A stretch of DNA of 32,000 bases. It comes from Streptosporangium roseum DSM 43021 (GTDB taxonomy: Bacteria > Actinomycetota > Actinomycetes > Streptosporangiales > Streptosporangiaceae). The stretch spans positions 4,091,798 to 4,123,797 of the forward strand of contig NC_013595.1 of NCBI RefSeq assembly GCF_000024865.1. Direction: 5' to 3'. Shown piece after piece: positions 1 through 32,000 of the stretch. Position numbers and translations under genes: made by a program. The notes beneath the pieces were generated by a model, which saw only the letters and a program-made list of their open reading frames with translations, was not told where the DNA came from and did not search any database. The first letter of the stretch is position 1. Each line of letters begins with the position of its first letter.

Positions 1-260
1 GCTCCGGCGATGAGCAGCGCTCCGGTGATCACGAAGTTGGTCACCTGGATCCAGCCCAGGTCGCCGAGGCTGAGCTGGCTGATGGCGTTGCGGGTGAAGT
101 CGAAGCCCTCGCGGGTCAGGCCCTGGATCACGCCCACCGCCAGGAACAGCGGGCCCGCGGCGATACCGCAGCCCAGCAGGAGCCGGGCCGCCGGACGGGC
201 GGCGTGCGGGGGACGGGCCGGGACGGTCGGGGTGGTCGGGGCGCTGATGGTGTGCGTCAT
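1..260 (-). CDS. DUF998-like integral membrane protein, N-terminal part only (gene runs off the left edge)
   Basis: My own minus-strand translation from ATG at 260 gives MTHTISAPTTPTVPARPPHAARPAARLLLGCGIAAGPLFLAVGVIQGLTREGFDFTRNAISQLSLGDLGWIQVTNFVITGALLIAG, open to position 1. A GAGGAAG SD lies ~6 nt upstream and GC3 is high. The hydrophobic helices and the SQLSLGDLGW motif are what I associate with DUF998. It is absent from the ORF track because no stop lies in the window. Confidence 0.5.
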   Translation of the reverse strand, partial: MTHTISAPTTPTVPARPPHAARPAARLLLGCGIAAGPLFLAVGVIQGLTREGFDFTRNAISQLSLGDLGWIQVTNFVITGALLIAG

Positions 261-317
261 GGGATCTTCCTCGTTCTGGTTTTGGGGGATGGTTCGCCGG
301 TGGTGCGGTCTGCGGCG

Positions 318-863
318 TCAGGCCGGCTGGTAGGTCAGGTCCATCACGCCTGTGGTGAAGGTGGCCGACCGGGCGAGCTTGAGGGGGACTACCCCGATGC
401 CCTCGGGGAAGAGCCGTTGGCCGGTGCCGAGCACGATGGGGTGCACCAGCAGTCGCAGGCGGTCGATGAGCCCGACCGCCAGCAGGGCCCGGGTCAGGCT
501 GATGCTGCCCGACAGGTGGATGCACTTGCCCGGCTGCTGCTTGAGCTTGGCCAGGGCGGCGATGGCGTCGCCGTCGATCAAGGCCGAGTTCTGCCAGTCG
601 GCCTTGGCCAGGGTGGTGGAGACGACCAACTTGCGGATGCCGTTGATCTGGTCGGCCAGCTCGCCGGTCCGGTGCGGCCAGGCTGCGGCGAAGGTCTCAT
701 AGGTCACCCGGCCCATCAGCAGGGTGTCGGCTTCGGCGTGCATGGAGCCGACCGCTGCGCCCATCTCCTCGTTCAGGTAGGGGAAGTGCCACTTCTCCGG
801 TGCTTCGACGACGCCGTCCAGCGACATGAACAGCCCGGCCACGATCTTGCGCGCGGAAGTCAT
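318..863 (-). CDS. Dihydrofolate reductase family protein (RibD C-terminal domain-like)
   Basis: ORF 318..911. I prefer the internal ATG at 863 (MTSARKIVAGLFMSLDGVVE...) because GAGGAG lies 9 nt upstream. The motifs SLDGVVE, LLMGRVTYE, KxVVSTTL and LVHPIVLG are typical of the RibD_C/YwjB-like family. Confidence 0.8.
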   Translation of the reverse strand: MTSARKIVAGLFMSLDGVVEAPEKWHFPYLNEEMGAAVGSMHAEADTLLMGRVTYETFAAAWPHRTGELADQINGIRKLVVSTTLAKADWQNSALIDGDAIAALAKLKQQPGKCIHLSGSISLTRALLAVGLIDRLRLLVHPIVLGTGQRLFPEGIGVVPLKLARSATFTTGVMDLTYQPA

Positions 864-1003
864 CGTTGAGTACTCCTCAAGGGGGCGGCGCCAGGGGTTC
901 TTCCTGGTCACCGGGGTGTGTCTTAACGATCCACCGTTGTGGTGGAATGGATCAACACACGTTCGCGTTGCGGTCGTTTAGTTGAGCTCAAGGGTGGAGG
1001 GGC

Positions 1004-1903
1004 ATGCTGGAGCGGCAGGAGGCTGAGGTGTTCCTGACGCTCGCCGAGGAGTTGCACTTCGGGCATACGGCCGAGCGGGTGGGGATCACCACCGGCAGGG
1101 TGAGCCAGACGATCAAGAAGATGGAACGCCTCGTCGGCGCGGTGCTGTTCGAACGCACCAGCCGCCAGGTCCTGCTGACTCCGATCGGCCGGCAGCTGGC
1201 CGATGACCTGAGGCCGCTGGTGGACGGCATGAACGATGCGGTGCGCCGGGCCATCGACTCCGGACGCGGGGTCACCGGTGACCTGCACGTCGGATATCTG
1301 AGCGCCACCGCCGGACAGCTGCTGCTCAAGGCGGTCGCGCTGTTCGCCGCCCGCCACCCCGACTGCGAGGTGCACATCCGTGAGGCCCAGGGCCACGACG
1401 CCCTCGCCCGGCTCCGCGGCGGCGACATCGACGTCCTGATCACCGACCTGCTCATCGCCTCCCCGTCCGACCTGATCGCCGGCCCGGTCCTGCTGTCGGA
1501 GAAGAAGATGCTGGCGGTGGCGGCCGGCCACGCACTGGCCCAGCACGCCTCGGTATCGATGGAGGCGCTCGCCGATCACCCCGTCACGCTGGTGGCGGAG
1601 GAGCTGCCCGAGGCGTTCCAGCGGGACCGCAACCCCACGCACACCCCGGTCGGGAAACCCATCCCGCGGGGACCGCGAGCGGCCAGCTTCAACGAGCACC
1701 TCACCCTTGTCGCGGCCGGCCGGGGCGTCTTCCCCGTTGGCGAGAACACCCCCCGGTTCTACCCCCGCCCCGACATCGCCTACATCCCAATCACCGACGC
1801 TCCGCCACTGCGCTGGGGCCCGCTGTGGCTCAACACCAACACCACCCAACGCGTCCGCGCGTTCGTCCAAGCCGCTCACGACGCCTGCCAAACCACTCCC
1901 TAG
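1004..1903 (+). CDS. LysR family transcriptional regulator
   Basis: The N-terminal HTH (FLTLAEELHFGHTAERVGITTGRVSQTIKKMERLVGAVLFERTSR) is a classic LysR signature. The ~300 aa length fits, and it is divergent from the DHFR-family gene. GGAGG lies upstream of the ATG. Confidence 0.9.
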   Translation: MLERQEAEVFLTLAEELHFGHTAERVGITTGRVSQTIKKMERLVGAVLFERTSRQVLLTPIGRQLADDLRPLVDGMNDAVRRAIDSGRGVTGDLHVGYLSATAGQLLLKAVALFAARHPDCEVHIREAQGHDALARLRGGDIDVLITDLLIASPSDLIAGPVLLSEKKMLAVAAGHALAQHASVSMEALADHPVTLVAEELPEAFQRDRNPTHTPVGKPIPRGPRAASFNEHLTLVAAGRGVFPVGENTPRFYPRPDIAYIPITDAPPLRWGPLWLNTNTTQRVRAFVQAAHDACQTTP

Positions 1904-2110
1904 CGCACACCGCCCATGAGCCGGCCCGATGCTCGCAGCAGTGCGCGGCAGAAGCAGGTGATTCCGATCAGCCGGCCTGTTCGACGTCGATCCCCGGGAC
2001 GGGTGGGAGGTCGAGGTGCCGGCTCATGGGGTCCCAGTAGCAATGAGGAAATTTCCAACGAAATACCGTCTGGCCTGCACTACTGATGTTGAAAGACCGA
2101 GGTGTGTTGA

Positions 2111-2687
2111 TCAGCTCGGCTTGAGAACCAGGCCCGTCTCGGCGATGAAGCCGTTCAGCAGGTGATGGGCGGCCCGCAGCAGCCGGACGAAGTCGGGCAC
2201 GTCGAAGCCCTTCGGCTCGCCCTTGCGGTCGTGGAAGACCATCACCCGATACAGCAGCCGGGTGCGCCGTCCGGGCCGCACGCAGATCAGCCCGGCGATC
2301 GAGACCCTGCCCGAGCCCTTGACGACCGGCGTTTTACCGACCCGCGCCCAGGTACGGCCCTTGGGTGGGCGCAGGCTCTGACCGCTCTCGTCTTCGCAGG
2401 GGATCCAGGCGTGGCGTTCGGCGGCGTCGGCGCAGATCTGTGGCCAGACCTGCGCCACCCAGGCCGCAATCTGTTCCCCATCGTGCTCGGCCGCCCGATG
2501 CACCGGCATCTGCATTGATCAACGGCAGCTCAGAACAGCTGGTCGGCTCCCCGGTGATCGTCAACCGCGACAGCGCCTCCTCCGTGGCCGCCAACTCCTG
2601 ACGCAACCGCGCGACCCGCTCCCGCGCCGCCGCCTCCCCTAGCGCCAACTCTTCCTGCAACGGGCCCATCGCGATCGCCTCCAGCAC
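2111..2687 (-). pseudogene. IS630-family (DDE_3) transposase remnant, frame-disrupted and C-terminally truncated
   Basis: Two overlapping minus-strand ORFs (2334..2687 and 2111..2515) lie in different frames. The second carries the IS630-like stretch AEHDGEQIAAWVAQVWPQI...RPPKGRTWARVGKTPVV...RVSIAGLI...YRVMVFHDRKGEPKGF. It stops before the usual VWDN(L/A)xxH core, so no complete DDE domain is present. A lower-GC patch follows at 2040..2110. Confidence 0.55.
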
Positions 2688-2837
2688 GCACGGTAGAAGA
2701 CGACACGCAACGCGATCAGCCCCGTCATCCCAGCTCAGCTACTCCCTCGAACGGAGCCGCACCTCCCGGGAACGCGCGACGGCCCCCAGCGCGGTGCTGG
2801 AGGCCGTACGAGCGCCCGTCCGTCCGGAGCGGCGGCT

Positions 2838-5075
2838 TTACTTGAAGCCGCGCAACCGCAGGCTGTTGCTGACCACGAAGACCGAGGAGAACGCCATGGC
2901 GGCTCCGGCGATCATCGGGTTGAGCAGGCCGAGCGCGGCCAGGGGCAGGGCGGCCACGTTGTAGGCGAAGGCCCAGAACAGGTTGCCCTTGATGGTGCGC
3001 AGGGTGCGGCGGGACAGGCGGATGGCGTCGGCGGCCACCCGCAGGTCGCCGCGGACCAGGGTGAGGTCGGAGGCCTCGATGGCCGCGTCCGTCCCGGTGC
3101 CCATGGCCAGGCCCAGATCGGCCTGGGCGAGCGCGGCGGCGTCGTTGACGCCGTCACCGACCATGGCCACCGACCGGCCCTCGGCCTGCAGGCGCTTGAC
3201 CACGTCGACCTTGTCGGCGGGCAGGACCTCGGCGATCACCTCGTCGATGCCCACCTCGGCGGCCACGGACCGGGCGACGGCCTCGTTGTCGCCGGTGAGC
3301 AGCACCGGGGTCAGCCCCAGGGCGCGCAGCTGCCTGATCGCCTCGGCCGAGGTCGGCTTGACGGTGTCGGCCACGACGAGGACCGCGCGGGCCTTGCCGT
3401 CCCAGCCGACCGCGACAGCCGTACGGCCGGCGGCCTGAGCCTCCTGCAGCGCCCGCTCCAGCTCGGCGGACAGGTGCTGCGACCACTCGGCCAGCAGCCG
3501 GGGACGGCCGACCAGCACGGCGTGCCCGTCGACGATGCCCTGCACGCCGAGCCCCTCGACGTTGGCGAAGTCCTCCGGTGCGGGCAGCTCTCCCACCCGC
3601 TCGGCAGCGCCCCGGGCGATCGCCTGGGCGATGGGGTGCTCGGAGGCGTGCTCCAGGGCGCCGGCCAGGCGCAGCACCTCGTCGTGGTCCTCGCCGTCGG
3701 CGAGGTGCACGTCGGTGAGGGTCATCTTGCCCTCGGTGACGGTGCCGGTCTTGTCGAGCACGACGGTGTCGATGGCGCGGGTGGACTCCAGCACCTCGGG
3801 GCCCTTGATCAGGATGCCGAGCTGGGCGCCCCGGCCGGTCCCCACCAGCAGCGCGGTCGGGGTGGCCAGGCCCAGGGCGCAGGGGCAGGCGATGATCAGC
3901 ACGGCCACCGCGGCGGTGAAGGCGGCGCCGGCGCCGCCGCCGGTGCCGAGCCAGAAGCCGAGCGTGCCGACGGCCAGGGCGATCACGATCGGGACGAAGA
4001 TGCCGGAGATGCGGTCGGCCAGCCGCTGGACCTGCGCCTTGCCGGTCTGCGCGTCCTCCACCAGCTTGGCCATCTGGGCGAGCTGGGTGTCGGAGCCGAC
4101 GCGGGTGGCGCGGACGACCAGGCGGCCCCCGGCGTTGACGGTCGCGCCGGTCACGGTGTCACCGGGCCGTACCTCCACCGGCACTGACTCGCCGGTGAGC
4201 ATGGAGGCGTCGACCGCGGAGGAGCCCTCCTCGACCACGCCGTCGGTGGCGATCTTCTCACCCGGCCGGACCACGAACCGGTCGCCGGCCTTGAGCTGGT
4301 CGGACGGGATCCGGACCTCGCGGCCGTCGCGTAGCACGGCGACGTCCTTGGCGCCGAGCTCCAGCAGGGCGCGCAGGGCCGCCCCGGCGCGGCGCTTGGA
4401 ACGGGCCTCGAAGTAGCGGCCGGCCAGGATGAAGGCCGTCACGCCCGCGGCGGCCTCAAGGTAGATGTTGCCCGAGCCGTCGGTGCGCTCGATGGTGAAC
4501 GCGAACGGGTGCGTCATGCCCGGGGTGCCCGCGCTGCCGAAGAACAGCGCCCACAGCGACCAGCCCAGTGCCGCGATCGTGCCGAGCGAGACCAGGGTGT
4601 CCATGGTGGCGGCGCCGTGGCGCAGGTTGGTCCAGGCGGCCTTGTGGAATGGCCAGCCCGCGTAGACCACGACCGGCGCGGCGAGGGTCAGCGACAGCCA
4701 CTGCCAGTTGGTGAACTGCAGGGGCGGGATCATCGCCATCGCGATCACCGGCACGGCGAGCACCACGGAGGTGATCAGCCGGGCGCGCAGGGAGCGGAGC
4801 TCGTCGTGAGGCTCCTGCGGCGCGCCCTCGGCACTGGGCGGGGCGGGCAGCTCGGCGGTGTAGCCCGCCTTCTCCACCTCGGCGATCAGCGTCTGGGGAT
4901 CCACGCCCTCGGGGAAGGTGACCTTGGCCTTCTCGGTGGCGTAGTTGACGGTCGCGGTGACGCCGTCGAGCTTGTTCAGCTTGCGCTCGATCCGGTTGGC
5001 GCAGGACGCGCAGGTCATGCCGCCGATCGAGAGTTCGACCGCGCTCGGGGGTCTGTCGTCGGTGAGGGAGGACAT
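2838..5075 (-). CDS. copA: Copper-translocating P-type ATPase (P1B-type)
   Basis: N-terminal HMA domain [12 protein letters not shown], transmembrane CPC motif ([13 protein letters not shown]), phosphorylation site DKTGTVT and hinge [10 protein letters not shown]. The ORF begins GTG-ATG (5078/5075); AAGGAG sits 6 nt before the ATG at 5075. Confidence 0.95.
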
Positions 5076-5105
5076 CACCTGCTCCTTTCGCTCGTCATGC
5101 CCGTG

Positions 5106-6074
5106 TCAGTGGTTGTGTGCGCCGTGCGAGCCGGACGTGGACGGTGTGGCCGTCGGCTCCGGCCCCGAGGTCGCGGCCGGCGTGGGGAGCTCACCGGCGC
5201 GGGCGGTGAAGTCCGCGGTGCGTACGGTCCCCTCGTGCTGGAAGTCCAGGAAGAGACGGTAGTCGCCCCGGCTGGGCACCTCGGCGTAGAAGGTGATCTC
5301 CGGGCCCGGGGCGGTCCTGCCGTCGCCCGGCTCCCCGTCGGGGTGCACGTGCAGGTAGGCGAGGTCTCCGGCGCGCAGCGCGACCAGGTGGCCGTAGGCG
5401 CCCAGGTAGGGCTGCAGGTCGGTGACAGGCTTGCCGTCCTTGCTCACCTTGAGGGTGAGTTTACTGGAGGCACCGGGGGCCAGGTCGCCGTCCAGGGTGA
5501 CGGTGTAGCCGTCGACCCTGGACGTACGGCTCGCGGCCGGCAGCGCCTTGGGCGTGTAGTCGCCCTCCGCGTGCAGGTCGGCGCCGAGGGTCAGGCCGGT
5601 GCCGCCCTCGGGGGCGAAGTCGGCGAACGCCCGGTAGGCGCCCGCCGCGGGCAGCGTCAGCTTCACCGACCACACGCCGCCCCCGGCCTCTTCGGGGTGC
5701 AGGTGCTGGAAGCTTCCCAGGTCGCGGGAGACCACGATGAAGTGCAGCTTCTTGTCGTGCTGCACCTGGTAGCCGGTGACCGGTCTGCCGTCGGGGCCGG
5801 TCACGGTGAACCGGAAATCGGTCGCCTCGCCGGGCTTGACCGTCGTGGTCTCGGGGGTCAGGGTGTAGCCGTTCTGGGACACTTGAAGTCCTCCGGGGGT
5901 GGGGGGTGTGGTCGACGTGGCCGGCGCGGGGGTCGCGGGTCCGGCGTGGGCTCCGTGGCCGTCCGCCGCGGGCGGGGGGCTGACGGCGCCCACGGCGCTG
6001 CCGGCTCCCAGTGCTCCGCCGAAGACCACGGCGAGTCCGAGGACGTAGGCTCCGAGTTTCGCGGGAGTGTTCAT
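5106..6074 (-). CDS. Secreted/membrane-anchored protein with two tandem beta-rich repeats carrying H-x-H-P motifs; copper-operon member of unknown function
   Basis: N-terminal signal/anchor (MNTPAKLGAYVLGLAVVFGGALGAGSAVGA) followed by a Pro/Thr linker. Two homologous ~110 aa repeats follow (GYTLT...LHFIVVSRDLGSFQHLHPE...YRAFADF and GYTVTL...GHLVALRAGDLAYLHVHPD...YRLFLDF). The C-terminus is His-rich (GSHGAHNH). The start ATG overlaps the copZ stop (ATGA at 6071..6074). Confidence 0.75.
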   Translation of the reverse strand: MNTPAKLGAYVLGLAVVFGGALGAGSAVGAVSPPPAADGHGAHAGPATPAPATSTTPPTPGGLQVSQNGYTLTPETTTVKPGEATDFRFTVTGPDGRPVTGYQVQHDKKLHFIVVSRDLGSFQHLHPEEAGGGVWSVKLTLPAAGAYRAFADFAPEGGTGLTLGADLHAEGDYTPKALPAASRTSRVDGYTVTLDGDLAPGASSKLTLKVSKDGKPVTDLQPYLGAYGHLVALRAGDLAYLHVHPDGEPGDGRTAPGPEITFYAEVPSRGDYRLFLDFQHEGTVRTADFTARAGELPTPAATSGPEPTATPSTSGSHGAHNH

Positions 6075-6283
6075 GACGGGGTCACCACTCCGTACCCGGC
6101 CTCCTCGACGGCGGCCACGATCGCGGCGGTGTCGACGGGGCCCTCGCCGTCCACGGTGAGCAGGCCGGTGGCCAGGTCCACCTCGACGCCGGTGACGCCG
6201 GGGACCCCGCCGACCTCTTCCTTGACCGAGCTGACGCAGTGGCCGCAGGTCATGCCCTTGACGGTGTATGTGGTGGTGCTCAT
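6071..6283 (-). CDS. copZ: Copper chaperone, heavy-metal-associated (HMA) domain
   Basis: MSTTTYTVKGMTCGHCVSSVKEEV... contains the MxCxxC HMA motif. The ORF runs to 6292 (MIAMST...), but AAGAGG at 6294..6299 is too close to that ATG and well spaced (10 nt) for the ATG at 6283. Confidence 0.85.
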   Translation of the reverse strand: MSTTTYTVKGMTCGHCVSSVKEEVGGVPGVTGVEVDLATGLLTVDGEGPVDTAAIVAAVEEAGYGVVTPS

Positions 6284-6301
6284 GGCGATCATTCCTCTTA
6301 T

Positions 6302-6362
6302 GTCGGTCTGTGCGCGGTCAGGGTCGGTCTGTGTGGTCAGGGTCGATCTGCGTGCGGTCAGG
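6302..6362. repeat. Three imperfect tandem ~20-bp repeats in the csoR-copZ spacer
   Basis: GTCGGTCTGTGCGCGGTCAGG (6302..6322), GTCGGTCTGTGTGGTCAGG (6323..6341) and GTCGATCTGCGTGCGGTCAGG (6342..6362). The third unit contains the csoR stop codon (6358..6360). Confidence 0.8.
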
Positions 6363-6639
6363 AACGGACGAGGCGGGCGATGGCGTCGGAGGCTTCCTTG
6401 ATCTTGGCCTCGGCCTCGGGGCCGCCCCTGGCGGCGGCGTCGGCCAGGCAGTGCGCCATGTGCTCCTCCAGCAGGGCGATGGCGAAGGACTGCAAGGCCC
6501 GGTTGGTCGCCGACACCTGGGTCAGGATGTCGATGCAGTACTTGTCCTCCTCGACCATGCGCTGCAGCCCGCGTGCCTGGCCCTCGATCCGGCGCAGCCG
6601 CCGGAGGTGATCCTGCTTGGTGTCGCTGTATCCGGCCAT
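6358..6639 (-). CDS. csoR: CsoR-family copper-sensing transcriptional repressor
   Basis: The last 93 aa of track ORF 6358..8298 read MAGYSDTKQDHLRRLRRIEGQARGLQRMVEEDKYCIDILTQVSATNRALQSFAIALLEEHMAHCLAD.... They carry the RLxRIxGQxxGxxxM signature and the C-H-C metal ligands (C at YCIDIL, H and C at HMAHC). GGAGG lies 7 nt upstream of the ATG at 6639. Confidence 0.9.
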   Translation of the reverse strand: MAGYSDTKQDHLRRLRRIEGQARGLQRMVEEDKYCIDILTQVSATNRALQSFAIALLEEHMAHCLADAAARGGPEAEAKIKEASDAIARLVRS

Positions 6640-6691
6640 CTCCCCGCCTCCAGTCACTCCTGTTGTCATCGGTTCATCTGTAGTAACACGG

Positions 6692-6739
6692 TACCCCCCT
6701 ATGGTATTCCCATCGAGGCGGGGGTACCGTCTGGGGGTA
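6692..6739. promoter_or_regulatory. Pair of putative CsoR operators upstream of csoR-copZ-orf-copA
   Basis: TACCCCCCTATGGTA (6692..6706) and TACCGTCTGGGGGTA (6725..6739) both have TACC-N7-GGTA form with G/C tracts, centres 33 bp apart. A further GGGGGTAC-N7-GTACCCCC inverted repeat lies at 6733..6755. From memory, these resemble the GC-tract pseudo-palindromes described as CsoR operators. Confidence 0.6.
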
Positions 6740-6761
6740 CGTGGGCCGTACCCCCGGATCC

Positions 6762-8195
6762 CTAGGCGCCGAGCGACTCCGCCTCGGTCCCGGCGGCCGT
6801 ACGGTCGGCCGGTCGGGGCCTGCGCATGAGCAGCAGGGTGAGTACGGCGCCCAGCGCCGCCACCGCTCCCGCCCCGACGAAGGCGCCCTGGAAGCCGTCG
6901 GTGAGCCTGAGGAGATTTCCCGGCTCGGCGGCCCCCCGGGAGGTGGCGATCGCGGTCATGACCGCCAGCCCGAGGGCCGAGCCGACCTGGTAGGTGGTGT
7001 TGACGATGCCCGAGGCGAGGCCGCTCTCCTCCGGCCGCACCCCCGACATGGCCGACATCATCGCCGGGATGTAGGCCAGCGACATGCCGACCGCCGCGAT
7101 CAGTGACGCGGGCAGCACGTCGGAGGCGAACGCCCCGTCCGGCCGTACCAGGGACAGTCCCGCCACGCCGGCGGCCAGTACGAGCAGGCCGGTGACGATG
7201 AGCGGCTTGGCGCCGAACTTGCCGAGCAGCCGGGCGGTGACGCCGATCATGAAGATCATGATCGCGACGGTCATGGGCAGCAGCGCGGCCCCGCTGGCGA
7301 AGGCTCCGTAGCCGAGCACCTGCTGCAGGTAGAGGTTGAGGAAGTACCACATCGGGATCCAGGCCGCGCCCAGCAGCGCCATCGCCAGGTTGGCCGTGGC
7401 CAGGCCGGGGGCCTTCCAGATCTTCAGCGGCATGAGCGGCTCGCGCACGCTGCGCTGGATCACCAGGAACAGTGCCAGCAGCGCGAGCGCCCCGCCGAGC
7501 TCCAGCAGCGTGGTGGCCGACCCCCATCCCTGCTCGGGGGCACGCACGATGGCGTAGACGGCCAGCGCGATCCCCGCGGTGACGGCGGCGGCGCCCAGCA
7601 CGTCGACCGAGCCGCGCCGGCCCTCGACGGAGGGGAGCAGGGCGGGGACGGCGGCCAGGGTGGCCAGGCCGATCGGGACGTAGATGATGAAAACCCAGGG
7701 CCAGCTCAGGTACTGGGTGATGACGCCGCCGAGGAACACGCCCGCGGTGCCGCCGGCGGGCGCGGCGGCGCCGTACAGGGCCATGGCCTTGCCCAGCTCG
7801 CGCGGGTTGTGTCCGAAGAGCATCATGAGCAGCGTCATCGAGGCGGGGGCGATGAGCGCCCCGCCGACGCCCTGGACGGCGCGGCCGAGGATCTCGACCC
7901 AGGCGTTGCCGGCCGCCGCGGCGACGACGGAGCCGGCGATCAGGATGACCCAGCCGGTGGTGAAGATCTTGCGGGCGCCGAACAGGTCCGACAGCCGCCC
8001 GCCGAGCAGCAGCAGGCCGCCGAAGGCGATGACGTAGGCGTTGAAGACCCACTGCAGGTCGCCCTGGGAGAAGCCGAGGTCGCGCTGCATGTCCGGCAGG
8101 GCGACGCCGATGATGGAGGTGTCCATGATGACCATGAACTGCGCGGCGGCGAGCACGATGAGTGCCTGCCACCTGCGTGGATTGACGGCGTTCAT
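6762..8195 (-). CDS. MFS transporter, DHA2 (EmrB/QacA-like, 14-TM) drug/metabolite:H+ antiporter family
   Basis: MNAVNPRRWQALIVLAAAQFMVIMDTSIIGVALPDMQRDLGFS... and GGRLSDLFGARKIF are typical DHA2 motifs. The protein is ~477 aa and hydrophobic throughout. I chose the ATG at 8195 over the ORF start at 8312. Confidence 0.9.
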   Translation of the reverse strand: MNAVNPRRWQALIVLAAAQFMVIMDTSIIGVALPDMQRDLGFSQGDLQWVFNAYVIAFGGLLLLGGRLSDLFGARKIFTTGWVILIAGSVVAAAAGNAWVEILGRAVQGVGGALIAPASMTLLMMLFGHNPRELGKAMALYGAAAPAGGTAGVFLGGVITQYLSWPWVFIIYVPIGLATLAAVPALLPSVEGRRGSVDVLGAAAVTAGIALAVYAIVRAPEQGWGSATTLLELGGALALLALFLVIQRSVREPLMPLKIWKAPGLATANLAMALLGAAWIPMWYFLNLYLQQVLGYGAFASGAALLPMTVAIMIFMIGVTARLLGKFGAKPLIVTGLLVLAAGVAGLSLVRPDGAFASDVLPASLIAAVGMSLAYIPAMMSAMSGVRPEESGLASGIVNTTYQVGSALGLAVMTAIATSRGAAEPGNLLRLTDGFQGAFVGAGAVAALGAVLTLLLMRRPRPADRTAAGTEAESLGA

Positions 8196-8280
8196 GCCGC
8201 ACTCCTGGTTTCTCGCGTCCCGCCGGGTGGCAGGATGCGTTGTGGGGGTTGGGTGTGATTCGAGTCGGACCGGCCCCGCG

Positions 8281-8310
8281 GGTGGGCGTGCACGCCAATG
8301 CACGCCCACC
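8281..8310. terminator. Perfect 12-bp stem hairpin between copZ2 and the MFS gene
   Basis: GGTGGGCGTGCA (8281..8292), loop CGCCAA, TGCACGCCCACC (8299..8310). The T-run (TGTTTTC) follows on the plus strand, not the minus strand, so its role as a terminator for minus-strand copZ2 is uncertain. Confidence 0.4.
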
Positions 8311-8315
8311 ACCTG

Positions 8316-8349
8316 TTTTCAGGACACGCTGATTTTCAGGACACGCTGA
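8316..8349. repeat. Perfect 17-bp tandem duplication spanning the copZ2 stop codon
   Basis: TTTTCAGGACACGCTGA occurs at 8316..8332 and again at 8333..8349. The second copy holds the real stop (8336..8338). Confidence 0.9.
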
Positions 8350-8635
8350 TCGTTCGGGACGCGCTGACCGGTGAGGCGTCCGCCAGCGCGTAGCCCGCCC
8401 GGTCCACCGCCGCGCGGATCTCCTCGTCGGAGAAGCCCGTCCCGCTGACCGTGACCAGGCCGGTGGCCAGGTCGACCTGGACGCCGGTCACGCCGCCGAC
8501 GCTTTCGACCTCGGCGGAGACCGACGAGACGCAGTGGCCACAGGTCATCCCGCTGACTGTGTAGACCTTGCCCTCAGTGATCTCCACCTGGGCGGAGGTG
8601 CTGTCCTGGGTGCCGCACGCGCATGCCGTGCACAT
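8336..8635 (-). CDS. HMA-domain copper chaperone paralog with Cys-rich N-terminal extension
   Basis: MCTACACGTQDSTSAQVEITEGKVYTVSGMTCGHCVSSVSAEVE... GAGAGGAG lies ~6 nt upstream of the ATG at 8635, whereas the ORF track starts at 8725. It has an MTCGHC HMA motif plus an extra CxxCxC at the N-terminus. Confidence 0.85.
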   Translation of the reverse strand: MCTACACGTQDSTSAQVEITEGKVYTVSGMTCGHCVSSVSAEVESVGGVTGVQVDLATGLVTVSGTGFSDEEIRAAVDRAGYALADASPVSASRTISVS

Positions 8636-8654
8636 GGGATTCTCCTCTCGCTGG

Positions 8655-8701
8655 TACCCCGGTGGGGTATGCATGTGACCGTAACATACCCCCAGGGGGT
8701 C
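8655..8701. promoter_or_regulatory. Pair of putative CsoR operators upstream of copZ2
   Basis: TACCCCGGTGGGGTA (8655..8669, perfect TACC-N7-GGTA) and TACCCCCAGGGGGTC (8687..8701), centres 32 bp apart. This is the same architecture as at 6692..6739. Confidence 0.6.
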
Positions 8702-8712
8702 TTGTTCCTCAA
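8683..8712 (-). promoter_or_regulatory. Candidate sigma-70-type promoter of copZ2
   Basis: The minus strand reads TTGAGG (8707..8712), an 18-nt spacer, then TATGTT (8683..8688). The distal CsoR-like box fills the spacer, a layout expected for repression. Confidence 0.4.
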
Positions 8713-8903
8713 GTCCGGAATCCACTGCATCGCGGGCGGACGCTGAAAGTCACGCCTTCCCCGCCGCCCGGCCATCCCCGGTCCCGCCGCGAAAAGACGT
8801 GCCTGCGGAGAACGATCCCGGGATGTCGCGCATCTAACGGTTCATGATCAGAACGCGGGTCCGGGACGCCGGTCCGCCGGGGCTCTCCGGAGCTCTCTGA
8901 AAC

Positions 8904-8937
8904 CTCCCGGCGGGCGAGGGGCCTCGCCTGCCGGGAG
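8904..8937. other. Strong GC hairpin in the copZ2/heparinase-like intergenic region
   Basis: CCTCCCGGCGGGCGAGG / CCTCGCCTGCCGGGAGG form a ~15-bp stem with one G-U pair. No gene ends nearby on either strand, so its function is unknown. Confidence 0.3.
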
Positions 8938-8998
8938 TCGTGTCCTTTCATGTCGCGAGCGCGCTGGGGCCGCTCGCGCCTTCTGATGGAGCAATCGC

Positions 8999-10672
8999 TT
9001 GCTTGACAAAAAACGGGGGATCATCGGGCTGGGCGCACTCGCCCTGACCTTCCTGACCTTCCTGGCCGTTCTGGCCTGCGGGCCGGTCGAGCTCTCCCTG
9101 GCCGACAGCCGGGGCAGGGTCACCTGCCAGAGTGGCCAGTTCTCCACCGTGACGGGGACCGACGCGATGAGAGGGCGGGTCGCCTTCGTCGGCCTTCCCC
9201 CGGTGGAGCTGGGCAGGGACGTCGACTGGCGTGCCGACCCCTACCGGAACCGCTCGTGGGCGCTGAACCTGCACACCCTGCGGTGGATGGGGCGGCTGGT
9301 CGTGGACTACGAGGCCACCGGGCGGCGCGAATACCTCGACCGGGCCACCGAGATCGCCAGGGACTGGGTGCGCGACAACCCGCGTGGAACGGCCGGTGTC
9401 AGCCCGTGGGCCTGGGCCGAGCATCCGGTGGCGCTCCGCGCCCCGGCTCTGGTCTGCCTCAGCGCTCACGTCAAGGACGACTGGCTGGCCGCCAGCCTGG
9501 CCGAGCACGCCGAGATCCTGGCCGACGCCACCCTTTACAAGGGCGGCCACAACCACGGCCTGGACCAGGACATCGCGCTGCTGGGCATCGGCTGCCGCTT
9601 CGGCGAGCAGAGGTGGACGGCTCTGGCGCTGCGCCGGATGACCGCCTCGGCCAGGTTCGCCATCGACGCGCAGGGAGTGCTGCGCGAGCAGGCCCCGCGC
9701 TACGGGCTCTACGTCCACCAGCGGATGCGCGTCGCGATGGAGCAGATCAAGGACTGCGGGGTCGGCATGCCCGCCGAGCTCACCCGGCGGTGGCGGTCGC
9801 TGGAGGACTACGTCGCCCACGCCACCCAGCCCGACGGCCGTCTGGCGCCCATCGGCGACAGCCCCGCCGACCTGCGCCCCAAAGGGATCTCCCCGAGGAA
9901 GGACACCGTGAAGGTGTTCACGGGCGGCTACGTCTTCGGCAGGACGGCCTGGCAGGACGCGGACTCGGCCTATTATTCGATCAGGTTCGGCCCCGGGCGC
10001 GCGCTCCACGGGCACGAGGACCATCTCGGTGTGAGCTACCACGCGCGGCGGCGCGACATCCTGGTGGAGGCGGGCTTCCACTCCTACGAGAAGACGCCCT
10101 ACCAGAGGTGGACGCTCTCGCCGCAGGCCCACAACGTTCCCGTCGTGGTCGGCGCGGACTTCCGGGAAGGTACGGCGGCACGCCTGCTGGGGGAGGCCGC
10201 CGGCCGTACGCGCCAGTCCTTCCGGCTCGCCGACGAGGCCTACGGCCTCACCCGTACCCGGTCCGTGCTGGTCGAGCACGGCACGGATCTGATGGCCGTA
10301 CTGGACGTGGTCCCGCGGGGGCGGCAGGTGCGCCCGCTGTGGCACCTCGGCCCCGCGCTCAGCGCGACCGCCGCGGGGGACGGCAGGGTGGTGCTGGCCG
10401 ACGGGCGCTGGCGGGCGTCGCTGATCCAGCTGGAGATGCCCGCGTGCAGGCCGATCGGCGGCCAGTCGGTCCGGTCCGGGGAGATCTCGCCCGGTTACCT
10501 GAAGAGGATCAAGGTCCCGACGGTGGTCTCCCCGGCGGCGGGAGCCCTGCTGACCGTGATCGTGCCGGGCGCCGCCGACCCGGAGATCTCCTGCTCCGGT
10601 GGGAACGTGCGGGTCCGGACCCCGGGCGGCACGGTCTCCTTCACGGCAGACGTCTCCACGGGGCTCGTCTGA
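8999..10672 (+). CDS. Heparinase II/III family protein (polysaccharide lyase-like), N-terminally membrane-anchored
   Basis: TTG start with an N-terminal TM/signal anchor (IIGLGALALTFLTFLAVLAC). The alpha/alpha-toroid-like region has NRSWALNLHTLRWMGRLV and GHNHGLDQDIAL. The C-terminal region has the Hepar_II_III signature HGHEDHLGVSYHARRRDILVEAGFHSY...AHNVPVV. Confidence 0.8.
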   Translation: MLDKKRGIIGLGALALTFLTFLAVLACGPVELSLADSRGRVTCQSGQFSTVTGTDAMRGRVAFVGLPPVELGRDVDWRADPYRNRSWALNLHTLRWMGRLVVDYEATGRREYLDRATEIARDWVRDNPRGTAGVSPWAWAEHPVALRAPALVCLSAHVKDDWLAASLAEHAEILADATLYKGGHNHGLDQDIALLGIGCRFGEQRWTALALRRMTASARFAIDAQGVLREQAPRYGLYVHQRMRVAMEQIKDCGVGMPAELTRRWRSLEDYVAHATQPDGRLAPIGDSPADLRPKGISPRKDTVKVFTGGYVFGRTAWQDADSAYYSIRFGPGRALHGHEDHLGVSYHARRRDILVEAGFHSYEKTPYQRWTLSPQAHNVPVVVGADFREGTAARLLGEAAGRTRQSFRLADEAYGLTRTRSVLVEHGTDLMAVLDVVPRGRQVRPLWHLGPALSATAAGDGRVVLADGRWRASLIQLEMPACRPIGGQSVRSGEISPGYLKRIKVPTVVSPAAGALLTVIVPGAADPEISCSGGNVRVRTPGGTVSFTADVSTGLV

Positions 10673-10689
10673 CGGTCTCCCGCCGTCCG

Positions 10690-10727
10690 CCTCCCCGGCC
10701 CGGCCCGGCCCGGCCGGGCCGGGGAGG
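10690..10727. terminator. Bidirectional terminator-like hairpin between convergent genes
   Basis: A perfect 16-bp stem, CCTCCCCGGCCCGGCC (10690..10705) / GGCCGGGCCGGGGAGG (10712..10727), with loop CGGCCC. It lies between the heparinase-like stop (10672) and the permease stop (10754). There is no U-tract. Confidence 0.55.
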
Positions 10728-10753
10728 GGCCCGGAAGGTGGGTGGCGGTGCCG

Positions 10754-12205
10754 TCAGCGCTCGTCCGGCGGGACCCCGCCGCCGTGCGCCGCCTCCGCCC
10801 TGGCCAGCTCGGAGTGCCGGTAGGAGTATGCGAAGTAGACGACCAGGCCGATCAGGAACCACGCCAGGAAGCGCACCCACGTCTGCCACTGCAGGAAGGT
10901 GATCAGCCAGAGCGAGAAGACGACGCCGATCGCGGGCACCAGCGGCATTCCGGGGCAGCGGAAGGTCCGAGGCAGGTCGGGTTGCCGGTAGCGCAGCACG
11001 ATCACCGCCGTGCACACGACCGCGAAGGCGAGCAGGATGCCGATGTTGGTCAGCTCCGCGGCCTCCCTGATGGGGAGGAACCCGGCGATGAACGCCGAGG
11101 CGACGCCGACGATCCACGTCACGCGCGTCGGCACGTGCCGCGTCGGGTGCGTCTTGGCGAACCACTTGGGCAGCAGCCCGTCGCGGCTCATCGAGAACCA
11201 GACACGGCTCACCCCGAGCATGAAGGTGAACATCACGGTGAGGATGCCGACGATCGCCCCGACCGCGATCACGTCGGCCAGGCGGCTCAGGCCCACGGAC
11301 TTGAACGCCGTGGAGAAGCCGCTCTCCTTGTCGATCTCCGTGTATTTCTGCATGCCCGTCAGCACCAGGCAGGCCAGCACGTACAGGACCATCGAGATGG
11401 CGAGCGAGTACACGATCGCCTTCGGCATGTGGCGCTGGGCGTCCTTGGACTCCTCCGCCGCCGTGCTCATGGCGTCGTAGCCGAAGACGGCGAAGAAGAC
11501 CGTGGCCGCCCCGGTTATGGCGCCGCCGATGCCGAAGGGGAAGAACGGGACGTAGTTGTCGGAGTTGATGTAGAAGAAGCCGATGACGATGACCATCAGC
11601 ACCACGGCGACCTTCAGCCCGACGACGGCCGTCTCGAACCGGGCCGCGTTCTTCATGCCGAGGTTCAGCAGATATGCGATGAACAGGCACAGTATGGCGG
11701 CGAACAGGTCCACCTGGTGCCCTTCCCCCGTTCCCGGGGCCCCCAGCATCCACGCGGGCAACTGCAGGCCCAGGTCGCCGAGCAGGAACGAGAAGTAGCC
11801 GGAGATGCCGATGGCGACGACCGCGACGATCGCGGTGTACTCCAGCAGCAGGTCCCAGCCGATGAACCAGCCCGGCAGCTCGCCGAGGACCGCGTAGCCG
11901 TAGGTGTAGGCCGACCCCGCTTTCGGGATGAGGCCCGCGAACTCCGCGTAGGAGAGCGCCGCCGCCGCGCTCGCGATCCCGGCGATCAGGAACGACACCA
12001 CCACCGCGGGACCCGCCGTGCCGTTGGCGACCGTGCCCGCGAGCGTGAAGATGCCTGCGCCGATGATGCCGCCCACCCCGATCGCGGTGAGCTGCCAGAG
12101 TCCCAGCACGCGGGTGAGCTGCTCGCTCTTGCCGCCCTCCGGTTCTTCGATGTGCTCGATGGGTTTACGGCGTAGCACGCCCGATCCCGACCGAAATATG
12201 GCCAT
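10754..12205 (-). CDS. APC-superfamily amino acid permease (cationic amino acid transporter-like)
   Basis: The protein starts MAIFRSGSGVLRRKPIEHI. The motif LGLWQLTAIGVGGIIGAGIFTLAG is a typical APC signature. It is ~483 aa with about 12-14 TM helices. GGAGAGGA lies 6 nt upstream of the ATG at 12205. Confidence 0.9.
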   Translation of the reverse strand: MAIFRSGSGVLRRKPIEHIEEPEGGKSEQLTRVLGLWQLTAIGVGGIIGAGIFTLAGTVANGTAGPAVVVSFLIAGIASAAAALSYAEFAGLIPKAGSAYTYGYAVLGELPGWFIGWDLLLEYTAIVAVVAIGISGYFSFLLGDLGLQLPAWMLGAPGTGEGHQVDLFAAILCLFIAYLLNLGMKNAARFETAVVGLKVAVVLMVIVIGFFYINSDNYVPFFPFGIGGAITGAATVFFAVFGYDAMSTAAEESKDAQRHMPKAIVYSLAISMVLYVLACLVLTGMQKYTEIDKESGFSTAFKSVGLSRLADVIAVGAIVGILTVMFTFMLGVSRVWFSMSRDGLLPKWFAKTHPTRHVPTRVTWIVGVASAFIAGFLPIREAAELTNIGILLAFAVVCTAVIVLRYRQPDLPRTFRCPGMPLVPAIGVVFSLWLITFLQWQTWVRFLAWFLIGLVVYFAYSYRHSELARAEAAHGGGVPPDER

Positions 12206-12513
12206 GGCGCATCCTCTCCGCACGACCGCAGCGGACTGTCTTGATCCGATATCGGGTCCAATGAAGGGCTCTTACCCTGTTTCACCTGGGCCGATGCTGA
12301 CGGCACCCGGCTCGGGGCCATGCCGTGCCCATCGGCCGGCGGTCCGGCCTCTCCCGGCCACCCGGCGGCGAGGCGGTGATCTCCGGGCACCGCTCTTCCG
12401 TATCCCCGCCGTCCGCCGGGCACTCCCATTAGTGTGGAGAGGGTCGATCATTACCGGCTCGGGGCTGTTAAGACGATTACCCACATTTCCATATCGCCAT
12501 GAGTGAGGCATGA

Positions 12514-14235
12514 GTGAAGACACCATTCGCCGCCTTCCGGCTCCGAATCGCGTTCATCTTCCTGGCGGTAGCGGCTTTCGTTCTGGGCTACGTCGGCATG
12601 CGGACCTATCTGGTCTCCCGGCCGGAGTTCGCGCGCTCGCCGCTGGACATCGTCTATTACGATCTCCAGCTGTTCGTTCTCGATCCCATCCCTTTCGACG
12701 GCATGACCCCGCTGCCGTGGACGCTGGAACTGGCCAGGTTCATCGCGCCCGCCGTGACGATCTACGCCCTGATCGAGGCGGCGCGGCTCATGCTCACCAC
12801 CGAGATCCGGCGGATCCGGGCGCGGGAGGCGCGGCGGCACGCCGTGATCTGCGGGGAGGGACCGATGGCCCGGGGACTGGTCGAGAAGCTGCGCGCCGCC
12901 GGGCGTGACGTCGTGGTGGTCACCTCCACCCCCGTCACCGTCCTGGACGACCCTCGCGTGCTCCAGGTGGTCGGCGACGCCCGCACCCCCGCCGTGCTCA
13001 GGGCGGCGGGGGTCGGCAGGGCCGAGGTGCTCTACGCCTGCGAGCAGGACAGCTCCACGAACACGGGGATCGCCCTGGCCGCTCACAGGGTCAGGCGGTC
13101 CGCCGCCGGCCCGCTGGCGGCCTACGTCCTCATCTCCGACCCCGATCTCTGCGCGGCCCTGCGTGCCCGGCGGCTGGGCGTGGTGGACCCGCCCGGCATC
13201 CGGCTGGACTTCTTCAACCTCGACGAACTCGCCGCCCGGGTGCTGCTGGACCGCGATCCCGTCGACGAATGCCTGCCCGTCACGCTTGTCGGCCTCGACG
13301 GCTTCGGCAGCGCGCTGCTCGTCGGCCTGGCCCGGCGGTGGCGGCTACGGTCTCCGCAGTCCCAGCCGAGACTGCCGGTGACCGTCATCGACGCGGACGC
13401 CGACGCGACACTGTCCGTCATACGCCGGAGATGCGAATTCATCGACTCCGTCCTCGACCTCACGACCGTCCACCCTCGCCTGCTCGACTCCGGCGAGCAC
13501 GCCCCCGCCGACGTGCCGCAGCGGGTGTACGTGTGCTACCGCGACGAGGACCTGGCCCTGAAGACCGCGCTGACCACCCTGCGGCTGTGGACCAGGTCAC
13601 CGCGCTCGCTCGTGATCCGGGTCGAACGGCAGGGAATGTTCGACCAGGCCTTCCAGGGAGTGAGCCTCCTGGAGGACCTGGCCGGCCTCCTGCGGGTGTT
13701 CGCCGTCACCGAGGAGGCCGGTGATCCGCGTCTGATCGCCGAGGACCTCATCGAGCAGCTGGCACGGACCATCCACGAGAACTACGTCTACGGCTGCCTC
13801 ACGAGCGGAGAGTCCCCGGAGACCAACGACTCGCTGGTCGCCTGGCCGAAGCTGCCCGAGAGCCTGAAGAAGGCCAACCGCAGCCAGGCCCAGGACATCG
13901 GCCGCAAGCTCAAGGCCGTCGGGGCCGTCCTCGCATCACGGGTGGACCCCGGACTCGGGTTCGCCTTCACCGAAGCGGAGATCGAGCGGCTCGCCGCCAT
14001 GGAGCACCGGCGCTGGATGGACGAGCGCGCCGCGGACGGCTGGACCCACGGCCCCTCCCGCGACACCGTCCGCAAGCTCCACCCCGACATGGAGGACTGG
14101 GCCCGCCTCCACGAATCGGCCAAGGAGAAGGATCGCAACGTCGTACGCCACCTGCCCGCCGTGCTCGCCATGGCCGGTTTCCAGATCGTCCGCATGGAGG
14201 GGGCCGCCCCGGAGGTCCCGCGGAGCTTCCTGTGA
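12514..14235 (+). CDS. 2-TM membrane protein with TrkA-N (Rossmann, NAD-binding-like) domain and C-terminal RyR (ryanodine-receptor repeat) domain
   Basis: GTG start with TGAGG 5 nt upstream. Two N-terminal hydrophobic helices are followed by a GxGxxA fold (AVICGEGPMARGLVEKLRAAGRDVVVV). The C-terminal region has LARTIHENYVYG...WPKLPESLKKANRSQA and ERLAAMEHRRWMDERAADGWTHGPSRD...LHPDMEDWARLHESAKEKDRNVVRHLPAVLAMAGFQIV, matching the bacterial RyR domain pattern. Confidence 0.75.
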   Translation: MKTPFAAFRLRIAFIFLAVAAFVLGYVGMRTYLVSRPEFARSPLDIVYYDLQLFVLDPIPFDGMTPLPWTLELARFIAPAVTIYALIEAARLMLTTEIRRIRAREARRHAVICGEGPMARGLVEKLRAAGRDVVVVTSTPVTVLDDPRVLQVVGDARTPAVLRAAGVGRAEVLYACEQDSSTNTGIALAAHRVRRSAAGPLAAYVLISDPDLCAALRARRLGVVDPPGIRLDFFNLDELAARVLLDRDPVDECLPVTLVGLDGFGSALLVGLARRWRLRSPQSQPRLPVTVIDADADATLSVIRRRCEFIDSVLDLTTVHPRLLDSGEHAPADVPQRVYVCYRDEDLALKTALTTLRLWTRSPRSLVIRVERQGMFDQAFQGVSLLEDLAGLLRVFAVTEEAGDPRLIAEDLIEQLARTIHENYVYGCLTSGESPETNDSLVAWPKLPESLKKANRSQAQDIGRKLKAVGAVLASRVDPGLGFAFTEAEIERLAAMEHRRWMDERAADGWTHGPSRDTVRKLHPDMEDWARLHESAKEKDRNVVRHLPAVLAMAGFQIVRMEGAAPEVPRSFL

Positions 14236-14298
14236 GCGGAGCCCTCTACGGGCGCGGGGCGCCCCGGAGACCCGATCCGTCCGGTCACCGCGGCTGTC

Positions 14299-15231
14299 TC
14301 ATCCGGCCACCAGGGGGATCACCACCAGCAGCAGGTCGGCCGCCAGGACCATGGACAGGCTCCGTTTGCGCATCGTCCTCTCATCGGGAAGGTTCTCGTC
14401 GGAGATGCCGGGCAGCAGGCCGAGTTTGTCGATGAGGAAAGCGGCGCAGGCCGCGACGCCCAGGAGTGACCACGCCGGGCCGTAGAGCCACCACAGGCCC
14501 CACCCGACGAGCACGAGCGCGCCCGCCGTGGCCGCGCAGGCCACCAGCAGGGACCGGTAGGCGCCGTGCCGTACGGCAGGCGGGCGGTCACCGGCGGCGG
14601 CGTCTCCGGCCAGGTCCGGAATGGACCACCACAGCGAGCGTCCGAACAGCAGCACCGCCAGGCCGGCGAACACCAGCCAGACGGGCGCCGGGACGTCCGG
14701 GCGGACGGCCGAGTAGGTCGACACGCAGGGCAGGAAGGCGAAGGTCAGGGCGAAGTAGGCGGGGTTGGCGAAGCCGCGCCGCTTCAGGCGGACGGGTTCG
14801 AGGTTGTAGAGCAGGTGCAGGACGATCGCCAGCCCCACGCCGATCGCCACCGCCGGACGGCCGAGCCCCACCGAGACCGCGGTCGCCAGCACCAGTGCCA
14901 GCGTCTTCTCGATCGCGGCGCACCGGAAGGCCACGGCCGGGCTGAGCCGCCGGGTCGCGGTGGCGATGCCGCCCTTCCCCCGCGTGTGGGAGTCCGCGCG
15001 GATGTCCAGCGCCGCGTTGAGCGGATTCTGCGAGACGACGGCGAGCAGGTTGGCCAGGAGGGTGACCAGTACGGGCACGGTGAACAGCTGCCCGGGGTCG
15101 GTCGCCGCGAAGCAGGCGCCCCAGAGCACGTGACACGCGTATACCGCCGGGAATGGGTATTCGAGCCGGTGGATGCGGATCAGTGCCCGTCCCCGGGTCA
15201 TCGGCCGGCTCCGAGTGGCCAGCGAGGTCAT
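14299..15231 (-). CDS. UbiA-superfamily membrane prenyltransferase / UbiA-type terpene synthase candidate
   Basis: About 8 TM helices. First Asp-rich motif NAALDIRAD (NxxxDxxxD) and second DLAGD (DxxxD) are present. AAGGAG lies 5 nt upstream of the ATG at 15231 (the ORF track starts at 15270). It is the last gene of the terpenoid operon, 49 nt after the P450 stop. Confidence 0.8.
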   Translation of the reverse strand: MTSLATRSRPMTRGRALIRIHRLEYPFPAVYACHVLWGACFAATDPGQLFTVPVLVTLLANLLAVVSQNPLNAALDIRADSHTRGKGGIATATRRLSPAVAFRCAAIEKTLALVLATAVSVGLGRPAVAIGVGLAIVLHLLYNLEPVRLKRRGFANPAYFALTFAFLPCVSTYSAVRPDVPAPVWLVFAGLAVLLFGRSLWWSIPDLAGDAAAGDRPPAVRHGAYRSLLVACAATAGALVLVGWGLWWLYGPAWSLLGVAACAAFLIDKLGLLPGISDENLPDERTMRKRSLSMVLAADLLLVVIPLVAG

Positions 15232-15280
15232 CGAATCTCCTTGAGTGTGGAGGCCCCGGGCTTCAGCCATGGGGAGGAAG

Positions 15281-16609
15281 TCAACCCTCGGTTCTCGTCA
15301 TGGGGGTGCCCGCGGCCGTCCCGCCCGATGTCCCGGCCCGCCGGGGGCACCCGCCGACCGCCATCCTGAGCGGCCCGGGACCCATGGCGGGCCCTCGCAG
15401 GTTCGGCACCCCGGCCTCGGGGTTGAGGCAGCGGAGAGCGTGCCGGCGCAGCACCGCCGCGACGACCATCCGCATCTCCAGCATGGCCAGGTTCGCGCCG
15501 AGGCACCGGCGGGTCCCTCCGCCGAAGGGGAGATACTCCTGGGCGGATCTCCGCGTGTCCAGGAACCGCGCGGGATCGAAGCGCCACGGGTGCGGGTAGG
15601 CCTCCGGGTTGCGATGGGCCAGGGCGATGCACGGGGTGAGGCGGGTGCCCGCAGGCATGGGCCGGCCGGCGATCCGCCGGTCGGCGGTGAGCGTCCGGTT
15701 GCCGGCGACCGTGGCGGGGGGAGAGATCCGCAGGGCTTCCTGGCACACCGCGTTCAGCAGGGGGACCCTCTCGGCGGCGGAGCCGTCGTCGCCGGTCGCG
15801 GCCAGCTCCTCCTGGACGTCGTGGCGGACGCGGTCGTCGCGGTGCAGCCAGAACAGGGTCCAGGCGATCGCGGACGCGGTCGTCTCATGGCCGGCGAACA
15901 GCAGCGACACCAGCTGGTCGGAGAGCTCCTCGTCGCCGACGGGGCCGAGGGGCTCGCTTCCGGCGGACAGCCGCGCGGCGAGCGTGGACGGTCCCGCGGC
16001 CGCCGTCGCGGGACGCGCGGCCTCCAGGAGGCTGTGGACGATCTCCGTCCTGCGCCGCCGGAAGGTCCGCCACGGTGACGGCAGCGGTCCGGGCACCCGC
16101 AGGTGGCGGTAGGCGAGGGTGCGGGGCCGGGATCCGAGCGTGTACTCCACCCACCTCGTGAAGGGGCCGAGCGTCTCGTGCCCGGCGTGGCCGAGCACGA
16201 TCTGCCCGATGATCCGGAGCGTCAGGTCGCGGGTCCATTCGGGCAGGCAGAACACCTCGCCCGGGACCAGCCCGTCCAGCGCGGCGTCGACGGCGTCACG
16301 GATGGTGCCGTGGTAGGCGGCCAGCCGGTGCCCGCGCAACGCCGTACCGACCACCTTGCGGTAGGCCGCGTGCCGTGGCCCGTTGGCGAAGAGCAGGGAG
16401 TGGGGCCCGACCAGAGGTCCCAGGGTGTCGCTGCCCTCCAGGACCATCTGCTGTTCGGAGCGGAAGATCTCCCCGACCGTCTCGGGGTGCCAGACCAGCA
16501 GTCGCGGCTCCGGAGCCGAGCCGAGCTCGACCATGCCGGTCCCGTCCGCGGCGTGGGCCTCCAGGAACGACCGCGTGCGCAGGGCGAACCGGTATCCGTT
16601 GAGGTTCAC
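15281..16609 (-). CDS. Cytochrome P450 monooxygenase
   Basis: Heme loop FGGGTRRCLG, I-helix LLFAGHETTASA and ExxR (EALR). Track ORF 15281..17287 runs 226 codons too far upstream, into the cyclase gene. I start at GTG 16609 (VNLNGYRFALRTRSFLE...), which has GGAGGGGG ~9 nt upstream. Confidence 0.9.
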   Translation of the reverse strand: MNLNGYRFALRTRSFLEAHAADGTGMVELGSAPEPRLLVWHPETVGEIFRSEQQMVLEGSDTLGPLVGPHSLLFANGPRHAAYRKVVGTALRGHRLAAYHGTIRDAVDAALDGLVPGEVFCLPEWTRDLTLRIIGQIVLGHAGHETLGPFTRWVEYTLGSRPRTLAYRHLRVPGPLPSPWRTFRRRRTEIVHSLLEAARPATAAAGPSTLAARLSAGSEPLGPVGDEELSDQLVSLLFAGHETTASAIAWTLFWLHRDDRVRHDVQEELAATGDDGSAAERVPLLNAVCQEALRISPPATVAGNRTLTADRRIAGRPMPAGTRLTPCIALAHRNPEAYPHPWRFDPARFLDTRRSAQEYLPFGGGTRRCLGANLAMLEMRMVVAAVLRRHALRCLNPEAGVPNLRGPAMGPGPLRMAVGGCPRRAGTSGGTAAGTPMTRTEG

Positions 16610-16661
16610 GCCGCCACCCCCTCCGCGCCTGCCGGGGGAGGAGCGCCGGGTGCGGGGGATG

Positions 16662-18395
16662 TCATCGCTGCCTCTCCAGGATCCGGGTCCGGGCCAGGGT
16701 GCGGGCGGCCAGCGTCTCGGCCCGGATGACCGCGACGGGCGCGTAGAGGTCCTTGTCGTGCCACAGGGGCGGGTACCGCCGGGCGTCGCCCCGGCGACCG
16801 TGACCGTCGGGTCCGTCGGGTCCGTCGGGTCCGCCGCGCTCGCCGTGGCGGTCATGGCCGCGGCGCCCGCCGGATCCGTCGTGGTCGTCGCGTCCGTCGT
16901 GGTCACGGTGGTCCGCGCGATGCTGCCCGGCGAGGAAGGCGTCACCGCGCAGCACGGCGCGGCGCACCGCGCCGTCGTCGCGTGCGGGGGCCCGGAGCAG
17001 GGTCTGCATCGCGTACGCGGTCTCCTCGGAGGTGCCGGACCACAGGCCCCATGACCCGTCGTGGCGCTGGGTGCCGAGCACCCACTCGGCGGCCGCGCGC
17101 AGCGCCGCGGCGGACGACGCGTCCCCGTGGCGGGCCAGGGCCGAGACGCTGCAGACCGTGGCGTAGTAGGGGGAGGCGTGCCATTTGTCGATCCAGCTCC
17201 CGTCGGGCCGCTGCTGCCCGTGCAGCCAGTGGGAGATCTTGCCGATCGCCCGCCGGTAGCGGGCCCGGTCCGCCGCGCCGGCCTCATGGTCCCCGAAGGC
17301 CATGAGGATGTGGGCGTTGGTGCTGGTGGAAGGAGTGCGCTCGGCGGCGAAGCAGCGGAAATGGGTGTCGGCCTCGTAGGCCCAGAGGCATTCCGGGGAC
17401 CGGGGCCTGCCGATGAGCGCCAGGGCGTGGAGCGCCCCGGCGGTGTCGTCCGAATCGGGCGGCAGGCCCGCGCCGGCGGGCACGCCGAGGTCGCCGAAGG
17501 CGGCGTGCAGGCTGTGGCCCAGCTCCCGGGGCGGCGCGGTGCCCGGAAACGCCTCGGCCAACGCCGAGAGCACCCAGGCCCGCTCGAAGACGCCGATCGG
17601 CGTCACGCCCGGGACCGGGCCGTCGTGCCTGGCCTGCACGGTGTGCAGGTATTCGATCGCGCGCCGCCGCTCCGTGCCCGCCCCGTCGCCGTCCCCGGGG
17701 CCCAGCCAGGCGGCGGTGGCGGCCGGCGAGCAGCCCACGGCCCCGCCGACGGGACGCACCTGGGGAGCCTGTACGGCGGTGCCCCCCAGCGCCTCCAGGG
17801 AGTGCCAGACCTTCGGGGGCAGCGCGTGCCCCTGCCCGGCGGCATGGCGGAGCCGGTCGAGGGGGGCCGGATCCCACCCGTCGGGTGTGTGGAGGCGCCC
17901 CGAGCCGTGCCAGGCGGCCAGTCCGGGGACGGGGTGCCTCTCCAGCGCGTCCAGATGCCGGTTGATCTCGCCGACGAGCCAGGGGATGAGGAACTCCGCC
18001 CCGATGGTGTCCGGAAGGACGGCTCTCGACTGGGGGTCCAGCCGCGCGAACAGCGCGTGCAGGCCGCGGTGGACGGCACCCGCGACATCGCTGTGGCCGG
18101 ATGCGGCCCGCTCGCCGGGCCGGGCGGCGCTCACCACGGTGAACAGGGCCTCGACCGCGCTGAGGGTGGGGACCAGCACGTAGGGGCCCGGTCCTCCCCA
18201 GGTGCCGTCCGGGTTCTGGCCCCGGATCAGGAACTCGATCCGCCGCCGGTGGCCGCTCAGCCACGGTGCCGACGCCACCAGCCGGGCCGTCTCGTAGACC
18301 GAGGCGGTGACCTGACCCATGGGATCGACGGCGATCTCAGCGAGAAGGTCCTGGGGAGAGGCTCCGGCGGGACGTGCCGTACGCGTGGTGCTCAT
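16662..18395 (-). CDS. Class II terpene cyclase (DxDD type, prenyltransferase/squalene-oxidase repeat fold); probable bicyclic prenyl-diphosphate (e.g. copalyl diphosphate-type) synthase
   Basis: DxDD-type general-acid motif in LPPDSDDTAGALHAL. The N-terminal DPMGQVTASVYETARLV resembles bacterial class II diterpene cyclases. QW-like repeats are present (QNPDGTWGG, QRPDGSWIDKW, QRHDGSWGLW). GGAGGA lies upstream of the ATG at 18395. A 50-aa H/D/R/G-rich insertion sits near the C-terminus. Confidence 0.85.
   Translation of the reverse strand: MSTTRTARPAGASPQDLLAEIAVDPMGQVTASVYETARLVASAPWLSGHRRRIEFLIRGQNPDGTWGGPGPYVLVPTLSAVEALFTVVSAARPGERAASGHSDVAGAVHRGLHALFARLDPQSRAVLPDTIGAEFLIPWLVGEINRHLDALERHPVPGLAAWHGSGRLHTPDGWDPAPLDRLRHAAGQGHALPPKVWHSLEALGGTAVQAPQVRPVGGAVGCSPAATAAWLGPGDGDGAGTERRRAIEYLHTVQARHDGPVPGVTPIGVFERAWVLSALAEAFPGTAPPRELGHSLHAAFGDLGVPAGAGLPPDSDDTAGALHALALIGRPRSPECLWAYEADTHFRCFAAERTPSTSTNAHILMAFGDHEAGAADRARYRRAIGKISHWLHGQQRPDGSWIDKWHASPYYATVCSVSALARHGDASSAAALRAAAEWVLGTQRHDGSWGLWSGTSEETAYAMQTLLRAPARDDGAVRRAVLRGDAFLAGQHRADHRDHDGRDDHDGSGGRRGHDRHGERGGPDGPDGPDGHGRRGDARRYPPLWHDKDLYAPVAVIRAETLAARTLARTRILERQR
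16806..16832. repeat. 3 x 9-bp perfect tandem repeat (GTCGGGTCC) inside the cyclase gene, encoding GPDGPDGPD
   Basis: Read directly at 16806..16814, 16815..16823 and 16824..16832. It lies within a wider low-complexity coding stretch at 16773..16922. Confidence 0.9.
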
Positions 18396-18522
18396 CCATT
18401 CCTCCGAGGGGGTGAGGTGTCTTCGGGGTCGGCGCTCACGGCTCCGGCGGCGGGCTGCGGGAGCCGGTACGGTGCTGTCCTCCGTACCGGTGAGATGCGC
18501 GGCCGGTGCTCTCGGGGCCGGA

Positions 18523-19737
18523 TCACGGCTCTGGCGCGCTTCCTGAGGGCGCCGGGACGTCGTCGCCCGCGTCCGCCTGCTCGGCGAGGCGCGTCGCCTC
18601 CTCGATGAGAGCTTCGATGATCTTCGATTCCGGGACGGTGGCGACGACCCGGCCGCGGACGAAGATCTGCCCCTTGCCGTTGCCGCTCGCGACGCCGAGA
18701 TCGGCCTCGCGGGCTTCGCCGGGCCCGTTGACGACGCAGCCCATGACGGCCACCCGCAGGGGCAGGGGGAACCCGTCGAAGGCGGCGGCGACCTGGTCGG
18801 TGAGCCGGTAGACGTCGACCTGCGCCCGGCCGCAGGAGGGGCAGGAGACGATCTCCAGCCGGCGCGGCCGCAGCCCGAGGGACTGGAGGATCTGCGTCCC
18901 GACCCTGACCTCTTCCACCGGTGGAGCGGACAGGGAGACGCGGATGGTGTCGCCGATGCCCTCGGCCAGCAGGATGCCGAACGCGGTGGCGGACTTGACG
19001 GTGCCCTGGAAGGCGGGACCGGCCTCGGTGACGCCGAGATGCAGGGGGTAGTCGCAGGACGCGGCCAGCACCCGGTAGGCGGCGATCATGGTCAGCGGGT
19101 CGTGGTGCTTGACGGAGACCTTGAGATCGGCGAAGCCGTGCTCCTCGAACAGGGAGCACTCCCACAGGGCCGATTCGGCCAGCGCCTCGGGGGTGGCACT
19201 GCCGTACTTGGCCAGTAACCGCCTGTCGAGGGAACCGGCGTTGACGCCGATCCGGATCGGGATCCCGGCCGCGCCGGCCGCACGGGCGATCTCCCCCACC
19301 TTGTCGTCGAAGGCCCGGATGTTGCCGGGATTGACCCGGACTGCGGCGCACCCGGCGTCGATGGCGGCGAAGACGTATCTGGGCTGGAAGTGGATGTCGG
19401 CGATCACCGGGATGGTGGATTTCCTGGCGATCTGCGGCAGGGCGTCGGCGTCGTCCTGGGACGGTACGGCGACGCGGACGATCTCGCAGCCCGCGGCGGT
19501 GAGTTCGGCGATCTGCTGGAGGGTGGCGCCGACGTCGGCGGTGACGGTGGTGGTCATCGACTGCACCGACACCGGGGCGTCCCCGCCCACCGCGACCCCG
19601 CCCACCTGGAGCCGGCGGGTCACCCGGCGCGGCCTGAGGACGGCGGAGGCAGGCGACGGGGAGGGAGACGACCGCGGGGCCGTGGGCGGGGCGCCGGTAC
19701 CGGGCATGCCCAGGAGGACGGGGGCGCTCATGACCAT
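18523..19737 (-). CDS. ispG: 4-hydroxy-3-methylbut-2-en-1-yl diphosphate (HMBPP) synthase
   Basis: [41 protein letters not shown] and the C-terminal CPSCGR Fe-S motif are present. The start overlaps the dxs stop (19728..19730). Confidence 0.95.
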
Positions 19738-21671
19738 CCTCCGACCGGCCGGGGCTCGCCCGCCGGTGAAGGGGCCGTCCGCCCGGGGACTCCCGGGCGG
19801 ACGGCCTCCAGCACGGAGGCGGTGATCGAGCGGTGGTCCAGGCCGGCGGCGGCCAGCAGGTGGGCGCGTTCACCGTGGCCGATGAACTCCCTCGGCAGAC
19901 CGAGGGTGCGTACCGGCGTCGTCAGGCCGGCGTCGGCGCACGCGGTGGCGATCGCCGTGCCGACGCCCCCGGTACGCAGGCCGTCCTCGGCGGTGACCAC
20001 CAGATGGTGCGCGGCGGCCAGCTCGACCAGCACCGGGGAGACCGGCGCCACCCAGCGCGGGTCGACCACCGTCACGCCGACCCCGTGGTGACGGAGCTGC
20101 GCGGCGGCGGCCAGGCACGGTCCCGCGAGCGGCCCGACGGCCACGAGCAGGGCCTGGTCGCCGTGCTGGGACAGCACGTCGACGCCGTCCGGACCGCCGA
20201 GCCTCCGTGGCGCCGCGATGTCAGGGCCGGCATTGGCCTTGGGATAGCGGACCACGGTCGGCCCGCCGTCATGGCCGACGGCCTCGTGGAGCAGCTCGCG
20301 CAGCCGGGTCGCGTCGCGGGGGGCGGCGATCCGCAGTCCGGGGATCATGCCGAGCAGCACCAGATCCCACATGCCGTGGTGGCTGGGGCCGTCCGGTCCG
20401 GTGATCCCGGCCCGGTCCAGGACGAACGTGACGGGGAGCCGGTGCAGGGCGACGTCCATCAGCGCCTGGTCGAAGGCCCGGTTGCAGAAGGTCGCGTACA
20501 TCGCGACGATCGGATGCATGCCGTTCAGGGCGAGCCCCGCGGCGCAGGCGACGGCGTGCTGCTCGGCGATGCCGACGTCGAAGAAACGGTCGGGGAACCT
20601 GGTCGCGAACTCGGCCAGCCCGGTCGGGCCCGGCATCGCCGCCGTGATCGCCACCACGCCGGGATGCTCGGCGCCGATCACGGTCATCTCGTCGGCGAAC
20701 AGCGACGTCCACGACGGCGGCGCCGCGCCGGGCACGTCGTGCGGGCGTCCGGTGGCCGGGTCCAGCACCCCGATCCCGTGCATGTGGTCGGCCCTGTCGT
20801 TCTCGGCAGGGCCGTACCCCTTGCCCTTGACCGTCACCGCGTGCACCACCACGGGCCGGCGCAGGGCACGGGCCTGGCGGAGTGCCCCCTCCAGCGCGCC
20901 GATGTCGTGGCCGTCGACCGGTCCCAGGTAGGAGAAGCCCAGGCTTTCGAACACGTTGGGGACGCCCGGCCGGGGAGAGGGGACCCCGGGCCGGCGCAGG
21001 GTGGCGAGGTGGCTCGCGAGCCCGCCGACCGTGGGGGCGTAGGAGCGGCCGTTGTCGTTGAGCACGATGATCGCGGGGCGGCCGGGCGCGGCACCGAGGT
21101 TGTTCACCGCCTCCAGCGCCAGGCCGCCGGTCAGCGCCCCGTCCCCGATCACCGCCACCACGTGCCTGTCCGTGTGGCCGCGGAGCTGGAAGGCCCTCGC
21201 CAGGCCGTCGGCGTAGGACAGGGCGGTCGAGGCATGGGAGTTCTCGACGAGGTCGTGGACCGACTCCGCGCGGCTCGGATACCCGGACAGCCCGCCAGCC
21301 TGGCGCAGCCGGTCGAAGCCGCCCTGGCGGCCGGTGAGGATCTTGTGCACGTAGGCCTGGTGGCCGGTGTCGAACACGATCGCGTCCCGGGGCGAGGCGA
21401 ACACCCGGTGCAGCGCGATGCTGAGCTCCACCGCCCCCAGGTTGGGACCCAGATGACCACCCGTGGCGCTGACCTTGTCCACCAGGAAACGGCGGATCTC
21501 GCCGGCCAGTTCGGGCAGCCGGCCCGGTGGCAGGCGGCGCAGGTCGCCGGGGCCGTTGATCCGGGGGAGAAGGCCGCTCGTGATCGTCGTGCCGGTGCCG
21601 GCCGGCGTTTTCGCGGCGGAGGCGGCGTCCTGGCTCGCGTGGGGGACGGCGGTGGCGATGTCAGCGCTCAT
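19728..21671 (-). CDS. dxs: 1-deoxy-D-xylulose-5-phosphate synthase
   Basis: [36 protein letters not shown], the ThDP motif [15 protein letters not shown] and [11 protein letters not shown] are present. The protein is 647 aa. The start overlaps the ispH 3' end by 11 nt. Confidence 0.95.
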
Positions 21672-22680
21672 TCGTACGCACTTCCTTAGGCGGAGCGAAG
21701 CGGACGGTTTCGGTGGTGTGGCGGTGCTCCCGGACCCGCAGCGGCCCCAGGCCGCGGAGAAAGGCGATGACCTCCTCCACCAGGTGGTGCGGGGCCGAGG
21801 CGCCCGCGCTCAGGCCGATCACGCGGGCCCCGTGGAGCCATCCGGGTTCGATGCCGCCGGCGTCGTCGATCAGGTGGGCCGGGGTGCCCTGGCGCCGGGC
21901 GAGCTCGACCAGCCGCACCGAGTTGGAGGAGTTGACCGATCCGACGACCAGCACCAGGTCGGCGGCGGCGGCGATCCCCGCCACGGCGTGCTGCCGGTTG
22001 GTGGTGGCGTAGCAGATGTCGTCGCTGCCGGGCCCGGAGAGCGCCGGGAACCGGTCCCGCAGCGCCTCGACCACCTCGGAGGTCTCGTCCACTGCCAGGG
22101 TGGTCTGGGTCAGATAGGACACCCGGGTGGGGTCGTCGACCTCCAGGGCGGCCGCCTCGGCGGGGGTCTGGACCAGCACGCTCTGCCGCGGCGCCTCGCC
22201 GAGGGTGCCCTCGACCTCCTCGTGCCCGGCGTGCCCGATCAGCACGACGGTGTCGCCGCGCGCGGCGAAGCGGCGGGCCTCGACGTGCACCTTGGTGACC
22301 AGGGGGCAGGTGGCGTCGACCACCCGCAGCCCCTTGCGGCCGGCCTGCGCCCGGACCGCCGGGGAGACGCCGTGCGCGGAGAACACCACGGTCTCCCCGT
22401 CGGGCACCTCGTCGAGCTCCTCGACGAAGACGGCGCCGCGCCGCCGTAGATCGGCGACCACGTGAACGTTGTGCACGATCTGCTTACGGACGTAGACGGG
22501 GGCGCCGCGGTCGGCCAGGACGCGTTCCACGGTCTCGATCGCCCGCTCGACACCGGCGCACAGCGAGCGGGGTGAGGCCAGCAGCACCGTCCGGACGGAG
22601 CCGTCGGGCAGCCCGCCGACCGGCGGTCCGTCCATGGTCAGCCCGTCCGTAGGCGTCGTCGTGGGCATGTGGTCGGCCAT
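21661..22680 (-). CDS. ispH: 4-hydroxy-3-methylbut-2-enyl diphosphate reductase (canonical, all catalytic residues present)
   Basis: [67 protein letters not shown] and GASAP match the E. coli residues C12/H41/H74/C96/H124/E126/T167/C197/S225-N227/S269. The ATG at 22680 lies 1 nt after the upstream gene's stop. Confidence 0.95.
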
Positions 22681-22681
22681 G

Positions 22682-23728
22682 TCAGCGGTCCCGCCGGGTG
22701 ATCAGCTGGGCCAGCAGGCGGAGGTCGCCGGCCGCTTCCGGGGCGGGGTCGGCCTGCCGCAGGCAGGCCAGCGCGGCGGCGAGGTTGGCCTCGGCCTCCC
22801 GCTGCGCCCAGGCGCGGGCACCGGCCGCCTCGATGAGGTCGGCGGCATGGGCGAGGGACCGCTCGTCCAGGATCCGGTCGCCGTGGTAGAGCCGGGCCAG
22901 CCGCTCGCCCGCGGGGGTGCCCGAGGTGAGGGCGGCGACCACCGGCAGGGACTTCTTGCGGGCGGCCAGGTCGGAGAAGACGGGTTTGCCGGTGACGGCG
23001 GGATCCCCCCAGATCCCCAGGAGATCGTCCGTGAGCTGGAAGGCCAGCCCGAGATGGTGGCCGAACCGCCCGAACAGCCCGGCGCGGTCCTGGCCGGCGC
23101 CACCGGCCAGCGCGCCGATCTCGCAGGCGCAGCCCAGCAGCGCCCCGGTCTTGCCCGCGGCCATCTCGACGCACTGGGCGAGGGTGACGTCGGTACGGGT
23201 TTCGAACGCCAGGTCGGCGCTCTGCCCTGAGCACAGCCGTAGCAGCGAGCCGGTCAGCACCCTCAGGCCCGGGCTCCCGGCGAGCAGGTCCAGGGCGAGG
23301 GTCAGCAGCACGTCGCCGGCCAGGATGGCCTCGCCGACCCCGAACACCGACCACGCGGCCGGCCGGTGCCTGCGGGTCAGGTCGCCGTCCATGATGTCGT
23401 CGTGCAGCAGGGAGAAGTCGTGGACCAGCTCCACCGCGACCGCGGCCGGCACCGCCGCCCGGACGGTCTCCGCGTCCTCGCCGCCGGCCGCCCACGCCGA
23501 GGCCAGCACCAGGGCCGGCCGGACCGCCTTGCCGCCGCCCTGCCGCGGGCGGCCTTCGGCGTCCCACCAGCCCGCGTGGTAGCCGGCGATGTGGCGGATC
23601 TCCTCCGGCAGGCGGTCCACCGCGCCGCGGTGAGCCGGTCCGGCCAGCTCCTGGGCCGCGGCCAGTACCTCATGTGCCGATCGCGTGGTGCTGTCGGTGA
23701 AGCCGAGCACTGGTGCGGTCGTCACCAC
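22682..23728 (-). CDS. Polyprenyl diphosphate synthase, probable geranylgeranyl diphosphate synthase
   Basis: [14 protein letters not shown] and [13 protein letters not shown] are present. I prefer GTG at 23728 ([10 protein letters not shown]...), with GGAAAGAGG ending 5 nt upstream, over the track start at 23827. Chain length cannot be read from sequence (Phe at -5 of FARM); GGPP is inferred from context. Confidence 0.85.
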
Positions 23729-24129
23729 ACTCACCTCTTTCCTGTTTTTCCGGATTTCCGGGCGCTGCCGGAGCGATATGAACGGACGCGGCCGACGCCG
23801 CATCCCCGCGACGAAGGGCAGGCTCACTTCCAGTACGGCTGGCGCCGCAATGTCTCGGAACCCCCCGGCGCCGGGGGAGTGGTTTCATTTGCCGGCCGTG
23901 TTTCACGCCGGTGGCCGAGGTCGCGGGGCGCGCCTCCGGGCCACCGGTGGACGGAAAGGAAAGGAGGCGGAGAGCCGTACGGCCGGAGCGGCGGCCGCGG
24001 CCGTTGCCGCAGATGGAAGCGGTGAGCCGGACGGCCGTCCCCGGGCGGGCGCCCATCGGCGGGCGGCCCGCCCGGCCCTGTGCCCGAGAACGGAGGACTA
24101 TTGTCGCCGCGCCGGGTGAGAGGACCCGG

Positions 24130-25512
24130 ATGGCGACAGGACACCGACCGAACGTCCGGCTGCGGGCACTGCTGACCGAGACCGGGTGGACCGGCCAGCA
24201 ACTGGCCGGCGCGGTGAACGATCTCGGCGTCGAGGCGGGGGTGACGCTGAGGTACGGCCGGGCGGCGGTCGCGCACTGGCTGGCGGGCATGCGTCCGCGC
24301 TCTCCGGTGCCGGACCTGGTGGCCGAGGCGCTGTCGCGCCGGCTCGGGCGCTCCCTGACCGCCGCCGAGATCGGTCTGTCGCGGCCGGATCGGGAGCCCC
24401 GCGACCCTGCCGGCGCCGACGTCGGCGGCGCGGCCTGGTGGGAGGCGGACGCCCTGGCCGGGCTGGTCGAGCTGCACGCCGGGCCCCGCCCCGGCCGGCG
24501 GCGGGTGCTGGAGGAATGCGTCTACAACCTGGCCGCGCTGACCGTCCCCGGCTGGGCCGACGCCACGGTGGCGGCGGTGACCGCCGGCGGCGGCCGCGAT
24601 CCGGCGCCGCGGATAGGCGCCCCGCAGGTGGAGGCGGCCGCGGCGATGGCCCAGGTGTTCTCCTACACCGACACGGCCTTCGGCGGCGGCCAGGCCCGCC
24701 GGGCCCTGTCGGGGTATCTCGCCGTGGACGTCGTGCCGTGGCTACGGTGCCGGATGAGCTCAACCACCCGCCGCAGGATGCTGTCGATCGCCGCCGAGCT
24801 GACATACCTGTGCGGTTTCATGTGCTTCGACGAGCAACTCCACGGTGCCGCGCAGCGCTACTACCAGGCGGCCCTGAAGCTCGCCGCCGAGAACGGCGAC
24901 GCGGTCGGTTACGCGGTCACCCTGCGGGCGCTGTCGGTTCAGGCCTACACCCTGGGACACCACCGTCATGCCCTCGACCTCGCCGAAGCGGCCCTGTCGG
25001 GTGTCCCGGGGGCGATCGAGCCCGGCACCCGGGCCTTCCTCCACGGGCAGGCCGCCGTCGCCGCGGCCGCGAGCCGGAGCGAGTGCCGCGCCGCGCTGAC
25101 GCACCTCCGCGCGGCCGAGCACCATCTGGATCACGCCGTCGCCACGACGGGGACCGGCGCGGAGACGGTGGGCGCCTACCACCAGGCGTCCCTCGCCCAT
25201 CAGCACGCCGCGGTGCTGACCGCGCTGGAGGACCGGCCCGCCGCCGTCGAGGCCCTGACCACCTCCATACGGCACCGCCCGGCCACCGAACGCCGGGCCC
25301 GCGCGCTCACCTCCGCCACCCTGGCGGGGCTCTACCTCGACCAGGGGCATCTGGAACAGGCCGCGGCCACCTGGCACACCTTCCTCGACGACTATCCCCA
25401 TCTGAGCAGCGGACGGACCCGCGCCGCCCTGGCGACGCTCAAAGCGCGACTCCGCCCCTACCAGCGCAACACCCTCGCCAGAGGGGTGCTGCAGCGCGCC
25501 GCGACCATGTGA
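24130..25512 (+). CDS. Transcriptional regulator, N-terminal HTH (XRE-like) with C-terminal helical TPR-like domain
   Basis: MATGHRPNVRLRALLTETGWTGQQLAGAVNDLGVEAGVTLRYGRAAVAHWLAGMRP... is an N-terminal pattern I recognise from a family of actinomycete regulators. The C-terminal half is Ala/Leu-rich repeats (YYQAALKLAAENGD...). GAGAGGA lies 7 nt before the ATG at 24130. It is divergent from the terpenoid operon. Confidence 0.7.
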   Translation: MATGHRPNVRLRALLTETGWTGQQLAGAVNDLGVEAGVTLRYGRAAVAHWLAGMRPRSPVPDLVAEALSRRLGRSLTAAEIGLSRPDREPRDPAGADVGGAAWWEADALAGLVELHAGPRPGRRRVLEECVYNLAALTVPGWADATVAAVTAGGGRDPAPRIGAPQVEAAAAMAQVFSYTDTAFGGGQARRALSGYLAVDVVPWLRCRMSSTTRRRMLSIAAELTYLCGFMCFDEQLHGAAQRYYQAALKLAAENGDAVGYAVTLRALSVQAYTLGHHRHALDLAEAALSGVPGAIEPGTRAFLHGQAAVAAAASRSECRAALTHLRAAEHHLDHAVATTGTGAETVGAYHQASLAHQHAAVLTALEDRPAAVEALTTSIRHRPATERRARALTSATLAGLYLDQGHLEQAAATWHTFLDDYPHLSSGRTRAALATLKARLRPYQRNTLARGVLQRAATM

Positions 25513-25639
25513 ACCGGCGCCGGAGGCGTGTATCGGGCCGCCCACGGGGAACCCATGGCCTGGCGGGTCGCGCGAGCCCGCACCGAAACCCGAATCCGGC
25601 GCCGGGGGCTCGGCCTCCGGCACGACCGAGGACACAGGC

Positions 25640-26902
25640 TTGAACAGGACCAAGATCCGGGAACGTTTCGCCTGCCAGAAGGTACCCAGGGGAGGAGTGG
25701 TCGTCGCCTCCTCCTTCGGACACCCCGACCGGGGGGTGATCGAGTGTCCGGCCGCGCCGGCCCTGGGCGCGGCGCTGGCCCGCGACGGGCTGCGCGTGCG
25801 CTACGCGCCGCTGACCGCGGACCCGGCCGGCCGGCCCGCTCCCCGCGGCGGCCACATGCTCGCCGTCTCCTACCTCGAACGCGACGGCCGTGCCGCCGGC
25901 CTCGCGGCCGCCGTCCACCCCGACGATCATGCCGCCACCGAGGTGGTCGGCGACGCGATGAGGCGGTGGGAGGCCGCCATGCGCAGCCGCCGCGTCCTGC
26001 TGGCCGGCACCCGGCCGGCCTGTCCCGGTGCCCGGCGGGCCCTGGAGATCACCCGGGACACGGCCGGCGGCGGCCAGGCGGTGTTCAGCTACGGCCCCGT
26101 CACCGACGACCCCCACCAGGCCGGGGCCCTGACCCGCGAGGGCGTCACCACGGTCACCGATCTCGACCGGCTCCCGGAGGGGGCCGGCGTCGTCTTTCCC
26201 GCCCACGGCGTGTCCCTGGCGCTGCGCGCCGAAGCCGCCGCCCGTGGCCTGACGATCATCGACGCCACCTGCCCCCTGGTGGCCGCGGCCCACGCCGAGG
26301 TGGCGCGCTTCACCGAACGCGGAGACCTCACCGTCGTGATCGGCAGGTCCGGTGACGCGGCCGTCTCCGCCGTCCTCGGCCAGGCCCCGGAATCGACCGT
26401 CCTGGTGGAGAGCGCCGCCGACGTGGAGCGGCTCCGGCCGGCCGACCCGGAGGCGATCTCCTACCTGGTCCAGACCGGCATCCCCGTCGAGCAGGCCACT
26501 CCCGTCGTCGCCGCCCTCCGCGCCCGCTTCCCCGCCCTGCGCGGTCCCGACCCCGGCGACTTCTGCTATCACGCCTCCGACCGCGCGAGCGCCGTCGCCT
26601 CCATCACCGGCGCCAGCGATCTCCTGCTCATTGCCGCGGGATCACACTGCCCGGACGCCCGGCACGTCGTCCGCCTCGCCGAGCCGGCCGGCGTCCCGGC
26701 GCAGGTCGTCACCGGCGTCGCCGACCTGTGCCCGGACCGGCTGCGGGAGGCCGCCACCGTCGCTCTCACCAGCGCCCGGTCGGCTCCGGCCGGGCTCTCC
26801 GAGCAGATCGTCACGATCCTGTCCGGCCTGGGCCCTCTCGGCGTCGTCAACCGTCACGTCACCAGCGACATCGTCACCGGCCGGACGCGCGCGCGGGCGT
26901 GA
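25640..26902 (+). CDS. Divergent IspH/LytB-like Fe-S protein with N-terminal extension (probably not an HMBPP reductase)
   Basis: From aa ~118 it aligns with the neighbouring ispH and with E. coli IspH (RRVLLAGTRPACPGARRA, FPAHGVS, DATCPLVAAAH, FCYHASDRA, SARSAP). All 3 cluster Cys are kept, but [10 protein letters not shown] is GRSGDAAVSA and SVNSSNS is GSHCPDA. The start is uncertain: TTG at 25640 is the ORF limit, and GC3 rises only from ~25697. Confidence 0.7.
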   Translation: MNRTKIRERFACQKVPRGGVVVASSFGHPDRGVIECPAAPALGAALARDGLRVRYAPLTADPAGRPAPRGGHMLAVSYLERDGRAAGLAAAVHPDDHAATEVVGDAMRRWEAAMRSRRVLLAGTRPACPGARRALEITRDTAGGGQAVFSYGPVTDDPHQAGALTREGVTTVTDLDRLPEGAGVVFPAHGVSLALRAEAAARGLTIIDATCPLVAAAHAEVARFTERGDLTVVIGRSGDAAVSAVLGQAPESTVLVESAADVERLRPADPEAISYLVQTGIPVEQATPVVAALRARFPALRGPDPGDFCYHASDRASAVASITGASDLLLIAAGSHCPDARHVVRLAEPAGVPAQVVTGVADLCPDRLREAATVALTSARSAPAGLSEQIVTILSGLGPLGVVNRHVTSDIVTGRTRARA

Positions 26903-26928
26903 CCGGGGGGGGCCGGGCTCCCGGAGGC

Positions 26929-27957
26929 CTACCCGTACGCCGGGCGGCGTTCCGGGGCGCCGGCCAGGCGGGCCAGGCGGCGGTAGGAGTCGAGCCGCTC
27001 GCCGTGGTCGAAGGTGTTCATGGTGACCAGCACCTCGTCGGCGCCGCTGCGCTCGACCAGCTCCCGCACCGCGGCCGCGACCTCGTCCGGCGTGCCGTGG
27101 ATCTGCCCCCGCAACGCCTCCTCGAAGAGGGCGCGTTCCCGGTCGGTCATGTCCATGGCGAGGATCTCCCCGGCGGGGGCGAGCGGCGGGAAGACCCCGT
27201 GGGTGCGGGAGAAGGCGGTCGCCCACGCCTCGGGCACCTGCAGGCGGCGGGCCCGCTCGGCGGTCTCGGCGACCGCGATGTTGGCCGCGACGACGACGTA
27301 CGGCCGCGCCGACCAGGCCGAGGGCCGGAAGAGACCGCGATAACGGGTGATCGCCTGCAGCGTGCGCTCCCGGTCGCCTGCCGCCGCGATCACCAGCGGC
27401 AGCCCGTGCTCGGCGGCGATGTCCGCGCCGGCACCCGTGGCGAGCACGTATGCGGGCACCCGCAGACCTTCGGCGGGAAACGCGTGCACGCCCGGATGCG
27501 CCTTCTGGTCACCGGTGAAGTAGCCGAGCAGCTCGGCCAGCTGGTCGCCGAAGCCCTCCGCGTCGTGCTTGTCGTGGCCGAGCGCGCGCCGGATGCCGCC
27601 GGTGAAGCCGACCGAACGGCCCAGGCCCATGTCGATACGGCCCGGGTAGAGCGATTCGAGGACGCCGAACTGCTCGGCGACGACCAGCGGCCGGTGGTTG
27701 GGGAGCATCACGCCGCCGGTGCCGATCCGGATGCGCGAGGTCGCGGCGGCGACGGCGGCGGCCAGGACGGTCGGTGCCGAGCCCGCCACCCCTGGCACCC
27801 CGTGGTGCTCCGACACCCAGAAGCGGTGGTAGCCCAGGGCTTCGGCCTCCTGCGCGAACCTCACGGTGTCGCGCAGTGCCTGCGTGTGGTCGTGCCCCCG
27901 GCGGATGAGGGAGCGATCCAGGATCGAGAGCCGCGTCGTCTGAAGTGCTGCGTTCAC
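26929..27957 (-). CDS. LLM-class (luciferase-like) flavin-dependent oxidoreductase
   Basis: RLSILDRSLIRRGHD...FAQEAEALGYHRFWVSEHHGVPGVAGSAPTVLAAAVAAATSRIRIGTGGVMLPNHRPLVVAEQFGVLESLYPGRIDMGLGRS is a typical LLM family signature. I chose GTG at 27957; the ORF extends to ATG 28047, which has no convincing RBS. Confidence 0.85.
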   Translation of the reverse strand: MNAALQTTRLSILDRSLIRRGHDHTQALRDTVRFAQEAEALGYHRFWVSEHHGVPGVAGSAPTVLAAAVAAATSRIRIGTGGVMLPNHRPLVVAEQFGVLESLYPGRIDMGLGRSVGFTGGIRRALGHDKHDAEGFGDQLAELLGYFTGDQKAHPGVHAFPAEGLRVPAYVLATGAGADIAAEHGLPLVIAAAGDRERTLQAITRYRGLFRPSAWSARPYVVVAANIAVAETAERARRLQVPEAWATAFSRTHGVFPPLAPAGEILAMDMTDRERALFEEALRGQIHGTPDEVAAAVRELVERSGADEVLVTMNTFDHGERLDSYRRLARLAGAPERRPAYG

Positions 27958-28620
27958 CCTCCCTTCAACATCCTTCTCCGCCGGGGATTCCCCGGCAGGG
28001 CTCCCGGAGGCCCCGGGACACGCGGCCTCGAGGTGTTCTCCGGACATCCGGATGGGGATCGTGAGCGTGAAGGAGGGTGGGCGGGCCTCCGCGCCGAGCC
28101 GGCCCGCCGCGCCGTCGCCGGGGACCGGGAGGGCGCGCGGGCCGCGACCGCGCGAGCCGGGACAATCGTTGACTCAAGCGCTTGGTTGTTTTGGCGGATA
28201 ATCCGGAAAGCCCCTCACCTCCGCCGGTGGCCGGAGGCGGCTGGCGGGGATTTCCGCTGGTCGAATTGTTTGTCAAGCGCCCGCGGGGCATCCGTGTCCG
28301 GAGCGGCACGCCGTGGCCCGGCCGGCGGCGCCGTATTAGGCGGGCCGGCGTGTATCCGGCGTGATTGGAATCAACGTGGCGCCATCCGGTGCGTTACGGT
28401 CTCCGGGCGGGAGTCCGGGATTCGGGGAGGGGGCCTTCGTCACCGGTCTGAGCTGCGAGAACAATATTTCCGGGCGATTTTGTGCGCGGTGTTCCGGGGC
28501 TGCGGGATTGCCGTTGATTCACCGGCCGGCGGCTTTTATCACGCGGCGCTTATCTCAACAGATTTTCGTGGATTTGCGATACGAAATCGCCGTCTGACTG
28601 AACTGTCTGACGCGGAGATA

Positions 28621-28649
28621 TTGACTGGAGATATGCGGCTATCTACTCT
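28621..28649 (+). promoter_or_regulatory. Near-consensus sigma-70-type promoter for the orphan secreted protein gene
   Basis: TTGACT (28621..28626), a 17-nt spacer, then TACTCT (28644..28649). GAGGAG at 28671..28676 lies 6 nt before the ATG at 28683. It sits in a locally AT-richer stretch. Confidence 0.45.
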
Positions 28650-28682
28650 CACGATGTCCGGTAAATTACAGAGGAGTGGCCG

Positions 28683-29381
28683 ATGAAACGCCTCCGAAAT
28701 CTCGTTCTCGCCGTGACCGCCGTCGTGCTGGCACTCGCGTTCGTCCCGACCTCCGCTTGGGCGGCCACCACTCAGATCCACAGGAACGACCAGTTCGGCG
28801 CGCTCTACTCCGGCAAGGTCAGGGCGACGCTGCTCGGCAACGTGTCGATCAGCACCACCCTCGCCACCGCCACCTGCAACGTCGGCGTCATCGACGGCAC
28901 CGTGCAGTCGAACGGCACCATGCTGAACGTCTCGGCCTACAACTTCAGCAACAGCCCCGGCCCGCAGTGCCCCAACAGCGCCGGCGGCCAGTCCAGCGTG
29001 ACCGCGGTCGGGCTCCCCTGGAACGGCGGCAACGTCACCTTCGCCCCGGTCCTCCCCAACGGACGCGACGGCACCATAACCCTCAACAGCGTCAAGGTCA
29101 CCTCGTCGAGCACCGGCTGGTTCGGCACCATCAGCTGCACCTACAAGGGTTCCGGCGCCGGCAACAGCATCGTCCTGGACGCCTTCAACTCCACCAACCC
29201 CAACCGTCCGGTCATCGGGGTGGTCCAGGCCCAGGCCGGGGCGGTCAACTACACCCTCAACAAGGACAGCGGCAGCTTCCTGTGCCCCAGCACGGCCAGC
29301 TTCAGCGCCACCTTCCAGCTTCTCGGTGAGACCGTCGCCAACTCGGGCGTCTACAACCAGAAGCTCCACCTCACCGCCTGA
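28683..29381 (+). CDS. Secreted hypothetical protein (Sec signal peptide, 4 Cys, Ser/Thr/Asn/Gly-rich, beta-rich)
   Basis: MKRLRNLVLAVTAVVLALAFVPTSAWA|ATTQ is a clear signal peptide with an AxA cleavage site. There is a strong RBS, and GC3 is high in this frame. I recognise no domain. Confidence 0.7.
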   Translation: MKRLRNLVLAVTAVVLALAFVPTSAWAATTQIHRNDQFGALYSGKVRATLLGNVSISTTLATATCNVGVIDGTVQSNGTMLNVSAYNFSNSPGPQCPNSAGGQSSVTAVGLPWNGGNVTFAPVLPNGRDGTITLNSVKVTSSSTGWFGTISCTYKGSGAGNSIVLDAFNSTNPNRPVIGVVQAQAGAVNYTLNKDSGSFLCPSTASFSATFQLLGETVANSGVYNQKLHLTA

Positions 29382-29434
29382 GATCCGAGCGCCTCCCGGG
29401 ATCTCCCGGGCGGCCCCGTCCGCCCGGCAGGGCC

Positions 29435-29470
29435 GGCCCGCCTCTCCCGCACGCGCGGGAGGGGCGGGCC
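29435..29470 (+). terminator. Terminator-like hairpin downstream of the secreted protein gene
   Basis: GGCCCGCCTCTCCCGC (29435..29450), loop ACGC, GCGGGAGGGGCGGGCC (29455..29470) form a 16-bp stem with one G-U pair. There is no U-tract. Confidence 0.45.
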
Positions 29471-29578
29471 GCGACGTATGCGGACCGCGCGCGCCGCGGA
29501 GGCCGGCTGGGGAGGAGTGCGATGGCGGGAGGTCCGACGCCGGGGGAAGGGCGCGGCGGCCCGGTCGCGACGGCCGGG

Positions 29579-30709
29579 TCAGACGCGAGCACACGTGCAC
29601 GACGCCCCCTCGTGGCTGGCGGCCTGACATGTCAGCTCGCGCATGGCCTGGTAGACGCAGAGCAGGGCCCAGATCTCCTGTGCCACCATCTCCGGGCTCC
29701 TCGACCGCAGCGTGATCGCCGGACCTCTGCGGTCGGAGTGGAGCCAGGCCAGCGCGCTGTCCATGACCCATCGCTCGGCGTAGCGCGCCGCCAGCTCCGA
29801 CGCGGACGCCTGCCCGGGGTCGACCAGCGTTGTGATCAGCCATTCCGCGCCGGGAAGGGGGATGACCCGGAGGGGCGCGCCGCCCAGGCCGGCCGGTCTG
29901 GACAGGTAGGACCCGTCCTCGAAGCTGCGTCCTATCGGCAGCGCGTCGGCCCCGGTGACCCCCCACAACAGGTGCGTGCCGGTCTCGGCCGCCTGGCGCC
30001 ACAGTTCGAACCCCCAGCGGCCGGAGCGGGCGAGCAGCAGCATGTCGGACTCCAGGCACCGCAACAGCCTCCGGGCCAGGGTGCGCTCCTCCACGGCGGA
30101 GCTGCCGAACGTCGCGTCGATCAACGCGTGCGTGCCGTTCTCCGCCACGGCCACCACCCGGACGCAGGGGAACCGGGCCGCTCCGTCCGGATAGCCGAAC
30201 GCCGAGTTGTCGCGGGTCTCGGGGACCACCAGCGTGGTGCCGTCCATCGTGACCGGCCGGAGGCCGGCCAGCCACGACCGGGAGGCCTGCGGTTCCGCCA
30301 CGGGCCCGGTCACCCGGCAGAAGAGCACGCGCAGGGGCTCCGCGCCGAGCCGTGCCCGGGCCCGGCTGATCGCCGAGGCGCTGGGAGGCTCCCAGGTGTA
30401 GACCCAGCGCGACCGCCATGCAAGCCCGTTCAACAACAGGCGCATGACCTGGTCATAGTTCTTGTCAGAGAACAGGCAAAGGGCCAGCACGTAATAAATC
30501 GTCAGCCGGGCCGGCAGCGCCCGTCGCCGCCTCTCCGCGCATCCGCTGACCCCTATCACCTCGTCGAGCAGCGATATCGGAAAGACCGAGGTGAGAAAAC
30601 CGATCGACAACTGATCTGCCAGCCGCCCATCCTCCGACGGAGTCTTCACAGCGTAACTTTGCCTGAAAGGGGGGCGCGTCACGTTATAAGCAAGTGCCTG
30701 TCTTTTCAA
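29579..30709 (-). mobile_element. IS4-family transposase gene (Nterm_IS4 + DDE_Tnp_1-like), probably decayed
   Basis: N-terminal LSIGFLTSVFPISLLDEVI...RRRRALPARLTIYYVLALCLF...ASAISRARARLGAEPL matches the IS4 transposase N-terminal domain. The first catalytic Asp context VTMDGTTL is present. The second Asp position reads LLLARSGRWGF and the YREK signature reads Y-R-D-H (YAERWVMDSALAWLH). I could not find terminal inverted repeats. The 5' flank is lower in GC (30430..30760). Confidence 0.7.
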
Positions 30710-30787
30710 GCCAACCGCTTCGAGAATGACAAGTGATATGCGCCGGATGAAAGCGCTGTCACAGGCGACACATCGGCACCCGGTGGG

Positions 30788-31681
30788 CTACTCCTCGCGG
30801 CCCTGGCCGTCCTGCCGCAAGGCGGTGACCGGTGGGTGGGGAGCCGTCCAGGTCGCCAGGAGGTGCAGGGCCGCCTCGGAGGGGCTGCCGGGCTCGGTGG
30901 TGTAGACGCACATGGTCTGGTCGGCGTCGCCGGGGAAGGTGACCGACTCGTGGGACAGGACGAGCTCGCCGACGACGGGGTGGTGGTAGCGCCTGGTGCC
31001 GTGGGTGCGTTCGCGCACGTTGTGATCGGCCCACCAGGTACGGAACTCCTCGCTTTTGACGGCGAGTTCGCCGACGAGTTCGGCGAGCTGGGGGTCGTCG
31101 GGATGGCGTCCTGCGTCCAGGCGGAGGATGGCGACGGTCTCGACGGCGGCGCCGTCCCAGTCGACGTGGAGCTCGCGTGCGGCCTCGTCGAGGAACATGT
31201 AGCGGGCCAGGTTGCGCTCGCGCTGCGGCAGGGCGTCGAAGTCGGTGATCAGTGCGCGGGCGAGGCGGTTGGAGGCCAGGACGTCCATGCGGCGGCCGAG
31301 GATGAACGCGGGGGCGGCTCCGGCGAGAGCGTCCAGTATGCGGTGCAGCCCGGGGCGCACGCGCTGCGGCCGGGTGGGGGCGCGGCGCCGGGTGGGCCGG
31401 GGCTTGGACCGGCTGAGCTCGAAGAGGTAGGCCCGCTCCACCCCGTCGAGCCGCAGGGCGCGGGCGACGGCGTCCAGGACGCTCTCCGAGACGTTGAGAT
31501 GACGGCCCTGCTCCAGGCGGGTGTAGTAGTCCACGCTGACACCGGCGAGACGGGCCAGCTCCTCCCGGCGCAGACCGGGCACCCGGCGGGTGCCGCCGGT
31601 GGCGGGCACGCCCGCCTGCTGCGGGCTCAGGCGTGCGCGGCGGGTGCGCAGGAACTCCCGGAGCTCGGCGTTGTGGTCCAT
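30788..31681 (-). CDS. XRE-family HTH transcriptional regulator with MmyB-like ligand-binding domain
   Basis: LREFLRTRRARLSPQQAGVP...RRVPGLRREELARLAGVSVDYYTRLEQGR...SESVLDAVARALRLD is the characteristic MmyB-family N-terminus. The protein is ~297 aa. Confidence 0.9.
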   Translation of the reverse strand: MDHNAELREFLRTRRARLSPQQAGVPATGGTRRVPGLRREELARLAGVSVDYYTRLEQGRHLNVSESVLDAVARALRLDGVERAYLFELSRSKPRPTRRRAPTRPQRVRPGLHRILDALAGAAPAFILGRRMDVLASNRLARALITDFDALPQRERNLARYMFLDEAARELHVDWDGAAVETVAILRLDAGRHPDDPQLAELVGELAVKSEEFRTWWADHNVRERTHGTRRYHHPVVGELVLSHESVTFPGDADQTMCVYTTEPGSPSEAALHLLATWTAPHPPVTALRQDGQGREE

Positions 31682-31707
31682 GTCCTCCAGTGTGCGCCGC
31701 CGCGCGC

Positions 31708-32000
31708 TCAGGCGGACTGGCGGACCACGAGGGTGGGCTCGAAGATGACCGAGGTCACCTGGTGGCCGGGCTGCTCGATGTGGGTCAGCAGCAGGCGCGC
31801 CATCTCGGCGGCCATGTCCTCGACGGGATGGCGGACCGTGGTGAGCGGCGGCCGGCAGGCCAGTGCGGCGCTGCTGTCGTCGAAGCCGACCACGGCGATG
31901 TCGTCCGGCACCCTGCGGCCGTGGTGGCGCAGTACGAGAAGGGCTCCCTGGGCCATCAGGTCGTTGGCCACGAAGACCCCGTCCACGTCCGGGTGCTCGG
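31708..32000 (-). CDS. LacI-family transcriptional regulator, C-terminal part only (gene runs off the right edge)
   Basis: GVFVANDLMAQGALLVLRHHGRRVPDDIAVVGFDDSSAALACRPPLTTVRHP is a typical LacI/PBP1 sugar-binding C-terminal signature. The frame stays open to position 32000. Confidence 0.85.
   Translation of the reverse strand, partial: EHPDVDGVFVANDLMAQGALLVLRHHGRRVPDDIAVVGFDDSSAALACRPPLTTVRHPVEDMAAEMARLLLTHIEQPGHQVTSVIFEPTLVVRQSA

Follow-up and report, generated by a model that had tools for sequence, protein, structure and literature searches.

Results

Organisation of the locus

The window, meaning the whole 32,000-nt stretch of Streptosporangium roseum DSM 43021 that was analysed, contains the following features:

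14299..15231, minus strand: UbiA-type membrane diterpene synthase, PtmT1-like, predicted ent-atiserene-type (310 aa)
15281..16609, minus strand: cytochrome P450, counterpart of the P450 between ptmT2 and ptmT1 (442 aa)
16662..18395, minus strand: class II (DxDD) diterpene cyclase, predicted ent-copalyl diphosphate (ent-CPP) synthase (577 aa)
18523..19737, minus strand: IspG (HMBPP synthase), cluster-borne (GcpE, NF001540)
19728..21671, minus strand: Dxs (DXP synthase), cluster-borne (DXP_synthase_N, TIGR00204)
21661..22680, minus strand: IspH (HMBPP reductase), cluster-borne catalytic copy (LYTB, TIGR00216)
22682..23728, minus strand: IdsB-like short-chain polyprenyl diphosphate synthase, predicted GGPP synthase (polyprenyl_synt)
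23819..23913, no strand: conserved non-coding block, putative promoter/operator of the operon (from conservation)
24130..25512, plus strand: NsdA-family TPR-like regulatory protein (460 aa, NF053720)
25640..26902, plus strand: N-extended IspH-like iron-sulfur protein without the IspH catalytic residues (420 aa, LYTB)

The stop of the polyprenyl synthase gene, which heads the operon and has an alternative GTG start at 23734, is 1 nt from the ispH start. The ispH/dxs and dxs/ispG overlaps are 11 and 10 nt, and gaps of 127, 52 and 49 nt separate ispG from the cyclase gene, the cyclase gene from that of the P450, and the latter from the UbiA gene. An earlier sequence-only reading had described seven minus-strand genes with exactly these coordinates, overlaps and spacings, and all of them were confirmed. 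Purine-rich runs resembling ribosome-binding sites (RBS) precede the chosen starts of the UbiA, P450, cyclase, ispG, dxs and polyprenyl synthase genes, and the gene calls of an identical public contig (L001) also give products of 577, 442 and 310 aa. A simple scan found neither a sigma-70-type promoter nor a terminator, so that the operon structure is read from spacing alone; the seven genes are probably co-transcribed. Their order is identical in five other Streptosporangium genomes, hence the arrangement is not due to chance.

The boundary of the unit was drawn by comparing Streptosporangium strains. The nine-gene block, all ORFs of which are intact and high in GC3, is kept in S. canum, G12 and OZ121 with differing outer flanks, and its chromosomal site varies between strains. 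The outer limit proposed earlier included the regulator, the IspH-like gene and an LLM oxidoreductase; the former two belong to the predicted unit, which is 14299-26902, while G12 and OZ121 have no such oxidoreductase flanking the cluster, which places it outside. An IS4 transposase is found nearby, at 29579-30709. The 32 kb had also been said to lack a class I terpene synthase, and our searches agree: no sizeable ORF gave a Pfam match, tblastn with four class I synthases returned only E>0.1, and the DDxxD...NSE motif pair did not occur in any frame.

The cyclase-P450-UbiA triad

The cyclase (Pfam SQHop_cyclase_C, 1.2e-15) is a beta-gamma enzyme with a lineage-specific 45-aa insertion. Its closest solved relative is the ent-CPP synthase PtmT2 (5bp8, E 3.6e-122, 46% identity by BLASTP), and it matches Tpn2 at 3.5e-70, whereas the match to squalene-hopene cyclase reaches only 1e-11 across ~110 aa and its score with the hopene-cyclase model is 52 bits (cut-off 431). 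A squalene-hopene cyclase was therefore excluded. The PtmT2 motifs PDTIGAEF (DxxxxE), DSDD, NAH, DKWHASPYYAT and WHDKDLYAPV are all retained, and the E-value against PtmT2 passes the 1e-88 threshold by which the actinobacterial ent-CPPS cluster was defined (Stowell 2022, PMC9814783). We regard ent-CPP as a likely intermediate.

The UbiA-type protein (Pfam UbiA, 7.5e-23) is 64% identical to the PtmT1/PtnT1 protein cluster, named ent-atiserene synthase by its database sources, and PMC4004862 and PMC10847714 describe the PtmT1-type function. Both Asp-rich motifs, NxxxDxxxD (N72/D76/D80) and D206/D210, show little or no variation, and the AF2 model (pLDDT 95) is all-helical with the UbiA fold (TM 0.72-0.77 against AfUbiA, 4tq4). 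The UbiA relatives around the triad form a deep and varied family: those outside the PtmT1 clade are 39-57% identical to the window protein. Single residues are known to switch ent-pimaradiene, ent-isokaurene, ent-atiserene and ent-kaurene synthases (PMC11795633). Because a few residues can change the product of a terpene synthase, 64% identity to PtmT1 leaves the scaffold unfixed.

The P450 (Pfam p450, 3.9e-51) shows FGGGTRRCLG as its heme motif and AGHETT in the I-helix, and is 62% identical across 429 aa to the P450 that the PtmT2 and PtmT1 homologues flank in the ptm cluster (L082). By analogy with the platencin pathway, its reaction would be a methyl-to-acid oxidation. The gene order of the triad in the window equals PtmT2-P450-PtmT1, with identities of 46/62/64%, and an NJ tree places the UbiA protein as sister to PtmT1; the analogy with ptm/ptn drawn by the sequence-only reading was borne out, and the likeness proved closer than that reading could show. 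Of 79 actinomycete species loci, 69 have the triad collinear, with the P450 in the middle, which makes it a widespread actinomycete cassette.

Precursor-supply genes

All three MEP-pathway proteins pass their NCBIfam cut-offs: IspG (Pfam GcpE 5.8e-139; NF001540, 517 bits against 345), Dxs (DXP_synthase_N 4.8e-94; TIGR00204, 569 against 466) and IspH (LYTB 1.8e-91; TIGR00216, 304 against 188), the last with its three Cys and the NSSNS motif intact. The window Dxs shares 99% identity with one from Streptosporangium roseum. High-ranking matches come from just five Streptosporangium protein clusters, relatives above 70% identity are confined to a handful of Streptosporangium strains, and other genera reach at most 67%. 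The window dxs, ispG and ispH may be extra copies beside a housekeeping set, for which the support is indirect. The polyprenyl synthase (Pfam polyprenyl_synt, 6.4e-55; top PDB match 3nf2, 2e-77) has the FARM motif DDIMD with Phe at position -5. It scores 334 bits with GGPPsyn_IdsB, under the cut-off, and passes no other NCBIfam equivalog cut-off either, so that its C20 chain length is a prediction.

Regulator, IspH-like protein and upstream block

The regulator matches NCBIfam NF053720 with 364 bits (cut-off 75). Its true start is probably ATG 24130 rather than GTG 23911, given the 460-aa call in L084 and the RBS. In every Streptosporangium copy it lies divergently to the operon, and its identity to the SP15_N protein found at the equivalent position is 61% in L091 (GCA_009772515.1) and 49% in L092 (metagenome ERZ27337137), two uncharacterised clusters with class I terpene synthases. 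Directly downstream of it in the Streptosporangium clusters, L091 and L092 lies the gene of the IspH-like protein (Pfam LYTB 6.3e-55, residues 119-394). The AF2 model of this protein (pLDDT 92.6) has the IspH fold in its C-terminal part (3szu, Foldseek E 2.4e-26, target TM 0.84). The fold and the three invariant iron-sulfur Cys are common to it and canonical IspH/LytB (E. coli, 3szu/3f7t), but the catalytic H41, H124, E126 and T168 and the diphosphate-binding SSN motif of the E. coli enzyme are replaced by residues conserved within the family of the IspH-like protein itself. Its added N-terminal domain of ~115 aa is conserved and contains a CPAAP motif; residues 1-115 gave no match. Most members of this family have neighbours unrelated to isoprenoid genes (Pro_CA, Meth_synt_2). 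We infer that both proteins have roles in the cluster.

The divergent intergenic region of 401 nt contains a conserved block with the layout GTGAAACA-N10-AATGAAAC, then CCCCCGGCGCCGGGGGG, then TTCCGA-N19-TACTGG, without an Rfam match. It is almost invariant among Streptosporangium strains with proteins 75-79% identical, and in L091 the same layout precedes the polyprenyl synthase gene. In 3.28 Mb of loci, seven of the nine matches to TGAAAC-N8-30-TGAAAC were at the block position (7/7 with N12); the exact TGAAAC repeat is absent from L092.

Like the window, L091 and L092 carry an SP15_N/NsdA-like regulator, a long IspH-like protein, polyprenyl synthase, ispH, dxs and ispG, the six proteins being 44-82% identical to those of the window, and L091 shares the upstream GTGAAAC-repeat block. 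Unlike the window, they have class I Terpene_syn_C_2 synthases in place of the class II and UbiA pair, and the scaffold genes of L092 also include a Rieske protein and a P450. Since the regulator, the IspH-like protein, the upstream block and GGPPS-ispH-dxs-ispG recur beside unrelated class I terpene synthases, they appear to be a portable supply-and-control module.

Discussion

Proposed pathway and alternative explanations

From these results, the best overall explanation of the locus, to which we give a probability of about 0.7, is a nine-gene diterpenoid unit, most likely of the ent-atiserene type, that looks assembled from two recurrent modules. The supply and control module would comprise the upstream block and the polyprenyl synthase, ispH, dxs and ispG at the operon head, with the divergent NsdA-family regulator and the IspH-like iron-sulfur protein as companions. 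IspH, Dxs and IspG would add capacity at three steps of the MEP pathway, and the polyprenyl synthase would convert IPP/DMAPP to GGPP. The scaffold module would be the triad: the DxDD cyclase would protonate GGPP to give ent-copalyl diphosphate, the two Asp-rich Mg2+ sites of the UbiA-type enzyme would ionise the diphosphate for further cyclisation, most likely to ent-atiserene, and the P450 would act last, oxidising the hydrocarbon. The substrates and products in this scheme are deduced from sequence. That the cluster is a labdane-related one with the UbiA protein as second cyclase is very likely, and ent-atiserene as the main scaffold is somewhat favoured.

The same architecture could instead lead to another labdane-related scaffold (ent-kaurene, ent-beyerene, ent-trachylobane or ent-pimaradiene) or proceed through a different CPP stereoisomer, in which case the oxidised end product would have no relation to the atisane series. 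Both the diversity of the UbiA family and the single-residue switches cited above speak for this; however, the clade of the window protein is sister to that of the one member characterised so far, which has the same neighbours, and the cyclase keeps every catalytic motif of PtmT2, which makes such a scaffold rather unlikely. A more distant idea is that the UbiA protein is a true prenyltransferase, attaching a copalyl or geranylgeranyl group to an aromatic acid, glycerol phosphate or nucleoside to form a meroterpenoid or a membrane lipid. It is recognised only by generic UbiA prenyltransferase models in Pfam and NCBIfam, some relatives are annotated as 4-hydroxybenzoate polyprenyltransferase by their sources, the nearest solved folds to its model are prenyltransferases, and in M. 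tuberculosis a transferase, Rv3378c, acts after the class II cyclase. Yet the nearest characterised relative is a cyclase, the NCBIfam prenyltransferase equivalogs score at most 40 bits against cut-offs of 205-313, and acceptor-biosynthesis genes are absent from the conserved nine-gene block, so we find this reading improbable.

It is hardly credible that the locus is a housekeeping MEP/GGPP operon beside a hopanoid-type cyclase, or a decayed, non-functional remnant, even with MEP genes that look catalytically intact and the IS4 transposase at hand. The cyclase is closest to PtmT2 and fails the hopene model, the window holds no squalene synthase genes, and close Dxs relatives occur in few Streptosporangium strains, while a vertically inherited gene would be expected family-wide; the chromosomal site of the block varies, and its ORFs are intact with high GC3. 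Returning to the two-module ent-atiserene-type unit, the most likely cluster product would be an uncharacterised oxidised ent-atiserene-type diterpene. The suggestion that the product may be new thus stands for the end product and the host, both uncharacterised. It does not extend to the scaffold, which is probably of the known ent-atiserene type in view of the PtmT1-like triad, or to the kind of cluster, which is already known.

Comparison with known systems

The isotuberculosinol operon of M. tuberculosis (Rv3377c-Rv3383c; idsB - lytB1 - dxs2 - Rv3378c - Rv3377c) resembles the window in having GGPP synthase, IspH/LytB and Dxs in the same order at its head and diterpene synthases, among them a class II DxDD cyclase, further down. 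There, too, the polyprenyl synthase gene (idsB) comes first; the genome encodes further, redundant isozymes of the GGPPS-lytB-dxs feeder at other sites, and the operon was probably acquired by horizontal transfer (PMC3470408). The M. tuberculosis cyclase, however, forms a halimane diphosphate, and the match between it (6vpt) and the window cyclase has an E-value of only 1.9e-24; Rv3378c has no relationship to UbiA, ispG and a P450 are lacking, and dxs2 is a pseudogene.

A likely UbiA cyclase is encoded by 14% of 342 actinobacterial ent-CPPS clusters (Stowell 2022, PMC9814783), and the window cluster belongs to this recognised class. That survey names no products, and describes neither the fixed cyclase-P450-UbiA order nor the feeder/regulator module.

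The ptm/ptn clusters of Streptomyces platensis are similar to the window in carrying a GGPP synthase (PtmT4) and extra MEP genes, in the identical cyclase motifs of PtmT2, and in a UbiA-type enzyme that replaces a class I synthase in the atiserene branch. Differences lie in the host, which in our case belongs to the order Streptosporangiales, in the regulator and IspH-like pair, not found adjoining the triad outside Streptosporangium, and in the feeder genes, which are arranged otherwise and are nearer to those of L091 (GGPPS 72%, ispH 79%) than to their counterparts in the ptm-like L006 (48% and 68%). The window lacks the class I ent-kauranol synthase, alpha-ketoglutarate dioxygenases, acyl-CoA dehydrogenase, ligases, thiolase and aminobenzoate-type genes of L082; it holds no platencin tailoring genes, and a platencin cluster was ruled out. 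The window cluster would carry the first three steps of the platencin pathway together with its own precursor supply.

Results

Gene content and layout of the operon

The seven minus-strand open reading frames proposed in the sequence-only reading were all recovered with the same boundaries, and each could be assigned to a family:

14299-15231, minus strand, UbiA-type protein (Pfam, 7.5e-23)
15281-16609, minus strand, cytochrome P450 (Pfam, 3.9e-51)
16662-18395, minus strand, class II cyclase (SQHop_cyclase_C, 1.2e-15)
18523-19737, minus strand, ispG (NF001540, 517 bits; cut-off 345)
19728-21671, minus strand, dxs (TIGR00204, 569 bits; cut-off 466)
21661-22680, minus strand, ispH (TIGR00216, 304 bits; cut-off 188)
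22682-23728, minus strand, polyprenyl synthase (Pfam, 6.4e-55)

The genes are tightly packed: a single nucleotide separates the synthase stop from the ispH start, the next two junctions are overlaps (11 nt, then 10 nt), and the spacers leading on to cyclase, P450 and UbiA measure 127, 52 and 49 nt. Matching calls for these last three genes (577, 442 and 310 aa) exist on an identical public contig. A longer, 323-aa version of the UbiA frame, starting at 15270, had no exact match on look-up and was discarded in favour of the 310-aa call of the public contigs, which starts at 15231. A scan for sigma-70 promoters and terminators was uninformative.

No class I terpene synthase was detected in the 32 kb by any of three approaches, as had been claimed: Pfam gave no match in any sizeable ORF, tblastn with four class I enzymes returned nothing below E 0.1, and the DDxxD...NSE motif pair was absent from all frames.

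The cyclase-P450-UbiA triad

The cyclase contains the motif DSDD, the DxDD general acid of class II beta-gamma enzymes. Its best match in the PDB is PtmT2 (5bp8, E 3.6e-122), the ent-copalyl diphosphate (ent-CPP) synthase of platensimycin and platencin biosynthesis (PMC4004862, PMC10847714), with far weaker matches to Tpn2, a clerodienyl synthase (3.5e-70), and to Rv3377c, which makes a halimadienyl product (1.9e-24). The DxxxxE and DSDD motifs of PtmT2, its activating His, the Lys, the DKWHASPYYAT segment and the C-terminal WHDKD with its Asp are all retained; the roles of these motifs have been described (PMC9814783). From this similarity to PtmT2, the product of the cyclase is predicted to be ent-CPP. 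The competing identity named in the sequence-only reading, a squalene-hopene cyclase, was rejected, along with a hopanoid cluster: TIGR01507 scored 52 bits against a cut-off of 431, the match to squalene-hopene cyclase (1e-11) spans only about 110 residues where a protein of about 630 aa would be expected, and the squalene/phytoene synthase family is absent from all window ORFs examined.

Directly before WHDKD, the cyclase carries a 45-residue low-complexity insertion rich in His, Asp, Gly and Arg (residues ~491-536, window 16740-16880). It includes a perfect 9-nt tandem repeat of 3.3 copies (16804-16833) encoding GPDGPDGPDG. The insertion occurs only in the roseum/canum lineage, and is missing in strains G12 and OZ121 and in PtmT2.

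The UbiA protein, encoded two genes from the cyclase, has about 8-9 predicted hydrophobic helices and conserves both Asp-rich motifs of the family (N72/D76/D80 and D206/D210). Its predicted structure is an all-helical UbiA fold (pLDDT 95) with a TM score of 0.72-0.77 to AfUbiA. On prenyltransferase equivalog models it reached at most 40 bits against cut-offs of 205-313. It is 96% identical to a protein cluster of S. roseum, S. canum and S. minutum sequences, and 64% identical to one that contains PtnT1 and proteins named ent-atiserene synthase. A neighbour-joining tree of 79 UbiA relatives, calculated without bootstrap, places the Streptosporangium sequences as sister group to the clade with PtmT1. 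By identity, tree position and model scores, the protein groups with PtmT1/PtnT1 and not with the prenyltransferases. PtmT1 is a dedicated ent-atiserene synthase (PMC4004862, PMC10847714). In the ptm locus of S. decoyicus/platensis (L082), a P450 gene separates the genes for the PtmT2 and PtmT1 homologues, so that the order cyclase, P450, UbiA matches that of the window; the window P450 is 62% identical to the protein it encodes. To our knowledge, bacterial UbiA-type diterpene synthases are known almost only from PtmT1/PtnT1.

One genome per species was scanned, and a UbiA relative was found at 79 loci. At 69 of these the three genes of the triad stand side by side on one strand in the order cyclase, P450, UbiA; these loci are distributed over Lentzea, Amycolatopsis, Kibdelosporangium, Kutzneria, Prauserella, Saccharomonospora, Rhodococcus rhodnii, Streptomyces and Streptosporangium. 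MEP genes lie within 10 kb at only 6 of the scanned loci, and 9 have a GGPPS-like gene. In the majority of Pseudonocardiaceae loci (38, among L026-L081), a gene for a protein of about 266 aa follows directly downstream of UbiA on the opposite strand; judged by its sequence rather than by a Pfam scan, it looks like a PF04672-type SAM methyltransferase. The same family was called at the left end of a class I terpene cluster (L091, GCA_009772515.1), and is absent from the Streptosporangium clusters. Many triads of Lentzea (L039-L080) lie directly downstream of suf iron-sulfur assembly genes, a lycopene-cyclase-like gene recurs nearby in 17 loci, and in many Lentzea assemblies the contig stops about 6 kb beyond UbiA, suggesting that a repeat or a region that is hard to assemble follows.

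Likely UbiA cyclases have been reported with actinobacterial ent-CPP synthases in 14% of 342 clusters (PMC9814783). Full-text searches on PtmT1, ent-atiserene, UbiA-type synthases and diterpenes of Streptosporangium turned up no paper on the present cluster, and none characterising any member of this class outside S. platensis.

Boundaries of the unit

A block of nine genes is conserved in S. canum and in strains G12 and OZ121 (L084-L086), consisting of the seven-gene operon and, divergent from it, genes for an NsdA-family (SP15_N) regulator and an IspH-like protein. In roseum and canum the block is flanked by an LLM oxidoreductase gene and, at its opposite end, by a gene for a TrkA/RyR protein; in G12 and OZ121 the neighbours are an ornithine-cyclodeaminase-like gene and ABC permeases. 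Since the flanks beyond the nine genes differ among strains, the LLM gene (26929-28047) lies outside the unit, which occupies different chromosomal sites. Accordingly, the wider boundary suggested earlier, to about 28047, stands for the regulator and the IspH-like gene and falls for the LLM oxidoreductase, which is missing beside the cluster in G12 and OZ121.

An IS4-family transposase (29579-30709) and an MmyB-like regulator (30788-31681) are located just past the cluster flank, and the pair is also present in S. canum. Together with the differing insertion sites in G12 and OZ121, this pair suggests that the cluster is mobile. In S. canum (17433-19008 of L084) and, by spacing, in S. minutum, about 1.7 kb separates the UbiA and TrkA/RyR genes; in S. 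canum this spacer holds an aldo-keto reductase gene and a 221-aa ORF, and the corresponding spacing in the window is 63 nt (14236-14298). The window also holds other, unrelated neighbours: a heavy-metal P-type ATPase together with a YtkA-like gene (2838-6074), a heparinase II/III-like protein (8999-10672), and the TrkA_N and RyR-domain protein itself (12514-14235), whose gene is convergent with UbiA.

Regulator, IspH-like protein and upstream block

The regulator most likely starts at the ATG at 24130, not at 23911: this start gives 460 aa, as in S. canum, and is preceded by a GAGAGGA ribosome-binding site. The divergent intergenic region would therefore measure 401 nt. Within it, a non-coding block (23819-23913, 85-185 nt upstream of the synthase start) contains a pair of GTGAAAC-type direct repeats at a distance of 18 nt, together with a GC palindrome and TTCCGA-N19-TACTGG. 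The block is near-invariant across Streptosporangium strains whose proteins share only 75-79% identity, and its layout also precedes the synthase gene in the unrelated class I cluster L091. In 3.28 Mb of loci, 7 of the 9 matches to TGAAAC-N8-30-TGAAAC fall at this position, each of these 7 with N12. No Rfam match was obtained, which disfavours a riboswitch or other known RNA, and we read the block as a putative promoter/operator.

The IspH-like protein (25640-26902) retains C128, C211 and C309, the cysteine ligands of the [4Fe-4S] cluster, which are invariant in 101 family members. Compared with E. coli IspH it lacks H41, H124, E126, T168 and the diphosphate-binding SSN motif, with VHN changed to DDP, HAGHPE to RSGDAA and NSSNS to SHCPD; the E. 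coli reference sequence aligned at 56% with the true IspH of the window. With the catalytic Glu126 and the diphosphate-binding His41/His124/Ser-x-Asn replaced, the protein should not be classed as an HMBPP reductase, and it scored at most 195 bits on the NCBIfam IspH equivalogs (cut-offs 420-444). The predicted structure (pLDDT 92.6) superposes on IspH over its C-terminal part (3szu, E 2.4e-26); the N-terminal domain, conserved, about 115 residues long and bearing a CPAAP motif, has no PDB or Pfam match. The family (proteins of about 420 aa, 370 matches, with members in L087-L093) has conserved residues of its own in place of the catalytic ones. Most members sit between beta-carbonic anhydrase and Meth_synt_2 genes with no isoprenoid genes nearby; the subfamily nearest to the window protein always follows an SP15_N/NsdA-like regulator and adjoins a polyprenyl synthase-ispH-dxs-ispG operon.

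Precursor supply genes

The polyprenyl synthase, a putative GGPP synthase, has a FARM motif DDIMD with Phe at -5 and scores 334 bits on the IdsB GGPPS model, below its cut-off of 475. Its score on another NCBIfam model, "family 2 encapsulin cargo polyprenyl transferase", is higher and close to threshold (437 bits; cut-off 450); the window ORFs scanned gave no match to an encapsulin-related Pfam family.

Indirect evidence suggests that dxs, ispG and ispH of the cluster are probably extra copies. Dxs is 99% identical to an S. roseum Dxs, and its best 120 relatives include only five protein clusters at 75% identity or more, all from Streptosporangium; other genera reach at most 67%, and no other named Streptosporangiaceae genus appears in the annotated matches among these 120. 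This drop in identity outside Streptosporangium among the matches listed is not the pattern expected of a housekeeping gene passed on vertically. The identities of Dxs and of the UbiA protein place the window in S. roseum or a very close relative. In addition, the genes belong to a block that lies at different loci in different strains, only 3 of the 7 MEP pathway genes are present in the cluster, and there is a precedent in the M. tuberculosis operon Rv3383c-Rv3382c-Rv3379c-Rv3378c-Rv3377c, where the feeder enzymes duplicate the function of housekeeping isozymes (PMC3470408).

The same supply and control genes were found in two class I terpene clusters, L091 and the metagenomic L092 (ERZ27337137). 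In L091 the supply operon continues into two class I terpene synthases. In L092, whose divergent layout matches that of the window, the genes that follow encode one class I synthase together with a Rieske protein and a P450.

Identity of supply-and-control proteins to those of the window (L091; L092)
Regulator: 61%; 49%
IspH-like protein: 52%; 44%
GGPPS: 72%; 58%
IspH: 79%; 65%
Dxs: 65%; 65%
IspG: 78%; 82%

With the ptm-like locus L006, the window GGPPS and IspH share 48% and 68%. Since both are nearer to L091 than to L006, the Streptosporangium cluster appears to be a mosaic in which a supply module of the L091 type is joined to a scaffold triad of the ptm type.

Discussion

From these results, a pathway may be proposed. 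The extra Dxs, IspG and IspH would raise the supply of IPP and DMAPP, from which the IdsB-like synthase would form GGPP; the DxDD cyclase, given its similarity to PtmT2, would convert GGPP to ent-CPP, and the UbiA-type enzyme would ionise and cyclise the latter, most likely to ent-atiserene, as its sister position to PtmT1 suggests. The P450 would then oxidise the hydrocarbon; its ptm counterpart presumably catalyses a methyl-to-acid oxidation in the platencin pathway, and the same reaction may occur here.

Two known products were considered as the outcome of this pathway. The triad is shared with the platencin/platensimycin cluster, and in L082 it is surrounded by a tailoring set (dioxygenases, acyl-CoA ligases/dehydrogenase, thiolase and ADHBA genes) of which there is no member in the window, nor in the block conserved across Streptosporangium. 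The end product would therefore be a simple oxidised diterpene, not platencin. A norditerpenoid from Streptosporangium itself, k4610422 (PMC10301674), was set aside. It is probably a tricycle of the nor-pimarane type, which suits clusters that combine class II and class I enzymes.

A broader hypothesis concerns the modules. The regulator, the IspH-like protein, the GTGAAAC block and the GGPPS-ispH-dxs-ispG genes may form a portable, self-regulating supply cassette, in which the disabled IspH-like protein, having kept its Fe-S site, would act not as an enzyme but as a sensor or regulatory partner of the NsdA-family protein, responding to an MEP intermediate, redox or iron-sulfur status; separately, the triad, which occurs in about 70 actinomycete species, would produce an oxidised diterpenoid of the ent-atisane type that is widespread. 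We regard this hypothesis as tentative, with roughly one chance in four of being correct.

The minimal cluster, a triad with its own precursor supply, offers a clean system for studying the products of the UbiA family outside platencin producers, and a route to ent-atisane-type acids or alcohols by heterologous expression. It also allows one to ask why the order of the triad persists across dozens of species in Pseudonocardiaceae, Streptomyces and Streptosporangium. The supply-and-control module, in turn, is a ready part for raising diterpene titres and points to a possible non-catalytic role of an IspH paralogue.

Overall, the cluster recognised in the sequence-only reading is confirmed and its interpretation supported, with the boundary corrected. 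It is an uncharacterised example of a known cluster type, and its most interesting aspects are that the triad recurs and that the supply-and-control module, which includes a disabled IspH paralogue, is portable. The order of the genes at the head of the operon is the same as in the M. tuberculosis operon (PMC3470408). Current understanding is not overturned by these findings; rather, a known theme is extended to a new genus and its modular build is exposed.

Follow-up and report, generated by a model that had tools for sequence, protein, structure and literature searches.

Which reaction does a UbiA-fold membrane protein perform when its gene closes an operon that also encodes a class II diterpene cyclase? 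This question is raised by a region of the Streptosporangium roseum DSM 43021 genome (NC_013595.1, positions 4,091,798 to 4,123,797), the whole 32,000 nucleotides of which are referred to below as the window. Seven co-directional genes of the minus strand of the window encode a geranylgeranyl diphosphate (GGPP) synthase (GGPPS), IspH, DXS, IspG, a class II cyclase, a cytochrome P450 and, as the last product, the UbiA protein. Here we conclude that the UbiA protein is probably a diphosphate-ionising diterpene synthase, which acts on the product of the neighbouring cyclase. Judging from its sequence, the gene is a homologue of ptmT1/ptnT1, i.e. it represents a rare enzyme type that has already been described.

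The UbiA gene and its product

The features of the gene, with coordinates in the window, are as follows.

14299..15231, minus strand: UbiA-fold membrane protein, predicted PtmT1/PtnT1-like diterpene synthase, 310 aa (PF01040, PtnT1 homology, AlphaFold2 fold)
15237..15242, minus strand: Shine-Dalgarno sequence AAGGAG, with a 5-nt spacer to the ATG at 15231 (read directly)
14992..15018, minus strand: first Asp-rich motif, N72-A-A-L-D76-I-R-A-D80 (NxxxDxxxD), putative Mg2+/diphosphate-binding site
14773..14808, minus strand: Y142-N-L-E-P-V-R-L-K-R-R-G153 block, the strongest family signature
14602..14616, minus strand: second Asp-rich motif, D206-L-A-G-D210 (DxxxD), from the alignment of 50 homologues

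The longest open reading frame of the gene (14299-15270, minus strand) encodes 323 aa. The closest relative of its product, with 97% identity, is found in Streptosporangium minutum, followed by the S. canum homologue, which is 96% identical and likewise comprises 310 aa. Because of this length and of the AAGGAG sequence preceding the ATG at 15231, the shorter frame (14299-15231, 310 aa) is the best gene model. This agrees with an earlier sequence-only reading, which had placed a gene for a protein of about 310 aa at these positions, at the end of the operon; the gene that follows it is convergent. The GC content of the three codon positions of the ORF (0.71/0.53/0.89) is typical for a genuine high-GC gene; the window itself is GC-rich DNA of actinomycete type.

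The protein matches the UbiA family of Pfam (PF01040; 81.5 bits against a cut-off of 34.2, E 7.5e-23) over residues 48-280 of the 323-aa ORF. Both hydropathy and an AlphaFold2 model reveal about nine hydrophobic segments or transmembrane helices, rather than the approximately eight counted earlier. The two Asp-rich motifs previously recognized, NAALDIRAD and DLAGD, were confirmed at residues 72-80 and 206-210, respectively. Among the 50 aligned homologues N72, D76 and D206 do not vary, while D80 and D210 are conserved in at least 90% of the sequences. Compared with the canonical NDxxD, the Asp that directly follows the Asn is replaced by Ala, and the region of the second motif reads P-DxxxD-xxxxD. 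Within the block Y142-G153, for which a diphosphate-binding role may be proposed from its sequence, residues Y142, P146, L149, K150 and R152 are invariant in the same alignment; the most conserved stretch of the family lies here, and the corresponding pattern, EP[VI]RLKRRG, was used to scan genomes.

The AlphaFold2 model, built on the homologue alignment, has a pLDDT of 94.7 and a pTM of 0.91. Its comparison with known UbiA structures, as proposed in the sequence-only reading, returned the UbiA fold: the best Foldseek matches were AfUbiA, DGGGP synthase, ApUbiA and UBIAD1, with TM scores of up to 0.71/0.77 (0.71/0.76 for AfUbiA 4tq4) and sequence identities of 15-17%. A phmmer search of PDB sequences with the UbiA protein produced no match at E <= 1, and only the fold comparison links it to the solved UbiA structures. 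The PDB matches, whether from the sequence search or from the fold comparison, included no UbiA-type terpene synthase.

The seven-gene operon

The remaining genes of the operon, in the order of their transcription, are listed below, together with the catalytic motif of the cyclase.

22682..23827, minus strand: polyprenyl (geranylgeranyl) diphosphate synthase, whose gene opens the operon (PF00348)
21661..22680, minus strand: IspH/LytB of the MEP pathway (PF02401, E 1.8e-91)
19728..21671, minus strand: DXS of the MEP pathway (DXP_synthase_N and transketolase domains)
18523..19737, minus strand: IspG/GcpE of the MEP pathway (PF04551, E 5.8e-139)
16662..18395, minus strand: class II diterpene cyclase, PtmT2-like (match to PDB 5bp8, DSDD)
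17445-17456, minus strand: DSDD, the alkene-protonating DxDD motif of the cyclase (residues 314-317, from the sequence)
15281..16609, minus strand: cytochrome P450, 442 aa from the GTG at 16609 (PF00067, E 1.4e-50)

Six of the operon genes are tightly spaced or overlapping, and a gap of 127 nt separates the IspG gene from the cyclase gene. The GGPPS scores 334 bits with the NCBIfam model of the GGPP synthase IdsB, which is below the cut-off of 475. The cyclase was aligned with its counterparts from other loci, the rows L006, L007, L008 and L022 being taken in and L001, L005 and L044 left out.

The sequence-only reading had also stated that the window encodes neither a soluble class I synthase nor an aromatic-acceptor pathway, and this description was borne out. 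There was no Pfam terpene-synthase match among the large ORFs of the window, tblastn of the window with PtmT3 gave no match below E = 1, and no window ORF of at least 200 aa contains both a DDxx[DE] and an NSE/DTE motif. Likewise, no genes of an aromatic-acceptor pathway were found in the window.

Relationship to PtmT1/PtnT1

Essentially a single characterised example is known of a UbiA-type diterpene synthase acting on an already bicyclic diphosphate, namely PtmT1/PtnT1. In the biosynthesis to which these enzymes belong, PtmT2 makes ent-copalyl diphosphate (ent-CPP), the UbiA-type PtmT1/PtnT1 leads to ent-atiserene, and the canonical PtmT3 to ent-kauranol (PMC10301674, PMC4004862). PtmT1 has been described as a dedicated UbiA-type ent-atiserene synthase that uses ent-CPP (PMC10847714, PMC10301674, PMC4004862). 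In these papers the support for its function is genetic and comes from deletion mutants: loss of ptmT1 sharply lowered platencin, while the double deletion of ptmT1 and ptmT3 abolished all products (PMC10847714). The S. platensis strain SB12054 (delta-ptmR1/delta-ptmT1/delta-ptmT3) is presented there as a platform for synthases that use ent-CPP (PMC10847714). Activity on a bicyclic prenyl diphosphate had been called biochemically uncommon in the sequence-only reading, which appears overstated, since the type was described in 2011, by Smanski et al. as cited in PMC10847714, and a 2022 survey reports "likely UbiA cyclases" in 14% of 342 actinobacterial gene clusters with ent-CPP synthases (PMC9814783).

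The UbiA protein of the window and PtnT1 of Streptomyces platensis share 198 of 307 residues (64% identity, 75% similarity, E 7e-139). Three homologues, all 64-65% identical, are the closest outside Streptosporangium, and one of them, P0005, represents a cluster of sequences at 90% identity that includes an entry named PtnT1, Streptomyces platensis (E2CYS2) and several entries named ent-atiserene synthase [S. platensis]. This cluster of PtmT1 orthologues was also the top representative in a profile search (438.7 bits). P0005 is located in Streptomyces decoyicus, at a locus (L001) that is a platensimycin/platencin (ptm) cluster: its cyclase matches PtmT2 (PDB 5bp8) with 1125.7 bits, and for its CoA ligase the match to PtmA2 (5upq) reaches 1174 bits. 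The flanks of this locus, which encode TauD, an acyl-CoA dehydrogenase, a class I synthase, a P450 and an APH-like protein, presumably correspond to the "PTM cassette". In the tree obtained by neighbour joining, the sister group of the Streptosporangium clade is the PtmT1/PtnT1 clade of Streptomyces and Kitasatospora, whose Kitasatospora member is located in a ptn-type cluster. The nearest homologues examined from outside Streptosporangium (L001, L009 and L086) reside in ptm/ptn-type clusters or, in the case of L009, next to a gene for a PtmA2-like CoA ligase (84% identical).

The resemblance extends to the neighbouring genes. The window cyclase matches the ent-CPP synthase PtmT2 (PDB 5bp8; 412 bits, E 3.6e-122) and is 46% identical to a PtmT2 orthologue, while the P450 shows 62% identity to the one encoded between ptmT2 and ptmT1 at the S. 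decoyicus locus (L001:8679-10004). A P450 gene in this position was seen at that locus, and the order of the accessions ACO31274 and ACO31276 agrees with it (PMC4004862). PtmT1 and PtnT1 (GenBank ACO31274, ADD83014) are likewise proteins of about 308-310 aa with NxxxDxxxD and DxxxD motifs and the YNLEPVRLKRRG block, and in their clusters the PtmT2-like DxDD cyclase, the P450 and the UbiA protein are encoded in the same order as in the window, with GGPPS and MEP genes nearby.

There are also clear differences. The host is Streptosporangium here and Streptomyces in the case of PtmT1/PtnT1. Unlike ptm/ptn, the window cluster ends at the scaffold stage: it does not encode PtmA1/A2 CoA ligases, a thiolase/hydratase (beta-oxidation-like) set, alpha-KG dioxygenases, aminobenzoate/amide-synthase functions, a PtmT3 class I synthase or FabF-type resistance. 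Since every downstream gene of platencin biosynthesis is missing from it, the end product differs from platencin.

Comparison with other UbiA systems

Acceptor-free terpene synthases of the UbiA fold also include the fungal enzymes Fma-TC, EriG and Tps1A/2A of Antrodia, and the bacterial StlTC (lydicene). These use FPP or GGPP directly, whereas the window protein has a class II cyclase as its partner, which implies a bicyclic substrate. For UbiA-type terpene synthases with acyclic substrates the Asp-rich motifs are essential (PMC9835599, PMC10301674). The motif definition of the fungal type (Fma-TC/EriG/Tps1A; PMC9835599) differs from what is seen in the window protein, which has NxxxDxxxD together with P-DxxxD-xxxxD.

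It is precisely this retention of the canonical, transferase-type NxxxDxxxD and DxxxD motifs that lends some credit to another function, i.e. that of a true prenyltransferase, moving the copalyl group or GGPP to a non-terpenoid acceptor that other parts of the genome would supply. The closest solved folds are all prenyltransferases: AfUbiA (4tq3/4tq4), ApUbiA (4od4/4od5), DGGGP synthase (7bpu) and UBIAD1 (8djk) have the nine-helix fold in common with the model (TM 0.6-0.77). However, these enzymes transfer a prenyl group to an acceptor, and with 15-17% identity they lie beyond the reach of phmmer at E <= 1, whereas the characterised protein nearest to that of the window (64% identical) is a synthase.

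Besides the aromatic UbiA prenyltransferases, a further parallel is provided by the UbiA enzymes of the AtoD type, encoded in actinomycete terpene clusters (perhydrophenanthrene meroterpenoid clusters of the atolypene, brasilicardin and phenalinolactone type), where their genes also lie next to those for a class II cyclase and for a prenyl diphosphate synthase (PMC11600129). AtoD acts before cyclisation, on an epoxidised linear chain to which, once ionised, it adds a three-carbon (C3) unit, and the core of this system consists of an epoxidase, an epoxide-protonating class II cyclase with the xxxE-TAE motif, a prenyl synthase and the UbiA enzyme (PMC11600129). Such a core is absent from the window, where the cyclase carries DSDD and the operon contains no gene for a flavin epoxidase; by this description of the cluster, the two systems can be set apart. 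The sole flavin-type enzyme is an MsnO8-family LLM oxidoreductase encoded outside the operon (26929-28047). Moreover, no acceptor pathway was found in the window or at L005, where the cassette stands alone. Prenyl transfer is therefore highly improbable. The sequence-only reading had left synthase and transferase side by side, and of these it is the synthase, acting on the class II product, that is favoured by the identity to PtnT1, the synteny and the sister position of the clades.

Distribution of the cyclase-P450-UbiA cassette

A database search with the UbiA protein identified 131 homologues of about 300 aa, all from actinomycetes or soil metagenomes. Scanning with the family profile, which covered one genome per species, yielded 80 loci, at which synteny was judged by tblastn with the window proteins. 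The genes for the cyclase, the P450 and the UbiA protein are co-linear and abutting at 70 of these loci; at five more the cyclase gene, the P450 gene or both were found within 10 kb. Two loci have neither, a single one (L010) carries cyclase and P450 genes that are just distant relatives (approximately 30% identical), and for another two the upstream sequence is too short for a judgement. The loci originate from Streptosporangium, Streptomyces, Lentzea (about 30 species), Amycolatopsis, Kutzneria, Kibdelosporangium, Actinophytocola, Prauserella and Pseudonocardia, and one further locus comes from a record titled Rhodococcus rhodnii. Most of the cassettes stand alone, with no GGPPS gene (e.g. 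in Amycolatopsis thermoflava), and among the 80 loci the full seven-gene operon is common only to those of Streptosporangium (L006-L008). This distribution shows that the trio constitutes a conserved mobile cassette, present across Pseudonocardiaceae, Streptosporangium and Streptomyces.

The PtmT1-like UbiA family is small and distinct. When 1.84 billion representatives were searched exhaustively with the profile, only 46 reached E <= 1e-30. Full-length clusters with more than 250 bits account for about 25 of them, after which the scores fall into generic UbiA proteins; the next-nearest UbiA representatives score 116-206 bits and bear uninformative names.

These findings also bear on the view that the UbiA protein belongs to primary metabolism (ubiquinone/menaquinone, heme O, chlorophyll, decaprenyl-phosphate or archaeal-lipid type) and merely adjoins the operon. 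Many homologues are indeed named "4-hydroxybenzoate polyprenyltransferase" or "lycopene elongase", which we have set aside as automated labels. All curated NCBIfam models of UbiA subfamilies, among them UbiA, MenA-like, chlorophyll synthase, homogentisate phytyltransferase and archaeal-type enzymes, score far under their cut-offs with the protein (at best 39.8 bits against 269 for NF009523, 28.8 against 212 for chlorophyll synthase and 16 against 181 for ubiA_other), and we reject a primary-metabolism assignment on this basis; orthology of this kind had been named in the sequence-only reading as an observation that would speak against its proposal. With a family so small, and so nearly always sharing an operon with the genes of a class II cyclase and of a P450, a role in primary metabolism can hardly be entertained.

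The trio that builds the scaffold in platencin biosynthesis thus represents a widely distributed cassette, which has a bearing on the assembly of the platensimycin and platencin clusters.

Predicted pathway and product

The most likely function of the UbiA protein, as judged from sequence comparison, would be to ionise (ent-)CPP in an Mg2+-dependent manner and to cyclise it, giving ent-atiserene or a closely related tetracycle, which the P450 would then oxidise. Within this scheme we infer the stereochemistry of the substrate, the product skeleton, the regiochemistry of the P450 and the metal-dependent mechanism. DXS, IspG and IspH would supply extra isoprenoid precursors and the GGPPS would supply GGPP, which the DxDD class II cyclase may protonate to form the bicyclic copalyl diphosphate, most likely ent-CPP as in the case of PtmT2. 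The membrane-embedded UbiA enzyme would hold the diphosphate via Mg2+ bound to N72xxxD76xxxD80 and D206xxxD210, and would ionise the allylic diphosphate of (ent-)CPP inside a membrane-embedded cavity. The resulting cation would then cyclise and rearrange (pimarenyl to beyeranyl to atiseranyl), and its deprotonation would most likely give ent-atiserene. The enzyme would use no acceptor substrate. Finally, the P450, encoded between both cyclase genes, would oxidise the hydrocarbon. For the P450 of the ptm cluster, PtmO2, a C-19 oxidation to the acid has been proposed, and that of the window may do likewise; in that case ent-atiserenoic acid or a close relative would be expected from the operon.

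For ent-atiserene itself as the main product, the prospects are even or slightly better. The product outcome is insecure at an identity of only 64% for a terpene synthase, and the choice between ent-CPP and normal or syn-CPP is not readable from the sequence, since the window cyclase and PtmT2 have an identity of only 46%. The same two values lend weight to the idea that an enzyme of the same type and mechanism converts CPP of some stereochemistry into another skeleton, such as ent-kaurene, ent-beyerene, ent-trachylobane, pimaradiene, a hydroxylated product or a new scaffold. It also accords with the context of the cluster, which beyond the scaffold genes is wholly unlike ptm/ptn, and with the mixed products of synthases acting on ent-CPP, e.g. 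the ent-kauranol, ent-beyerene and some ent-atiserene formed by PtmT3 (PMC10847714). On the other hand, the clades of Streptosporangium and of PtmT1 are immediate sisters, and the whole cyclase-P450-UbiA cassette is co-conserved, including a P450 that needs to accept the product. For these reasons we favour a conserved scaffold and consider another skeleton less likely, although it is a fair possibility.

A scaffold other than ent-atiserene is conceivable, if less likely, for the Streptosporangium operon and possibly also for the stand-alone cassette (70 of 80 loci, about 30 Lentzea species). If this were true, the PtmT1-like family would comprise functionally diverse membrane diterpene synthases, the widespread cassette would lead to a conserved, so far undescribed diterpenoid of actinomycetes, and the platensimycin and platencin clusters would have recruited an older cyclase-P450-UbiA module.

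The minimal seven-gene operon, containing an enzyme 64% identical to PtnT1, offers a clean expression system for studies of product specificity and of the role of the P450, and the Streptosporangium UbiA enzyme could be a more tractable orthologue for structural work. Nothing is overturned by these results, which represent a sound annotation and a reasonable lead for genome mining.

Flanking regions of the operon

Two genes border the operon.

12514-14235, plus strand: RyR/TrkA-N domain gene, convergent, downstream of the UbiA gene (Pfam)
23911..25512, plus strand: NsdA-family TPR-like regulatory protein, divergent (NF053720, 363.7 bits against a cut-off of 75)

From its position, the NsdA-family protein is a possible regulator of the cluster. 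A 166-aa ORF downstream of the UbiA gene (13788-14288, minus strand) was rejected as a gene, having no Pfam match and failing the codon-position GC criteria. A scan for terminator and promoter consensus sequences around the 3' end of the UbiA gene found nothing, and the convergent intergenic region on this side contains only GC-rich inverted repeats. The rest of the window encodes transporters, a copper-type P-ATPase, heparinase-like, LysR and MmyB-like proteins and transposases, as well as a second LytB paralogue.

Conservation of the cyclase-P450-UbiA cassette

The genes encoding the class II cyclase, the P450 and the UbiA protein, which close the operon, abut one another and are co-linear in 70 of the 80 related genomes (loci L006 to L085), including approximately 30 Lentzea species. 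In most cases no GGPPS gene accompanies them, and the trio mostly stands alone. The three genes look like a conserved mobile cassette, one that is also present in the platensimycin/platencin (ptm/ptn) clusters. The following loci of other genomes provide two examples and a variant context:

L005, 7245-10888: cassette
L044, 7648-10822: cassette
L003, 3859-10921: variant context, Kibdelosporangium banguiense

In the K. banguiense locus, a gene for an AMP-binding enzyme is followed directly by that of the UbiA homologue (55% identical), and also present there are two different P450s and a cyclase that is distantly related (31%), together with a NUDIX protein and MEP genes. This arrangement may represent another chemistry for the same UbiA family.

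Structure of the class II cyclase

16662-18395, minus strand: class II cyclase gene (insertion at approximately nt 16780-16930)

Close to its C-terminus, the window cyclase carries a low-complexity insertion of approximately 46 aa, rich in His, Asp, Gly, Arg and Pro (…HRADHRDHDGRDDHDG…GPDGPDGPDGHG…), part of which is encoded by 9-nt tandem repeats (16804-16833 and 16877-16904). PtmT2, the ent-CPP synthase, differs in lacking this insertion. The length of the insertion varies in the cyclases of S. minutum and S. canum, and it is absent from that of Streptosporangium sp. NPDC023963.

GGPPS, a candidate regulator and a second LytB/IspH paralogue

22682-23827, minus strand: GGPPS gene
23911-25512, plus strand: NsdA-family TPR-like regulatory protein gene (363.7 bits; cut-off 75)
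25640-26902, plus strand: second, divergent LytB/IspH paralogue, 420 aa

In the NCBIfam comparison, the top model for the GGPPS was 'family 2 encapsulin nanocompartment cargo protein polyprenyl transferase' (437.1 bits; cut-off 450), ahead of the GGPP synthase IdsB model (334 bits); the best profile matches begin approximately 45-50 residues inside the ORF, and the window showed no encapsulin gene. The NsdA-family gene is transcribed divergently from the GGPPS gene, and its product is a candidate regulator of the cluster. Past it, on the strand opposite to the operon, lies the LytB/IspH paralogue, which has an N-terminal extension of approximately 115 aa and scores under all NCBIfam IspH cut-offs (195 versus 420 bits). 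Long LytB proteins (446 aa) also occur in the K. banguiense locus and in the Kitasatospora ptn-type locus L086.

Boundaries of the region

14201-14267: GC-rich inverted repeats
29579-30709, minus strand: IS4-family transposase gene (Nterm_IS4 and DDE_Tnp_1)
2111-2515, minus strand: weak IS630-like fragment

Where the UbiA and RyR/TrkA-N genes converge, no canonical T-tract terminator was found; the inverted repeats located there (11 nt, 91% complementary, 43 nt between the arms) reach with their left arm into the 3' end of the RyR/TrkA-N gene (stop at 14235). The wider region is bordered by the IS4-family transposase gene and the IS630-like fragment. An unassigned 232-aa ORF (28683-29381) has an unusually low first-position GC of 0.53.

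Follow-up and report, generated by a model that had tools for sequence, protein, structure and literature searches.

The window, i.e. the whole 32,000-nucleotide stretch of Streptosporangium roseum DNA analysed here, carries on its minus strand a terpenoid operon (14299..23827), whose members were assigned by Pfam: a polyprenyl synthase (22682-23827), IspH (21661..22680), DXS (19728-21671), IspG (18523-19737), an SHC-like class II cyclase (16662-18395), a P450 (15281 to about 16650) and a UbiA-type enzyme (14299-15297). The IspH of this operon is, by Pfam, NCBIfam and alignment, a canonical cluster-borne enzyme with all catalytic residues, and it served as the comparison copy. Divergent from the operon, on the plus strand, lies the gene of an HTH-TPR regulator (24130..25512), which is followed on the same strand, after a spacer of 127 bp (25513..25639), by an IspH-like gene (25640..26902). 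The preliminary description of this DNA had placed the IspH-like gene directly after a regulator divergent from the terpenoid operon; this is correct, and the regulator can now be assigned to the NsdA family (PF27520, SP15_N). Its frame is open from 23911, and the ATG at 24130 suits the family N-terminus. When compared with NsdA and NsdB of Streptomyces (NF053720, NF050130, NF050135), it is a clear family member (364 bits against NCBIfam NF053720, cutoff 75), but its scores with the NsdA and NsdB equivalog models fall far short of the cutoffs (88 vs. 830 and 100 vs. 700 bits, respectively). Its homologs carry PF27520 and are named XRE-HTH/TPR. NsdA-type regulators are repressors of antibiotic production. 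Binding of NsdA homologs to DNA was demonstrated by EMSA and ChIP-seq (PMC12243394); an IspH-like partner is not mentioned in the papers on NsdA that we consulted.

The IspH-like gene encodes 420 amino acids between a TTG start and a TGA stop. The ORF is intact, has a codon-position GC content (0.78/0.58/0.92) typical of coding DNA in the S. roseum genome, and matches Pfam LYTB. We consider the TTG at 25640 to be the true start, because the family alignment has the consensus N-terminus MNR[ST]xxxE, the orthologs begin with LNRTK or MNRSK at the equivalent point, a GAGGA (25628-25632) is located 7 nt upstream, and the frame upstream of the TTG is not conserved in comparison with S. canum. The estimate of about 60 to 115 extra N-terminal residues, made earlier, is thereby settled at its upper end; the lower figure of 60 did not hold. 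Neither a terminator-like nor a promoter-like site was predicted in the 127-bp spacer. Over 23700-27200, which was scanned for both kinds of site, promoter-like sites were absent and a single terminator-like hairpin was predicted, which lies inside the IspH-like gene and is at chance level. The intergenic inverted repeats are GC-rich palindromes, and their meaning is doubtful.

Residues 119-394 (25994..26821) form the LytB/IspH trefoil body and match positions 1-266 of the 267 of the PF02401 profile (E 6e-55). In BLASTP the protein is 41% identical to the canonical IspH of the operon over 297 amino acids (E 1e-66). Residue equivalences were derived from a MAFFT alignment that included E. coli IspH, whose numbering is used here for the conserved positions. 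The three ligands of the [4Fe-4S] cluster are kept: Cys128 (26021..26023), Cys211 (26270..26272) and Cys309 (26564..26566) correspond to C12, C96 and C197 of the E. coli enzyme, and all three occupy invariant columns in an alignment of 108 sequences. Of the diphosphate-binding residues H41, H74, S225, S226, N227 and S269 there remain only H74 (H189 of the protein) and S269 (S381). D156 (26105..26107) takes the place of the diphosphate ligand H41, D239-A240-A241 (26354..26362) that of H124-x-E126, with which the proton relay is gone, and C337-P338-D339 (26648..26656) that of S225-S226-N227, the diphosphate cradle. In addition, G is found in place of T168, A in place of T200 and D in place of N202, while T167 is kept. 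The Asp that replaces N227 was gained throughout the family: at least 90% of the 108 homologs share D339. Every residue call of the preliminary description was upheld by this alignment.

The protein falls below every NCBIfam IspH cutoff (best score 195 bits vs. a cutoff of 420; TIGR00216 143 vs. 188), whereas the canonical IspH of the operon reaches about 422-437 bits with these models. Judged from its residues, it can hardly be a normal HMBPP reductase, since those needed to make isoprenoid precursors are lost; the earlier doubt about such an activity was well founded. The [4Fe-4S] cluster is probably still held by the three cysteines. The fold appears to be preserved: AF2 modelled the full-length protein with a mean pLDDT of 92.6 and a pTM of 0.87, and both a Foldseek search with this model (E. 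coli IspH 3SZU, 3F7T and 3KE8, TM 0.84, E 1e-27) and a PDB profile search (E 1e-84) returned IspH structures only.

The body is preceded by an N-terminal domain (residues 1-115, 25640..25984), which is beta-rich with two helices in the AF2 model (pLDDT about 88-93) and is conserved across the 108 homologs and across 263 representative clusters. The protein scores 154 bits (E 6e-49) with the A2 profile of this domain, whose seed contains the sequence itself; for relatives not included in the seed the scores are 66-149 bits. The domain could be assigned neither to a known fold nor to a Pfam family, and a Foldseek search of the PDB with the domain alone gave no significant match (best E 0.04, TM 0.26), not to the P. 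falciparum IspH chain 4n7b either. The idea that the domain is a duplicated LytB lobe was rejected, as hhalign against the LytB body gave a probability of 0.7%, and a weak BLAST match bearing on the same idea (E 0.075) was noise.

The IspH-like protein is not an isolated case. It has 583 homology matches, and in most of the best 120 the match extends over 98% of the query and takes in the N-terminal domain. An HMM of this domain found 263 clusters (50% identity), nearly all of them fused to a LytB-like body without E126, and in an NJ tree (306 columns, without support values) these E126-less proteins form one clade apart from the canonical actinobacterial IspH. The conserved clade that had been asked about in the preliminary description thus exists. 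Its signature gains are P72, G168, D202 (within S-D-R) and D227, together with the absence of E126, and all of these are present in the protein of the window. The Streptosporangium subclade has in addition acquired R at 268 and H at 199, near the pocket, and the subclade of the window protein has also lost H124. The Cys triad is almost universal in the family, and even the short forms at L078 and L085, which lack about 80 residues, keep it. Some regulator-paired members (L173, L054; Amycolatopsis keratiniphila, Lentzea) have lost the whole of lobe 1 and/or two or three of the Cys ligands. The genome scan was queried with A3, a clade-specific segment of the N-domain family; the plasmid collection held canonical IspH genes only, and H1 of Nonomuraea gerenzanensis is likewise a canonical IspH.

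We found no literature description of N-extended, E126-less IspH-like proteins, which agrees with the earlier remark that no characterised class was known. By the criteria of sequence, they are a large undescribed actinobacterial family, labelled IspH in databases in error: the lost residues make it almost certain that members so labelled are not IspH. Counts of MEP-pathway genes are therefore inflated, and metabolic models and BGC annotation can be misled. The family represents the re-use of an essential Fe-S enzyme scaffold, and its members can be arranged in a series from an N-extended active form through proteins with the Cys triad and no catalytic residues to those with a deleted lobe and lost Cys ligands.

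It is useful to compare the protein with the known forms of IspH. With the canonical enzyme it has in common the trefoil fold, the three cysteines, H74 and S269, but it lacks E126, H124, H41, T168, T200 and S225-S226-N227, and has instead P72, G168, D202, D227 and the 115-residue N-terminal domain; its genomic partner is a regulator (in a sister clade a MetE-like enzyme) and not the MEP genes. The first member of the above series is represented by P0034 of Egibacteraceae, in which a homologous N-terminal domain (32% identity) is fused to a LytB body in the same manner. P0034 differs in that none of its catalytic residues is lost, that its place in the tree is among the canonical IspH proteins of actinobacteria and that its gene belongs to an ispH-dxs-ispG operon. 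It is presumably functional as an enzyme and can serve as a model of the ancestor. Other fusions and variants of IspH have been described, namely IspH-RPS1, IspH-UbiA and the N-terminal conserved domain of the plant and cyanobacterial enzymes (Rao et al. 2015, PMC4746011). These are also IspH bodies with extra domains, but their catalytic residues are intact, and activity was seen in the one that was assayed; the actinobacterial E126-less type with the N-terminal domain is not among the fusions reported there (PMC4746011).

The gene neighbourhoods were compared across relatives. The NsdA-family regulator and the IspH-like gene occur together, as direct neighbours or no more than two genes away from each other, in the window and at 12 other distinct loci (among them L006, L007, L008, L009, L010, L011, L054, L060, L078, L089 and L167), with the regulator gene in upstream, convergent or divergent orientation. 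In a reverse look-up, in which regulators of Amycolatopsis keratiniphila, Streptacidiphilus and Nonomuraea were picked blind to their neighbours, a LytB-like gene with the N-terminal domain was found within 7 kb in all three cases. The pair flanks a polyprenyl synthase, mostly together with MEP genes, in the window and at L006, L007, L009-L011, L060 and L078. L008 and L054 have the pair without terpene genes, and the clusters near the pairs of the reverse look-up are polyketide, not terpene, clusters, L173-L175 flanking PKS genes. The pairing with the regulator does not depend on terpene chemistry: the neighbour that stays the same from genus to genus in the branch of the window is the regulator and not any terpenoid tailoring gene. 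This constancy, and the fact that in Amycolatopsis, Nonomuraea and Streptacidiphilus the same pair is found next to polyketide clusters, weaken the suggestion that the protein is an Fe-S enzyme whose substrate is an intermediate of the neighbouring terpenoid operon.

The arrangement is different in type A, which comprises the most abundant relatives and most of the soil relatives. Here the IspH-like gene shares an operon with the gene of a short MetE-like methionine synthase, the regulator is absent, and MTHFR-like and methyltransferase-like genes are also among the neighbours. Some loci of other types, L031, L067, L085, L090, L115 and L162, also have no regulator within 10 kb. The location of type A genes in a metabolic operon lacking the regulator suggests catalysis somewhere in the family. 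No riboswitch was found with Rfam, at the gathering threshold, upstream of either type of gene (the window and six type A loci); the sole match, in L005, was to an unrelated sRNA/TnpB region. Cys36, a conserved residue of the N-terminal domain, was considered and rejected as a general fourth ligand of the cluster, because many type A members carry Ser at this position.

In our best reading, to which we give a probability of about 45%, the protein would be an Fe-S-bearing sensory or co-regulatory partner of the regulator, or a pseudo-enzyme belonging to it, and the regulator would in turn control the divergent terpenoid operon. As an IspH descendant no longer catalytic towards HMBPP, it may form a two-gene module with the NsdA-family regulator. 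The input could be the state of the oxygen- and iron-labile cluster or a ligand in the remodelled acidic pocket; the signal would be passed to the regulator by contact between the two proteins, plausibly via the TPR domain, and the output would be expression of the adjacent biosynthetic cluster, here the polyprenyl synthase-IspH-DXS-IspG-cyclase-P450-UbiA operon. The pairing with the regulator in the branch of the window makes signalling more likely than catalysis, and the loss of lobe 1 or Cys ligands in the regulator-paired L173 and L054 fits a non-enzymatic role. The lack of a terminator between the two genes was also counted for a module. Against this reading stand the type A operon and the loci of other types without a regulator. 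It must also be noted that adjacency can equally mean that the regulator controls the gene of an enzyme, and that the conserved gained Asp residues and the conserved pocket are as compatible with a new ligand or substrate as with sensing. Of the functions proposed earlier, a ligand-sensing pseudo-enzyme comes closest to the partner reading, although neither the regulator as partner nor the family-wide picture had been foreseen.

To our knowledge the input signals of NsdA-type regulators are unknown. If the partner reading is true, it offers a concrete candidate for such an input and a possible means of activating silent clusters. We would only tentatively extend it to a previously unrecognised two-protein module of actinomycetes, in which an IspH-derived [4Fe-4S] protein, stripped of its catalytic residues and provided with a new N-terminal domain, would sense redox state, iron, oxygen or a small ligand and control an NsdA-family HTH-TPR factor that gates terpenoid and polyketide clusters, a sister clade having been recruited to a methionine/C1 operon.

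Beside the open iron site, the conserved acidic pocket may be the seat of new chemistry or of ligand sensing. The former possibility, in our view less probable than the partner reading but its main rival, deserves consideration. The protein could be a neofunctionalised [4Fe-4S] enzyme that uses the open iron site and the acidic pocket (D156, D239, D314, D339, H189) on a non-diphosphate substrate, e.g. for hydration, dehydration or reduction. The near universality of the three cysteines, even in the short L078 and L085 forms, is consistent with such a role, as are the residues gained family-wide, the conserved pocket, the high-confidence AF2 trefoil and the type A operon with its MetE-like, MTHFR-like and methyltransferase-like genes; moreover, hydration of acetylenes is known for IspH (PMC8837944). 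On the other hand, the regulator-paired members of Amycolatopsis keratiniphila and Lentzea lack two or three cysteines and a whole lobe, no candidate substrate is common to the terpene, PKS and non-BGC contexts, and dN/dS is about twice that of the neighbouring biosynthetic genes. In one possible variant the enzyme might make or break a small signal read by the adjacent TPR regulator, by analogy with the synthase/receptor pair AfsA/ArpA.

An improbable alternative is a feedback sensor of MEP or prenyl diphosphates (HMBPP, IPP/DMAPP, MEcPP), which would be bound via a Mg2+ bridge formed with the new Asp residues and signalled to the regulator, so that supply is matched to demand. The polyprenyl synthase and, in most cases, MEP genes beside the pair at the eight loci named above would suit this function, and so would R268 and H199 near the pocket in the Streptosporangium subclade and the existence of P0034, the ancestor-like form with the N-terminal domain, as a bona fide IspH. 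However, the direct ligands of the diphosphate have been lost from the pocket, which is net acidic, the pair occurs also at PKS clusters and at loci without terpenoid genes, and the Mg2+-bridged binding is pure speculation.

It is very improbable that the gene is a paralog of the cluster IspH that is decaying or without function and was kept by chance. Within the locus it evolves fastest (66% amino acid identity vs. 78-84% for the neighbours), its dN/dS, calculated from tblastn-anchored codon alignments, is 0.39-0.58, and the loss of H124 in the window subclade could be taken as a further step of decay. Against this, the ORF is free of frame disruptions in six orthologs spanning a dS of about 0.6, the pocket positions are better conserved than the remaining body, the gained residues are conserved, hundreds of family members share motifs, N-terminal domain and synteny, and the AF2 prediction is confident; the decay considered in the preliminary description is not supported by these data. 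It is hardly credible that the protein is still an HMBPP reductase, i.e. a back-up or inhibitor-resistant IspH working with different residues, as would be allowed by its LytB fold, Cys triad, H74 and S269, since all the residues listed above as lacking are replaced, E. coli IspH is made nearly inactive by a single mutation of E126 (E126Q/D/A) or H124 (H124A/F) (PMC8837944), a fully canonical IspH is encoded 3 kb away in the same cluster, and the scores are below all equivalog cutoffs; a resistant-target copy was rejected because the catalytic residues are gone.

Returning to the sensory partner of the regulator, there are precedents for Fe-S proteins in such a role. In aconitase/IRP1, FNR, NsrR and the WhiB-like proteins the integrity of a labile [4Fe-4S] cluster reports oxygen, NO or iron status to the machinery of transcription. 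The likeness to the IspH-like protein would be one of working principle only, as there is no kinship in sequence or fold. Closer in descent is IspH-RPS1, whose 4Fe-4S cluster has been proposed as a possible switch probing iron or oxygen (PMC4746011). The locus described here differs from those Fe-S regulators in that the putative sensor and the DNA-binding protein are separate polypeptides.

The IspH-like gene lies in high-GC actinomycete DNA whose closest protein matches are from Streptosporangium. Its ORF (25640..26902, +) is open over 420 aa, with a coding-type GC content by codon position of 0.78/0.58/0.92. Residues 119-394 of the product match Pfam LYTB (E 6e-55), and BLASTP aligned it with the canonical IspH of the window (21661..22680, -) at 41% identity over 297 aa. 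The protein falls far under the cutoff of every NCBIfam IspH model (best 195 bits vs 420); the canonical copy reaches 422-437 bits, close to or at the cutoff of the two actinobacterial-type equivalogs, and well exceeds that of TIGR00216. The N-terminal extension, put at ~60-115 aa in the preliminary description, is 115 residues and not 60 residues long, and it is a real domain, with a start supported by the family consensus. TTG-AAC-AGG-ACC (LNRT) at 25640 occupies the exact place of the consensus start MNR[ST]xxxE, orthologs begin at the same point with LNRTK or MNRSK, and GAGGA is found 7 nt 5' of the TTG. The NCBI model of S. canum is longer (457 aa), its extra part being out of frame in the window. 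In the AlphaFold2 prediction (pLDDT ~88-93) the N-domain (residues 1-115) is rich in beta structure and has two helices. The domain has no match in Pfam, Foldseek found no significant neighbour in the PDB (best E 0.04), and hhalign detected no relationship to the LytB lobes (probability 0.7%).

Aligned by MAFFT with E. coli IspH, whose sequence as used is identical to that of the PDB chains, the protein bore out one by one the residue calls made earlier by eye (original residues are numbered as in E. coli, numbered replacements as in the window's protein). C12, C96, C197, H74 and S269 are retained, H41 is replaced by D156, and the positions of H124 and E126, for which equivalents might have been missed by eye, are occupied by D239 and A241. 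S225-S226-N227 became C337-P338-D339, and T168, T200 and N202 became G, A and D, respectively. In E. coli IspH the mutants E126Q/D/A and H124A/F are almost inactive (PMC8837944), thus, judged from sequence, HMBPP reductase activity is very unlikely for the IspH-like protein, in agreement with the earlier view that it does not make IPP/DMAPP.

The protein had 583 homologs at E<=1e-10. Most of the best 120 are ~420 aa long and match with 98% query coverage, N-domain included, and only three of these 120 have the canonical residue pattern. The others keep the three cysteines and usually also H74 and H124, with A/G/R at 41, A/V at 126, mostly P at 167 and x-P/A-D at 225-227. When only the N-domain served as profile, a search of 1.84 billion representative proteins matched 263 clusters (50% identity), with the domain essentially always N-terminal to a LytB-like body; none of their full-length members had the canonical pattern. 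Besides the losses, gains are also conserved in an alignment of 108 sequences: FPAHG (P72), Q[PT]G[IV]P (G168), CY[AH]ASDR (D202) and D227. Profile search, alignment and an NJ tree thus recovered a conserved clade of such E126-less proteins. In the tree, which carries no support values, all N-extended, E126-less proteins form one clade, whose sister comprises canonical actinobacterial IspH and an Egibacteraceae protein, P0034. The latter combines the N-domain with all catalytic residues and is located in an ispH-dxs-ispG operon. In two Egibacteraceae MAG loci (L091 5183-9458, L092 3253-7528) such an N-domain IspH with all canonical catalytic residues is encoded by the first gene of the ispH-dxs-ispG operon. 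It likely resembles the form from which the degenerate family arose: a functional IspH with the N-domain was likely duplicated, and catalysis was then lost in one copy.

A full-text literature search found no description of N-extended, E126-less IspH-like proteins, the PDB holds canonical IspH only and no such member, and NCBIfam has no dedicated model for them. A systematic survey of IspH variants lists other fusions, but this architecture is absent from it (PMC4746011). These proteins are IspH superfamily members whose architecture is new and whose role very probably is new as well. We consider it established, with little room for doubt, that the gene is real, that its product is not an HMBPP reductase and that it is a member of an IspH-derived family that is both conserved and undescribed.

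Clade-specific motifs were used to retrieve 80 loci among 185,579 species genomes and another 80 among metagenomes, and the neighbouring genes at these loci were classified. Type A contexts (~65 genome and ~72 metagenome loci, mostly Streptosporangiaceae-like soil MAGs) have the order PAC2 (+), beta-carbonic anhydrase (-), IspH-like (+) and a short (~345 aa) MetE-like methionine synthase (+), the last sharing 78-85% identity between most loci; some loci have an MTHFR-like gene, an unknown ~500-aa gene and a second MetE-like gene inserted. This arrangement, strongly conserved in the majority clade (L001-L005, L012-L088, L093-L172; e.g. L001 8001-10396), points to a link of the E126-less Fe-S protein with methionine/C1 metabolism.

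In type B contexts, which include the window, an NsdA-family HTH-TPR regulator (NCBIfam NF053720, Pfam PF27520) adjoins the IspH-like gene. It is upstream on the same strand in the window (24130..25512) and in L006, L007, L009, L010 and L011, convergent in L008 (Spirillospora), L054 (Lentzea) and L060, divergent in L089 and L167, and two genes away in L078 (Amycolatopsis anabasis). The pairing was also examined in reverse, with three regulator homologs, each on a long contig of another genus (Amycolatopsis keratiniphila, Streptacidiphilus sp. and Nonomuraea sp.) and chosen blind to its neighbours. All three had a LYTB-domain gene nearby (in convergent overlap with the regulator, ~6.5 kb away and one gene off, respectively), and all three products matched the N-domain HMM with 66-89 bits. 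LytB genes number just a few per 9-10 Mb genome, so this co-location is far beyond chance. Co-occurrence with terpene clusters held at some type B loci, where the cyclase varies (SHC-like in the window, with UbiA-type and P450 genes; Terpene_syn_C_2 in L007; Pyr4-like in L060), but not at others: the biosynthetic neighbours at the three reverse-test loci are polyketide synthases, and L008 and L054 showed no terpenoid genes within 10 kb. What stays constant beside the IspH-like gene is therefore the regulator and not any terpenoid tailoring step. No terminator-like site was found in the 127-bp spacer between the two genes, which is compatible with their co-transcription.

We tentatively favour, at a probability of about 45%, a sensory or co-regulatory partnership of the IspH-like protein with the NsdA-family regulator. 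The regulator would be modulated by the state of a labile cluster or by a ligand bound in the remodelled acidic pocket; as NsdA homologs bind DNA (PMC12243394), the output of the pair would be control of the adjacent biosynthetic cluster. There is a precedent in the IspH-RPS1 fusions, whose cluster was proposed to act as an iron/oxygen switch (PMC4746011).

The main rival, a re-purposed Fe-S enzyme, we rate as somewhat less likely; the conservation of the gained Asp residues and the metabolic operon context of the type A relatives speak for it. In a more exotic variant the protein would be a signal synthase and the regulator its receptor. Short members of the family (~340-370 aa), several of them regulator-paired, bear on this question: L173 of A. 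keratiniphila (9278-10312, -), L054 (9413-10465), L078 (~9420-10490) and L085 (~9440-10537) entirely lack the first LytB lobe, between C12 and C96. L078 and L085, with ~80 residues deleted there, still have the three cysteines, the Lentzea protein (L054) has C197 only, having lost two of the three ligands, and that of A. keratiniphila has none. Such a gradient is as expected of a scaffold kept for binding or signalling, not for catalysis. The Cys triad is kept in most members, which argues that the Fe-S cluster would still matter in these, including the window's protein.

That the protein is an HMBPP/IPP feedback sensor seems improbable. A decaying paralog, one of the options raised in the preliminary description, is more improbable still: the reading frame is undisrupted in the window, S. 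minutum, S. canum, Streptosporangium sp. LJ11, sp. NPDC023963 and the L007 contig, and its dN/dS (0.39-0.58) is clearly <1, although above that of IspG, DXS, canonical IspH and the regulator (0.12-0.39). Moreover, 42 active-site-region positions surpass the remainder of the body in conservation, with 86% vs 73% at LJ11 distance and 71% vs 54% at L007 distance. Given the replaced E126 and H124, we hardly credit a still-active IspH.

Upstream, 14299-23827 (-) has the appearance of a diterpenoid-type cluster that includes MEP genes of its own: it encodes a polyprenyl synthase, IspH, DXS and IspG together with an SHC-like class II cyclase, a P450 and a UbiA-type enzyme. As listed, the ORF of the P450 (15281-17287) runs into that of the cyclase (16662-18395), so the P450 probably starts near 16650 instead. 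For the regulator, the frame is open from GTG 23911, but ATG 24130 fits the family N-terminus. Relatives conserve, at the DNA level, a 485-aa ORF in a different frame (24186..25643), with dN/dS >1 in that frame; this is a shadow ORF of the kind typical of high-GC DNA, unfit for annotation. In A. keratiniphila (L173 7523-7723, -) and Streptacidiphilus (L174 7311-7583, -), a small DUF5988 gene, divergently upstream of the regulator, heads a PKS/FAS-like gene set, which may be a conserved regulated cluster.

Convergent with the IspH-like gene, 26 bp between the stop codons, is an MsnO8-family luciferase-like (LLM) oxidoreductase gene (26929-28047, -), also present in S. minutum and S. canum; LJ11 and NPDC023963 have an ornithine cyclodeaminase-like gene instead, and L090 has a different LLM gene upstream of the IspH-like gene. 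The conserved locus may end around 28-29 kb, where the GC content is down to 0.66. Beside an IS4-family transposase gene (Nterm_IS4 + DDE_Tnp_1; 29579-30709, -), a 232-aa protein is encoded (28683-29381, +) that begins like a signal peptide and matches no Pfam family. In MAG contigs L017, L047, L055, L072, L074 and L081 the IspH-like gene appears in two tblastn segments (around 9200-10450), which may be long-read assembly frameshifts or genuine pseudogenes. L005 contains, at 965-1557 (+), an Rfam match to Sernc389 (Saccharopolyspora sRNA 389; 157 bits), antisense to and overlapping an OrfB_IS605/TnpB-like gene.
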